DNA of 61,606 nt, filler included, from Nemertoderma westbladi (lineage: Eukaryota > Animalia > Xenacoelomorpha), in assembly GCA_032718475.1 (NCBI GenBank). It is 3 parts of 3 records of this genome, joined end to end, with 100 filler letters (N's around TTAATTAATTAA, not from the genome) between each part and the next. Parts side by side here need not be neighbours in the genome. Positions count along the whole stretch, not along the records: positions 1 to 25,158 come from JAUCBJ010005555.1; 2 more parts are not named here. The stretch is one strand, 5' to 3'. A program made the translations under genes and the position numbers. The notes beneath the pieces were generated by a model, which was not told the origin of the DNA, ran no database searches, and saw nothing but the letters and a program-made list of their open reading frames with translations. Positions within the stretch are counted from its first letter, which is position 1. Each line of letters starts with the position of its first letter. Of this stretch, positions 1 through 61,606 are shown piece by piece.

Positions 1-68
1 ATGAATTTTCCATTGAGGTATGAGTAGCATCATCTCATCATCTTGTATTGCAGGATTTAAAATAGAAT

Positions 69-251
69 ATGAAGTGGAAACAGAGTTACCTGGTCCGGAA
101 GCCGATCCAAATGAAGTGGAAACAGAGTTACCTGGTCCGGAAGCCGATCCAAATGAAGTGGAAACAGAGTTACCTGGTCCGGAAGCCGATCCAAATGAAG
201 TGGAAACATAGGTACCTGCTCCGGAAGGGGAAGGCGATCCAAATGAAGTGG
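69..251. repeat. 42-bp tandem repeat, about 4 copies
   Basis: Unit atgaagtggaaacagagttacctggtccggaagccgatccaa repeats directly. Bases 1-68 are also duplicated at about 388-454. Confidence 0.9.
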
Positions 252-684
252 ACACGGAATTGAGAATTGAGCCGTGATTAATGGGAACTGATCGTTCTTC
301 CCCATCATGTGATGAGTCAACCACAAAAGGCAAAGGGACTACCTGATCACTTTCGTCCATAATGTAGATGTAAATTGGCTCATCAAATGAATTTTCCATT
401 GAGGTATGAGTAGCATCATCTCATCATCTTGTATTGCAGGATTTAAAATAGAATTTGCCTTGACAATTTTCTTAGTTGTTTGCGTTATAACCACATTCGT
501 TCGTTACTGTCAAGGTCAAAAAATGCTGCCTGATTCAGTTGAAATTCTAACAAATGTTTCTTTAGGCGATACTTCCCCACGCCCATCAGACCTTTCACTA
601 GATCTTCCTGTTGGATATTCACGACTTCTTTAATACGCACAATGGCATCATCCACTTGCAAATTTGTAGAGAAATCCTTAATTA

Positions 685-1626
685 CTACCTTTCATTGGCT
701 TGATTGTATAGCAATCTACGATCGCGATGACACACCAAGTTAATATTGCAATGGTCTACAATAGTTGGGTATATAACATCGGTGAGGTAATCCAACAGAC
801 GACTATCCAAATTGTCAGCGACTGGTAAAGATATTCCATTCCTCCGAGAGTGAGTCCGATAACACAAGACGGTTTATTTCTTGCTTTAGGTTGCTGCTGA
901 TAATGGATCTGCCCGTACCACATTTACGGGCTTTTTCTGCAATGTTCTCTAAAAGGTGTTCTAAACCACGAATATGAATAGCATAAGGAAATGTAGTACC
1001 CAGCGCCTTGTATATGGCCTCCTCTCCGTCCATGCTGTAGTACATTAGATCTTTCTCGAGGGATGTACGTACACCCTAATGGATATAATATGCGCTTATA
1101 AGAATTTTCCAAATTAGAAGGTATTAATCCCCGAGGCCCAATAATTGCTGGATTCCCTTCGAATATTGTGGATCTGTAAGTAGTGAAAAATCCCCAACAG
1201 CACTTACTAATATTAAATACAGTATCTGCTCCTAAGGGGAAGGCATTGAAGCCAGATACAGTTTAGATATAGTTTCCTCTAGCTGTTGGTCCGTATACAA
1301 CTGGTAAAGAAAACTGGAATCTTGATAGACACATTCGCGTATAAATTTGTTGTTTCCCTCATGGTATGGGGATCAATATCCTTTATACGATATTTTAGAT
1401 TTTTGACATGCGAAGCAGAAACGTTATCACCTATATTATTAGCCGAGAACAAACTAGAGTTGTGCTTCTTGTTAACTTCATTGGCAATGAGCTTTGGTTT
1501 TGTGTGGTCACTAAGCCCAGATGCTAGTGTATCTTCAATGGCATCTAATGCACTGCCATTTAAAACATGTCGCATCTTTTTAACACTGCAAAAGAAAGCC
1601 AAAACATAAAAATGTACAACAAACAT
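685..1626 (-). pseudogene. Degenerate Mutator-like (MULE) transposase fragment
   Basis: ORF 815-1045 reads MDGEEAIYKALGTTFPYAIHIRGLEHLLENI, matching the MULE D..(F)P.A.H.RCxxH..N region. The flanking frames are broken. Confidence 0.6.
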
Positions 1627-2580
1627 CTTTGTCGATTTTATATTAACTACGGGTATATTTAATTAAAAGTCACATAATCTAAAACTTTATAAGATTAAGA
1701 TATATATGAGACATTTGTTATAATCTTTAAATATTTAATATAAATATTATGTGGAATATAAAAAATTAATTTGAAAAATCATTGATCTCTGGGTAAAATG
1801 TTTGTTCTCCATACCCGGGAACCAGTCAGAGTGACAAGTCTCTGTTTCAACTCTACTAATGCTACAATTTCCCATGTGGAAATGGTTCTATGTGGTACAT
1901 AATAATTTTTCTGTCAATGTCTAGGCTTATACGATTTTAATGCTACATATAGTGACTACTTCCTTCCCAAAAGTCAGTCAATACTGTTCATATGATCACA
2001 GAACCAACAGGATGCTTGAATTGGTTGAGTTGTTTGAATTGCTTGACGCCAACAGCGGCAACAAATTCCCCAAAAAACCTTGCGTATGGGTCATTGGTCA
2101 ATGGTCGATCATTCAATATGATTGGCTTTGGCCCACACATACTGTATATATTTAACCGGTATGAGTAATTATTGTTTTACTTACGCTGGGACTTTGTCGT
2201 CGGATTTCAATATCTCTTTTAGTATAAAGTACAAGATACCGATTTTCCTGAGCAGTATAATGGACAATAGATTTAAGAATCCTCATTCCGATAAGCAATT
2301 CGGGTTACGTCGTGGTCCCCGATTCTTTTAACTTGGTCCATTCGATAATACCTATAAGAGTAATAAATAAACGTTACCGTACATAAGAATAATAATAATA
2401 ACGGAAAATTATTATGGTTATACGAGATAACGGGTCATATTACTTTGGGGACCGACCTTTTCAACCGTTTCTAATTGCCATTCTACAGCTGCGTACCGGT
2501 ACCTATTGCCTGGCTACCTGATTTCTTTGGTTATAGAGTGACTACTGACTGTCTGACCATGTGATTACTGACTGTCTGAC

Positions 2581-3491
2581 ACATGAGAGTAAAAACCCAA
2601 GCGATCATTTTGTGAACATCCAATGATATTGCCTGTTTTATAAATGCTTTAAGTTGTTATGGGATGTTCTGTTTGATTGGTTGTTATGTGATTTACTTGC
2701 TAATCTTGGCCAGTATTAAATACACTAAATCAACAAGCACTGATCAATGTGTACAGATATACAGTAGGAGTCAATATGTTTCACAGGAGGCATGATGGAG
2801 GGGGGGGGGGGATTTTCGAATACCTATCTTGGTGAATTAAAAGCACATCCCGGCGAATTAGCAATGATAATTATTAAGTGAGGGAAAGTATTATTTATCT
2901 GTAATACATATTATTTACCTACATTATATGTCCAGTTACTGCTGTATTGTACGATATGACAGTATTTTACAAAGATTAAAGCTGTAAAGAGGCCTGGCCT
3001 CTATCCTAGAACCTAGAGGAAGAGTCCATCAATTGTATTATATTCTTAAGTACATTCCTGCATTCTTTCATTATTACGTCAGTATTTTACAAAGATTAAA
3101 GCTGTAAAGAGGCCTGGCCTCTATCCTAGAACCTAGAGGAAGAGTCCATCAATTGTATTATATTCTTAAGTACATTCCTGCATTCTTTCATTATTACATC
3201 AGTCACTGCAAACAATCACTCATAGCGTCATAGGTAAGTGTGTTAAGTGTGTTTAGGGAGTCTGAGAGTACATGACGTAGAGCTACTGGTATACTGCTAA
3301 TATTTAAATGTAAACTACTAAGTTACATTGATCGCTTGTTGATTTAGTGCATTTAATACTGGCCAAGATTAGCAAGTAAATCACACAACAACCAATCAAA
3401 CAGAACATCCCATAACAACTTAAAGCATTTATAAAACAGGCAATATCATTGGATGTTCACAAAATGATCGCTTGGGTTTTTACTCTCATGT
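2581..3491. mobile_element. Non-autonomous TIR element (MITE) with 9-bp TSD, MULE-type
   Basis: TIRs of about 165 bp (acatgagagtaaaaaccc... / ...gggtttttactctcatgt). TSD ctgtctgac at 2572-2580 and 3492-3500. Internal 120-bp tandem duplication at about 2960-3200. Confidence 0.88.
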
Positions 3492-6400
3492 CTGTCTGAC
3501 CATATGGTTCCCTCAATTGGTAAAGTGATCTATATTGTTTTGGTTAGAAAAGCCCTCTTCTGTAACCTGCTCCTTCCCCTCAATTGGTAAAGTGGCCGTT
3601 TATTGTTTTGGTTAGAAAAGCCTGTATCTGTAACCTGCTCATTCCCCTCAATTGGTATATATATATATATATACCAGTATATAGTATATATAAAGATATA
3701 TACCGGTACTAGTATATTATATAGTACTGTAGTATACCGGTATATAAAAGGTCGGTACCCAAAGTAATTATACCCGAGATAACTTATAAGTCCATAAACT
3801 AAACAAAGGCCGTTCATTGGTCTTAGTGATAAGCTGGAATCCATTCAATGCTATTTTAACCGTCGACTTTTTAAAAGGTGCAATCTAGATGCTAGTATAT
3901 CATACTGTCATACCATACCCTAGTAGGCTAAATTTTCAAAATTTAGAATCTAACTGGAACTTTTAATTAGACGTCAAATCAAATAAAAACGTATTAAACA
4001 CAAAATTAAAAATAACAAGGCACATAGACATATTAATGGTGTTTAACCCAAAACAAAAGTATAGTACATAACTGCATAACAATACAAATATAGATTTAAA
4101 GTGATTCTAAAAAGAAAGAATTTGTGGTTCATGGAGGAAGTTATTCAAGTATGAAGGGTTAAAATCAGTTTAGGTAGGCCGATGAAGATGGGAGTTAAAT
4201 TAAGATAGTCTAAGATAAGAACGTCGAGGATAGCCCTATGAGATAAGCCTCATTTCCGTAAGGGTCCTCATAGGGAGATTATGGGAGAAGAAAATGCAGA
4301 ATGATAGTAAAAACTAGGTTATTTATGTTGTAGTATTATGAGCGTTAAGGGATAAAATGTTAGTTAGGGGTTAATAGCGAATAAGTGAGCCTTTAAGATA
4401 TGTCTTAGAATAATTGTGCAATTTATTTCTTTGTGATACACTTTGCCCTCTTTGTACAACAGATGACCTTGACTAGCATTACGCTACTGTCAGCTGTTGT
4501 ACGACAATTTATTTAGAGTAAAGATGCAGCGCAACCAAACATATGTATGTAGTAGGCCTACAAACGTAGTATATAATAATAATATGAAGTCTCTGTTTTG
4601 GTGGTGGCTGCAGGTTTATGCCATTATATGTATTGAATATTATATTATAATAAATTGAATTGAATTGAATCGGTGTTCCCCAGATCGTAGATTTCTCTGA
4701 AATGGGGGAAATGGCTGTGGAACCAGGAACCAGCACGATATCCCGGCATCCAGGTGAGGTTGAATGAGGGCGTTGCAGAGTAGACGGTGAATCACTTGAA
4801 CTAGGCCTATGCCATATTCTTATAGATATCGTACTGTACTATATGACTCTTCTGTATAATATTTTCAATGGTTTAGTTAATATTAGTGCTAACAATCTGA
4901 CGATATTTTTTAACCCCTCTATCCGGGTCAACGCGTGGCCATTCATGTAAACTACGACAATGATCATGCAGGTCTGTGCTGTTTGTCTGTAGCGTTTCAA
5001 AATGTATTGTTTATCCAGGTATCCGTGTATTATGCAACCTTGGAATATGTTACCTTCTGATTTAATCGCATCAACTTCTAACATTTTAAGGCTGGTGTAT
5101 CGACAGTAAATTTTAATAGTTTTTTAAAGTTCAATCGTTTTATGTGATGCCGGGACGGTACTTTAGAATATCATTCTAGATATAGGCAGATACAGAGATA
5201 GGTAGAGTGTCGACGGTTGAGCCAGTAGGTCTAACTCTGTGTCTATCTGTCTATAGGCCTACTTACTGACTTACAGTTACAGACTTACCTTAACAAATCA
5301 TCATCGCCAGGTTGTGGCTTAACGTTGTTAACAAATGCAATAGGCAATGGAAACGTACTGGTATCCCCTAACTCCGATAACTCGGGTAACTTCGAGATTT
5401 TATTGATATTTGCATTCAATATGTCTAAGAGTGTACTAGTGTACATCAGCTTTCGGCGGGGTAACTCGTTACCGGTAATTCTGACACATTCGCGTTCACC
5501 ATCCATAATCAATAGGCCTGTAGGCTAATAACTGAATAACAGAATAAGGACAGAAGGATATCCAGATTCCAGGCAGATAGAGATTGGCTGAGAGCTGAGA
5601 GGCCCTAAAACACAGTTCTGCAGTTTATAGTACCGGCAGGCGGCAGACCGGTATGCCTAGGCCTAAGTGACAGAGTAGAGCAGATAGGCAGCACAGTCTG
5701 ACAGTCAGACAGTACCTGAGTACTGCAGTAGTAGGCATATAAATCAGTAAATGCAAAATAGGCCAGGTGAACAGGTGATAGGTACCGGTACCAGTCAGCC
5801 AGTGGCTGAGAGGGTACCGGTCTGCCGGCAGCAGTAGCAGGTAAGTCTACTAGTCTGTCAGTCCATAGTCTGCCAGCCTACTGCAGTACTGTTAGACTGT
5901 GGTACAGTACGTTTAGCGGTAACCAGTACACCAAGACCGACTACAGAACTAATAGGTACTGCATACAGGTAACAGGTAACAGGTACTGCATACTGCAGTA
6001 CTGCTTCCTGAATATGGGCAAATACGTCCCACATACGGTAGGCTATAGGAACTCTTTCAAATACGTACACATACGGCAAAAAGACAAACCCACCCAATAT
6101 GCAAAATTTAATAGACAAGAGTTAGTGCGTTTAGAAGGACCTTTTTCTAAGTGACCAAAAATATGATTTAAAATGAAATAACCAAGTATATTTCGGGCAA
6201 CAGCCCTTTATCAACTCAATTCAGGCAGAATGCATGCGCAGGTGTAAAGTACGGAAGTACATACAGGACTAAACTACTGAACTACAGGGCTAAACTACTA
6301 CAGGACAGTCTGTGATTCCTTACCGGTAAGTGGTGGGTTGCATGCAACCCCCCCCCCCTCCCTTGTTTTTGCTTCCTATTGGTTGGTGGTACGGCTGTCT

Positions 6401-6527
6401 AAAATACTACTAAATTGCACCAAATTTATAGAACTGAACATAATATACGAATTAATGAACTAAAGCTACTGTATAAAAAATGTGTGCAAAATATCTCAGC
6501 TAATGCCCCCCCCCCCCCCCCCCCCCC

Positions 6528-8909
6528 GTAGTGCTTTGGGGTGCGTGGGTGTATATGCCGTGCGTGTTGTGTCTACTGTATGTTTTGTGTAAATGCCTAC
6601 GCGTAGTTGTATGCGGTTACCATCCGCTATCGTATTCTGAGGGGTGTTGTATGTTTATTTCGGGGTTCAGGTGGTGTATCAATACATTCTCGCTGATCTC
6701 CTGTCGGGCCAATCCCTGCACCGGCGGAGGACCTTAATGGTGAACGGTGGTTGAGCGCCATCTGACCATGGACCATGTCTGGCTAGGTAGTGTGCCGCCA
6801 CGGAGCTCCTTCGTGATTTGTTATTGTTTCGTACCGCGTTCCTGTGTGCCATTGTGCGTATCCTAATGGGTTTATATGTTTCGTCTATGTATCTCTCTTT
6901 GCATAAATTGCACGTGGTTTGGTAAATTACGTTCTTTTTTGTGCAGTTGCGTGTACCGTTGGAACATGTGTAACATATTGTGTTAGGTAGTTTGGGGCAT
7001 TTGGGTTTGTTAAGCCGTGTTTGTATTAATATATCTTTTAATTTCCGTCCCGGTGTGAACACAACCCTGGTGGTTCTAGAAAATGGTGACCTTCTAATTA
7101 TCTCCTTTACCTTCCTGCCAACGTCCTCGTTGATGTGGGGGGAGTATGATTGGATGTTTCGGTTGATTGTCTGTTGTGGGTGGAGTACGTTGTAAAGGGA
7201 TGTGGTGTGCGGGTGAGTCAGATTGGGTGATGAGTCTATTGACCACTGCTGGAGGGTAGTTGTTTTGGTGGAGTAACTGTCTGGTGGTTTGTATGGCGTG
7301 TTGCTTGGCGACCGTTGTAGAGCTGTGTAAGATCGTTTTATGTATTAGGTTCCTAGCCGTATTAAGTATCACTGACTTCGGGTGGTGGCTATTGTAGTTC
7401 AGTATGATACCAGCGTTTGTGGGTTTTCTGTATGGTTCTATGTCTATGGTTCCTTGGTCATTGACTTTGGTGTATACGTCTAAGAATGCTAGACCGGTGT
7501 AAGATTTTTCCATCGTGTACTGTATGTTTATGTGTTGTGCGTTTAGAAAATCTAGAAATTGTCCCAACTCTTCCTCCCTATGTTTCCATACTGACCAACC
7601 ATCGTCCAAGAACCGATACCAACACTCTGGTGTTAGTCAGTACGTGTTAAGGTACTGAGTTTCTTTTATATGAATGTAAATGATGGCAAATGGTGCCGCC
7701 GCCCTATTCCCCATACCCATCCCATCTTTTTGTTTATAAAATTTATGGTCGAACTCGAAATAGCTAAAATCTATAACGAGTTGTAATAATCCATAAAATT
7801 CAGGTATGCTGAGTCCAAACATGTTGATACTATGTTTATGTTTATTGGCGAAGTCTCTGACGTCATCGATAGCTTGTCCTACGGGGATACTGGTATAAAG
7901 CGACACTATGTCTGTGGAAAACAGGATGTCTCCTGTTTCCAATGGGGGTAACTCTTTTAAACGTCGTATAAAATCCTCGGTATTTTTTAATTTTTCGGGG
8001 ACGTGTTCTGCGAGTTGGGTCAGGATTTGGCAAGCAAACCAGGCTGGTTTCTCGCCTGCTGACCCCGATGCAGACGAAATAGGGCGTATTGGCACGTCGG
8101 GTTTGTGAGTTTTCGGAGTTCCGTAAAGTTGAGGCGCCCTCAGGTCCTGTGTGAGGAGTCCGGTGGTAACTGTGTCTGGCAAAACGGGTCCGAGAATGTT
8201 GCTGATACCAGCTCTTATCTTGAGGTTGTTTTGTCTCGTTGGATCACGTGGGAGTTCTTCATAAGCGTTGGTGTTGGATGAACTATGATCGTGTACTCTA
8301 GATATGTAGTCCTTCCTGTCCATGACTGCAAACCCTCCCGTTTTGTCTGTTTTCTTTATGACTAATGTACTGTCTCTCCAGAGTTGGTTTAGTGCTGTGG
8401 CTTCCTTACTGGTTAAATTAGGCGTCGTTTTTTGTCCCGAATGTCGGTGTTTTCTATAAACAGCTAGGATCTCCTGTTTGAGTTCTGATAGTTCGTATTC
8501 TAAAGCCTGATCCGCCAGCGGTGGTTTGGTTCGGGGGATATCGGGGAACGGGAGTCTACCCAACTTCTTCCCTATGTAAACGTCGTTACTGGTAGGTTGA
8601 CTGCGGGCTGGGTCAACAGACTGCAAGGGGGCAGTCGGTTGCGGATCCAATATTGGGGCTGTTGGTGGAAGGGCGTGTGAGGAATTAGTCGGAGGGGTCG
8701 CCGGGTTGTGATCTGGGAGGGGTGTATGTGTGGGTCTATTGATGTTGGCGGTGTAAGGTCTCGCTGAGGCGCGTTGCTCTTCTCGAGTCTCGTGTTGTCT
8801 GTTTATTTCTGCCTTCCAGCGGACTCCGTAGGCGTGCCGGCACGCCGGCACGCAAATAAACCGGCACGCCTACGGAGTCCGCTGGAAGGCAGAAATAAAC
8901 AGACAACAC
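6528..8909 (-). mobile_element. Penelope-like retroelement (RT + GIY-YIG), 5'-truncated and disrupted
   Basis: ORFs 7637-8851 (KTDKTGG, LYGTPKTHK, DIVSLYTSIP, QKDGMGMG), 7094-7609 (preceded by WYRFLDD; thumb region LAFLDV, YRKPT) and 6679-7062 (CYTC..C..KNVIYQTTCNLCKERYIDET, GIY-YIG). Fold-back at the 5' end. Confidence 0.92.
8792..8909. repeat. 49-bp perfect inverted repeat (fold-back) at the 5' end of the Penelope-like element
   Basis: 8792-8840 is the exact reverse complement of 8861-8909. Confidence 0.92.
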
Positions 8910-9575
8910 TTTAATGTAAGTCGCAATCGTTATATGTAACCGCCTCTTACCTTCAGTATATCAAGAAGATTGAGGGTTTGTAATTATTCATCGATATTCC
9001 AAATATAATAATATTCCATCAACTGATATAATGAATAACCGACAGTAAATAGCAGTAAAAATGCGGTGTTTGTATTTGACAATATGATTAGGTGAGTAGG
9101 ATGGGTAGGCATTAATTGGTATGTGGTTTGATAACAGATATACGTTCTATGATTAAGCCTACTAATGTTTTGCTAAAGCCTGAAAACACAGAGGTTCCAA
9201 AGCCGGTCTTCTGGCTGTGGACAAATACACATACTGACTCAATTCATGAGTTTCTGTATACAACCTCCAACACAGAGTCAAAAAACGCTCTGATTGGTCG
9301 ACCGAACAAAGAAACGACAGAGAACAAAGAAAAAGCTCCATGTGTACAGATCAGCTGTTAGCTGTCGTCATAGTAACTACACTGTGTCAAGAGGATTTTG
9401 GCTATTGCGACATAAGATCGCTAGTTATGTCCGCTAAAGTACACAGTTAGTTATGTCCGCTAAAGTACACATATAGAAGAAATGGCTTTTATGTCCACTA
9501 AAACACCGGTACAGTAAGGAAACGGCTTTTTATGTCCGTTAAAACACCTACAGAGTACTTTGCGGGAAAAATAAC
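8910..9575 (-). mobile_element. Diverged fragment of the BEL/Pao LTR family seen at 34976 and 46107
   Basis: The reverse complement matches LTR blocks such as ttatttt.ccc..aaagtactctgtag, ggacataaaa, and ttcttgatata.cgaaggtaagag...ggttaca.ataa.gattgcgac. Confidence 0.75.
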
Positions 9576-10334
9576 TAGCTAGATTTTATTTTGCACACAT
9601 TTTTTTTTTATACAGTAGCTTTAGTTCATTAATTCGTATATTATGTTCAGTTCTATAAATTTGGTGCAATTTAGTAGTATTTTAGACAGCCGTACCACCA
9701 ACCAATAGGAAGCAAAAACAAGGGAGGGGGGGGGGGGGGTTGCATGCAACCCACCACTTACCGGTAAGGAATCACAGACTGTCCTGTAGTAGTTTAGCCC
9801 TGTATGTACTTCCGTACTTTACACCTGCGCATGCATTCTGCCTGAATTGAGTTGATAAAGGGCTGTTGCCCGAAATATACTTGGTTATTTCATTTTAAAT
9901 CATATTTTTGGTCACTTAGAAAAAGGTCCTTCTAAACGCACTAACTCAAACAAATGATACCACCGGTGACCTGGGCAAAAACCTATTTACAGAGATATGC
10001 AAAATTTGTATCTTTAATTTTTTTGACCTACCAGTAACCATAGCAACCATTTTAAATATTTATTAAATCCGAATAAATCTATTAATTAATTCATTTTTAT
10101 TTGTAATTATTAGCTCTTTGTGTACCAAAGATAAATCATTTCATAAATTTTTACTTCCAAGGACCAAGAAAAATATATTTGATCGCACCAAGGTTTATTT
10201 TGTGTCGTACCAGATATTTTTATATAAAGAGGATAACCATTATTTTACTTATCCTTCCCTCAAAGGCGGCACAGTGCTGCATTTAACCATTTTCGAAATT
10301 TTAAATTCTTTCACTGCCTGCCGCCTTGCCTTTA

Positions 10335-11595
10335 CTCTATTAAACCCAGGGGGGGGGGGGGGGGGATCTGATATATTATGACTTTTCCTAAAAATCTATT
10401 GTCTTCCTAATAGTGAAAACGGTTTTCAAAAATATTAGAGGTTTTCGAGTTGTAGCACCATTTTTTAACCCTAATTTTGGCACTTTTTTTGAGACGTCTT
10501 TTGAAAATTACATTTCATGAAATATGATTTGAAACATCTCTATTTTTGATTTACACCGGTTTTTTGGTGTCTGCAATTAGATGGAATCATATAAATTAGT
10601 TTAGAAATTTCAAACTTGTTTTTTTCGGCGTGTGCAAAATTTTGGTGCCAGCACCAAATTTTGAAATATCAATTTTGTAAATTGATTGTTTGAACCTGTT
10701 TTTTGCGCAATTGGGGTTCTGGTTTCAATGGAATATATGAGTTGCACCAGGCGTATCAAGCTTGTATTTTTCGGTGCTTTGTGCAAAATTTGGTGGCAGC
10801 ACGAAATTTGGAAAATCCATTCAATAGTTAAATTGCTTGTGACAACTTATTTCTCGCGTTTTAGAGGTTTATGGCTTATGTTTATAAATAATTATCTAAC
10901 TAGACATCTCAAACTATATTTTTTGGAAGTGGGTGCAAGTGAAAGTGAAAGTTTGAAAACCATCAAATATATCAATTGATTGTGTCACCTTGTTTCTTGC
11001 GTTATACGGGTTTGTGAGGGTTCTGAATTCAATGGAATTAGTAAAAATTGCATAAGAGTAAGTAAGTGTATTTTTCGCCGGTGGGTGAAAATTGTTGTGC
11101 CAGCACCAAATTTTTGAAAATATGCAAATTGATTAATAGATAGTATCATCTTGTTTCGTATAAGTGAAATAAAAAAAAATTTATGTTCAAACTGAAAAGT
11201 GCTGGTTACTTGTTTTTTATTCTTTTTTTGCCAACATAGAGGACTAAAACAGACATTTATAGTAAACAGATCATTTTAAAATATTTTCAAATGGATTTTG
11301 CGCCCCAGAAAACCTGTATTGAAAAACAATTAACCGAAAATTGTAACTTTCAAATTTTATGAAAATTGTTCACTACTTATAATTTTGGTACTGTAAAATA
11401 ACCACCCCAGTACATTTTTTCGAAATTATTTTCGGTCCGATTCGGACTAGTGAAATATATGTAGATACAAAAAATCAGGGGTTTTCGTTAAAATTTGTAG
11501 ATTTTAACAGGGGGGGGGGGGGGGGGGGTCAATATGACCCCCCCCCCCCCTCGGTATTTGTACAATATTTCATAGGGTTAATAGTACTAATAGGG
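10335..11595. mobile_element. piggyBac-like (TTAA, CCCT...AGGG) non-autonomous element
   Basis: The right end is aatagggttaa and the left end is a degenerate ttaaccctattaaaccc followed by a G-run. A homologous left end occurs at 30901-31162. Confidence 0.55.
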
Positions 11596-11703
11596 TTAAA
11601 TCATTTGTAACAAAATTATTGGCTAAATTGAAATTGAATTCCATAAATTATGTATTTTAAAATGCCCTCAAACCAATAGGTTGACTTCAAACTATGGACC
11701 CAC

Positions 11704-12150
11704 ATGTGGTATTTGAAGGAGTTCGATTCCAATACAAACGGTTGGGCCATACGAGATCTATATGCCCAAATCTTAGATATGATGTCACCAAAAGTAATTA
11801 AGGACAGGATAGTTGATGAAATTAAGAAGCGGCCATTATTATTGGTAGTGGATGGTGCCAAATGCCATTTGGGATTAGAAACTCTAGAGTTGTGTCGGGA
11901 TAACAATATATCGGTTCTAAAGTTTCCATCATATGTAACTGACGTCTTGCAACCTCATGATATCTCCATGTTTCGTCCCTTTAAAGCTAAGTATGATACA
12001 TTGTTGCAAACAAGGAATGCTGCAACTGGTGCCGGTTTTGTACCAAAGGCTGAGTTTCTTGAGATTTTATCAACAGCTAGGGAAAGAGTCAAGGAGATAG
12101 TCGTCAAGGGGATTCAAACAACTGGAATCAATTCACCTGACAGTACCTAA
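11704..12150 (+). pseudogene. pogo/Tigger/Fot1-type DDE_1 transposase fragment (Tc1/mariner superfamily)
   Basis: Motifs NGW, LLLVVDGAKCH, and LKFPSYVTDVLQPHDISMFRPFKAKY. A probable right terminus cgtgactctccc|TA ends at 13362. Confidence 0.85.
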
Positions 12151-13499
12151 ATATTCAGACCCTCAGATGAATGCCAGGTTTGAACTTTGGGTTGCTGCCG
12201 ACAAGCCTACTGATTCAAAAGGAGATCCAAAGGATCCTCATGTTCCACTAGATCATTATGAGGCCAGGCGAGCGAGCAGGAAGACTGGGAGGAAAACCCT
12301 CTGGACCCATAACTGAAGACTTACCTTCGGCTAATTTGACACTCAGTGTAACAGACTCTGATGGGTCAGAGTCAAGTGACGTAGTGACACCTATATCTTC
12401 TATACCATCTGCTTCACGTTTATCCACTTCAACACAACGATCTCTGGATAACTTAATCATACCACCATGTCTTGTAGATAACTTTCCACCTGGTTATGTT
12501 TGGCAGAAACAGGTTGTTTGGGTATATACATAACCAACCAGAGCCAACCATAGAACACCGTAAATCAAACTAGAAGACCACTTAACTTGGATGTGGAATT
12601 GTTCCTGGTGCCCAGGTGCTAACCCATGATGTTGTTCTTAATGCCATTTAGGGCGAAGGAAGAAGAGAATAAGAGAAAACAGAAATCTCTGTTCGAAGTA
12701 AACTGAGTCAGCAATCAAGATCACTGTTAATTGAATTGAATGCTGTTCCGAAAGAGGACCCTGATAGTATTCAGCAGATATTTGCAGATATTTCTTCTTT
12801 GCAGATAAATTATTATTGGGAACAGCTCATTTCTCGTGATAAAGGTATTGGTGGTAAGCCTGGTAGCTGGCTATTTGATTATCTTACTCAAACACTCAGC
12901 TAAACCTTCGAACCACAGACACTCTGTGGTCATGGCTTGTTGACATTAACCCTAATGCTCAGTGAGATATCAGCAGCATTGATTACGATGATTATTGATA
13001 TATATTCTTTGGTCCTGGCTCACCCTAGCTGGCCCAAGGAACGCGAGTACTTGCACTCATCTTTGATGAAGGTTATCTAAATGATATGTTTACATTACAT
13101 TTATACAATGATACATTTATGGTATGACCTTCTTAATGAACATATATGACATTAAATATGCATATATAGTGTTTAATTACAAATATGAATCACAAGTTAA
13201 ACCTTTTTATTAAGTAAAAAAAAGAGCCGTTTTTTTCAACTTTTTTTTTAGAATTTTCATTCTATAAAAAATGGTAAATTTTTGGAATTTTCTCAGTAAT
13301 CCCAAAGGAAAATTGAAATCATTTAGGTGTAAGATATCATGTGGCGGATGCGTGACTCTCCCTATATGTGGCCCCTTATACCTTTTAACCATAAAAAAGT
13401 ACAAAACTGTTTGTACAGGTTGGCTACATACCCTTATAATGAAAACCTTTTTTAATTAGAGCAGTTTACTATACATCTAAACAACAATATTAAGGGGAA

Positions 13500-14640
13500 A
13501 TCCCACCACATTCTTGATTACATATCTATCACATGAACCCATCAATGACCCCAGTGCCGAGGACGTCACAGACGATGGAGAAATGTTAGCATATTTCCGC
13601 GTGACCACACACAGTACAATAGCTGAAACTTAGGATCATACAACGGGCCACATTGCAGACCCTCTCCTGGATTCCCTGCCTAAACACAGCAAAATATGAC
13701 CTCAACTACATCAGTTACACACACCGTGTTGTTGAGACAGGATTCTCCACTGCTTCCCGCTCGGATCCAGCTGTCGGAATGTATTAGGCGATCTGGGATG
13801 AACTCACCACGGACGGCGACCTTGTCTTATTCAGGAGTCCACACTGCCACCCACAAGGAGACACTCCACGCCTCCCACCAGGGTATCGAGCATACGCTGT
13901 GTCGAGCCCATCAATGCGTCTATTGGTCTTGACTAACTAATGACATCACTACCATGGTACGGGGTCTGTAACGAATGCATGCAACGTTAAAGTCTTGGAA
14001 AATAAACATTTGTTTGTGACCCACCAGCCACTTGACCATTCGATGATATGTTAGCTGACCTTTTTGCTCTAAACAGAAAGCACTTCATGGTAATGGATGA
14101 TCATTACTCTGTGTGACTGGAAGTCCAACCATTTACAACATACCCCACTGCAGATCATACAATACATGGCATCCGCAAAATATTTATCCAGTTCAGTGTA
14201 CCAAACTGAATACGTACCGAGGGAGGAACACTGTTTACTGCAGCTGTGTTAACCATGTTCCTTAAACACCTGGGAGAATACCCCCAGAGCAACGGCCACA
14301 CTGAGGCCACCATTAAAGCCCTGAAAGGACTTCTTCCCAAGACAGGGGCTTTCATTCAGTCTCCAGAATTCCAGAAAGGACTTCTGGAGTTGAGAAAGGC
14401 CCCATGTGCCAATGGAATGTCACCAGCTGAAATTATATTTGGACACCCCACTCGCACTTGAGTGCCAACACACCATTGTGTGTCCCCCCACATCATCCAA
14501 TCAAGGTACAATACCCTATCACCAAACGATGGGACCATGCAGGCCATGTAGTGGAAACCCTGAATTACCATGTCTGGATGCCATCTGGACGCACACTCAT
14601 CCAGAATCACCAACACGTATTAGTTGACTCCACCATGATG
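13500..14640 (+). pseudogene. Degenerate Gypsy/Ty3 pol (integrase) remnant
   Basis: LHASHQGIEHTLCRAHQCVYW (H2C2 zinc region), YPQSNGHTEATIKALKGLL, and LLELRKAPCANGMSPAEIIFG, spread over broken frames. Confidence 0.85.
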
Positions 14641-15402
14641 TCATCGACAGAAGCGCCCATAACAACAATGATATATATACTATACATACATAACATAATT
14701 ATAAGCTCGCCCAATATCATATATAGATAGATTTAATTACATGATCAGCCATTAGGAGGCATGACAATTATTCTGTACTGTTGCAATACTGTTGTATGAT
14801 GTAGGCCTAAAATCTAATATACATGACATTCTCATTCATCATTTTGGAAGCCCACATATTGTTACTTTTGTCTTGCTCCCATCCAAAGTTTGATGGAATT
14901 GTTGATTTAGGATGAGGCATAATGTGGTGTTTGTTCCACATGATAGAATGGTAAATTCATCTTAAGAGACATTGTTGATTGTTGAAGTGTGTCTTTAGTT
15001 GGAGGAAGTTGAATTTGTTTCTTTTTAAATAGCCATCACCTTAACTCTGCTAGTTTCAATTTTTGTTCCTTGGAGATATACTTGGCAAATATATTCTTCC
15101 AAAATTGCAAAAGTTTTATCTTCTATGGGTTGTCTGGTTACTCATCTCTATAAGTTTCCTGATAATGTACGTACCCCTTTGCTTGCTTCAATGCATTCCA
15201 AAACATTGTCTTGCCTTTCCCAGCAAAACATCCTGTAATATATGTGCTACTGAGGGCATGGAGAGTGGGAAGTGCCTTGGCCACATCTTTACCAATAGCT
15301 GAGTGAGTATGTCTGCCCTATGGATGTTAATCTTAGGTTTGTGTAAGTACCATTAATTAAATTTGTGTTGCAGCAAAACATGGATATCTTTGCATAGCTA
15401 AG

Positions 15403-15656
15403 ATGAATACATCGGTATCCAGTGAACTTATAGTTAGTACAGATGCCCCATGAAGTGTTGCATCAATGAATACATTGGTATCCAGTGAACTTATAGTTAG
15501 TACAGATGCCCCATGAAGTGTTGCATCAATGAATACATTGGTATCCAGTGAACTTATAGTTAGTACAGATGCCCCATGAAGTGTTGCATCAATGAATACA
15601 TTGGTATCCAGTGAACTTATAGTTAGTACAGATGCCCCATGAAGTGTTGCATCAAC
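15403..15656. repeat. 63-bp tandem repeat, 4 copies, inside the Academ-like remnant
   Basis: Unit atgaatacattggtatccagtgaacttatagttagtacagatgccccatgaagtgttgcatca. Confidence 0.92.
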
Positions 15657-16398
15657 ACCATGAAGGATTATCTATGTGTCGACTTCTTCTTGTTCGCTCT
15701 TCAAGTAACTCATATCGTAAAAATTGAATCAGAGTTTGAACTCCAAGCTACAACAATTTTTTTCAGAAGGTGGAATGGTTGTTATAATATTGTAAGATAT
15801 GAAATTCGTAAGTTCGTTTTATTTCTAGTATCCAATAATAAGGTTTTCATAGTTATATTCTTTATATTGGTGGTGTTGGTAATGTGACAGTAGACTGGAA
15901 TAAGTCAACCTCAACCTCGCCTTATAATGCACATGGCTGTCTTCAGCGAGTTGTATACATCATATCATTCAAAGATATGTACTGATGATATGATATATAC
16001 TGCATCCATTCACTCATATTTATTTAATATTTGACTGTTAAATATGTTTGCCAGTTTGGAGCATATTGTTTATTTACATTTTTTTTCTCCATAGATTACA
16101 GTTCAGTCATTCCATCTACAATAGTAGAGATATTATTGCTTCTGGAATTGTCTAGCAGATCAGTTGATCGTTTTGTGGTTGAGTAGCTGTCTTCTCAATA
16201 AGTTTCATAATAGTAATTTTGCAAGAGCATTTCAACATGTCACCATTTGCAGAAAGAAATGTGTCCTTTTCTTCTTTAAATACTACAACACCTCTGTTAC
16301 CTACTGTTACTTTAATATTCTTACCTGCTACTTTTCAAATTTGCAACTTTTCAAATTTGCAGTCTCAATTTTTTTTTATTGTTCCTCATATATTAATG

Positions 16399-16652
16399 GT
16401 GTCTTTAGTTGGAGGAAGTTGAATTTGTTTCTTTTTAAATAGCCATCACCTTAACTCTGCTAGTTTCAATTTTTGTTCCTTGGAGATAGATATACTTGGC
16501 AAATATATTCTTCCAAAATAGCAAAAATTTTATCTTCTACGGGTTGCCTGGTTACTCATTTCTATAAGTTTCCTGATAATGTACCCCTTTGCTTTCTTCA
16601 ATGCATTCCAAAACGTTGTCTTGCATTTCCCAGCAAAACATCCTGTAATATA
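16399..16652. repeat. About 255-bp direct repeat of 14989-15243
   Basis: gtgtctttagttggaggaagttgaatttg...catcctgtaatatatg is present twice with a few substitutions. Confidence 0.9.
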
Positions 16653-17010
16653 TGAGTAGTATAGAAAACCAATAAATGAGCGCACCAACTACCCCCAGGT
16701 TAAAATTTACTCCTTACCAGACTGACATATTTCTGAAAACTACCCCAAAATTTCAACTACTTTTTTACACCAATTTATTACAAATTATCATATTCACCTA
16801 ATTTTTCGCTTAACAAATTGATGGATTCCAATTTTCTGAAAATAGTTCACATGTTCTGACTCTATATGAGCGCAATATGATTAGAAGTTCATACAGAGGA
16901 GAGTTGCACCAATCCAAATGTTCTGTCCAATATATTTATTGTCTTGCTGTAAGTAAGATTACGTAAAAAAAATTATCTATTTAAGAAATTAAAACTAATA
17001 GAAAATTTGT

Positions 17011-19613
17011 ATGGCTACTACTATATGTGAAAACATCAATAAACCAACTAGTATGGATGCTACACAGTTTGTAACATTTGAACAGATGGGATTCAGAGTT
17101 CCAAAGTCAGCTTGCATGCATCTACTGTTAGAGAATGCCTATGAGTCTAATCTTCTGACTGATATATCAAAAGTAGATTACCTAGCAGGCAATGGAGGTA
17201 ATATGCTGCTTCAAGATGTGCCTGAATTGGAAATGTTTGTTGACGATCTTTATGTGTATGGGTATCTTCGAGAAGATCAAGTTGTGAAAACCAAAAGTTC
17301 TGTCATGTTAACAACTGGAAGGTTTGGGTCTGCCTCGTATATTGTGGAGAAGTTGAGGAGGGAGGCAACACAAACAATCGGGAAGAACTGTGATGACTTT
17401 ATACACACAAAAATATTAGCCTCTGTACCATTACAATCTCATGGAGTGATTATGCAAACAGTGCATAAAATTGAAAGAGAGATGAAGGAGAAAAATATCA
17501 AAAACTGGAAAAACCTGGAACAAAAAGAACCTATTGCTGTCTTTGTTGCAAAGTTGGATGTATCTGTAATCAACCTAGATGATCTGCAGGAGCACTTGGC
17601 TGAATTTGGCAGAATACTGCAGACATGTGGATGGGGAATATACTCTGTGGACTACACAAAGGACTTTGCTGGAACACTTGCTGGAACACTTGATAGGAAG
17701 GCAATAGTCAAACATCTAGTGGAAACAAAAGGTTGGAGGTTGGAAGGGACATTTCAAGCAGCATTGGAGGGTGATCAGCCCACAATTTTGGAAAACACTT
17801 CGTCTGTGGGAAATCATGTGTTGACATACATCACATCTTGGGGCGGAAATACAATGAGAGTGAAGCTGTGCAACAAAATTGTTTCCAGTTTGAAGCAGGA
17901 GAAGTATTGGAGAATTTTTGAGGGCATTTGGCAGACTATGCTGATTGCAGGAACCCTGTTCTTCGGAAATCCTTAGAACATCCATTGATCCAGCAATATG
18001 GATGTACAAGAGTTGAGATATCCTTGTACTCTATGAATTACATATCTAGAGATCTTGGCGTGGAAGTGATGAGAAGTGCATTAGAAAACATACAGCCATA
18101 TGAGGGATTATTTGTACAGCAAAATGGGAGGAATCACTGGCGAGCTCTAGCAAAAGAGGTGACAAGGTGTTGTGTCATCGCCTCTAAGACCACAGGAACA
18201 ATATATGTAGCTTGGTATGCTCACACAAAAACTGGGAAAGTTTCTGGAGTGAAAGTGCAGTGTAAGTTTGATAAGTTTCTGGAGTGAAAGTGCAGTGTAA
18301 GTTTGATAAGTTTCTGGAGTGAAAGTGCAGTGTAAGTTTGATATACAAGAAAATAGACTATAGTGGAGTTGTTCAGAAGTTGGATTTCGAGGTTGTCCTA
18401 TATTTTGCTTCCAAATTAGAAATGAAAATGAAATTGAAAAAGGGCACAGAAATAGCACCTCTGAAATGCTATTTCAAGGACCCCACTGCAAAAACAATAC
18501 TTTGCTCACCGAAACTACCAACACAGTAGTGTAGGTCAGTTCAAGCAAGAATTCCATTGGAAGAAATGCTGCCACCAACAGATTTCATAGAATGGACATG
18601 GAGACAAGAGCCATGCAAATCATTGGGTACAGATGCAATGGAAAATACAAGAGGTGCCTGAATACTTGCAAACACATCAGGTATCTTGGTTGTCAACCTG
18701 GAAGAGAGCACAGAGAAACATTGATATTCTGGTTGATTTAGAATGTGAAAAATGGAGACAAGATGCACTGCAAAGAAATGCTAGAAACCAAGAAGAAGTA
18801 GCCTTGATACACAAAAGGTTGCTGGAGTTCAAGGAAAGAAAACAACTTGAAACTGAACACAAAGAATATGTTTTGAATCTGCTGAAGCATACTCCCATAC
18901 ACAAAATTTCTGAGCTGGATGGCGTGAAACCATTGCAAGCAGCAGTGCTTGGATTCCGACATGCAGTTGGACCCTACAAAAGCTATGAGGTATTACTTTC
19001 CATTAATGGTGAAAATTTCAAGGTATATTCCAACCGAGGATTGGAGTGTGTTTTGGATGAATTGAGAGATGCTTTTCACAGAGCACAAGAACCAAAAACA
19101 CGAAAAATTTGGTTTTTGGTTGCTTCAGAGTTAAAAGTTGAAATTAAAGCAGCCAAACAGTTCACAAATGATAAGCAACAGATAATCACTTGGTATCCAG
19201 TGACATTATTGTCAAGTCCAATGGAAGGCGAACAGCGAAAAATTCAAGAAAGATTGAAGAAAGTTGAAAGTGAATATGAGAAGGCCAAGTCCATGTGCTT
19301 GGTTGAATATCCTGCAAAAGAGAAGAGCAGTGTGAGAAAAGTGCTTGAATTGGAAGAAGGTGAATATCAATGTATAGCATACTGGAACCAGAGCTATAGA
19401 GGAAAAGTGCGTCATATATTATATTTGCAGAACAAGGATGGTAAATCTGCAAGACCAGTGTATGGTTATTTCTTGCAGAGAGAAGTTGAGCTGATGCAGT
19501 GTGATTTGTCCACAGTACTGTCTCCACTGCTAGTGAAAGTAGGAAGAACAAAAACAACACCACAAAAGAACAAAGATAGAATTGTCACTATAGCACACAA
19601 TGAGACCAACTAA
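17011..19613 (+). pseudogene. Frameshifted gene of about 840 codons with Rep_trans-like rolling-circle initiator motifs and a beta-rich C-terminus
   Basis: Consecutive ORFs 17011-17976, 17928-18287, 18338-18529 and 18633-19613 join through small indels and a 35-bp triplication. Motifs IYSVDYTKD, RVKL(C)NKIV and CTRVEISLY. No introns are evident. Confidence 0.5.
18239..18343. repeat. 35-bp tandem triplication disrupting the Rep-like gene
   Basis: agtttctggagtgaaagtgcagtgtaagtttgata starts at 18239, 18274 and 18309. Confidence 0.92.
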
Positions 19614-19627
19614 CACTTTGGAGCATC

Positions 19628-19914
19628 ACAAATCAAAAACAATCAAACTGAAATCAAGATAATCAAACAGAAATAAAACAAACAATCAACAGACTGCAAT
19701 CAAAAACAATCACAGAAGCACTGTCAGGAATACATTCAGACTTTCAGTCTGTGTCCCTCTCACCCATGCCTTACATCAAACTGCAATCAAAAACAATCAA
19801 ACTGCAATCAAAACCGATCAAACTGAAATCAAAATATTCAAACAGCAATCAACAAACTGCAATCAAAATCAATCACAGGCACACTTTCAGGCACACTTTC
19901 AAGCACACTTTCAA
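19628..19914. repeat. Short direct-repeat cluster (aatcaaac/aatcaaaa units, plus gcacactttca x3)
   Basis: Seen directly downstream of the stop codon at 19613. Confidence 0.75.
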
Positions 19915-20062
19915 GCATATGAGATAAGAGCTACCACAAAACCACTAGACCCAGGAAAAGGCTCAGACATAAGCAGAGCAGTATGGGGTCAAACAATTCA
20001 GTAAATTACAGTTCCAAAATACTTATCACGAACATAACTGTGGTACCTATTTAAAATATTAA

Positions 20063-21345
20063 TTTTTGGCTACCCTCTATTTTTGGGGGCAGCATTTTTG
20101 GCTACCCCCTATTTTCGGGGGAACATTTTTGGCTACCCCCTATTTTTGGGGGCACCATTTTTGGCTACCCCCCATTTTTGGGGGCAGCATTTTTGTCTAC
20201 CCCCTATTTTTGGGGGCACCATTTTTGACTAGCCCCTATTTTTGGGGGCAGCATTTTTGGCTACCCCCTATTTTTGGGGGACCATTTTTGGCTACCCCCT
20301 ATTTTCGGGGGCACATTTTTGGCTACCCCCTATTTTTGGGGGACCATTTTTGGCTACCCCCTATTTTTGGGGGCACCATTTTTGGCTACCCCCTATTTTC
20401 GGGGGCACCATTTTTGGCTACCCCCTATTTTCGGGGGACCATTTTTGGCTACCCCCTATTTTTGGGGGCAGCATTTTTGGCTATCCCCTATTTTTGGGGC
20501 AGCATTTTTGATGGCCCCCTATTTTGGGGGGCAGCATTTTTGGCTACCCCCTATTTTTGGGGGCAGCATTTTTGGCTACCCCCTATTTTTGGGTCAGCAT
20601 TTTTGGCTACCCCCTATTTTTGGGGGCAGCATTTTTGGCTACCCCCTATTTTTGGGGGCAGCATTTTTGGCTACCCCCTATTATTGGGGGCAGCATTTTT
20701 GGCTACCCCCTATTTTCGGGGGCACCATTTTTGGCTACCCCCTATTTTCGGGGGCACCATTTTTGGCTACCCCCTATTTTTGGGGGCACCATTTTTGGCT
20801 ACCCCCTATTTTCGGGGGCACCATTTTTGGCTACCCCCTATTTTCAGGGGACCATTTTTGGCTACCCCCTATTTTCGGGGGACCATTTTTGGCTACCCCC
20901 TATTTTTGGGAGCAGCATTTTTGGCTACCCCCTATTTTCGGGGGCGCCATTTTTGGCTACCCCCTATTTTCGGGGGACCATTTTTGGCTACCCCTATTTT
21001 TGCGGGCACCATTTTTGGCTACCCCCTATTTTTGGGGGCAGCATTTTTGGCTACCCCTATTTTTGGGGGCACCATTTTTGGCTACCCTCTATTTTCGGGG
21101 GACCATTTTTGGCTACCCCCTATTTTTGGGGGCACCATTTTTGGCTACCCCTATTTTTGGGGGCACCATTTTTGGCTACCCCCTATTTTCGGGGGCACCA
21201 TTTTTGACGGCCCCCTATTTTGAGGGGCAGCATTTTTGGCTACCCCCTATTTTTGGGGGCAGCATTTTTGGCTACCCCCTATTTTCGGGGGCGCCATTTT
21301 TAGCTACCCCCTATTTTCGGGGGCAGCATTTTTGGCTACCCCTAT
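20063..21345. repeat. About 32-bp satellite, roughly 40 copies, each with a CCCCC-TATTTTT-GGGGG hairpin
   Basis: Consensus tttttggctaccccctatttttgggggcagca, with cacca and gacca variants. Confidence 0.97.
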
Positions 21346-21492
21346 AACGTACGCTCTCAAACCATACTCAGAACTATACCAATCATTCACAGCTTTTGAG
21401 ATCAATCGGAACAAAGATTCCCATTCCTTCTCATAAAACCCTATCTGAATACCCTGATGGTCTTTCAAAAATATAATATATAAGTTAAAATA

Positions 21493-21685
21493 TATGAAGA
21501 CAAATGAAATAAATGCTACTGTTTGTATTTAAGAAAAGTGATATTCTATGTAAACAAATTCAAATAAGAATAATAAAAAATAGATTTGATAAAGGCTATG
21601 CAATATAGCCGAAATATCATCTGTAGAATAAAAACATCACTTTTCTTAAATACAAACAGTAGCATTTATTTCATTTGTCTTCATA
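21493..21685 (+). repeat. Pseudo-LTR-like 5' end of a Penelope-like element: 50-bp fold-back enclosing a hammerhead-like motif
   Basis: 21493-21542 is the reverse complement of 21636-21685. Confidence 0.8.
21581..21623 (+). ncRNA. Degenerate minimal hammerhead-like motif
   Basis: tagat-TTGATAA-a-ggctat(gcaat)atagcc-GAAA-t-ATC-atctg has helix I and helix II, but the core deviates from CUGAUGA. Confidence 0.45.
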
Positions 21686-21782
21686 ATTACTAAATTTACA
21701 AATGCTGGGCAGTGCATATTATTCATATGTTATAAATATTATCTTCATTTATACACTGTTCCCTTTGAAGCTGTTTTGTATT

Positions 21783-24536
21783 ATGGACCAAAGTTTATGT
21801 TCCATTCAGAAAGAATTATTACATTGTAGTGAGAAGTACGCACGATATAAACACCATGTTGAGTACCTAAGACATCACCAACGATGTGGAAGTATACCAC
21901 TTGGTTTAAAAGTAAAATTTCATTGCGGCGCAACTGATAACATTTTATGTACAAAAGTCAATTCATCTTTAAAGAAATGTTCAAAAAAATTAATTAGTAT
22001 TTTTTTGAACCACAATAAGAGAAACATGGATGAGCTAAAGGCAAAACAAAACCAGATATTAAACAAGGCTACGAACAATGAAGACCGTATGGAACTAGAA
22101 AATAAATTAATTGAGCGTATTACAAACCTTTCCAAGTATTATTCCAAAAGAGAAATAAATAAATACAAACGCAATGGTCTATGTCTGCATTCAGAAGCAA
22201 AACTTCAACAACAAGATATTAGTGAGCAACTAAACGGGAAAAATATTAGTGTGCCTGTACATGTACAAGATAACAATATAAATATTAACGATGACAACAT
22301 ACTTGAACTATCGGGAATATTGGACTCGGGCAATAACATAATAAATCAATATGAAGAGAGTGACAGCATAATAGAATTATCCGGAATATCAGACTCAGGC
22401 GAAAACAAAATAAATCAACATGAAGACAGCAACAGCATAATTGAATTGTCATACAACATAGAAAATCAAAATAAAGACAGCATGATTATATTATCTGAAA
22501 GTGTATTGTTTAAAGGTGATGCAGATAGTAATTGTAAAAGCACTATTGCGGAAATACCTATTTACGAAACGGATATTGACAGTTTAAAAGAGGAGGGATG
22601 GTTAACTGACAATATTTTGGAAAGTTTGCTTAGATATTGGTGCGATTGCAACACGAATACTTTGAACAGAACATTCAACACACATTTTTTTGAAATATTA
22701 AACTCTGAACGTGGGGGATACAATGCCATAAAACAATGGACTTCAAAAATAAACATATTCAATTACGATGGTTTGTACTTCCTGGTCCTTATGAATGGTA
22801 ACCATTGGGTTTTAGTAATATTTAAACCGAAATCACGAAAAATATTTTACTTAGATTCTATGGGTGGACAAAATATAAAGATTATAAACAGTTTAAAATA
22901 TTGGATTAAAAAAGAGGCATTGAAAAACAACATTTTGGACATCGAAATCATAATAGAACCACCAATAAAAATAGTACAATTTAATAGTTATCAATGTGGC
23001 GTGTACGTATGTAAGTTCGGTAAAATGTGTATAGACAGTAGTGATGGTATTTACAACCTTTCATATGTAAATGAGAACAATATTAATGTGTTTAGAAATA
23101 AAATGAGATCATTAGTAAATGATATTATGTCAAAAAATAATAAAGAAAGTCTAGGAAATTTGGAGAAATCCTTAAATGTTCTAGAACAGGAAAATGAAAG
23201 CTTTGGAAATGTTAATGTAACAACAAATAGTAACGTAAAAGTATTTAATTTAACAGAACAAAAAATTGATCCCGGACTTATTAAATTATGTAGTTTGGGG
23301 CCTTCATTTGTACCACAGCCAATGAGTGTCAATTGGGATGATATACAAAGAAATTGGCAAAATTTTAAAAGAAAAGTGCTATGGAAAGCGTTTTTTTATA
23401 AAGACAATATGGAAGTAATTAATATAGAATCAGCAGACAAAGTTGACAATTCATTATTTCCACCACACATAGCATCAACACGAAATCCACCAAAATGCAA
23501 TATTCCAGCAATCGAAGTATTTCTTGACAGTATTGAGAAAGATATTTTTAAAGATACTAAGTTAAAGAAAGTAAGAGACAACATAGATCCTCAAGAAAGA
23601 GGAGCGTTAAATAAATTTAGAAAAACAAACATAAATGATAAGGAATATATTATGAGATTACAAGACAAAGGAAATTCTTTTGTATTCATTGATAAGGAAA
23701 CAGACAACAAAAAACTAAAAGAGCAAATGGATTGTGGATCATTTAAGAAAGTTGAAAAAGACCCGAGTTTTACAATTTTAAACCAAATTACAAACTGGAC
23801 TGAAAAATGGAAAGACCTTGGACTAAGCAATAAATGGGTAAATTATATTTTATTAAACTCTGAACCTACACCGGGCACAAATTATCCAAGAATAAAACTA
23901 CACAAAGAACAAGCACCTGCGCGTGTAATAACATCAGGTTGTGGTAGCGCAACAGAAAATCTTTCTCAATTTGTAGAAACATACTGCAAAAAGATAGCTA
24001 ACACATTACCACATCGGGTAAAAGATACCTCACACATGCTGGAAATAATAGACGAATTAAATTTACATGAAATTGCAGATAATGATATATTGATTAGTTT
24101 TGATATTATTAATATGTTTCCTTCTATTGACAACAAAAACGGGATCAATATAGTTTCTAATAAATTAAAAGAAAATATACACTTGTTTGATGTACCTTCT
24201 GACTGCATTATTGAAGCATTGGAAATTTGCCTAAAAAACAACGTATCACAGTATCAAAATGAGTTTTGGATACAAACAGACGGCACTGCAATGGGACCCA
24301 AAAATTCTTGTTCTTACGCTGACATAGTGGCAGGAGATATTGATATAAAAGTAATTAACAAGAAAAAAAGATACCCTGAATTAAGATGTTGGTTTAGATA
24401 CAGAGACGATATATTCTCCATATGGCGTGGTTCAAAAAGGCGTCTATTCGAATTCTTTAAGCTATTAAATACATTGGATCCAAAACTTAAGTTTACACTG
24501 GATATACAGTCCCGCTCTCAAAAAGCATTCCTTTGA
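21783..24536 (+). CDS. Penelope-like retroelement polyprotein: N-terminal domain, SIM-like repeats, Ulp1/SENP (C48) protease and reverse transcriptase; 3' end cut off by an insertion
   Basis: Uninterrupted ORF (open from 21702). Protease motifs GWLTDNIL, FNTHFF, NHWVLV, YLDSMG and QFNSYQCGVYVC. RT motifs VFNLT, LGPSFVP, RLQDKG, SFDIINMFPSID, QTDGTAMGPKNSCSYAD and WFRYRDD. Confidence 0.92.
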   Translation: MDQSLCSIQKELLHCSEKYARYKHHVEYLRHHQRCGSIPLGLKVKFHCGATDNILCTKVNSSLKKCSKKLISIFLNHNKRNMDELKAKQNQILNKATNNEDRMELENKLIERITNLSKYYSKREINKYKRNGLCLHSEAKLQQQDISEQLNGKNISVPVHVQDNNININDDNILELSGILDSGNNIINQYEESDSIIELSGISDSGENKINQHEDSNSIIELSYNIENQNKDSMIILSESVLFKGDADSNCKSTIAEIPIYETDIDSLKEEGWLTDNILESLLRYWCDCNTNTLNRTFNTHFFEILNSERGGYNAIKQWTSKINIFNYDGLYFLVLMNGNHWVLVIFKPKSRKIFYLDSMGGQNIKIINSLKYWIKKEALKNNILDIEIIIEPPIKIVQFNSYQCGVYVCKFGKMCIDSSDGIYNLSYVNENNINVFRNKMRSLVNDIMSKNNKESLGNLEKSLNVLEQENESFGNVNVTTNSNVKVFNLTEQKIDPGLIKLCSLGPSFVPQPMSVNWDDIQRNWQNFKRKVLWKAFFYKDNMEVINIESADKVDNSLFPPHIASTRNPPKCNIPAIEVFLDSIEKDIFKDTKLKKVRDNIDPQERGALNKFRKTNINDKEYIMRLQDKGNSFVFIDKETDNKKLKEQMDCGSFKKVEKDPSFTILNQITNWTEKWKDLGLSNKWVNYILLNSEPTPGTNYPRIKLHKEQAPARVITSGCGSATENLSQFVETYCKKIANTLPHRVKDTSHMLEIIDELNLHEIADNDILISFDIINMFPSIDNKNGINIVSNKLKENIHLFDVPSDCIIEALEICLKNNVSQYQNEFWIQTDGTAMGPKNSCSYADIVAGDIDIKVINKKKRYPELRCWFRYRDDIFSIWRGSKRRLFEFFKLLNTLDPKLKFTLDIQSRSQKAFL

Positions 24537-25158
24537 TCAAACATTGATCAAACTTTGATCAAACATTGATCAAACTTTGATCAAACATTGATCAAAGTTT
24601 GATCAAATATTGAAATGAACCAGGCTTATAAATCCTGCCATTGAGTTCTACCAAAGGCGCTGCACTTCAAAGTCTAGATTCCCACTGAGCCGTGTGTCAA
24701 TCAAGCAGCCCTCACTCTCTCTCTCTCTCGCTCTCCCTGTGTGTGTAATGCTCCATGTGCTCTGTAGGATGTCTGCAGAGCACACAGGACACCACGTCCA
24801 TATCATACCATCGGTTTGTACGCTATAGCCGTTATTTAAACCGGACCGCCTAGGTTATAATAATTTACAGCGATTATCAGAAAATAACAGCCGCAATTGA
24901 ATCTCCACTTGGCGGTGTGGTGGTAATGAAAGCAAGGGCGGGTATGGGCTGTGTGGGGTTTAATTCTGAGTTAAGCAATGTGTTGGGTGGATGGCTACAA
25001 ATACATTATAAAGGGGGGGGGGGGGGGCAACTAGCGTACCGAGCGAGGGGAAGGCCATTTGAAAGCATACTGATAAACCCTTTCCAGTTGAAATGAGAAA
25101 AAAAAATAATATATATATTAAAGATCCACATTTCAAATTTTCTGAAACAAAAGCATTT
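24507..25158. mobile_element. Insertion starting TA|CAGT (possible Tc1/mariner-type end) with a TTGATCAA palindromic array
   Basis: RT homology stops at ...KFTLDI. An 11-bp repeat ttgatcaaac(a/t) occurs about 7 times at 24533-24610. The other end is lost in the gap. Confidence 0.4.
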
Positions 25159-25258
25159 NNNNNNNNNNNNNNNNNNNNNNNNNNNNNNNNNNNNNNNNNN
25201 NNTTAATTAATTAANNNNNNNNNNNNNNNNNNNNNNNNNNNNNNNNNNNNNNNNNNNN
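25159..25258. other. Artificial assembly spacer (N...TTAATTAATTAA...N)
   Basis: An all-frame stop linker flanked by Ns, identical in layout to 52114-52213. Confidence 0.95.
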
Positions 25259-26568
25259 TGTATATTTTATAGACTTAAATCCCATTTTCTGGGAGCGGTG
25301 TAAAAGCTTTTGTGGGATAACTGATACGTTTGCCTTTGCTGGCCAGTTCCCCCCCAGGCGCTGGAATACTCTAAAAGGGTTCTCTAACTGTATATATATT
25401 CCCCTCGCCCGCAAGGTACCTTTACAGGTGTTTTAACGGACATAAAAATCATTCTGCTATATACGTGTTTTGGCGGACATGGTAAGGCAAAAAACTGTAA
25501 TGCACCAACTACCTTTCACAGCTTAGCCGTGATGATTCATATTACGACATCTAACAGCTGGTTGCTGACATGGAAACAGCCATTAGATGCATGGTTCTTT
25601 GTTTGGCTTGAGCCAATCAGAGCGATTTTTCCTGTCGACGTGTAGCTTTTCTGCCGATCATAAGGAGAGTGTTCAGTCTTACTGTTTTTTCTTGATACTT
25701 TGTTGTTATTGCTGTCTAAGCCAGAAACACCGGCCTTTTAGTAAGAACTATAGTAAACTGCTTGAATTATCGAAAGTATAAACTGTTACCTAACTACCGA
25801 TCAATTTAATCAATCTTAACTAATTAATCAATCTAATGAAACTCACTTAACTCACTTAATTTAATTGCATTAATCATATTGTTTGTACTGTTATTTTACC
25901 GTCAGTTATTAATTGTACCTATTTGTTGATGGAAATATTGCTATTTGGATAATACGGATAAATCACCCAAATTCCCAAATTTCTTGATACACTACAGGTT
26001 AGAGAGACCGGCTATACATAACAATTGCGATTTATATTAATGTGGTGTGTATTGAATCCAATGTTATTTAGCAGACCCTACGTGAGTCAATTGCTGCTCT
26101 CTTTATGTGTGATCAAATATACTGACGGTCGGCAGAATAGTGTGTATGATTGTGATTGGTAACAAAGTATTTCCTAAAGAATACGCTTTATACTTTAATC
26201 ATAAGCAGTATCGTTGCGTTTAGTATAAGTCCTAGTTCTGTTTAAATAGATAAAGCGCCACGTCCTAAAGGAACTGTTAATATTTCCCGAAAGCCAATAA
26301 TATCTGTCAGAGATTAATTATTAACGATCTATCGAATAATACATTAGGTATACACTGCAACCTTACACTGCAATAATAAAATTTAAGCATCCGAATTCAG
26401 TCTCCCGGGTGTAGATCCATCGGGTGAATGATCGCGCATGGGCTGACTTCGGCTAATGTTTTGCGTATTAGCATAAAATATTGTCGTATGCTAAAGTGGT
26501 TTTAATTAACTAGAAGACATATAAATTTTGGCAGGTTAAACTGCTAAAGGTCTTCAAAAGCGCGAACA
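25259..26568 (+). mobile_element. 3' end (PPT + LTR 25299-26568) of a related BEL/Pao element
   Basis: Same pre-LTR sequence agacttaaatcccattttctgggagcgg|tgtaaaagcttttg and the same end aaagcgcgaaca as the LTR at 46107-47339. The interior is diverged. Confidence 0.88.
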
Positions 26569-28414
26569 ACTCTAATGAATTATTTACATATCAAATCATT
26601 AAGATTATAAATAAAACATACAGCATTCATGGAGGATACATATTCAATCAACTCTAAGTAATAAAACAATAAAATAAATATAAGACTCATTTTGGATAAA
26701 TATCTAGGTGATAGTTAGTTAGTTAGTTATTTTATTGACCCGGCACAGCATACAGTAATAATATGAACAATTAACAACATACAGACAATAAGACAGAATA
26801 ATACAGGCAAAATAGATTAGTCCAATCAATACAATTGACGGTACAAATGATGATTGATGATACACCAGTGGGTGTATTTTACATACAACCACATGAAATT
26901 AATATTTGGAATAACCTGTCCGTGGAACTAGAGAACGCTATTGTATCTCCAATTGTTATCCTATTCAATCATCATATGACCCCCAATCATAAAATAACTA
27001 TGTTTCATACAAAAATAAATTTAAGGAAAAATACTCACATCTTACAACTTACAAATCCTAAATAACGAGCACCCACTATATAAGGTCTTATAGACATAAC
27101 CACCACAAACAGTACATGACTTCTCCGACCACGAATTATTTGTAGTACTGGAATCCAAACAGGTAACAACCACCCCAAAACATTCTTATATATTGCTCCC
27201 ATTCTAAATCCACGTACTGCAATAAAACAACTAAACAACCACATTACATATATTTGGTTGAGCATTTTACATAATTTTTGGTTTTTCCCACCAAAATAAT
27301 ATATCTTATGGACAAAGGTTGTATTCTATGTACTTCTATGGTATGTAATTGCACTTGGAATCTTAGGTCAGAGGAATGTCGTAGGTTTTTAACCAGTCGA
27401 AATACTAATGCCTTAGGATTGTTTGTAATCTTCCTTTTAATGTACATAGGTTTATTGTTAATGATACTACTAGAGACGGGCCTAGCGGCCCGTAAATCAA
27501 GTCGTAGGAGACAGTACGAGTCAAGTAAAAGCTTTTTGTTCTGTCTGATAATCAATTAGTGTGAGAGTAGTCCCGGTGGTGTACGAGAAATTTTCTAGAC
27601 AACTTCAAACTATACTTATTATGTTGTAATCATCTGATGAATTATAAAAGCTATTGTGTTTATAGACGATAGAGAGCAGTTAGCGAAATGATTATTTTAT
27701 TCTATCGGATAGAGTAGTCGGAGTCTCAGAGAGGAGTCGAGGTGTTAATTGATTAATAATAATAACAGCAGTTGTCATGAATTCAATACAATCGCGCACA
27801 AGAAGTGATATGACAAATTCGTTCTTATTTTTGTAATAAATAAAACAAGTTCAGAAGTTTCAATGTAAACCGCGATTAACAATTTACACTGTTCAATGTA
27901 AACCACGATATTAATTAAATACAACAATTATATTATTATTATAACAGATTTTTATATTTCAAACTATAATGTTAGCCTTATGGAGAATCATTATGAGGCT
28001 GAGTAAACATTCAGTCATATCAACATACAGCCTCCACAGTATTAATGTTGGCACAAAGATTTCAAAATAAAACAATAATTAGGTGAGAGCTAGAGAGTAC
28101 AGTACAATCAATAGTAGCCAACCCAACACACTGTGTAACTAACAGTCATTTAGCTTGCACGCCAATTAATTAACATAACAAGGATGCATTGGGAAGAGTT
28201 ATTCAGCTGAGACTGCAATAGCCAGCTAAACCAGTTAATGTTTACTTACTGTAGAGTAGAGTGATAATACTTGGCACAGAAAGTACTTCTTTGTTAGTTG
28301 GCCTTCCTATTGAATGCATTACCAGGCCATCTCTATACATTTTTCATGAGTGCCATCTGGTGTTCTTATCATTGCGCCTATGGCAATTTTCGTGTTTTGC
28401 GGCTATTTTTCGAA

Positions 28415-28645
28415 ATAAAACAAGTTGAGATGTTTCAATTTAAACCGCGATTTCACAGTTACCCATAGAAATCTCTTTTCATGGTCCATGCAAAATTTCA
28501 TCAAAATCGTTAAGAGTAGTTTTTGCTCTAGGTCAGTAGTCAGTAGTCAGTAGCCAAGTAGTCAGTCATTTTATAATTGTATTCAAAAATCTGATTATCG
28601 TTGAATTTATTGCTAATATAATTTACTTCCGTCTGTAGAAGTAAA
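28415..28645 (+). mobile_element. Possible Helentron-associated (HINE/DINE-like) short element
   Basis: aacaag start, aaatttcatcaaaatcg core, (gtcagta)n microsatellite, and terminal hairpin ttacttc-cgtctgta-gaagtaa. Confidence 0.35.
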
Positions 28646-30624
28646 ACCGCGGGAATAACCTACGATGATGTGTAGCTAGTGATTGTAGAGTAGCAGATCT
28701 TAAGGATCTGACGCCGTAATAGTTAAATCACTTATTGGTTATTCAGAAATTCCCGTTGTTACAGACCCAGAAGTTAAATACTTTGTTGGACTTTATTTCT
28801 TCTGCAAAATTGTTGTTTTTATTTATTTTTGGTTTTTTTATTTTCCGTTTTTGCTATGTGGTGTTGTTTGTTCTATATTCACCAGTGTCTGTTTGATATG
28901 GGACCCTAGTCCATATATTTTTTGTTTATTCTTGTTTATTTTTGGTCTTTTTTGTTGTTGATTATTTGTGGTTGTGCTATAACTGTATTTAATTTTGTGT
29001 AGGAATAAAATTGGTCAACTATTCGCAAAGCTATAGCATATGCAATTAATTATATTCAAATAAAATAAAACATATTGTTATATCCTCATTTAAGAGAACA
29101 GCCGAATTAAATAACTTAAATCTTGTGAGGTTATAATGAGGTTAAAGGACCCCCACCCAGTATGAAATAAAATGTCCAGTAAGAAGAAATAACATAACGT
29201 TTAATAATAATATTTGACTTAATATATATCAGTAAATAAATCTTACAGAAGATTTAGATAATAATTATACAATAGTTTGAATAATATTGTTTAATAATAA
29301 TTGTAATAATACGCAATAATGTTGAATTAATAATATAACACATATTTCAACAATCCAATAATACTTTCTTTTATAATCAAACGTTCTAATAGTAAATCAA
29401 ATTAATATGAAATTGGTTTATTTCATAACAATTGAAATGCAATTACATTTGTTATTTTGTCAATCTGCACTGCACTTGTGGGGCAGACTCAGCCAAGGCT
29501 AAGTTATTGTTAGGCGTGCCTACCAGTACCGGTACATCTGGTAAAATATACTTTATATGATAAATTAACATATCATAAACAATACCCATCATCCTACATT
29601 CATTGTTTGGGTGATATTTTGCACGCCGATGCAAAGAAAAATATATGAAAACATGATAATGACATCGGCTTATTTGGTTCAATAAAAATTGTAAGCGCTA
29701 TCCGAAATTTATAATTTTTATATCCAAGATGCTCATTTGTTGTAATTCGGTTTAATTGTTTTCCATGAGGCTGACTCGAATTAAAGTACTTTAAAAACCA
29801 AAACATAATTGAAGGGCAGTTCTCATAAAAAATTAAACAATTTTATATATTCGGTTACCTCACAAATTTTGGGAATCTCAATAATTGCAACTTAATTTCA
29901 GTTTCAGGATATGAAAGGTTTTTAACATTCAGTTGATTTGTTAAAATAATGTAGGGCATTTATCGGGACTTATTAAGTTTTAACTAATATTGAAATTAAA
30001 ATTACTTGATTGGGCATTCTAGAAAAAAATAATTAGGATAAAAATAACTCAGAACATTTTGCAACAAAAATTAAATTGTAACATTTATATATATATACAA
30101 CTCCCAATTTTCTATTTGTTTGTCATCGTAAAAGTAATACACAAGTATTAGTTAATACAAGATTATTCAACAAGGATTTTCTAATGTACATTTTTTGTTA
30201 AATCTAATGAAATACAATGTGGATACAAGTCAATACTTTTGATACATAGTTATTAGTTAGTAAAATGATTTGGAAATAATCGTGTATCTAATGTTAGCTC
30301 CAAGATTCTGCACGTCTTTTTAGAATTATTACAAAGTGTATTTGTATTGTTGTAACTATATATTTGAAAGCGAAGAGACGTAAGACAAGGGCAAAATCAA
30401 TCAAAAGTTTATCATGATATTTAGGAATAGGGGTTATACTTAGATAAATGATAAGGTGCTAACAGAACGAACATTTTTTTGACCTTGAAATTAAAATTCT
30501 ATCCACCTACACAAAAAAAAAGTGAAAACAAAGAATAATAAAATGTTGAATGATCAATAATCGTTGTTTTATTGATTATCAGCTGCAAACTTGGGGGGAC
30601 CTGACTGGAGAATTGTTTTCCCCT

Positions 30625-30750
30625 TCACGTAATGTTGGCTCTTCCGAACTCGCCTTGCGTCGCTTTACTTTCGTCGTCGCAACAAATAAAACGGACATCG
30701 TTTACAATCGAGTCATCGTCTGTCCAACTGGCATCACATTTTATGCAGAT
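30625..30750 (-). CDS. Host gene exon 6, VOMI C-terminus (ICIKCDASWTDDDSIVNDVRFICC...stop)
   Basis: AG acceptor, phase 0. Matches the VMO1 C-terminal pattern DDT.LNDVRFFCC. Confidence 0.8.
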   Translation of the reverse strand: MCIKCDASWTDDDSIVNDVRFICCDDESKATQGEFGRANIT

Positions 30751-30900
30751 CTAAATCGAAAGTAATTAGTTGAAATTAATTAAAGATTACGAATTTGAAA
30801 TCAGTATGAAGTCAATAAGTTCCATGCGGGACAGCACACACTATTCAAACTTACAAACTTAAATAATTATGATAGATCATGTTCTACACAGATCAACATA

Positions 30901-31162
30901 TTGACCCTATTAAACCCGGGGGTGGGGGGGGGGGGGGGGGTTGAATATGACCCCCGTGTTTTTTTGTACTAACTCTGAAACAACCGCATTTGGGAATCTG
31001 AAGTTTTATGACTTCTCCTAAAAATCGATTGTCAACCTAATGGTGTAAACGGTTTTCCGAAATATTGGGAAGTTTTTGAGTAATAGCACTATTTGTTAAC
31101 CCTACTTTTGGCACTATTTTTGAGACGTTTTTTGAAAATTACACTTCATGAAATATGATTTG
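30901..31162 (+). mobile_element. Partial second copy of the piggyBac-like MITE family at 10335
   Basis: ttgaccctattaaacccggggg start. 31005-31161 is collinear with 10375-10531. Confidence 0.7.
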
Positions 31163-32193
31163 TCCAGGCAGTCCAGGATTTGGAAGTCGAGAATAAAACG
31201 GAATGTTCGGAAATGTTAGATTATTTAGAATACATCTGAACCAGTACTTCTATATAGTCCAGAAGTGGTTCTAACTGCTGATGACATCAAATCTCTGCAT
31301 GGGGGGGGGGGGGGGGACAACATTTTATAATTTTGTATATCTTGGCTGAAAAATTTAAATTTTGAATGGTATTCGAGGTCGCTACGCGATCACGATGAAA
31401 CTTGGAAAAAATATTTTCTTTTATTTATACAATCATTTTGGTGCTAATCTGGTCCTCCAGGATGAAAAATACAAATAGAATAAATATCAAATTAAAAATG
31501 TTGAGTTTGATTTGATAATTCTGAAGGTAAACGGATTTTAGAGGTCGCTGATTACGATGAAACCATCATTTTGGTGCCATTATGGTGACCCAGATCGATC
31601 GAAAAGTAGGCCTACAAGTAGCATTAGCAAAAATCTCAAACTGTCAAATGTTGCCTTTGCTATTGCAATTCTGAAGCTACACTGGTGTTCAATATCGAAA
31701 GGACAAGCATACTTGCAGATTTGCATCATCCAGGATTAACAGATTTGGACCAAATGGGGTCAAAATCGAATGGTCAAAACAATTAGTGTTTTGTTTTGGA
31801 TATGTTGGATGGTTCTTTTGGGTTATTTTGAGAGTTTAGTAGGATTCATGATACTTACACAACACTACTTACTACATCTTTCGATGTAATATGGCAAATT
31901 TTGTTGCTGGCACCAAATTTCGTACCCATCACCAAAAGTACAAGTTTGAGATGTCCAGTGATTTCTTAATTGATTCCATCGGATTCGAGACAGGGGGGGG
32001 GGGGGGGGGGACTGGACGCAAAACCCGCCTTGCGAATTAATATCCCGTCTGCTTGCAATTATTAATATAGAAATCTTAAATTGATTTTTATAATATAATA
32101 TTGGTGTTATGGGTGAATGAGGGTCTTCTTATTATTTGATAACTTTCGTTGTGCACAGCTTTGGAAAGTTGTGCATTTGTCATACTAACGCAC

Positions 32194-32347
32194 CTCCAAG
32201 CCACATACAGCAGACCCATATTTACAACTTTCGCTCTCTTGGCGAGACCACTTCCCCCAGAGCAGTGGATTACTACTCTTATCATCTTGTGTTGATTGAG
32301 TGATGTTGAAGCCAACCTCAGGAGAGTCGGGAAAGTTGTGCCGATTG
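32194..32347 (-). CDS. Host gene exon 5, VOMI repeat (...LLWGKWSRQESESCKYGSAVCGLE)
   Basis: AG/GT borders, phase 2 to 0, compatible with the neighbouring exons. Confidence 0.85.
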
Positions 32348-32534
32348 CTAAACAGACAAAGAAAATAAACAATAACTTTCTGAAACATTGCAAGACGGAG
32401 AATCGTAAGTACACTGATCTCTTGATATTAGTTATATAGATATTATATATCAGTTATTACATTTTTACACCATTAATTGAACTTTTTATTGCTATTCTTA
32501 TAACAGATATTTATACTGATTATGTAGTAACCAT

Positions 32535-33498
32535 TTATTCCAAAATTGTAACATTACTCAACGCCGTTAGTATTAACAGCGATTTGTTATTTAGTACTTT
32601 ACAACTTTAGATGACATTACAGCATTGTATTGTCCTGTACATGTAGTATTGTATTTGGTGTTATCAGTTAAGTAATATCCCATTAGTGGACATTACAACA
32701 CGCCGTCATTGGTTACCACGTAAACAATAGGTGGAAATTTGCCTGACACCTAGATAGGCCTACTGCATTACCTACCGGTAGGCGGGGTATAACTATTAAT
32801 AACCAGTAGCTATAAACTATTAGCATGGCTGCAAAAGGCCATTTTCCCCGTTCAATAGAAGTGCATTAGGTGGGAGTGTGAGTGTCAGGGGCTAGTGGCT
32901 AACCTGGATAGCGCTACTGATGAGGCCTGTTAGGCCGAAACGTACGTATAGCGCTGGTTCAACCCCCGGTGATGCGCTTTCTCATTTTTCCACTTCTGAA
33001 CAAACCCATAATATTACATCATAAATATAAGCTAACTTATTTATAACATAATTTATGTCATTTTTACAATTATTTATACAGCAGCTAATTTAATTTGTGC
33101 GGTTTCTATCACTTATAATGTATATGTACAATCATTTCGTAATGTTAAAATTTTGGAATAAAACTACACATACTTGTTGCAAAGTACTTTACAGTGTTCT
33201 GATCCTCGTGGCTTTATTTTCACTCACTCACTAACGTCACCTACCGCCTACAGGCAGGTAATGCACTAGGCCTATCTGGCTGTCAGGCAAATACAGTACC
33301 ACCTATTGTTTAAGTGGTAACCAATGACGGCGTGTTGTAATGTCCACTAATGGGATATTACTTAACTGATAACACCAAATACAATACTAAATGTACAGGC
33401 CAATACAATGCTGTAATGTCCTCTAAAGTTGTAAAGTGCTAAATAACAACTCGCTGTTAATTCTAACTGGGTTGAGTAATGTTACAATTTTGGAATAA
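32535..33498. mobile_element. Intronic MITE with about 250-bp TIRs
   Basis: 32535-32785 is the reverse complement of about 33244-33498 (ttattccaaaattgtaacattactcaac...). Confidence 0.85.
32910..32955 (+). ncRNA. Minimal type I hammerhead ribozyme
   Basis: agcgcta-CTGATGA-ggcct(gtt)aggcc-GAAAC-gtac-GTA-tagcgct: perfect core, 7-bp helix I, helix II, palindromic helix III and a GUA cleavage triplet. Confidence 0.93.
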
Positions 33499-33542
33499 TA
33501 AATATATCAAAATATAAAATAAATAGAATGATAAAAACTAAC

Positions 33543-33698
33543 TTGCAATACATCATCATATCGGTAACCCCCACATCATCGTCATTCCAGCCTTGAAACG
33601 GATACGTTCGCAGGTTAAACCTGAACATGAAGCCGTCTGGGTACTTTGGTGCAGTTGGTAGCTCCTGAAAACTAGGGCACATTCTGGGTTCAGTCCAA
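33543..33698 (-). CDS. Host gene exon 4, VOMI repeat (WTEPRMCP...FNLRTYPFQGWNDDDVGVTDMMMYC)
   Basis: AG/GT borders, phase 2 to 2, VOMI W..C...FxLR..PxQG.DD...C pattern. Confidence 0.85.
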
Positions 33699-33896
33699 CT
33701 GCAATTTAATATTATAATATATTATAGTATTTTTGATTTTAATAAAAAAAAAGTCTAATGAAATGAAAAAAAAATTAAAAAAGTGAAAAAAATAATATAA
33801 ATAATATAAATACATCAATTCCTTTATAAGTAATTGTTCCTGAAATGTAATGTAATTATGGGTTTTTTGTTAGATTTTTAACTATCCTTGCATCGC

Positions 33897-34072
33897 ACTA
33901 CTTCTAGGACTAATATCCACATGCTGCATAGAAGCTGCATTACATATATATTAAGAATGCTGTGCCGGCTTGTCGACAACCGCCGCCACCACTACATATG
34001 ACCCATGAAATTTGCCAGATCATCCGCATCTTCAAGGCCAGTGTCCGTTAAGATACGTCTAAAGAAAGTCAT
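33897..34072 (-). mobile_element. Short 3'-end fragment of the RTE family at 56486-59790
   Basis: Collinear with about 56490-56653 (ttaagaatgctgtgccggctt..., gatcatccgcatcttcaaggccagtgtcc). Confidence 0.8.
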
Positions 34073-34147
34073 AGATTTTTTTAAATGTCATTAAATTGTA
34101 TATGTGGTAATATTTCAATAAGTTTATCTTTTGTTTATTCAACTCAC

Positions 34148-34263
34148 TTCCCACGTCGATGTTCAGTAAAGTGATCGGCATCAATAGTTGTGTTGTCACT
34201 ACATATTAATCGGATGCCTGTAACTGCCATATCGTCTTGAATCGAACCTTGGTATTCCAGAAC
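34148..34263 (-). CDS. Host gene exon 3, VOMI repeat (VLEYQGSIQDDMAVTGIRLICSD...)
   Basis: AG/GT borders, phase 0 to 2. Matches the VMO1 pattern VE.YQG..DDTALNGIRL.C. Confidence 0.88.
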
Positions 34264-34975
34264 CTAAAGCAACAATTTAGTGATATATATTATTAATAAA
34301 TGAAGGGTGATTATGATTATTGTAGCCAGTTTACTGTATTACGGCATTACTGCCCACTACTCCATAGTAACAGACATTCCGTTGACTGACTCTGCCATCA
34401 ACCCGCCCGTTTTTGGACATAACAGGCATAGTCCGGTTCCTTTTTGCCTAAAAAGTGAAGGCGAATGCAATTTGTGAACGAAATAACTGGCGTCCAACCC
34501 AACCCAGGTAAATCCGAATTCGTCGGGTGCCAAGCTCAATTGGGAATTTTTGGGTCCCGTTTCACCATGGCAACATGAGGTCATTTCCATAACACCACAT
34601 TCTATTAACCATACAGAAGTTAAGAAAAGTTAGGCCAAGGATTACGCCCGTCTAAATGTTGTTTTTGCTACAAATTTCGGGTTAAGTTTTCAAAATATTC
34701 AAAGTTTTCGTAACTACCTTAAAAACATGTTTAAAAACGTAGACAATTAATTTCCGACCATTTCCGACCTTTTCTTGTTACCATAGCAATTTGAAAACAT
34801 TTTGCAGTATGTAAAAATCTGTCAGAAACATTTCATATGTACTATGCATATCAATATGTTTATTTTATTATAATAGTTTCATCATTCAAGCTAATTGTGA
34901 TGTTATGATGCAATCGAAATGTAATGTTCAAGATAACAAGCCAAGTCACTATTCCATTGTTACCATAGCAACGGG

Positions 34976-36208
34976 TGTAAAAGCTTTTGCGTCATTAACC
35001 GGTTATTTTCCCTTAAAGTACTCTGTAGTTGGTTTGCCAGGCATAAAAAGGCCGTGTCCTTGCTGTACTGGTGTTTTAGAGGACATAAAAGTCATTTCTT
35101 CTGTATTTGAACTGTATTTGTACTTTAGAGGACATAATCTGCAATTTCATGACGTAAAAAGCTCGATACTCTTGAAAACAGTGTCGCTACCATGACGACG
35201 GCTAACGGCTGATATTGCCACGTTGCAGCTTTCTGTATCTGCCAATAGAATTTGAGTTAGCTTTGATTTTGACCTATCACAGAGCTACTGAACTGAATTT
35301 TCCTATCTCACTGCTCTTTCTCTGTGTTGAACGGGAGCTTCGTGGAATAAGGGTAGCTGGTATTCTTATAGTTATTCTTATCAGTGTTGTTGGTGATTCT
35401 AAGCCAGGAAGAACGGCTTTAGAGTATTTTGTGCTTTTATGCTTTAGCCTTACACTAGTAGGCTTAATTATAAGGACATATATCCTTTATCTGCATAACA
35501 TCCATAAATGCGGCATACCATACCAAATCATTTATACCTTAACTTTACTGATTTGCTGTCGGTTATTCATTATATTTGTTGATGAATTATTATATTTGGA
35601 ATCACGACAAATAACCCCAAAACCCAATATTCTTGATATACCGAAGGTAAGAGAGAAAGGTTACAGATAAATGATTGCGACCTATGTTGAGTGGTTTGAA
35701 GTGAATCTAATGTTATTTGATAGACCCTACATGATTCGGTCCGTGTTCCTTTTATATGTGACTAAAATCAGTGAAGATCGGCAGATTAGTGTGCAGTATT
35801 GTGCAGCATTGTGTATGAGTGAAACTGATAAAGAAGCATTTCCTAAAGAATGCGACATATATGTGAATTATAACTGAGCCATATCGTTGTGAGTAGTTTA
35901 AGTCATAACTCTGTTTATATAGATAGAGCGCCACGTCCTAAAGGAACTGTTAATATTCCCCGAAGGTGAATAATATTGTCAGAGATTATATAATACTGTC
36001 AGTCGAATAATACATTAGGCTTACATAGCAATACGATTAAGCCGTCGAAGTCAATCTCCCGGGTATATCCAACGGGTGAATGATCGCGCACAGATTGGTT
36101 TCAACTAGTGTAGTGAATCAAATACTTGTCAGAGGCTAAAGCGATTTATTATCTAGAAGACATCCTAATTTGGCGGGTTAAACTGCCAAAGGTCTGAAAG
36201 CGCGAACA
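34976..36208 (+). repeat. 5' LTR
   Basis: tgtaaaagc...gcgcgaaca. Only four substitutions relative to the 3' LTR were seen by eye. Confidence 0.96.
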
Positions 36209-36571
36209 ATAAAGGATATCGCTTCTTTATTGCAGTAAGCAATAAAGTTGAAAGTACCGGTCAACCGGTAAACCTGAAAAGGTACATCTGTAGGTCAGTA
36301 GGCCCAACTGCCAGAACCGGTACTGCCGTAGCTCCGTAGGTCCAACTGCCAGAATCGGTACTTCAGTAGGTCGGTAGGCCTAACTGTCCTAACCGGTACT
36401 TCCCGTATAAGTACAGCAGTATTATTCGATTTGATAATTATAAGCCGGTAGGTCTTAATAATTACGCCTGGTTTTTATTGGGATTTTACTTAGGCCTATT
36501 TCTGTCAGTTTTATTTATTTGTAGGCCAGTATTGAGCAGAAGGCGTGTAAGCCTGATCAGATTGTACAGAC

Positions 36572-37143
36572 AATTTGTAGGCTGAGCTGTTGTCTGATTG
36601 CTGTTAAGTCTGAACGGATTGCAGTGTGTGTAGATCACCTGTCCGATAAAGAACGGTTAGGAAGTAGGGGCAGCGAATGCTGTAAGGTAAACCCCCAACT
36701 AAAGAATAAGTCGTACTACTGGGTTAGAACGCATACTACCTAATTATTTCGGAGTCTGCATGTCCTGTAGTTTATTTAGGCTTGAGAGTAGTCTGCCATC
36801 GTTGAGTCTGTACTTTGTTTGTGTAAGTCTGTACGGGTAGCGTATAATATTTATTTAGATAATTTGTAGGCTGGATAGTTGTCTGGCTGTTATTAGGTCT
36901 GAACGGATTGCAGCGTGTGTAGATCACTTGTCCGATAAAGAAAGGTTAGGAAGTAGGGGCAGCGAATGCTGTAAGGTAAACCCCCGACTAAAGAATAAGT
37001 CGTACTACTGGGTTAGAACGCATACTACCTAATTATTTCGGAGTCTGCATATACCGTAGTTTGTTTGGGCTTGATAGTAGTCTGTCAGTGTTCGGTCTGC
37101 ATTTTGTTTGAGTAGTTTGTACGCGTAGCGTAATATTTATTAT
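36572..37143. repeat. About 289-bp tandem duplication in the long 5' leader of the LTR element
   Basis: aatttgtaggctg...ggttaggaagtaggggcagcgaatgctgtaaggtaaacccc... starts at 36572 and 36861. Confidence 0.88.
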
Positions 37144-38466
37144 TCAGAGTTTATGCGATTATTCGCAACATTCATTCCCCAAGTTTGTTCCTACAGTAAT
37201 TGTGTTTGTTATACATACCGCTATAGTTAAATTAACCCCGGTACTACACGGGCTGCTTGGCGTAGGTAAAGACTGGTGATTTTGTGCACCGGTCACTCCA
37301 GCAGATGCCGTGGTTCTTTTAGCTGTTCAAGTATATTTAACTACTGATTATCTGTTGTACAAGTACTCGTACCTAATTTAGGGTTTAGTGTACAGTGCTT
37401 TCCGAAAGTAATTAGTGTAGGCATTATATTTGTGTTGTAAAGTGGTTGATAGGCACGTTCGATTAGCTCTATTAACTTCTAGGTAGGAACACTCCGTGAT
37501 ACATAACGTAGAACCTATAGCGATACGGCTATAGGTCGTCAGGCGGTGGTATTTTCCTATCTGGACAACGCAGTGTATTTACTACTACTTATTATTTTCA
37601 AATACCGTAGTACCCTGTCCGTTGTAATAACCAGATTTCTAACCCTTTGTTAGGCTGGTTTGTAGACTTCTTGTAAAATTACCCTAAAAATTCGTATTTT
37701 GTGTTTTTTGTATATTTTTGTGTTTATTTAGAGATCGTAATCTCACCCGAATTGTACGTAATTTGTAGTATTAAGTAACTTAGGTAAATTAGCATTATTT
37801 GTTTTAGTGTCTTATAAGTAACACTTCACTGAACGCGTACTGCTTTGTGTAGTGATTACTCCCCAGAAATAATAACATTTATTTCAACATTGACAAAACC
37901 CATTAAACGGGTATATATATATTATAAATCAACTCAAACGATTTATAAATAGTAGGCCTGCCATACAACAATTAGGTCTCAATATCAGTTGGACTACTGC
38001 TTAAATAACGGCAATAAAGTAAGTTAAGGTAACCAAGTAACCCTTAAAATTCAGAAATTCAGTTATTTAAAATAATTGATATACCGGTATTTACAATAGG
38101 CTTATTATATTTATTTCTATAAATTTTAGGTTGAAATCATACCGGTATTCTGTAATTAATTCTAGTTTGTAATTATACTTATATATATACATTATAAGTG
38201 TAAGCTGTATACCGGTATTCACGACAGGCCTATTATATATTTATATATATTTGTGCTAAAATTATATACCGGTTTCTGTGAAAAACCTAGTCTGTAATAA
38301 TACTTATATATACTATAAGCATACCGGTATTCTAATATATTATATATATATCACGCTACACTGAGTAGCAGTATCGGTAATTAATTACTAGGCTAACAGT
38401 GATACTGAATTACTAGACTTGCTTTAACTGTAATATAGCAGTAGGCATTCAACTGTACCATCAAAC

Positions 38467-38961
38467 ATGTCTGACACAACCCAATCACTGTCGGATAGTC
38501 TCCTAGATATTGTTAGAATGACTGTTAGACAGTGTCTTAAAAAGATCAGTGACCCAGATCCAAGTATAGAACATCCTAGATCCAAGTCTAAGTCACCTCC
38601 TGCTGTGGGAAAGGCCATCCCTACAGAAGTAGTGTCAGATCCTAGGCTAGTCCAACATCGTAGGTCTATCATCGGCACTCGGGCCCAAGTCAAGCGGGAT
38701 CAAGAAGCAGCTGTCAAACAGCAGCAACATCCTAGCCAAGAACCTAGTTTTCAGCGGCCCGATAGCTCCAGTAGTTCGGATACTGATGAGCGGACGCCCG
38801 AACGCGGAGTGAAAATGGTGGATAAGGTTTATGATGAGCGGCCAACCTATGAAGAATCAACCGACGCCACTTTTTCTCAAGAAGAAAGCGAAGTGACAGC
38901 AGAGAAACCGCATAAGAGGGATGCTATTGACATCTATCTGTCAGACTATCAACGCTTGTAG
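38467..38961 (+). CDS. Probable N-terminal part of the BEL Gag (upstream frame)
   Basis: ATG-started 164-aa low-complexity ORF that overlaps the open frame of the 1289-aa ORF at 38931-38958. Confidence 0.6.
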   Translation: MSDTTQSLSDSLLDIVRMTVRQCLKKISDPDPSIEHPRSKSKSPPAVGKAIPTEVVSDPRLVQHRRSIIGTRAQVKRDQEAAVKQQQHPSQEPSFQRPDSSSSSDTDERTPERGVKMVDKVYDERPTYEESTDATFSQEESEVTAEKPHKRDAIDIYLSDYQRL

Positions 38962-38972
38962 GAGATGAAGAG

Positions 38973-41900
38973 TTGAGGAGAAGGTTGGAGGGGCTTAGCC
39001 CTAATAGTGAAGGAACCAAGCTTGTGCTGGACGCAATCGATGCAGAAATGTTAGCTGCGAACCAAGCTAAATTCGATGAACAACTCCGCATCGCTAGAGA
39101 CCAAGAAGAAAGGGTGAAGAAGAAACGTATAGAAGACAGAAAGATAGCAGCAGTGGCAGAGGCAGAAAGAAAAGTGACCTTGGCAGAGGCAAAAGCGGCA
39201 GCGGCAGAGGCAAAAGCGGCAGCGGTGGCGGAAGCGGAATGGAGAGCGGCTGAAGAAACCATCCAATTAGAATTGGAAAACATTCAGGAGAATCAAGACT
39301 GCATAAATAAACAGTTAACAGCTAGTAATATGCAGATGATGAATCGATCTACTCCCAAAAGACAGGGATATACATCATCTGAGGAAGGCGATACCACCGA
39401 TACTGAAGGCAAAGGAAATAGATCTCGTCTAAGCAGACGTAAAAGAACATTCCACCGTCAGAAATTGCCTGATTTGCCTCCAGCTGTTAGAAGGCAACTA
39501 AATAGCACCAACTTGGGCAGTACAGAACCCACAGACCAAATAATTAAAATAGAAAGACTCCCTACTATAGTAGATGAGCCTGAAATAATTAGGCCTGTTT
39601 TCGAAATCACCCCTTCTGTGATAGACACACCTGTACTCCCTGAAGTTACCTCTAAATTCCCTCTGCATAGCACTAAGCTACCTGTGCCCCGTAGAACTGC
39701 CCAGGAGACAGTTCAGGTTCTGGACCCCGAGCGAAATATTCATAATTTGTCGCCCGTCGTCCCTCGTCCGCCCGCTACAACGTTGGCGACTCCTGCTTCT
39801 GCGGTCGAATGGGTGGACGAGAGACGGCGGGGGATGGATCTCCTGCTCGGGCAGATGCAGGAGACTGTTCAGCAATTCGGGGGCACAGTAAGGGAAAGTA
39901 GACTAGAGTTGCAAGAAGTGCAGCAAAATATCGCGCTAGAACATGATAAATTAGTAAATTTACAAAAGGGTATATCACCACCCCTTGTGACAATGTGTCA
40001 TCCTGTTAGGTCTGAAGTATCTCATGCGCAAGGTGTGGAGCCTACACGCATCTATACTGCTAGCGAAGTAGAAACTCCTATAGTGAACCCTATTAAGGGT
40101 AATTATAAACCTGTTGATAATGATATTCCCTATAGACCGGATCATAATCCGAGAAATTTATATACCGATAACTCGATATTAAATGGCACGATGGCCCAAG
40201 AAAGTTTTACGCGTCAAATGGCTAGAACCGAAGCCCGGCAAGCGGTAAAGGTGGGAGAGATCGTCAAGTTCAATGGAGATGAGATGAAATGGTTACCTTT
40301 TAATGAATATTACAAAGATAACATACAGAACTCTGTGCTATCTAATGGAGAGAAACTTAGATTCCTCATCGAGTGCTTGGAAGGATCTCCCAAGTCAATG
40401 GCGTTAAAATTTATTGGACATCCAGATGGATTAAGACAAGTTTGGGATACACTAAACATCAGGTATGGTAATAGGACTAACATAGCTAGGTATTTATATG
40501 CGAAATTAATGGCGCCCCGAAAGTTTCTTAGCAGCGGGATTATAGAGTTTTCCGATGAGATTCAGGAGATCTGTAGACAACTAGATTGGTTAGGTAAGTC
40601 TCATGAATACCAGAATTCTATGGTTGTAGGAGCCTTAGCATCTACTTTGCCCAAGGGTGGAGTAGGTACACGCTGGGACAAGAAGGTGTTATATATGATG
40701 GAACAACAACAACGAGACCCTACCATGGCTGATCTCATGTCATTCTTGGATAGCGAGGTGAAATTACAGCTCATAAAGCAGTCCAGAGAGAAGACAGCGG
40801 AAAGTAAGGTAAGTGAGAAACCCGTTTCTAGGAGAAGAGTAACACCAGTATGTTATACCGACGACGGTGAAAGCCAAACTTCTCAAGGAGAGGATAGCGG
40901 GAAAGACACTGACAGATCTTATTATGTCAATAAAATGCCTAAAGACCAGGTAAGTAAATCCAAGTCTCGACCCAATGACAGAAGGGAACCGGTACAAAAA
41001 ACCCCTCCTACGTCTCCTAAAAGAATTCAGGTGAGAAAGCCCGAGGAAAGAACAAGTGTGCACCACATAGCACAGGTTAAAGTAAGTAACATCAAGCCGA
41101 AATGTGTGCTGTGCGACGGGCCCCACCGTTTGAATGTGTGTGATAAATTCCTGAGGAAATCACTCGAGGATAGACGTGAAGTCATGTGGGATAAGCGGTT
41201 GTGTTATAATTGCCTCAGACGAGGACACCAACGGCGAACCTGTTACTCCGATGCAAGGTGTGCAAAGTGCGGCGCAAAACATCATATCTTGTTGCACACG
41301 GAATTCGAACGAAACAGCCCGAGTCAGGTAAGTGAGTCCGAACTACATGTCCAATTCAGTGATGTGAACGACACTGATCAATCTGAGATGGAAGGATTCT
41401 ATACGGACGAGTTCTCCGACGAAAACGAATCCTGTTACTTAATAAACACCACCGCAGTGTATCGAGCACTCATGTATGAGAAAGACACAGACAGCGACCT
41501 CACCCTAACTACTTCAGATCAACAACCATCTTGGAAAGCGCCAACTCCCAATATAGGAATCCGAGAATTTCCTGTAGTCCAGTTACGGGTCCACGGACCT
41601 CAGAAGAGCTATATAGTGAACGCCCTCCTGGACTCCGGTAGCACAGGAACATTCATCGATAAAGAACTAGCCGAAGTCATCTTTGCTGGACAACCCAAGT
41701 TCCGAACCAAGCTAAACATGTCAGGAATCATGCAAGTTTGGAATTCTACAGTAACAGCTGATTATTATGTAGGCGCGTTGTCCACCCCCCAGGACGAACT
41801 AGGAGAACATAGCATAAGGTCAGTGAAAATGGTGGCTATAAAGAACTTCGCTACTACTCAAGCAGACCTTTATAATTGGGACGAGGATGAGAGCATCCAA

Positions 41901-42842
41901 CATCTTAGCATACCTCGATTCCAGACTGATTATCCTGGAGTGCAAATACTCATCGGCCAAAACGCGCATGAGGCGCTGGAGACATTAGAGAAACGACCTG
42001 CTCAACCGCAGCCACTACAGACCTATGCGGTAAGAACTAGAGTAGGTTGGTACCTTACTGGACCTTCCCGTAGAACGCTCAGGGAAAGACTGCTTCAAGA
42101 TCGCGTCTGCCAGGTGAGTGAATGGGAAGATGATACTAGTGAGGGAGACGACCCAACTGAGGGAACACCACACTCCTCAGATAATGACAATCTTAGCTCC
42201 AATGTAGATCAATGGAGATATTGCCCCAAGAAGTTTAATCCAATTGACATCGCTTCCAGAGGAGCAACTCCTCAAGAACTGACAGATACTACAGACCGGT
42301 TAGGTGAACCCGACTTCCTGAGTAAGGAGGATGAATGGCCTCCCCATCTTACTCCGACTGAGATTAGACCAGCCAAGGGAGCGGAGAAAGTTAAACCTAA
42401 AACCCGGACGGGTGGAGCGGAGTTATTTGAACCCGGGATAGATCTGTCGGTATTACATATTGCCAGGGACGACGCCGTGGATCTGGACCTCCCCACCGCG
42501 AGTGGATCCTTCATGAAGATCAGAGAGAGCGATTGGAGCTCTGGAACATCAGACGTCCCGCAGGGACTCTCACCTCTCCTGCAGAGAGCGACGGACCACT
42601 ATAGCTCCTGGAATCGGCTTTGTGACGCCGTCATATACTTTGAGCGATGTTTCTATCGTCACTATTCCAGGACGAAGAGGAAACCTGGAATTGTATTCAG
42701 GATGCAGCGACTCAATCACCCAGTCGGTCGTTTGTGTTTACCGGAAGGGAATGGAGGACTCTCCGGAAACTGTGGAAGGCAAGATTCTCATCCCACGACC
42801 ACCTCCCTAATCCTTCAAACATCTAGGGACTCCATAACGTAA
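38973..42842 (+). CDS. BEL/Pao Gag-protease polyprotein with an RNase H C-terminal remnant; no RT or integrase
   Basis: DUF1759-like KFNGDEMKWLPF...NGEKLRFL; three zinc knuckles (CVLCDGPHRLNVC, CYNCLRRGHQRRTC, CAKCGAKHHILLH); protease ALLDSGSTGTFI and ILIGQN; AVRTRVGWYLTGP; then QWRYCPKKFNPIDIASRG and YSSWNRL. Confidence 0.92.
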   Translation: MRRRLEGLSPNSEGTKLVLDAIDAEMLAANQAKFDEQLRIARDQEERVKKKRIEDRKIAAVAEAERKVTLAEAKAAAAEAKAAAVAEAEWRAAEETIQLELENIQENQDCINKQLTASNMQMMNRSTPKRQGYTSSEEGDTTDTEGKGNRSRLSRRKRTFHRQKLPDLPPAVRRQLNSTNLGSTEPTDQIIKIERLPTIVDEPEIIRPVFEITPSVIDTPVLPEVTSKFPLHSTKLPVPRRTAQETVQVLDPERNIHNLSPVVPRPPATTLATPASAVEWVDERRRGMDLLLGQMQETVQQFGGTVRESRLELQEVQQNIALEHDKLVNLQKGISPPLVTMCHPVRSEVSHAQGVEPTRIYTASEVETPIVNPIKGNYKPVDNDIPYRPDHNPRNLYTDNSILNGTMAQESFTRQMARTEARQAVKVGEIVKFNGDEMKWLPFNEYYKDNIQNSVLSNGEKLRFLIECLEGSPKSMALKFIGHPDGLRQVWDTLNIRYGNRTNIARYLYAKLMAPRKFLSSGIIEFSDEIQEICRQLDWLGKSHEYQNSMVVGALASTLPKGGVGTRWDKKVLYMMEQQQRDPTMADLMSFLDSEVKLQLIKQSREKTAESKVSEKPVSRRRVTPVCYTDDGESQTSQGEDSGKDTDRSYYVNKMPKDQVSKSKSRPNDRREPVQKTPPTSPKRIQVRKPEERTSVHHIAQVKVSNIKPKCVLCDGPHRLNVCDKFLRKSLEDRREVMWDKRLCYNCLRRGHQRRTCYSDARCAKCGAKHHILLHTEFERNSPSQVSESELHVQFSDVNDTDQSEMEGFYTDEFSDENESCYLINTTAVYRALMYEKDTDSDLTLTTSDQQPSWKAPTPNIGIREFPVVQLRVHGPQKSYIVNALLDSGSTGTFIDKELAEVIFAGQPKFRTKLNMSGIMQVWNSTVTADYYVGALSTPQDELGEHSIRSVKMVAIKNFATTQADLYNWDEDESIQHLSIPRFQTDYPGVQILIGQNAHEALETLEKRPAQPQPLQTYAVRTRVGWYLTGPSRRTLRERLLQDRVCQVSEWEDDTSEGDDPTEGTPHSSDNDNLSSNVDQWRYCPKKFNPIDIASRGATPQELTDTTDRLGEPDFLSKEDEWPPHLTPTEIRPAKGAEKVKPKTRTGGAELFEPGIDLSVLHIARDDAVDLDLPTASGSFMKIRESDWSSGTSDVPQGLSPLLQRATDHYSSWNRLCDAVIYFERCFYRHYSRTKRKPGIVFRMQRLNHPVGRLCLPEGNGGLSGNCGRQDSHPTTTSLILQTSRDSIT

Positions 42843-44883
42843 CAACATACGGAGTGGGTGTGTGACTCTATTATTTTATATTATTTTATTATTTTTATAT
42901 TTCTGTATGTATTACTATGTAATTTTATTATAATCGTTTTCTTTAATTTTATTCAGTAGAATGTTATTTTAGCGATTATTTAGTAGATTAGTGCAATATA
43001 TATTCGCGTTTATTACTTAATTACGTATATATTATATTTAATGCGACGGCAAGAAATAATTCTTTTTCTCTTGCCTTACTGTCCGTATCATATTATAAAT
43101 ACGTGACTACAGTAAGATGAAATGTCCGTACTTATTAAAGTACAATAAAGCCACTACTATATTTAAGTATTATTGGTAGGCAGAGTATTAGGAATGCAAA
43201 GTTCAGATCCTCGTGTCTCGGCTAAACCAAGCTCTGGGTAGACCTTGGAAACGACTTGCCTCTTCACACTGACATTGCTTCGTGCGATATTGCTCTCATA
43301 CCGTATATTAAATAATACATATAGTAGCGTGATGTCCCTTTAACAGTAGCGTATAACGCAAAATAAATCTGTTAAACCCTTTGACCATCTGTAATTCTAG
43401 TCGATTAAGATATCGTGGCACCCACCGATATACTTGAAAGACAAATTTTAGAATCAGTGGTTAACGTCCCCAGACAAGTTCTGGAATAAATTGGTGCCCA
43501 TCTCAAATATTAATTATTTAATATTTGCAAATCTAATAAATCAAAATCTGTAAAATTCAGATCCTTCAACAATTCTAGTCAATTAAGATATCGTAGCATT
43601 TACCGATATCCTTAAAAGGACAATTTTCATAGAATTAAGGATCTTGTGTCCCCAGCCATGTTCTAGAACCAAAATATGTCAATTTAATTATCAAATAATA
43701 AAATTTCAGGGAATAAATTTAAATTCATGTCTCTTAATGAATTTAATAAATTGCCATTTTTACGCAATTTATAACATTCCCAAAATTTCATTAATTAATA
43801 GATCAAGGGAGCGGAGATTTATCTATTATGCGTATGAGTGTGCGAAAGTCTCCCAAACATAGTCAATAGCCGATAAAATTCATAAAGTCATGTATAAAAC
43901 AGGACATTGACTATTAAAGAATTACTATTAAATAACATCCCAGATCTGTATGCATTGGAATTACCCTAATTCTACCGCTAGCTTTACATAATGTCACCAT
44001 AGTAACAACCACGCTAGAATTAGAATTGAGTTAAAAGAACAATAGAAAGCTTGTCCCATTGAATAGCATAGGGAATAAATAGTGCACTGATAGTATCCAA
44101 GGATACATAATAATACAGTGACATTCTGGAAGGCATTGACTAACGGACAAGTGACCCGAGTGTGTGTAATTTGTGACAAGTTGTGTGTGTGGTATTTGTG
44201 AGTTTATAGGCGAATGTTACTACTAAGGTGTGTTTACAGTAGCGAGTCGCAATTGTGAAAGTAACCCTAACTCTCCAGTAAGAACCTGAGGTGTATCTAA
44301 GCCTTTGGGACGGACAGTCGAGTGACTTGTGCCGGTTGTCGTTGTCGTTGTGCGGCTACGTCGTTGGCGAAAGTACAGCGGCGACGACACATCGGTGCTG
44401 AGGATCTCGCACTGTCTGGGGGCGGATTGGGGTAGGCAGCGACGCCCGCTCGCCTAAATATAAACTCATTATAATATGGATAAACTTATATAGCAGATAT
44501 GATTGAGTTGATAGAAGATGATCTTGGTATCAGGGAGCGATATACTCTACCTTTACAAGCGTTTGATGATAGCTTGATACGCGGCGACGCTGGTCCAACT
44601 ACTACGGAGGACGATGGTCGTTATATCTAACCGCCAATGTCCCGGGAGCAACTTGCGCGTGGGTTAGACTGTAGAAAATTCATCGCTCACTATACGCATT
44701 GTAATGGTACGTATATGGACTTCTTAACTACTGGTCATCCTATCGACCTACACGATACGAACGATATAGACACCAAAGGGAAATGGTTTATTTAAATATC
44801 ATACCCAGCGGAAGCGGAACGATAAACTGAGACTCGAACACGAAAATTCTATTCGAAACCGACTCGAAAGTGCAGATGTCGAA

Positions 44884-45318
44884 ATGCCGGATAAACGCAG
44901 CGACTCCACCAAATACCTGGAATTCTTGAGAGAAACCTATCTCGATATTACCAGTCAACAGAATCTAGAAACTCGATATCCTCAAGGTATACATCATGAC
45001 TGCATGGTAGAACTCAAACGGCTCTATTCCACTATGATGTATCTTACCGCTGATCGATCGCTACCTGTTGTACCGGATAGCTTCGAACGGATGGAGGAAT
45101 ATTGTAAGCTGGAGAAAGATCACTCGCGTTTCCCCTACAAGACGTGCGTTTTTGGTATTATTGCGATGAATGCCCTAGACCCAACCAACAAACGGAAAGA
45201 CATAAACATCCGCGGAGACGTTGCTTTAAACACGGTTTTACTCGCTATACTTACGGGAGTTTCGAGCGAAACTTGTTCGATGTATCACCTATGCTCGTTC
45301 GACTCAGACGATCCTTAA
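44884..45318 (+). CDS. Hypothetical 144-aa ORF in the 3' internal region of the LTR element
   Basis: ATG-started, protein-like composition, in a more GC-rich island. No motif recognised. Confidence 0.3.
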   Translation: MPDKRSDSTKYLEFLRETYLDITSQQNLETRYPQGIHHDCMVELKRLYSTMMYLTADRSLPVVPDSFERMEEYCKLEKDHSRFPYKTCVFGIIAMNALDPTNKRKDINIRGDVALNTVLLAILTGVSSETCSMYHLCSFDSDDP

Positions 45319-46106
45319 ATAAACCAATGATCAGAGTTTCGGAATACTCGATCAGAACTCCTCATTCCCCAGTGAGACTTCAGACTCTTGATTTGATCCT
45401 ATTAGTATGACGGATCCTCCCGAGATGTACTCACTGCTCAAAGATCTAGTGTTACCTGAACAATTAGTCGGTGGCACCCCAGTTGTGGGCTTCCTAGATA
45501 CTAGCCCATTCTACCTAGCCGGATTGGGACGCGGACATTTAATATCGCCGTTTAACCCATACCATCGTCCCGTCCCGGCTTAACACGATATAACCTGTCA
45601 CCAAAGTGGCGGAGAAAGTTGTACCAAACGAGTTAAACGCTATTCTACAAAGATCAGAAAGGAAACCTGCGTTTGTTCAGATAAACGTAAATTGTAACAG
45701 CAGGTCCAGGCGATGGACGAATTGTCTTTATCTCAGTTCGATTGTAAAATCCAGAATCTCTAAGAAGATATCGAACTTAGGCAACCCCATTCTCTGCGAG
45801 AGTTTTTGGATGGGCGTGTCCGGCTGCGGGCGGAGGAGAATCGGCTCGAGGAGAAGCATATCGAAACGGCGGATACCCCGACCATAATCCTACACCTTCT
45901 GATGCAATCATATTGCACCCTTCACCCAGGATTTATAGCCCTCCTAGTAAAGTGGCTCGCCCCAAAGAGAAAAGGACTCTTGCTAGCCTCAAAAACTGCG
46001 TAAACGCCGTCTGCGTAAGAAAGACTAACTGTTTAGAGTATCTTTATATTTTAGAAACTGTGATTTGTTATATTTTATAGACTTAAATCCCATTTTCTGG
46101 GAGCGG

Positions 46107-47339
46107 TGTAAAAGCTTTTGCGTCATTAACCGGTTATTTTCCCTTAAAGTACTCTGTAGTTGGTTTGCCAGGCATAAAAAGGCCGTGTCCTTGCTGTACT
46201 GGTGTTTTAGAGGACATAAAAGTCATTTCTTCTGTATTTGAACTGTATTTGTACTTTAGAGGACATAATCTGCAATTTCATGACGTAAAAAGCTCGATAC
46301 TCTTGAAAACAGTGTCGCTACCATGACGATGGCTAACGGCTGATATTGCCACGTTGCAGCTTTCTGTATCTGCCAATAGAATTTGAGTTAGCTTTGATTT
46401 TGACCTATCACAGAGCTACTGAACTGAATTTTCCTATCTCACTGCTCTTTCTCTGTGTTGAATGGGAGCTTCGTGGAATAAGGGTAGCTGGTATTCTTAT
46501 AGTTATTCTTATCAGTGTTGTTGGTGATTCTAAGCCAGGAAGAACGGCTTTAGAGTATTTTGTGCTTTTATGCTTTAGCCTTACACTAGTAGGCTTAATT
46601 ATAAGGACATATATCCTTTATCTGCATAACATCCATAAATGCGGCATACCATACCAAATCATTTATACCTTAACTTTACTGATTTGCTGTCGGTTATTCA
46701 TTATATTTGTTGATGAATTATTATATTTGGAATCACGACAAATAACCCCGAAACCCAATATTCTTGATATACCGAAGGTAAGAGAGAAAGGTTACAGATA
46801 AATGATTGCGACCTATGTTGAGTGGTTTGAAGTGAATCTAATGTTATTTGATAGACCCTACATGATTCGGTCCGTGTTCCTTTTATATGTGACTAAAATC
46901 AGTGAAGATCGGCAGATTAGTGTGCAGTATTGTGCAGCATTGTGTATGAGTGAAACTGATAAAGAAGCATTTCCTAAAGAATGCGACATATATGTGAATT
47001 ATAACTGAGCCATATCGTTGTGAGTAGTTTAAGTCATAACTCTGTTTATATAAATAGAGCGCCACGTCCTAAAGGAACTGTTAATATTCCCCGAAGGTGA
47101 ATAATATTGTCAGAGATTATATAATACTGTCAGTCGAATAATACATTAGGCTTACATAGCAATACGATTAAGCCGTCGAAGTCAATCTCCCGGGTATATC
47201 CAACGGGTGAATGATCGCGCACAGATTGGTTTCAACTAGTGTAGTGAATCAAATACTTGTCAGAGGCTAAAGCGATTTATTATCTAGAAGACATCCTAAT
47301 TTGGCGGGTTAAACTGCCAAAGGTCTGAAAGCGCGAACA
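46107..47339 (+). repeat. 3' LTR
   Basis: 1233 bp, near-identical to 34976-36208. Confidence 0.96.
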
Positions 47340-47683
47340 ACGGGTATATTATAATATAAAGTTCCAATAAAGTTTTGTCGGGTAATTATTCGCATTATAA
47401 GTTAATTATTTAAGAATATAAAAAAGTACCGTATATTGGTCTTCTATAGATATTTTATAACAAAGTCATGATTTACGGTCATAGCAACGACGCGGGGTTA
47501 CCATACGGGAATTACTGTTTAAATTCCTCAAAATTTGGTAAATTCTACATTTCAGTATTTTAGAGCATGAGGCGAGGCGGTATATAAAATTATATTTGTA
47601 TATATTATGTTCTTAGTAACGAAAGTTTACCATAGCAACAGGGAGCTATACAAACACATAAATAATTTAATACACTAAATTAC

Positions 47684-47820
47684 CTTTAATTGATATCCCT
47701 TGACATAAGTTTTCAGTTTGCTACACATGACTATCTCAGACCATTCACATGACTCTGGAATTCCTTTCATATATTTTAAATCGGGCAAGAGCTGTATGGT
47801 ACCCGTTACTGTTCGAGGGC
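47684..47820 (-). CDS. Host gene exon 2, start of the VOMI domain (...CEWSEIVMCSKLKTYVKGYQLK)
   Basis: ttttcag acceptor and AAG|gtaat donor, phase 1 to 0. Joins to VLEYQG of exon 3, as in VMO1 GFxLKVE. Confidence 0.82.
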
Positions 47821-47879
47821 CTGAAAAAGAAATCATTGATTTAGTATATATGAATATATGCATATATATTTGCACTTAA

Positions 47880-49040
47880 GACCCTAAACAACATCGAATC
47901 TATAAATTCCAGGGTTATGATCGCAACATTTGATGGGTATCCCAAGACAACAGTTATATGTTGCTACAGTCCAACCAATGCCTCAGAGCCAGAACAAGCA
48001 GTCAAGTTTTATGAAGATCTGACTGGACTTATAAAGGACATTCCGAAACACAATGTTAGTCATTGCTGGTGACCTGAATGCGCAAATTGGCCCAGAAGAC
48101 ATCAAGGGTTACACCTATGACACCAGTTCTAACAGGAATGGGTACTTTTAGACCTAATGGAAGAATGTGAATTGATACCAACAAACAACACATTCGAAAA
48201 GAGTAAGGGGAAGCTATGGAACTTTCAATACCCTAATGGAACCAAAGCACAACTGGATTACATAGATTACCATATTACCATAGTAGATTACGTAGAAGAT
48301 ATCCGGCAACTACAGTCACAGACACCGACTTTGCGGATGACATCGCCCTGCTCTCTAATACCCTAGCAGATGCATAGCTTCTACTAAATAAAGTGGAGAG
48401 GGCTCCTAAGGAGGTTGGATTGCATATAAATGCTACCAAGACCGAATTCATGACCTAATGTTGATGGAATCTTGACAACCATTGACAATAATCAACTAAG
48501 GAAGGTTGACGACTTCCAGTACCTTGGATCATGGATAGAGAGTAGCAAAAAGGACATAGAAGTTAGGAAAGCAAAGGCTTGGGTAATTCTATCAAAAATG
48601 GATACCATCTGGAAATCAGATCTCTCCAGGCACCTGAAGACTAAGTTCTTTCGAGCCACAGTGGAAAGTGTATTTTTATACGGGGGTGAGACCTGGACAC
48701 TGACTAAATCACTTGAACAACGAATTGATGGTTGCCACACAAGACTACTAAGGGCAGCCCTAAACATCAGCTGGAGACAACACATGACAAACACAGAGCT
48801 TTATGGTACAATACCACCTGTATCAACCACCTTCCGTGAACGCAGATTAAGATTCAGTGGGCTCTGCTGGCGAAGTAAAGACGAGGTCATACCAGATCTA
48901 CTTTGTGGCAACCAACTCATGGAAAGCGTAGTCGTGGACGACCGGCCATAACATATATAGATCAACTTGAAAGGGATACTGAACTTGGGAGAAACGAAAT
49001 TGCGACAACTATGGAGAATCGGGAAGCCTGGAATCCAACA
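47880..49040 (+). pseudogene. Internally deleted RTE-clade LINE
   Basis: APE motifs CYSPTN, AGDLNAQIG and KAQLDYI jump to RT motifs DFADDIALL, VGLHINATKTE, VDDFQYLGS and FFRATVESVFLYGGETW. Confidence 0.88.
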
Positions 49041-49160
49041 TTAGGCTGCCTCAACTTCACCATCTCCCTAACAACAACCAGAACCCCAGCCCTCCCAACC
49101 GTATCTAATTTTTTTTCAAATTTCAATCATATGCTACGAACCCAGCATAAACCAGCAGAA

Positions 49161-49740
49161 ACCGGACGGATAGGAAGACGGACAACCGGACGGACAGGAA
49201 GACGGACAACAGGACGGACAGGAAGAGTGACAACCGGACATACAGGAAGATGGACAACCGGACGGACAGGAAGACGGACAACCGGACGGACAGGAAGACG
49301 GACAACCGGACGGACAGGAAAACGAACAACCGGACGGACAGGAAGACAAACAGGATGACGGACCACAAGAACGGACAGTAACACGGACAACCGGACGGAA
49401 AGGAAGACGGACAACCGGACGGACAGGAAGACGGACAACCGGACGGACAGGAAGACGGACAACCGGACGGACAGGAAGAAGGACAACCGGACGGACAGGA
49501 AGACGGACAACTGGACGGACAGGAAGGCGGACAACCGGACGGACAGGAAGGCGGACAACCGGACGGAAGGGAATACGGACAACATGACGGACATGAAGAC
49601 GGACAACCGGACGGACAGGAAGACGGACAATCGGACGGACAGGAAGACGAACAACCGGACGGACAGGAAGACGGACAACCGGACGGACAGGAAGGCGGAC
49701 AACCGGACCGACAGGCAGACAGATAGGCAGACGGGCAATC
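49161..49740. repeat. 24-bp minisatellite (ggacaaccggacggacaggaagac), about 23 copies
   Basis: Direct tandem repeat. Confidence 0.95.
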
Positions 49741-49820
49741 AGATACACTGTTTTTATATGTCAACTTTGGAGGTTTATTAATACATTTATGAAATTTACA
49801 TGACTTTTATAGAGACCTAC

Positions 49821-50027
49821 CGTAGCAATCCTGTGGATTACATGGTTGCGATGTTCTTGCCCTCTCGCATTCTGAGTTATCGGTTGCTTCACCATGGAGG
49901 ATGCTGTAAGCCGTTCCTCCGCCACATGGAGCTGGAAACCCTAAGTCATCCACGCATGATGCCGATACCAAATCGGGTCGCCCGGTAAACTCGGGTACAT
50001 ATCTCTTTCCGACAATCTCGGTACAAA
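49821..50027 (-). CDS. Host gene exon 1 (of those found), TSP1-like Cys-rich domain (...SCVDDLGFPAPCGGGT...C...QPCNPQDCY)
   Basis: ttttatag acceptor and G|gtaggt donor, open, phase 1-1, compatible with exon 2. Confidence 0.72.
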
Positions 50028-50227
50028 CTATAAAATAAAGACATTTCTTTAGTAAATTTGAAAACAGAGACTTGTTCCTTGTTTATAGTCTATTATAATT
50101 AGATTTCAACTCATTTCATCCCATTTCAACTCATTTCATTCATTTCATCTAACTTCCGTATTCAATCAATGTTTTGTTTGTTTGATTGGATTTGAGTGGC
50201 TAAATATTTAAAGTTTAAATAATTGGC

Positions 50228-50410
50228 AAATATAACGTCTCTTGTTATCCCAAATGTAACGTCTCTTGTTATCCCAAATATAACGTCTCTTGTTATCCCA
50301 AATATAACGTATCTTGTTATCCCAAATATAACGTCTCTTGTTATCCCAAATATAACGTATCTTGTTATCCCAAATATAACGTATCTTGTTATCCCAAATA
50401 TAACGTCTCT
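50228..50410. repeat. 24-bp minisatellite (aaatataacgtctcttgttatccc), about 7.5 copies
   Basis: Direct tandem repeat. Confidence 0.95.
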
Positions 50411-50797
50411 TCCCTTTTGGAGTTGGGCTTCTATATCGTAGATATGTGGGTGGTTTGGGTCTACTGTATAATGCCCTTACTAGGTTTTGGTTGGTAATCA
50501 AAAATTATAATTTTTGAGTTATAATATATGTGAACGAATTGAAAATGAAATGTTGAGAACTCATTAACATTACTGCCATTACATGTCGCTACGTATTGTT
50601 AATTATTTACTGGTTTTCTTCAATTATGGCCTATATCCTTTGCAAAGTAAAGTTCAGGCAGAGTTGAAAGGCTAATGATTGTAACCAAAACAATAATCGA
50701 TTACAACAAATAGAAAACTACAAAATCCGTAGTATTGGTGCTTATACAAAGTTGGTTGTATATTAATCTGTCAAGAAGGTTATCAGGCCTATATGGT

Positions 50798-51823
50798 GGC
50801 CCTGAGCGGCCAGTTCTGTCAGTTTTGTAATCTTTTTTTTGTTTCCCCAAGTTTTGCAAACTCGTTCAAACGACTTTACAAAACTCGGCAAAACTGGAGT
50901 GGTTTCTATATCAACGGAAATCAAATCAAGTTTGTTGCCATAATTTCGCCAATCAGACTGAAGCTGCTGTCTATAACATAGTTGATAACATTTTTTATCG
51001 AATAGTTAAACAATACCTAGTTAATTAATATTAATGTGGGAACTTAAAAAAAAAATTCGACGTAGTACGCCATTGTTTTGAGTTGAACACTTGCATTTGC
51101 ATTTTATTGTCTCATTATAAGAAAAAACTTGAATGGGTGTTTGTTGTTATATAAACCACTCCAGCCAATTAGATTTGTTCCCCGAAGTATTGTAAAGTCA
51201 TTCGAATGAGTTTGCAAACCTCACCTTAGGGGATAGGGGCTAACACAGGCCCAGGGGGACACGGAATTGTAAGGGTAGGATAAACCGGCCAATGAGAGGG
51301 ACACAGATGGCATCACAGGGTTTGTGTATCGTTTGGTAGGCCACTCATGTAGTTAGGGCTGTAGTGTATAATGAATGTATTTTCCCTATATTTCCATATA
51401 CCCGTTTTCACGTGTTCACTAATTCAGTTGGCTATATTGTTAGTGTAGATGTCGCACAGATTTCACCGTCGTCCGTAGCATTATATTGGTTGTGCTGCAA
51501 TCTATCTATCTACCGGTATCTATCTAATCTAAGCTGTAATCTATCTACCGGTAAATATCAGAAGTTAATAACATAAAGCAATGACATTAAACTCTATTTA
51601 TTTAACCGGCCATCGGCCCTTCAGTATTTCCCATACATTCAGCAACGCGGCGACGCGTAGGAACTGCAACATCAATCAACCGATCGGCATCCCACGAGCC
51701 AACCAGTAACCCGTAACAACAAAAAACAAACTTTGTTTTTCTGAGTTTTGTAAAGTCGTTCGAACGAGTTTGTAAAAGTCTGGGTAACATAAAAAAGATT
51801 ACAAAACTGGCCCGCTCAGGGCC
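50798..51823. mobile_element. MITE with about 95-bp imperfect TIRs (GGCC ends, possibly PIF/Harbinger-type)
   Basis: ggccctgagcggccagtt...cgactttacaaaactc versus gagttttgtaaagtcg...aactggcccgctcagggcc. The TSD is unclear. Confidence 0.75.
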
Positions 51824-52113
51824 TCTTTAGTAGTAGGTTATTATAGAACCATAATTATATAGCTGAAACATTCTAAGTTGTAAAAATTCTGAAAATGATC
51901 ATACACTGCGGAGTACATTCATTGTTTTTGGTTAATTTAAGATAAATAATTTAAAGTAGAGAACATGCAATCCCGAAAAAGAAACTGAGAATCGAACTCC
52001 ATTTTATGAATGGTACAGTTCGCTTGTGTCGTTAACCTGTAATCAGTCTGTACACAATACTGTACAGTATTGCACAGTTGTACTGCACACCGCGGACCGG
52101 TGCAGTACAGTTC

Positions 52114-52213
52114 NNNNNNNNNNNNNNNNNNNNNNNNNNNNNNNNNNNNNNNNNNNNTTAATTAATTAANNNNNNNNNNNNNNNNNNNNNNNNNNNNNNN
52201 NNNNNNNNNNNNN
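52114..52213. other. Artificial assembly spacer (N...TTAATTAATTAA...N)
   Basis: Same layout as 25159-25258. Confidence 0.95.
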
Positions 52214-52310
52214 CTGACCCATTAAGTAAAGTAAGACTTATAAAGATAACATATACTATAAATGATCGCAGTGTATTAAGCGTGGACCAAATACTAGTGT
52301 TGCGACAATA

Positions 52311-53708
52311 ATGGTCACTAACGGTACTATTCAGACTGATCCGGACCATCCCGAAAACTATAACAAAAAACCGCACGGATGTGTACCAACAGTTGATTGC
52401 AAAGTGGCAAACGTACAAGCTAAGCGACATGTGTTTGAAATCACAACAGAAGTTAGAAACAGCCGGAAGCGTCCAATAGAAGCGTTCGATAGAGCCCTGC
52501 AATCTGTCGATATTAAGTACCAGGAGTATGGAGGACAGGTAGCTGTCGAAATTAAGGGGAAACTATTTGCTGGGTACGGCTTCGACTCAAAACGCCGGTC
52601 ATTAAGCAGAAACCGACACCGTGAGATTCCTAAAGATGTCACTATTTATAAGATACCAGATCAGTTAAAGGTGGCCAAGCCCAGTTCTGATCGGTTCCTC
52701 TTAATCAATGAAATTATTGAGGGAGAAGAAATACTTCTCTATTCAGCAGACGATGATCTACGCTTGTTAAATAATTGCGAAGTTGTCATCTGTGATGGGA
52801 ACTTTAAGTTTACGCCTCCCGAATTTCACAACCCGGGTGAAATGTATACAGTGCATGGTGTGGTGGATGGAGAGCCCCATGTTTTAGGATACGCTCTGAT
52901 GAAGGGACAATCGGAAGGAAGCTACATCAGGATGTTTACTGCTTTAAGAGATAACATTTATCATCTTTGCGGTAAAGGTGGCAGAATTAATACAGCTAAG
53001 TGGCTTTTCGATTTCGAACTTGCAGCAATGAATGCTTGCAATATAGTTTTCCCAATGGTGACCGTGTTAGGTTGCGCTTTTCATTTCGCTAAGGCCATAA
53101 ACGAGAAGCGAGACAGCCTTGGCCTTAAAGGTGTTTGTGTTGAAGATACAGCAGAGGGTAAAACTGTAAAGTATTGGTTCAAAGAGATTCGTTCTTTACC
53201 ATTCCTTCCTGATGGGTATCGCTATCAGGTTGCCTATACTCTGATCAATGAACAGCTACCAAACCTGTCCGCTTTAACAGCCAATAAAGTTTTCCAATTT
53301 CGACAATATTGTATTGGATTTTGGCTTCGGCAGGATGTATTCATCAGATGGGGACAGTTCGGAAATACCGGCCCTAGGACCAGCAACTATGCTGAAGGTT
53401 TCCACAATGGGCTTCATTCCCGGCTCACCAGCCTCCATCCGTGCCTTGGAGAGATCCTGGAATTTTTCCAGTTAAATCAACATACTTCCCAGCAGCACAT
53501 GAAGGCCTTGCTAGAACCGAATACTATTGCTGTTCCCAAACCAAAGTCTCCACATATCCAGATACGGGACCAATGCTTGGTTGAGGAGATGGGGCGATTC
53601 GCAAACTACATGGCTGCATGGCCTAATAACATTTATTATAATGACTGTAAGATGTACATGCGTTGTTTGATGGTCATTGGACTGGTACCCCAGGCTTTTG
53701 AGGAGTAA
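52311..53708 (+). CDS. Mutator-like (MULE) DDE transposase, apparently intact core
   Basis: ICDGNFKFTP, MYTVHG, GYALM, LFDFELAAMNA, VLGCAFHFAKA (CxxH) and RTSNYAEGFHN. Confidence 0.92.
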   Translation: MVTNGTIQTDPDHPENYNKKPHGCVPTVDCKVANVQAKRHVFEITTEVRNSRKRPIEAFDRALQSVDIKYQEYGGQVAVEIKGKLFAGYGFDSKRRSLSRNRHREIPKDVTIYKIPDQLKVAKPSSDRFLLINEIIEGEEILLYSADDDLRLLNNCEVVICDGNFKFTPPEFHNPGEMYTVHGVVDGEPHVLGYALMKGQSEGSYIRMFTALRDNIYHLCGKGGRINTAKWLFDFELAAMNACNIVFPMVTVLGCAFHFAKAINEKRDSLGLKGVCVEDTAEGKTVKYWFKEIRSLPFLPDGYRYQVAYTLINEQLPNLSALTANKVFQFRQYCIGFWLRQDVFIRWGQFGNTGPRTSNYAEGFHNGLHSRLTSLHPCLGEILEFFQLNQHTSQQHMKALLEPNTIAVPKPKSPHIQIRDQCLVEEMGRFANYMAAWPNNIYYNDCKMYMRCLMVIGLVPQAFEE

Positions 53709-53869
53709 TGCCCAATGGTCAGCTAGTCAAGATAACTCTTACTTTATAGGCCTATATTGCCCATTGCTATTGAGATATTATACACAATTCGTTAGCCATA
53801 TCAATTATCAGGTTTCCAATTTCTCAGGTTCAACAATTTAGTATCAAAATTCAAAAGTATCTAAAAAAG

Positions 53870-54024
53870 GATAAGCGCCATATTGTCGAAAGGGGTGCGC
53901 CATATTGTCGAAAACAAATTCGACATTTTGACATGGCCAAAAACTTTTTCGACAATTTGACTCTACTTTTCGACAATTTGTCCCTTTCGACATTTTGGCT
54001 CTTTCGACATTTTGACCATAAGCC
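53870..54024 (+). repeat. Probable right terminal region of the MULE element, with ttcgaca repeats
   Basis: Repeated ttcgacattttg/ttcgacaatttg units ending in gaccataagcc. Confidence 0.55.
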
Positions 54025-54729
54025 CATAAATAACATACCCCCCCCCCCTCCCCCTTCACAATCTCCATTATTGGTTCCTTAAGTTTTTTTTCGTTATTTA
54101 AATGGAAGAAGATTAACTTATTTGGGATTTTATATGACTACCGACTTGTTCTAGTGGTAACAAATAACCACTATAAAGTGTTGAAGGTGGGCTGAAAACT
54201 ATGTCCAATTAGGAAGAGGACAAATAGCGGAAAATATTTGCGGTTTGCCTTGCCCTATTCCTAATTTAACCACTAGTCCTGATGTTGGGAAACAAAATGT
54301 TACTTTAACACATCATTAGTAATTACTGGAAGTTAGTTAGATAATGTTACTCATTAATTAATGGACATGATCTTGAGCGGATGTCGTTAGTACATCCAAG
54401 TATTATCCTTTATTTCAATTCATTATAATGGTGCCCTTAGACGGCACGGTAGCAGCATAAATAATTAATTTAAAAGAACAATTGAAGCTTGACGCGGCTT
54501 CCGCACCCCAGTTTAGTAGTAGTGTTTGTATGGAGGTCATTGTATGGAGGTCATGAATATAATGTTAGAGCTGGAATAATGTTGGGCGTATAATAACAAA
54601 TATATAGTCAGTCAGACCAAGTACAAATATAATGCTGGGCCATCTGCCGTGCAGTGCGCCCTAAGACAGGTAGTGGTATCCTGATAACAGGACCAGCTAA
54701 CTACTGCCGTCCTGTCTACTCGGTAGATT

Positions 54730-55013
54730 TTATCCCGAGTCTGTACGTGTCTGTGACTCATTGTGAGTCATCCCTACAGTACCGCAGTCACTGTGTATCT
54801 GCTGATATGGGGCGAGCAATTTATCAAGCAAATCGGGCAAAATCGAGCAAAATCGGGCAGCAAAAACTCCCACTATCTCCAGTGGAAGGTCATTGGTGGC
54901 GCGCAAATCCGCGGTTGGGTGAGGGGTAAGGTCACCCATCCGCTGGAAAACGTCCTGGTTTAGCACAGTTGCTGCGGCGCCGCTATCCGTGAGGACATTG
55001 CGTATGATTCCAC
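54730..55013 (-). pseudogene. Gypsy-type aspartic protease remnant, 3' part (continues at 61484-61606)
   Basis: NVLTDSGAAATVLN...LRATNDLPLEIVG. Reads in frame with LPHIEVEV...DDICGI once the 55014-61483 insertion is removed. Confidence 0.75.
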
Positions 55014-58000
55014 CATGACCTACTATAGATACGACCCGCCAAGCTGCTGCAAAGGCCCTAAATTTAGTGGGCCAGTTATTTCTCTTATATAGAACCCCTG
55101 AAACAATAGGTCTAGCGCGTCGAAAGTACTTGTCCTTAACTAAAATTTTGTCCTCTTTCAGATGAGACAAATAAAAATGTAATAGATCCAGTAGTTTTCG
55201 AGATATCAGGAGTTCCTGACACCCATGCCATATCAACACCTTTTGGAATTGATAAAATTACACAAAATAGATCACCCTTCAAAGACTTTGGTATAACCAT
55301 GAAACCATACTATGCTTTTTTGGTTAGTCGAATTCATTATTAGTAATCGAAAGCGAGATTAGAAGCAAAATTGTAATTTTTTTTATCAATAGATACTAAG
55401 AGAGCACCAAAAGTGCAAGTATCACTTTTTTCAAAAGTGGTAAATTGGCCATACAGTTTGGCTACTGAGGTTTTAGAATTGTGCTGATTTCATTGGGAAG
55501 GTTTATTCCTCTCCTCTACCTTCATCAAACATATCGAAGAGTTGTGTAATATAACAACATAGGCATGTTGTTATATTAGTTATTAGTCAGTTATTTGTGC
55601 CCCTGGAGCACGAAAAAAACAAGTAGTGGAAATATGATAATGAAAATTCACCACGAAATAAAATTGATTTTATGAACATATGGTTTTTATGGGATGCTGA
55701 TCACGAATACGACACAGAAAAATATCCTGCATTGTTGATTCAGGCTTTTTTGGATACGTGTCAATGTCAATGTGCGGCACGAAAAATACCACTATATAGC
55801 ACAAATTTGATAATCAAAAATCATTACCAAATCAACATGATTTTTTGACATTATGGGATTTCTGGGACGCTGATCACGAGTAAATCATACTCACTCATAA
55901 GTTTTATCCAACCACATTTGATTTTTGCCGTATGGAATTTTATGCTACTTGTATTTTTCGTCCCACCAGACAAACACCAAAAACAATAGTTGCGTTACCA
56001 CGAATTATTTTTAACGAGTTGTATCGTTACCAGCGGCTTTGAAAACCAGTATAGCTTCAGAATTACAAAACCAAAGGCATAATTTAACAGTTTGAAATTT
56101 TTGCTACTTGTACTTTTCGTTCTGGGACACCAGAATAGCACCAAAATTGGGTGTGCACATACCAGAAATACTACTTTCACTGATACAAATACTACTGCAC
56201 TACTTTCATCGTGATCAGCGACCACGAAAACCCATATAAGTTTAAAATTATCAAACCAAACACAAAATGTTTAGTTTGACAATTTTTTGCTTGTACTTTT
56301 CGTCCTGGCCCCTGGGGGGCCAAAATCAGAAAATAGCACCAAAAATGATTGATGCATTGCCAGATTTAAATTTGCCAGAAAGTTTTTACATGTTTTATCT
56401 TGATCAGCGTCCTCGATATCCCTTATACCATCAAAATTGTAATTTTCGAGCCAAATCTAAAAAATTTCTAAAGTAACCCCCCCCCCTACTACTACTAGGA
56501 TCGGCATGCTGCATTGCAGCTGTATTTTTAAGAATGCTGTGCCGGCTTTTCGACAAAATTGCACCGCCACAACTCACTATCACCCATGACATTTGCTAGA
56601 TCATCCGCATCTTCAAGGCCAGTGTCCTTTAAGATGCGTCTCAAGAAAGTCATGGGCTGTCCACCATGCTTATTCACTCCATGAGGCTGCCAAAGTAAAA
56701 GATTATGCACTGGCTGGTCCTCACGGCGAAAGCAATGTCCTGCAAAGCGGAGGGGATTTTGTTCTAGTGTCAAGCTTGGGGGAACCAATGAGACACCTCC
56801 AATGTTATATAGTGTCTGGTTGGAGATGTGTGCATTGTACTTGACACAATGAACCCGGCGTAGCATTCTTGTGAATGTGCCATCCAGAGATTTGGTGTCC
56901 TCAGCAGTTAGAGCCCAGCATGGACTCACATAGAGGAGTACTGGAACTACTGCTGCTCTAAATATTCGGACCTTAAGAGTCTGATTAATTCTCGGTGACT
57001 TCCAAATCCTGGAAAGCCTATTCAAGGCTGACCATGCCTTTCCCTTATGTATTCGAAGGTCCTCACCTGACTTCCGGATCCATGATCCCAGGTAACAGAA
57101 GTCATCCACATGCTCAAGCATACCATCTTTTGAGCTTATGCTCATCCGATCAGAGACTTGCTGAGGACTTTCAAAGTTAACTGTCAAAATTTTGGTCTTT
57201 CTGGAGTTAATAAAAAGACCAACACTAGAAGCAGCATGTTCTAATGAGCTGAGGAGCCGTTGGGCTCCCTCTAGTGATTCTGAGAGTACTCCTAAGTCAT
57301 CAGCAAAGTCTAGATCAGTTAGCTACTTGGTAGGATTTCATCGACTTCTGGAGCCAGTAGGTGGATTTATCATCACCCCATCATCATTATGATGATCTAA
57401 GGACATGCGTAGAACATAGTCAACAACAATTATGAACAAGAATGGTGCAAGTGTGTCTCCCTGGAGGACGCCCCATAACACTTCAAATGGTTCTGTGTCA
57501 CCGTCAACAGTAGACACAAATGTTGTTGAACCATCGTATACTAATCTGATTGCTGCAATAATTTCATCAGGAATCCCATACAATGAAAGTATGCTGAACA
57601 TACGTGAGCGAGAGACTGAATCAAAGGCCTTGAAGAAGTCAACAAAGATAACAGCCAGATGCCTGTCTTTCTTTTTTGATAACTCTTCAATTATCCTTCT
57701 AAGTGCCAAAATGGGCTCCATGGTCCCACAACCTTTACGGAACCCATTCTGATTTCCACGGAGCAGTCTCTCAATGGGATCCCTGATGCGATTTAATAGA
57801 ATTCTATTGTATAGCTTTGCAGCAATCGAGATCAATGAGATTCCCCGAAAAGAACCATAGAGTGTTAGGTTGCCCTTCTTGGGAACTGGCACCAACTTAT
57901 TTGTTTTCATTTCTTGTGGGACTCTTGTTGTTCGGTACATGTCTACTATGATGGGATAGATGAGCTTTAAACACTCAGGTATTTTAAAGACCTCAGGGGG

Positions 58001-61000
58001 AACACCATCTACTCCACTGGCACGATTGGTCTTAATGCTCTTTGCAGCAGCCTTCACTTCTGCAAAGGAGATATCACCAATGGGAATATCTGGGAGTACA
58101 GACTCAGACACTTTTACTTCTATAAAGTTATCAGGCAATACCCTGTCATTATTGAGGAGCTTTTCAAAGTGGGCCTTCCAACCATTGAGGCGATCGGCTG
58201 GTGATTCGGCCTTAACCTTGGTGGTTGGTTGGCTTTTTCGACCAGCAAGCAAGTTGATCGATCTCCATGCCTGGGATGATTGCCTGCTGTCGTCAGCATC
58301 ATTGATGGCATCAACCTGTTGGTTTATTAGCTCCTGTAAATTAACAGAGTACTGCCTGTTCAGGGACCTAGATGCAGCCTTAACTGCATTCTTGGCCGCT
58401 GTAGTCTGTTTGAGTCGGGACTCTTTCTGCGCCTTGTAGAGGTCATTTCGGCACTTCTGAATTTTGTTGTCAGTCCAGGGGGCCCGTTTCCTGTTTCGAG
58501 GGTATACAGGAACTGTTTCTGCAGCTGCTAACTTAACTGCCTCTGTGAAGGCAGTATAGCCCTCACAGTGATCTGCTGCCTCAGAGGCAAGAACCTCATA
58601 CCTGTTGCTCAGCTGTAGTGTGAAGCTGGATCTCACACTTGGCTGTTGCAACAGAGAGGACCAGTCATGCCGCGGCAAGGCAGATTTCGTTGTTCTGCTA
58701 GCACGCAGACTAAGTCTTACCTTGGCCACAATAAGGCGGTGATCACTGGAGAAGGGTCGTAGTGTAAATGCATTACAGTCTTGTATAGAGCTCCTGTATT
58801 TCCTACGAAACAGGATATGGTCTATCTGGGACTTGTGACCACTGGGTCCACTATGAGTCCATAGCTTTCCAGTTCACTTCTTGAACTGGGTTCCAGCCGA
58901 AAACAATCCATTTCCAGAGATAAAATCCTGAAGATGGACGTAATTTCGGTTAACACTATTGCTATAGACCCAGGGCGATGTGGGTGATTGATGCAGACTT
59001 TCATTAAAGTCTCCCAGGAATGTTAAGAATGCATGCTGATCCACTCCATCAGTAGCTGCTTGTAGATTCTGGTAGAAATTTTCCACCTCCTCTACAGGGG
59101 CAACACTAGTTGGAGAGTAGCACACAATCAGAACCACCTGAGGAAACTTCTTAGCCAGTCTTCCAGAACATGAGAAGTGGCAACGGATGATGCGGTTTGA
59201 GATTTGGTCTATTTTGTCCAATGCTGCATGTGCAGTTGGATTCATCAATAGACCAATTCCACCATTGCCACTATAATCTGCTGAAGCGAGGGCGAGTCGC
59301 CAACCGCCCCCCATGTCCTTAATCAGAACCTCATCAGTCTGTCCAGTCTGCATTCGGTGCTCTTGAACACCCACTGCACTAAGAGAAAGCTTATCTGCCA
59401 AGGCAGTCAGCTCACCTTGTCGCATTGGGGACCCGAGTGTAGGGTGTTTACTGAGGAAAGTCTAGTGACTTGCCTCAGATTCACCAATGGCTTTGTTGGT
59501 CGGGGTGGAACATGAGAGTAGCCTCCAACTCCAGAATCCCTCTCCCCCTCACAATATGACCTCCCTGGTTACCCAGGGTTTGGGCCAGAAAGGTCATCAG
59601 GAAAGGGACTCAAAGAATCGTTTGCCGCTCTCTCTCCAGTAGGGGGTGAGACAGGCAGCCGGTCAGGAGATAACTTACGCCTGTGAGGCCGATTATGTCC
59701 AGTCATTCCACTGGCCTCTAGTGGCTGGACCTCCGCATTACTAATGTAATCCATAGTGGGGGTTGGGGGGTGCTTTTTTGCCCCCACGGGCCAATTAATT
59801 ACTGTAGTAATATAGCCCGTATAGCCCGGGCCAGATAGCAGATAGTGTTAAACGTACCGGTAACTCAGGATACATATCCCCGACTGAATATGAATCTCTT
59901 AATTCCGCATCAAACACATAACACATAGTAGAGTAGAGTAAAATAAAGTATCAGTTCCTCAAATCTTTAAACGACATTATATTCTGATATTCCAGGATAG
60001 TTAATAATAATTCCCCTTAATATTAATATCAGTTCCTCATTATATTGAAGTCGTAATATTAATTTATCTCAGCATATTCTATTATGTATCAATAACCTTT
60101 GCTCTATTAAATCCAAGACAGTAAGAAGCGAATACTGTTAAGGTGGCCACGCATATTTGTCTTACTTGAGATCCTCCGAAAGGGCCGATATGTCTTCGGG
60201 GGATTCAGATAGGAGTCCCGCTGGTTTAGGCAGGAGAATAAACCTAGCATGATGGTTCTTAAAGAATAAGCGGCCGCCCCAACTCCAGCAGTAGCTTCAT
60301 CTCTACATCAGATAAAGAACTAATTTTACTCTCCTTCATGAATTTCGATGGACGACGGACGGTATATTCTTTTTACTAGCGGTCTCCGAGGAATTTGAGG
60401 TATTTAGCACACTGAAGTCGGAACAGATTCCGGGGGTACTGAATATATCGCCCGTCGAAATGTACACATGTTAGTGGAAGCGGAAGGCCCTGGTGTCATC
60501 TGTTCTAGAAGACCCCTGACGAGTCGAACTAAGTAAGTGCCACTGTAGACCGAGAGCGCGAGCGGTATCTATACACACAGCACTTTCCAACTATAACTGT
60601 TACGGCCTGCCCTGCATACAGATTCAGATACTATGTCCAGACCAAGATTAGGCCCCCGAGGCCGAGGCGCCGTGGCTACCAGCCCGTGTAGAGGTGATTA
60701 TAAATAGTCAAATAAAAACAGGTACGGGCGTAATTAGGTAATATAATAATGATAAGGCATTAGTAACGCAGTAACAGCATAATGCAGTCAGCACTCAGCA
60801 GTAATGTAATGCCTAACGCAGTAGTCAGGTAGTGCAGTGCAATGCACATACTGAATAATTCATTACATTACTGGATCAGTACCAGAGTACTGCAGTACTG
60901 AAATATAAGTGCACTGGCTGGCACTTAGAATTTTCGACTGACAAATTGGCCATTTTTGTAAATACCACAATTTTATAAACCTTGCCAATGAAATCAGCAC

Positions 61001-61483
61001 ATTCTAAAACCTCAGTAGCCAAACTATAAGACCAAATTTACCACTTTTGGCTATTTTAAAATTCCCAGCTACTTGTAATTTTGGTGCTCTTTTAGTGTCT
61101 ATTATAAAATAAACAATGAAAATTTTGCTTCTAATCTTGCTTTCGATTACTAATAATTAATTCAACAAAACAAAAAAGCATAATATGGTTTAATGGTTAT
61201 ACCAAAGTCTTGAAGGGTGATGTACAGTATTTTGAGTAATTTTATCAATTCCGAAAAGTGCTGATATGGTATGGGTGCCAGGAACTCCTCATATCTCGAA
61301 AACTACTGGAGCTATTAAATTTTTATTTGTCTGATCTGAAAGAGGACATAATTTTAGTTAGGGACAAGTACTTTCGACGCGCCTGACATATTGTTTCAGG
61401 GGTTCTATCTAAGAGAAATAACTGGCCCACTAAATTTAGGGGCTTTGCAGCAGCTTGGCGGGTCGTATCTATAGTAGGTCATG
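55014..61483. mobile_element. Non-autonomous P-element-like transposon with about 490-bp TIRs and a 7-bp TSD
   Basis: catgacctactatagatacgacc... / ...ggtcgtatctatagtaggtcatg. TSD attccac at 55007-55013 and 61484-61490. Confidence 0.88.
56486..59790 (-). mobile_element. Near full-length RTE-clade LINE (APE + RT), disrupted
   Basis: ORFs 58874-59425 (GVQEHR, CYSPT, GDFN), 57338-58729 (VPVPKKG, QNGFRKG, FVDFFKAFDSV, GVLQGDTLAPFLF), a broken FADD segment, and 56528-57187 (VDDFCYLGS). (TAG)n tail at 56486-56497. Confidence 0.93.
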
Positions 61484-61606
61484 ATTCCACATATGTCATC
61501 ATCCATGCTGCACACCTCTACCTCTATGTGGGGGAGGTGGCAGGTGAACGTTATGGAGTTTATTGATCCACCCCCTGTGAATGTGTTCACCCTTGTGGCG
61601 GGTTTA
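61484..61606 (-). pseudogene. 5' part of the interrupted Gypsy-type protease region
   Basis: ...INSITFTCHLPHIEVEVCSMDDDICGI joins IRNVLTDSG across the TSD. Confidence 0.65.

What the first reader, a model, noticed from the sequence alone, without database searches (positions are those of the whole stretch)
17011..19613. Candidate eukaryotic element with a Rep_trans-like (non-HUH) rolling-circle initiator
Seen: four adjacent ORFs can be joined into one intronless gene of about 840 codons. Three motifs in order, IYSVDYTKD, RVKLCNKIV and CTRVEISLY, parallel the pT181/pC221 Rep_trans motifs TRLDLAFD, RIYNK (catalytic Tyr) and WRVEIEL. The Cys codon TGC at 17869 is one transition from Tyr TAC, which fits decay. 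After a coiled-coil, the C-terminal ORF has two beta-rich units starting KISEL.. and KVLELEEGEY.., which may be OB-like ssDNA-binding folds. Known: Helitrons and Replitrons use HUH enzymes, whereas Rep_trans is known from plasmids, phages and ICEs. Inference: an undescribed rolling-circle mobile element or endogenous ssDNA replicon in an animal genome. The motif match is short and made by eye.
Basis: partly seen in the sequence, partly recalled or inferred. Interest (0 to 1): 0.82.

Follow-up and report, generated by a model that had tools for sequence, protein, structure and literature searches.

The report
Animal transposon with Rep_trans-like nicking enzyme
This 2.9-kb stretch is a broken copy of a repeated, sharply bounded DNA element in an animal-type genome; its single protein is predicted to carry the DNA-nicking domain that starts rolling-circle copying in bacterial plasmids and phages (Rep_trans type), so it is likely a copy-and-paste jumping gene with an enzyme I could not find reported for eukaryotic transposons.

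Summary
17011-19613 is a decayed, intronless copy (six pieces) of an ~850-aa unnamed family with 1,223 representatives at E<=0.001 and no Pfam, PHROG or NCBIfam match. The Tyr of KxYNK is present in 133 of 139 homologues; the window copy has Cys. Models of intact homologues adopt the TBP-like fold (TBP Z 8.3; RepSTK1 Z 6.7, 188 of 267 residues). Language-model look-alikes are Rep_trans/Phage_CRI clusters (0.92-0.94). Sequence-profile support is weak, and the two C-terminal OB folds are weakly supported (Z<=3.5). The element is repeated in its host, with a sharp 5' end (16655), a ragged 3' end at the stop codon, and no terminal inverted repeats, target duplication, HUH motif or helicase. Best reading: a helicase-less, non-HUH rolling-circle transposon (0.68). 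Several relatives sit in Polinton-type polymerase genes, so a virus-parasite lifestyle is the main rival. It is not a strict PF02486 member. The scan noted a matching description before on another genome (e1-7353153). Activity is untested.

The parts
16655..19606 (+). Whole element (about 2.95 kb): sharp 5' end at 16655, ragged 3' end at about 19593-19606
   Evidence: Loose ends before 16655 in 3 contigs of run X1 and 7 of run X3, with mixed flanks. A paralogue of the left flank stops matching at 16654. Depth falls from 780-1404 to 37-248 after 19591-19610, with loose ends at 19593, 19594, 19601 and 19606.
16655..17010 (+). 5' non-coding end; holds the window's only two GAGCGCA words and short CTACC repeats, which resemble a motif near the 5' ends of relatives (suggestive only)
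   Evidence: The pattern was chosen after seeing the data, and an HMM from relatives does not hit here. No stable hairpin (z +0.78).
17011..19613 (+). Single intronless gene of about 840 codons, broken into six pieces
   Evidence: full-length homologues of 644-979 aa
17200..18140 (+). Predicted TBP-like (Rep_trans-like) nicking domain; limits approximate, carried over from models of intact homologues
17236..17247 (+). FVDD motif; first Asp is the likely counterpart of RepD/RepC D46
   Evidence: Asp in 107 of 109 homologues; placed on D46 by hhalign
17647..17664 (+). VDYTxD motif; first Asp is the likely counterpart of D142
   Evidence: Asp in 131 of 134; two columns off D142 in hhalign
17863..17877 (+). 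KxYNK motif; predicted catalytic Tyr, which is Cys in this copy
   Evidence: Tyr in 133 of 139; on a beta-strand in both models; aligned to RepC Y191
18006..18023 (+). TRxExS motif; Glu is the likely counterpart of E214
   Evidence: Glu in 135 of 140; aligned to E214
18238..18343 (+). Perfect 35-bp triplication that breaks the frame
18690..18900 (+). Long predicted helix (coiled coil) linking the two halves; limits approximate
   Evidence: Helix 530-603 in the P0006 model
18903..19595 (+). Two beta-rich units, likely OB folds for single-stranded DNA binding (weak support)
   Evidence: Model ranges 612-725 and 768-859 match Teb1, TEBP, POT1, RPA and an editosome protein at Z 2.2-3.5; Atlas score under 0.8

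Best explanation
The stretch is a decayed copy of a repeated single-gene element that is likely an autonomous rolling-circle (copy-and-paste) DNA transposon, driven by a predicted Rep_trans-like, TBP-fold tyrosine nickase instead of the HUH enzyme of Helitrons and Replitrons. Shown: the gene family, its conserved Asp-Asp-Tyr-Glu set, repetition in the host, a sharp 5' end and a ragged 3' end at the stop codon, and no terminal inverted repeats or target duplication in this copy. Predicted from models: the TBP-like catalytic domain and, weakly, two OB folds. Inferred by analogy with Rep_trans initiators: the three acidic residues hold a divalent metal, and the Tyr nicks the coding strand at the fixed 5' end and stays bound to the 5' phosphate. 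Strand-displacement synthesis by an outside polymerase or helicase then peels the strand off (none is encoded). The OB folds hold the single strand, and the 5' end is joined to a target. Loose termination near the stop codon gives the ragged 3' ends and sometimes carries downstream DNA along. This copy is likely dead (no Tyr, five further breaks).
For: Family: 27 homologues at E<=1e-31 among 2,045 candidates; 1,223 of 1.84 billion representatives at E<=0.001. Residues: D62 107/109, D204 131/134, Y275 133/139, E324 135/140 among 218 collected proteins (these include close cluster members). All four are intact in 60 of 65 domain rows at median 38% pairwise identity. The four bacterial counterparts D46, D142, Y191 and E214 are invariant in 7 of 7 fetched plasmid Reps and are named as catalytic in PMC13107129. 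Fold: domain model pLDDT 92.5, pTM 0.91, all four residues on beta-strands. Among 48,161 chains the top three are TBP (Z 8.3-7.7); RepSTK1 4cij has Z 6.7, rmsd 6.4, 188 of 267 aligned, the longest alignment in the list; RepDE 4cwc has Z 5.8. The TBP-like fold is the Rep_trans fold. The viral library returns inovirus proteins (E 2.7e-4), G2P (E 2.2e-3) and A0A345MNV4 (E 5.5e-3), the same inovirus initiator that flagged Rep-Arvir. Atlas: 0.92-0.94 to Phage_CRI and Rep_trans clusters, with 10 of the 10 best family-bearing hits in one family or clan. Mobility: sharp 5' and ragged 3' ends in 3 runs from 2 studies. Nine related loci (95-99% identical) show 5 different 5' flanks joined at the same base and 5 kinds of 3' junction at the stop codon. 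Cluster members share long contigs, e.g. 4 of 6 on contigs of the same 1,212,111-base length. Contigs of other copies differ from the window at several of its lesions. A fixed left end with a fuzzy right end is also the Replitron pattern.
Against: No sequence-level proof: 0 of 27 homologues hit Rep_trans or any consistent family in Pfam, PHROGs or NCBIfam, and no solved chain matches by sequence. Profile-profile comparison with 7 Rep_trans proteins is weak (P 0.03 and 0.17; P 0.0074, probability 5%, one Asp two columns off). Structural scores are middling: TBP itself outranks the Rep_trans chains, unrelated half-domain folds score Z 7.0, Foldseek TM-scores are only 0.27-0.33, and Foldseek on the PDB gave nothing at E<=0.001 with the full model. 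I could not superpose the active sites in 3D. Motif I lacks the Arg of RxD, and the Glu after YNK is at +8, not +5. OB support is Z<=3.5. Flank pairing in short-read contigs may be chimeric, and read depth from contigs is not a copy number. Two relatives (L005, L026) carry an inverted copy of the 5' end, which a simple one-way model does not predict.
Confidence: 0.68

Rival explanations
1. The protein is a Rep_trans-like rolling-circle initiator, but the element is mainly a satellite or parasite of Polinton/Maverick-like viruses. It would use their strand-displacing protein-primed polymerase and insert into their genomes, and chromosomal copies like this one would be by-products.
For: Of 36 loci searched, 6 (L006, L007, L010, L012, L013, L024) abut a gene whose full-length relatives carry Endonuclease_7 and, in 1 of 5 scanned, DNA_pol_B_2. 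L015 joins the same gene by a 29-nt match, giving three separate junctions within one polymerase gene. No helicase is encoded. Eleven loci carry a conserved 95-aa convergent second ORF. That this polymerase architecture marks Polintons is my own knowledge.
Against: The window copy has no Polinton gene nearby; its neighbours are ordinary retro- and DNA transposons. No relative was found in IMG/VR (0 of 77 and 0 of 24 candidate stretches). Six of the seven polymerase-adjacent loci belong to one closely related group, so they are not independent, and metagenome contigs may over-represent high-copy DNA.
Confidence: 0.2
2. The domain has a TBP-like fold but is not a rolling-circle nickase (for example a DNA-binding or transcription-factor-like domain, or another nuclease), and the element is moved by some other mechanism.
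For: TBP outranks the Rep_trans chains in all four VIA searches. Large-virus early transcription factor subunits appear in the viral library at E 9e-4 to 0.05. The sequence-profile match to Rep_trans is not significant.
Against: A near-invariant Asp-Asp-Tyr-Glu set in Rep_trans order on beta-strands is what an enzyme needs, and TBP has no such site (own knowledge). RepSTK1 gives a longer alignment and higher identity than TBP (188 residues at 12% against 155 at 8%). The Atlas points to Rep_trans/Phage_CRI clusters. No other transposase lies within the ends.
Confidence: 0.09
3. It is a decayed host gene or prokaryotic contamination, not a eukaryotic mobile element.
For: One relative lies in a bacterial MAG (1 of 124 candidate stretches). 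The gene has no introns.
Against: That hit is an isolated 1.5-kb contig in a symbiont bin (host carry-over is my inference). The window is full of eukaryote-type elements: BEL/Pao DUF1759, MULE, DDE_1 and RVT_1. The element has many divergent copies with different flanks in the host's own runs.
Confidence: 0.03

Closest known systems
Rep_trans initiators and MOB_T relaxases (PF02486: pT181 RepC, pC221 RepD, RepSTK1 4cij, RepDE 4cwc/4cwe) and Phage_CRI / inovirus G2P (PF05144)
   Same: Predicted TBP-like fold; Asp-Asp-Glu plus Tyr in the same order; Tyr on a beta-strand within YNK; R-x-E motif.
   Different: No Pfam hit; no Arg in motif I; longer spacing between the catalytic residues (142/71/49 against 96/49/23); about 850 aa with an extra beta domain, a coiled coil and two likely OB folds; lies in a eukaryotic, multi-copy, integrated element rather than a plasmid, phage or ICE.
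Rep-Arvir (archaeal TBP-fold rolling-circle endonucleases, PMC13107129)
   Same: A distant TBP-fold branch recognisable only by structure, with a divergent Tyr motif and long spacing before the second Asp; flagged by the same inovirus protein in the viral structure library.
   Different: Rep-Arvir has a KHYYM motif and a MarR-like wHTH and occurs in archaeal viruses and plasmids; this family has KxYNK and beta-rich C-terminal units and occurs in eukaryotic contigs.
Replitrons (PMC10288648)
   Same: Helicase-less, single-gene eukaryotic copy-and-paste elements with a fixed left end and a fuzzy right end.
   Different: Replitrons use an HUH Rep with GYxxK and have short terminal direct repeats; this family has no conserved HUH motif, a different fold, and no significant terminal direct repeat.
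Helitrons (from own knowledge)
   Same: Rolling-circle elements without terminal inverted repeats; fixed 5' start and variable 3' end; some encode RPA-like OB-fold proteins; in one group of relatives the base before the 5' end is A in 4 of 5 junction types.
   Different: Helitrons encode an HUH-Y2 Rep fused to a Pif1 helicase and end in a hairpin plus CTRR; none of these is found here.
IS91/ISCR one-ended rolling-circle elements (from own knowledge)
   Same: One fixed end and a variable other end that can carry flanking DNA.
   Different: Bacterial, HUH-Y2 transposase; the fixed end lies downstream of the gene, whereas here it lies upstream.

Membership tests
Rep_trans (PF02486) / Phage_CRI | TBP-like catalytic fold | tested here: met
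   Domain model matches TBP (Z 8.3), RepSTK1 (Z 6.7, rmsd 6.4, 188 aligned) and RepDE (Z 5.8-6.0) over its whole length. The Z values are middling.
Rep_trans (PF02486) / Phage_CRI | Asp-Asp-Glu metal triad in order N', I, IV | tested here: met
   D 107/109, D 131/134, E 135/140, in order and on strands; register with D46 and E214 in hhalign, D142 two columns off.
Rep_trans (PF02486) / Phage_CRI | Catalytic Tyr on a beta-strand | tested here: met
   Tyr in 133/139, on strand 226-233 of the domain model; criterion from PMC5714925. The window copy has Cys.
Rep_trans (PF02486) / Phage_CRI | Spatial overlap of Tyr and acidic residues with the solved active site | not testable with these tools
   Fold searches return ranges and scores, not residue pairs or coordinates.
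Rep_trans (PF02486) / Phage_CRI | Exact motifs I (RxD) and III (YxKxxE) | tested here: not met
   The family has [S/C/Q][I/V]D without Arg, and YNK with the conserved Glu at +8 (131/142) instead of +5.
Rep_trans (PF02486) / Phage_CRI | Motif II (T/SxY/ExG) and motif IV (W/LxRxE) | tested here: inconclusive
   T-R-x-E is conserved (T 130/142, R 138/142, E 135/140) but lacks the Trp; no clear motif II.
Rep_trans (PF02486) / Phage_CRI | Pfam model hit | tested here: not met
   0 of 27 homologues, 0 of 39 further proteins and 0 of 4 window ORFs; a control RepC scores 41.7 bits.
Rep_trans (PF02486) / Phage_CRI | Metal-dependent nicking with a 5'-phosphotyrosine link | not testable with these tools
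   Needs biochemistry.
Rep_trans (PF02486) / Phage_CRI | Hairpin origin with nick site | tested here: inconclusive
   The 5' end of L007 folds better than shuffles (z -2.4), but the window's two ends, L007's 3' end and L023's 5' end do not.
Rep-Arvir | KHYYM-type motif and DUF7845 domain | tested here: not met
   The motif is KxYNK; no Pfam family hit. I did not check that the Pfam copy holds PF25227.
Rep-Arvir | MarR-like wHTH after the catalytic domain | tested here: inconclusive
   The region after residue 361 is mostly beta in the model and was not folded or searched alone.
Helitron | HUH Rep fused to a Pif1 helicase | tested here: not met
   Only one His is conserved at 90% or more; H-hydrophobic-H occurs at scattered places in 54 of 218 proteins and a Walker A pattern at scattered places in 6 of 218; the fold is TBP-like.
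Helitron | 3' hairpin and CTRR end | tested here: not met
   No hairpin at 19500-19625 (z +1.7); the 3' boundary is ragged.
Replitron | HUH Rep with GYxxK | tested here: not met
   criterion from PMC10288648.
Replitron | Fixed left end and fuzzy right end | tested here: met
Replitron | Short terminal direct repeats | tested here: inconclusive
   5-6 shared bases at the window's ends, but 797 of 3,000 random pairs share 5 or more.
Polinton/Maverick or ssDNA virus | Polymerase, integrase or capsid genes within the element | tested here: not met
   The 2.95-kb unit holds one gene only; polymerase genes are flanks in some relatives.

The most novel reading that the evidence does not exclude
This is the eukaryotic branch of the TBP-fold rolling-circle endonucleases, so far described from bacteria (Rep_trans) and archaea (Rep-Arvir). 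It forms a new order of eukaryotic DNA transposons whose single protein fuses a Rep_trans-like nickase to its own RPA-like ssDNA-binding folds, moves by one fixed end without a helicase, and in some hosts targets or parasitises Polinton-like virus genomes for their strand-displacing polymerase.
Probability: 0.55. Interest if true: 0.9.

Novelty: categorically new. Interest (0 to 1): 0.8.

Why it matters
A 2026 paper treats TBP-fold rolling-circle nickases as bacterial and, newly, archaeal (PMC13107129). The eukaryotic rolling-circle transposons it and the Replitron paper mention use HUH enzymes. A large eukaryotic family with the non-homologous TBP-fold enzyme would place this superfamily in all three domains of life, which bears directly on that paper's proposal that it predates the last universal ancestor. 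It would also add a transposase chemistry missing from eukaryotic repeat classification and explain many unannotated repeats. It is directly testable: one domain of about 320 aa, four named residues and a defined 5' end as candidate substrate. A sequence-specific protein-DNA linking enzyme with built-in ssDNA binding could also be of use as a tool.

Tried and rejected
No whole genome is held for this window, so copies were studied through run contigs and other species' loci. Profile libraries gave nothing: Pfam, PHROGs, NCBIfam, PDB sequences, and Rfam on 14000-22000. Foldseek on the PDB with the full model gave antibody noise and nothing at E<=0.001. IMG/VR: no relatives of the family, of L023's flank ORF (96), of the polymerase P0270 (98) or of pT181 RepC (48); these pattern scans find close relatives only. 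No homologue of 1,776-5,000 aa among 7,192 candidates (107; weak evidence against helicase fusions). No RNA holder was listed, which says nothing about expression. Global-mode hhalign gave trivial alignments. Terminal direct repeat: rejected as chance. Terminal hairpins in the window: not found. Terminal inverted repeats and a target duplication in the window: not found, and the right flank does not continue the paralogous empty site at 15245. A 5'-motif HMM from 11 relatives did not hit the window's 5' end or the 32-bp satellite; the motif count (9 in 9.5 kb upstream against 2 in 57 kb) was post hoc. CpG depletion of the element (o/e 0.22) is shared by the left flank (0.26), so it is regional. 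My by-eye reading of L023's flank ORFs as Polinton polymerase was not supported. The tree (112) is the quick version, with 20 of 87 rows left out as under 250 residues; I draw no donor or order from it. Literature: 10 searches returned no paper describing a eukaryotic Rep_trans-like element. I saw search listings and abstract starts for most papers, term passages of PMC5714925, PMC10288648 and PMC13595969, and passages plus part 1 of the Discussion of PMC13107129. I read no supplements. Repbase/Dfam and subscription journals were not searchable.
Full report
1. Observation. A profile of intact homologues shows that six pieces between 17011 and 19613 tile one protein of about 850 residues in order, and that no other part of the window matches. 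The breaks are a frameshift near 17890, a 35-bp triplication at 18238-18343, a stop at 18361, a frameshift near 18440, a stop at 18527 and a frameshift near 18635; there is also an in-frame 12-bp duplication. The window is eukaryote-type DNA, rich in BEL/Pao, MULE, DDE_1 and non-LTR RT remains. That this set points to an animal is my own knowledge.

2. The protein family. The first ORF finds 27 proteins of 644-979 aa at 35-55% identity among 2,045 candidates. A profile of these finds 1,223 of 1.84 billion representatives at E<=0.001 and 335 at E<=1e-30; only the best 150 were listed. None carries an informative name, and 0 of 27 hit a consistent Pfam, PHROG or NCBIfam family or a solved chain. 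All four are intact in 60 of 65 domain rows at a median pairwise identity of 38%. In seven fetched plasmid Rep_trans proteins D46, D142, Y191 and E214 are invariant. These are the metal ligands and nucleophile named for RepDE in PMC13107129 (passages). PMC5714925 gives the Asp-Asp-Glu triad and a Tyr on a beta-strand as the marks that separate Rep_trans from HUH enzymes (passages).

3. Fold. An intact homologue (P0006) folds at pLDDT 83 into an N-terminal alpha/beta domain, a small beta domain, a 70-residue helix and two beta-rich units. The N-terminal domain of another intact homologue (L003) folds at pLDDT 92.5, pTM 0.91, with all four residues on strands. Against 48,161 solved chains the top three are TBP (Z 8.3, 7.9, 7.7). 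RepSTK1 has Z 6.7 (rmsd 6.4, 188 of 267 aligned) and RepDE Z 5.8-6.0 (similar with the full model). The tool warns that Z under 8 can be a common arrangement, and unrelated half-domain folds reach Z 7.0. The viral library gives an unnamed protein (E 2.5e-4), an inovirus protein (2.7e-4), inovirus G2P (2.2e-3) and A0A345MNV4 (5.5e-3), at TM-scores of only 0.27-0.33, mixed with large-virus transcription-factor subunits. Independently, language-model features match Phage_CRI and Rep_trans clusters at 0.92-0.94, with 10 of the 10 best family-bearing hits agreeing; the top cluster has no family and the family shares are 10-67%. Profile-profile comparison is weak but in register: D46, Y191 and E214 fall on the family's Asp, Tyr and Glu, and D142 lies two columns off (P 0.0074, probability 5%; P 0.03 and 0.17). 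The C-terminal units match Teb1, HIN, TEBP, POT1, RPA and an editosome protein at Z 2.2-3.5; that these are OB folds is my own knowledge. The Atlas gave no lead for this part. No HUH motif or helicase is conserved.

4. It is a mobile element. Contigs from three runs (two samples, two studies) of an organism carrying this sequence pile up on 16670-19606 at several to twenty times the depth of the flanks, at 80-99% likeness. Depth is no copy number, but the contigs also show mixed flanks before 16655 (3 contigs in X1, 7 in X3). A paralogue of the left flank stops matching at exactly 16654. At the other side, depth collapses around the stop codon, with different flanks after 19593, 19594, 19601 and 19606 (9 rows not shown). 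Other copies differ from the window at several of its lesions, so these belong to this copy. No terminal inverted repeat, target duplication, significant direct repeat or hairpin was found at the window's ends, and the right flank does not continue the empty-site paralogue. Among 35 metagenome loci (of 190 candidate stretches), nine near-identical copies show 5 different 5' flanks joined at one base and 5 kinds of 3' junction at the stop codon. Three of these 5' junctions could be compared with an uninterrupted site; all three follow CA, and two read CA^TAA. These are short-read contigs, so the pairing of left and right flanks is unreliable. The family is absent from the IMG/VR scans and appears once, on a 1.5-kb contig of a symbiont MAG, among prokaryote genomes (1 of 124 candidates).

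5. Link to Polinton-like DNA. Six of 36 loci abut a gene whose full-length relatives carry Endonuclease_7 and, in 1 of 5 scanned, DNA_pol_B_2, and a seventh joins the same gene. Six of the seven are one related group. Eleven loci carry a conserved convergent 95-aa ORF, and two carry an inverted second 5' end. None of this applies to the window copy.

6. Mechanism. Shown: family, conserved residues, repetition, a fixed 5' end and a ragged 3' end. Predicted: a TBP-like domain and, weakly, OB folds. Inferred from Rep_trans chemistry: metal-dependent nicking at the 5' end, a 5'-phosphotyrosine link, strand displacement by an outside polymerase or helicase, ssDNA held by the OB folds, joining of the 5' end to a target, and loose termination near the stop codon. 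The same end pattern is reported for the helicase-less Replitrons (PMC10288648, passages). I give this 0.68, a Polinton-dependent satellite with the same enzyme 0.20, a non-nicking TBP-like domain 0.09, and a host gene or contamination 0.03.

7. Comparison and novelty. It works like a Rep_trans initiator but fails strict membership: no Pfam hit, and motifs I and III deviate. It is neither a Helitron nor a Replitron (no HUH, no helicase), nor Rep-Arvir (different motif). PMC13107129 (passages and Discussion part 1) and PMC13595969 (passages) describe TBP-fold initiators from bacteria and archaea only. Ten literature searches returned no description of a eukaryotic one, but Repbase, Dfam, supplements and subscription papers were not seen. 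After I had recorded my reading, the scan's notes showed a matching description on another eukaryotic genome (e1-7353153), a one-ended element at CAT sites in a protist (e1-9914381) and bacterial insertion sequences with Rep_trans-like proteins. These are unchecked leads, not support, and a sequence look-up found no look-alike, so I could not confirm that e1-7353153 is the same family.

8. Verdict. The feature is real and is a dead copy of an apparently undescribed eukaryotic mobile element whose enzyme is likely a TBP-fold rolling-circle nickase. Interest 0.8; novelty categorically new among eukaryotic transposons, pending active-site superposition, biochemistry and a check of repeat databases.

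Noticed in passing
L006, L007, L010, L012, L013 (5' flank), L015:1-29, L024:457-810: Relatives are joined to a Polinton-type protein-primed polymerase gene at three different points in one host group, and once in another.
   Followed up: partly
L003:4222-4509, L005:3264-3542, L016, L017, L018, L019, L021, L023, L029, L030, L004: A conserved 92-95-aa ORF without a Pfam match faces the main gene in 11 loci; it is absent from the window and from L006-L015.
   Followed up: partly
L005:3728-4393, L017:~1900-2330: A third ORF with an HTH-like N-terminus (FGIGTTxLYxIW, by eye) and a coiled coil follows in two relatives.
   Followed up: no
L005:4421-4558, L026:2307-2446; window joint 16714/16715-19369/19370 in runs X1-X3: An inverted second copy of the 5' end lies downstream in two relatives, and a contig joining the 5' end to an internal point on the opposite strand is seen in all three runs; these may be derivatives bounded by two 5' ends.
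   Followed up: partly
window:20062-21342: 32-bp satellite (40 copies, 91% matches) 450 bases downstream; its TTTTTGGCTACCCC resembles the 5' end of relative L005, but an HMM test did not support a link.
   Followed up: partly
window:21687-24536: 949-aa ORF with a Ulp1-type protease domain (Pfam E 1e-16) followed by an RT-like region (by eye), probably a Penelope-like retroelement; flanked by a 64-nt inverted repeat (21482-21696) and an 11-bp array (24531-24613).
   Followed up: no
runs X1 and X3, joint 18498-19418: An internally deleted form (skips 919 bases, 12 other letters between) exists in two studies and is likely a non-autonomous derivative.
   Followed up: no
P0167: A fragment of the catalytic domain is fused to Kelch repeats in one predicted protein, probably an insertion into a host gene or a gene-model artefact.
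   Followed up: no
window:14989-15244 and 16399-16654: A 256-bp duplication (94%) ends exactly at the element's 5' boundary.
   Followed up: yes
window:38434-42842, 52266-53708, 11680-12150, 56528-59461, 6679-8869, 34974-36209/46105-47340: BEL/Pao gag-protease, MULE, DDE_1 and APE-RT retroposon remains, a second RT-like element (by eye), and a 1.2-kb 99.7% duplicated repeat.
   Followed up: no
L044: The only hit among 185,579 prokaryote genomes is a 1.5-kb contig in a symbiont MAG, likely host carry-over.
   Followed up: partly

Follow-up and report, generated by a model that had tools for sequence, protein, structure and literature searches.

Ulp1-like cysteine proteases (Pfam Peptidase_C48, here C48) are carried by several groups of transposable elements. 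Among the closest described cases are the nematode non-LTR retrotransposons NeSL and Utopia-1_TSP (PMC4640811), target-primed retroelements in which the Ulp1-like protease lies ahead of the reverse transcriptase (RT) in a single protein and is patchily distributed among relatives. Ulp1 domains are also described in KAONASHI, other MULEs and CACTA elements (PMC2528002), as the preliminary description of the present DNA had noted for MULEs, and in CryptonF/S (PMC3212892). OTU-like proteases are described in Helentrons (PMC6431247). Among Penelope-like elements, a Josephin-like motif is described in Chlamys-1_cBra; there and in Dualen elements, a Ub/Ubl-protease-like domain on the retroelement protein was proposed to disturb protein degradation (PMC8557442). 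The purpose of Ulp1-type domains in many unrelated transposons is not established in the literature examined, PMC2528002 and PMC3212892 included.

The window, a stretch of 61,606 nucleotides from Nemertoderma westbladi assembled as a repeat mosaic of N-joined contigs, contains a Penelope-like element with a C48 domain inside its single ORF. NeSL and Utopia-1_TSP, which share the features listed above with this element, differ from it in RT class, in their restriction-like endonuclease and in their site specificity. The present element has a pseudo-LTR and a hammerhead-like motif, and its protease is internal, behind an N-terminal domain and an array resembling SUMO-interacting motifs (SIMs). 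The MULEs, CACTA elements and Cryptons likewise have a C48 domain on a mobile element, but they are DNA transposons of plants and oomycetes and the protease is often on a separate or reverse ORF. Chlamys-1_cBra resembles it in having a Ub/Ubl-protease-like domain on a retroelement protein but belongs to a permuted, N-terminal-EN green-algal clade, and its domain is C-terminal, of weak homology and of ubiquitin type. Also close is the Neptune/Nematis type as described in PMC8557442, with a single ORF, DKG, a pseudo-LTR with inverted fragment and a hammerhead; its CX2-5CxxC linker and CCHH-type GIY-YIG are seen in close relatives of the present protein. However, this type is without the ~325 extra residues of SIM-like linker and C48. 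No mention of a C48 domain in Penelope-like elements was found in the accessible text and supplement of PMC8557442, nor any report elsewhere in the openly available literature, with subscription journals, Repbase, Dfam and supplement figures falling outside the search. The C48-bearing Penelope-like architecture is apparently undescribed, within a known theme of Ulp1-carrying transposons; the novelty is narrower because Ulp1 domains are known in NeSL, Utopia and several DNA transposon groups.

A stop-free frame runs from 21687 to 24536 and its first ATG, at 21783, opens an ORF of 917 aa (21783..24536, plus strand; protein P0001), as previously described, which is element-derived as far as 24506 (aa 908). 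The N-terminal domain (aa about 8-140, 21804..22202) was recognised by phmmer and blastp from its matches to the protease-less relatives P0093, P0002 and P0006-P0010 (E 2e-9 to 1e-23). It is followed by an acidic linker with a SIM-like repeat (22292..22448), located by tandem-repeat and motif scans, by the C48 (Ulp1/SENP-type) cysteine protease domain (22515..23129), located by Pfam and PDB matches and by alignment, and by the pre-RT region and RT core (23238..24506), all on the plus strand. The RT core contains QDKG, FDIINMFP, GTAMG and YRDD, the last at 24399, and the region is 51-56% identical to P0002-P0005, P0216 and P0228. Pfam RVT_1 did not match the RT of P0001, which was recognised through these relatives and motifs, and no Pfam GIY-YIG match was found within aa 1-917. 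The pre-RT and RT blocks of the preliminary description are thus present, YRDD included, but the RT is cut before the thumb at 24506.

Residues 1-150 and 486-908 match the same Penelope-like proteins (for P0002, E 2e-13 and 7e-148), so the protease sits between native element segments and the N-terminus is of Penelope-like type, both as proposed. In the relatives the two matching segments stand only a few tens of residues apart. Compared with these protease-less proteins, P0001 has an insert of ~325 aa comprising the SIM-like linker and C48, in frame at both ends. The GC content is 0.29 in the protease domain and 0.31 elsewhere in the ORF, a matching composition. Read-through from a neighbouring gene was rejected because element homology flanks the protease on both sides.

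The protease domain appears complete. The profile comparison suggested earlier gave a Peptidase_C48 match to aa 273-449 with E 1.1e-16 and 61.7 bits against a cut-off of 20.7, and PDB matches included SENP1 (E 1.4e-16) and Ulp1 (1.4e-13). Alignment to SENP1 placed the catalytic residues exactly where they had been read from the DNA, namely His341 (22803), Asp358 (22854), the oxyanion Gln399 (22977) and Cys405 (22995), and the WLxD and HW tryptophans are present. The His-Asp-Cys triad and oxyanion Gln are invariant in the C48 alignment (A2), and none of the listed variants touches these codons. With the domain alone as query against the PDB, SENP1 scored 65.8 bits, SENP2 60.7 and Ulp1 57, followed at lower scores by SENP8 (NEDD8; 20.4), ChlaDub2 (17.7), SENP7 (17.2) and adenain (11.8). 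This ranking favours SUMO as the substrate of a protease predicted to be of the SENP1/2/Ulp1 type. A NEDD8- or ubiquitin-type, or viral-type, CE protease was rejected as first choice, the bit scores being far below those of SENP1, SENP2 and Ulp1. An AlphaFold model built on a 3-row alignment was poor (pLDDT 47.5); Foldseek still ranked SENPs top for this low-confidence model, with E near 1e-7, although the superpositions had a TM of only about 0.4 and an rmsd of about 10.

The linker contains a 69-bp (23-aa) tandem repeat in 2.3 copies which places three acidic-flanked SIM-like motifs directly before the protease, ILEL at aa 173 and IIEL at aa 196 and 219. The scan used a pattern which we take to be a simplification of the SIM and which was picked after the sequence had been viewed. 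Among 80 other N-termini, three had one such motif and none had more than one. Shuffling of the linker gave three motifs in 6 of 10,000 trials and one motif in about 19%; the three motifs are not independent because all derive from one tandem repeat. In Ulp2, SENP6 and SENP7 several SIMs are described beside the SENP domain, where they are linked to the recognition of poly-SUMO (PMC12687455). The P0001 catalytic domain is thus nearest to cellular SENP1, SENP2 and Ulp1, whereas its multi-SIM extension resembles Ulp2, SENP6 and SENP7, and it differs from the cellular enzymes in having a SENP1-like core and a tandem-repeat SIM-like array fused into a retroelement protein. The three putative SIMs ahead of the protease lend support to the deSUMOylase reading.

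The ends of the element were located from repeats and contigs. A 5' pseudo-LTR, a copy of the element's 3' end, occupies 21540..21685 (plus strand, right border approximate) and was identified from an X2 contig which runs from 23769 to 24506, through 1050 other letters, into 21540-21685. Abutting it, 21493..21542 (minus strand) is an inverted 50-bp copy of the pseudo-LTR end, matching 21636-21685 exactly, an arrangement described for Penelope-like insertions (PMC8557442). At its 3' end the window copy is interrupted at 24507..25158 (strand unassigned) by one or more very high-copy repeats, recognised from the sequence, contig depth and an N gap. The repeat enters at a TA dinucleotide, begins CAGT and has an 11-bp palindromic tandem repeat at 24533-24613; we presume it to be Tc1/mariner-like. 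Contig depth at its boundary (24476-24651) reaches 6,000-25,000, the window contig stops at 25158 and the N gap begins at 25159. The last 9 codons of the 917-aa ORF belong to the inserted repeat. No thumb or endonuclease of the element was found within the window since the repeat cuts the element at 24506. In the relatives, 322-323 aa follow the corresponding position, and the 1050 letters of the X2 contig fit this length plus a short UTR and the pseudo-LTR, from which the full-length protein is estimated at about 1230 aa.

P0001 is of the Penelope-like RT class, being 51-56% identical to proteins with PF28514 and PF26215 and nested among them in the RT tree described below. The pseudo-LTR with adjacent inverted fragment and the predicted hammerhead motif within it are further Penelope-like features. 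GIY-YIG was found at the C-terminus of the relatives P0003 and P0228, and the closest relatives have it with CCHH; the window copy ends before this domain, whose length the 1050 letters fit. The CX2-5CxxC linker is found in P0002, P0003 and P0228 and was not matched in P0216, the region being absent from the window copy. Two assignments were rejected on motifs: the Hydra clade has DKT instead of DKG and no CCHH, whereas P0001 has QDKG and its relatives CCHH-type residues; the Naiad/Chlamys clades have GIY-YIG ahead of the RT, whereas none is present in aa 1-917 and the relatives carry it C-terminally. A motif search of the Craig et al. supplement for a clade name gave no match. Judged by these motifs the element is probably a C-terminal-EN Penelope-like element, Neptune and Nematis not being separable without named references. 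The RT phylogeny called for earlier places the element among Penelope-like proteins, with Hydra and Naiad/Chlamys set aside by motifs and no named references in the tree.

Further copies were sought, as had been advised, and were found in three of six DNA runs (X1, X2 and X3) from two samples and two studies, one of which may be the source of the window. In all three runs, overlapping contigs tile the ORF from the N-terminus to the RT with both junctions at 95-100% identity. One X1 contig spans 22836-24298, starting just short of the catalytic Asp and reaching the RT; the whole ORF is not covered by any single public contig. Other copies extend beyond 24506 into the RT thumb (contigs in X1 and X3). 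No joint skipping the whole protease was found among the contigs of the three runs, recognising that contigs drop rare variants, and none of eight loose ends lay at the protease borders. The Nemertoderma westbladi data showed no form of the family without the protease. The fear that sibling elements might all lack the domain is thus not borne out within this organism but does hold for the closest siblings elsewhere, which are all without C48. Contig depth rises stepwise toward the 3' end (76, 86, 164 and 298 in X1; 72, 84, 152 and 282 in X2), which hints at 5' truncation, although contig depth is not copy number, and the flanks give discordant depths from run to run (33 to 482 at 21300-21495, for instance).

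At least three haplotypes were seen. Among the listed changes private to the window copy, all seven are non-synonymous, and within the protease X3 contigs have a stop codon, a single-base insertion and a deletion of 365 bp. Together these suggest that many copies are decaying. Around the catalytic His, all three runs show a pair of variants separated by three synonymous changes and one non-synonymous change; with the neutral rate, for transitions only, taken as 0.32, p is 0.10. This is suggestive of purifying selection on the protease, below significance. Elsewhere these runs also contain a related C48-like stretch of 40 nt.

The distribution of C48 among relatives was examined in 241 stored proteins, of which 225 match the pre-RT/RT; in 81 of the 225 the pre-RT is preceded by 120 aa or more. 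The C48 search of all 241 found P0001, P0099 and the non-element protein P0059, so only 2 of the 81 have the domain, and the closest relatives (51-56% identical) are without the entire insert. P0099, of 1115 aa, has C48, RT and GIY-YIG in one ORF with C48 in the same slot; the triad is intact and a single SIM-like motif follows the protease. Over 153 aa this protease shares 24% identity with that of P0001, and it is nearest to yeast Ulp1. The 4-kb contig that encodes P0099 bears a bacterial MAG label, probably through misbinning, and the protein forms a single-member cluster. Its retrieval was favoured by the C48-containing query, unlike that of the OTU and JAB proteins mentioned below.

The RT tree contained 60 of 161 adequately covered rows, hand-picked for spread and without named reference elements, and was built under LG+G4 with a quick search and SH-aLRT support only. 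Four proteins without the protease form the sister group of P0001 (support 100), and the clades around them likewise have none. P0099 falls in the opposite half, and a forced clade of P0001 and P0099 was rejected (p-AU 3.9e-5). Two independent gains of C48 would be the simplest reading, the alternative being a single old gain followed by many losses.

Among 32 related DNA loci found via RT alignment (31 metagenomic, one genomic and no viral), none had C48, with the N-terminal domain covered in only four. Eighteen of these loci match at only 21-29% and may belong to other elements. A word-limited search of 5.8 billion proteins with the C48 region gave no close match among 2058 candidates, a search of low sensitivity since cellular SENPs were also missed. 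P0099 as query retrieved only itself and one RT-region match, and DNA scans with P0001 or P0099 as query found nothing. In the ESM Atlas, aa 240-700 of P0001 had no usable match, and P0099 matched generic Penelope-like clusters only, C48 not among them. Of the 225 element proteins, 69, mostly chosen for long N-termini, were scanned with Pfam, which found C48 in two, OTU in one (P0187) and JAB in two of one cluster (P0181 and P0209). The OTU domain of P0187 is apparently in the same slot, its N-terminus matching the shared domain weakly (E 1.8), and the JAB domains of P0181 and P0209 are at the very N-terminus.

We give roughly even credence to the reading that the C48 domain is an element-borne SUMO isopeptidase directed against SUMO-based host defence, most likely chromatin silencing. 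The ~1230-aa protein would be made from pseudo-LTR-driven RNA and would enter the nucleus together with that RNA. The SIM array may then hold proteins bearing SUMO chains, much like the SIMs in Ulp2, SENP6 and SENP7, and the protease would strip SUMO from chromatin proteins where the RT-endonuclease acts or where copies of the element lie. Silencing factors would be the most likely targets, so that SetDB1-type repression would be recruited less effectively through SUMO. The piRNA-guided recruitment of SetDB1 is described as needing both SUMO and Su(var)2-10 in Drosophila (10.1101/533091). The domain would be an optional accessory captured by the Nemertoderma element lineage, because relatives without C48 have complete RT-endonuclease ORFs. 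The second, apparently independent fusion in the distant P0099 supports a deSUMOylase, whereas the rarity of C48 (2 of 81) counts against it. Counter-silencing, one of the two functions initially put forward, therefore keeps the SENP1/2/Ulp1 type, the SIM-like motifs and P0099 on its side, while the signal of purifying selection (p 0.10) falls short of significance. The element makes a compact test case in that a single protein has close relatives differing essentially only by the ~325-aa insert.

The other function initially put forward, cutting of the element's own polyprotein, fared badly and we consider it very unlikely. Adenoviral and poxviral proteases of the CE clan do process their own polyproteins, P0001 is a single long ORF, and membership of the same clan is echoed in a weak Pfam Peptidase_C5 match (E 0.039). 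However, the only Gly-Gly pairs, at aa 311 and 361 in P0001 and at aa 283 in P0099, are all within the protease with none at the domain borders, the domain is far nearer to SENPs than to adenain, and the relatives manage without it. More weight, though still a minor share, goes to an active deSUMOylase whose main target would be the protein or RNP of the element itself, or else the nicked intermediate of integration, and which would remove SUMO chains leading to SUMO-targeted ubiquitylation, degradation or repair-mediated abortion of the insertion. Fusion in cis suits such self-protection, and the OTU, JAB and Josephin-like domains (the last described in PMC8557442) of other Penelope-like proteins suggest evasion of Ub/Ubl tagging at large more than of a single chromatin pathway. 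It is made unlikely by there being only three psi-K-x-E/D sites in aa 1-917 and none in the RT, the C-terminal third being outside view, and by the complete ORFs of relatives without such a domain.

The domain might also be a passenger, a host or transposon Ulp1 fragment captured in frame by chance and carried without benefit. All close relatives are without C48, the selection signal is not significant, Ulp1 domains are common transposon cargo and the 40-nt C48-like stretch elsewhere in the runs could be a donor. This is improbable given that the insert is in frame at both ends with intact catalytic residues and matching composition, that the SIM-like repeat is triplicated beside the protease, that C48 fills the same slot in the unrelated lineage of P0099, and that the word-limited protein search found no close source. 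A chimeric assembly, or a rearrangement peculiar to this single copy, could be suspected from the mosaic, N-joined nature of the window and from the absence of a public contig spanning the ORF, but the tiling of both junctions in three runs, with no protease-skipping joint, leaves it scarcely credible.

A broader form of the preferred deSUMOylase reading would be that animal Penelope-like elements possess, ahead of the RT, a slot for accessory domains into which SUMO and ubiquitin deconjugases have come independently; here a poly-SUMO reader-eraser made of tandem SIMs and SENP would take away the SUMO marks needed for piRNA-guided heterochromatin. The gains in question are C48 twice, OTU, and JAB at the N-terminus, and we put this forward tentatively, as possible but doubtful. 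Repeated capture of three Ub/Ubl protease classes would show which layer of host defence presses on Penelope-like elements, and the Nemertoderma protein, if the reading is true, would be a transposon-encoded enzymatic counter-silencer in animals.

Within the pseudo-LTR, a pattern scan and folding gave a minimal type I hammerhead-ribozyme-like motif of the U3-A8 variant at 21580..21624 (plus strand), one of two pattern matches in the window. Helix II is preceded by one additional base and helix III is palindromic; these traits and U3-A8 fit hammerhead features described in PMC4209133. No hammerhead match was obtained with Rfam. Helices II and I of the motif pair in the predicted fold (z -3.9), and a similar motif is present in 9 of the 14 closest related loci scanned.

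The region of the main element's C48 (Ulp1/SENP-type) protease that holds the catalytic Gln and Cys codons was found to recur elsewhere in the sequencing data. About 40 nt at window positions 22974–23013 are present in other contigs of runs X1–X3, the three DNA runs (two samples, two studies) whose contigs also match this Penelope-like retroelement; the piece listed for X1 carries 7 differences from the window. Beyond these ∼40 nt the contigs diverge from the element while their frame stays open. Judged from sequence, this pattern would indicate that the organism has a C48-like paralogue, either a gene or an element, and this paralogue is possibly kin of the donor, the presumed source of the protease domain.

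Accessory domains also occur in related Penelope-like proteins, with an OTU domain in P0187 and a JAB/MPN domain in P0181/P0209, the catalytic motifs appearing intact by inspection in each case. Together with the related protein P0152 these form one clade with a support of 100. Within the same subgroup, the Penelope-like protein P0039 has an N-terminal extension of ∼540 extra amino acids, and a Pfam scan of this extension gave no match. The best match in the ESM Atlas to P0099, a distant Penelope-like protein with C48, RT and GIY-YIG domains, was a 61-member cluster of Penelope-like proteins of ∼1616 amino acids, far above the usual length.

The window contains a second, decayed Penelope-like element at 6119–9947 (minus strand, ORF pieces 6679–8869), which is without a protease and whose RT shows 25% likeness to that of P0001, the 917-amino-acid protein of the main element. 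An inverted repeat of ∼370 bp lies either side of it (6119–6493 and 9587–9947). Further along, at 32910–32946, is a hammerhead motif of canonical appearance (C3–G8 core, 5-bp helix II) enclosed by a 255-bp inverted repeat with arms at 32535–32785 and 33244–33498, possibly a retrozyme or a Penelope-like remnant.

From their appearance, we take three other segments to be mobile-element remnants, with putative identities as a Bel/Pao-like gag-protease ORF (38931–42842), a MULE-like transposase (52266–53708) and an RTE-like non-LTR element (56528–59461). The N runs at 25159–25258 and 52114–52213, the former showing a short AT spacer mid-run, look like artificial contig joins, and the sequences that meet at each run may lie apart in the genome. 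Two ORFs of 324 and 340 amino acids occupy 17002–19613, and a Pfam scan of the second (340 amino acids) gave no match. The main element is adjoined on its upstream side by a satellite of ∼40 copies of a 32-bp unit (20062–21342), which yields spurious long ORFs.
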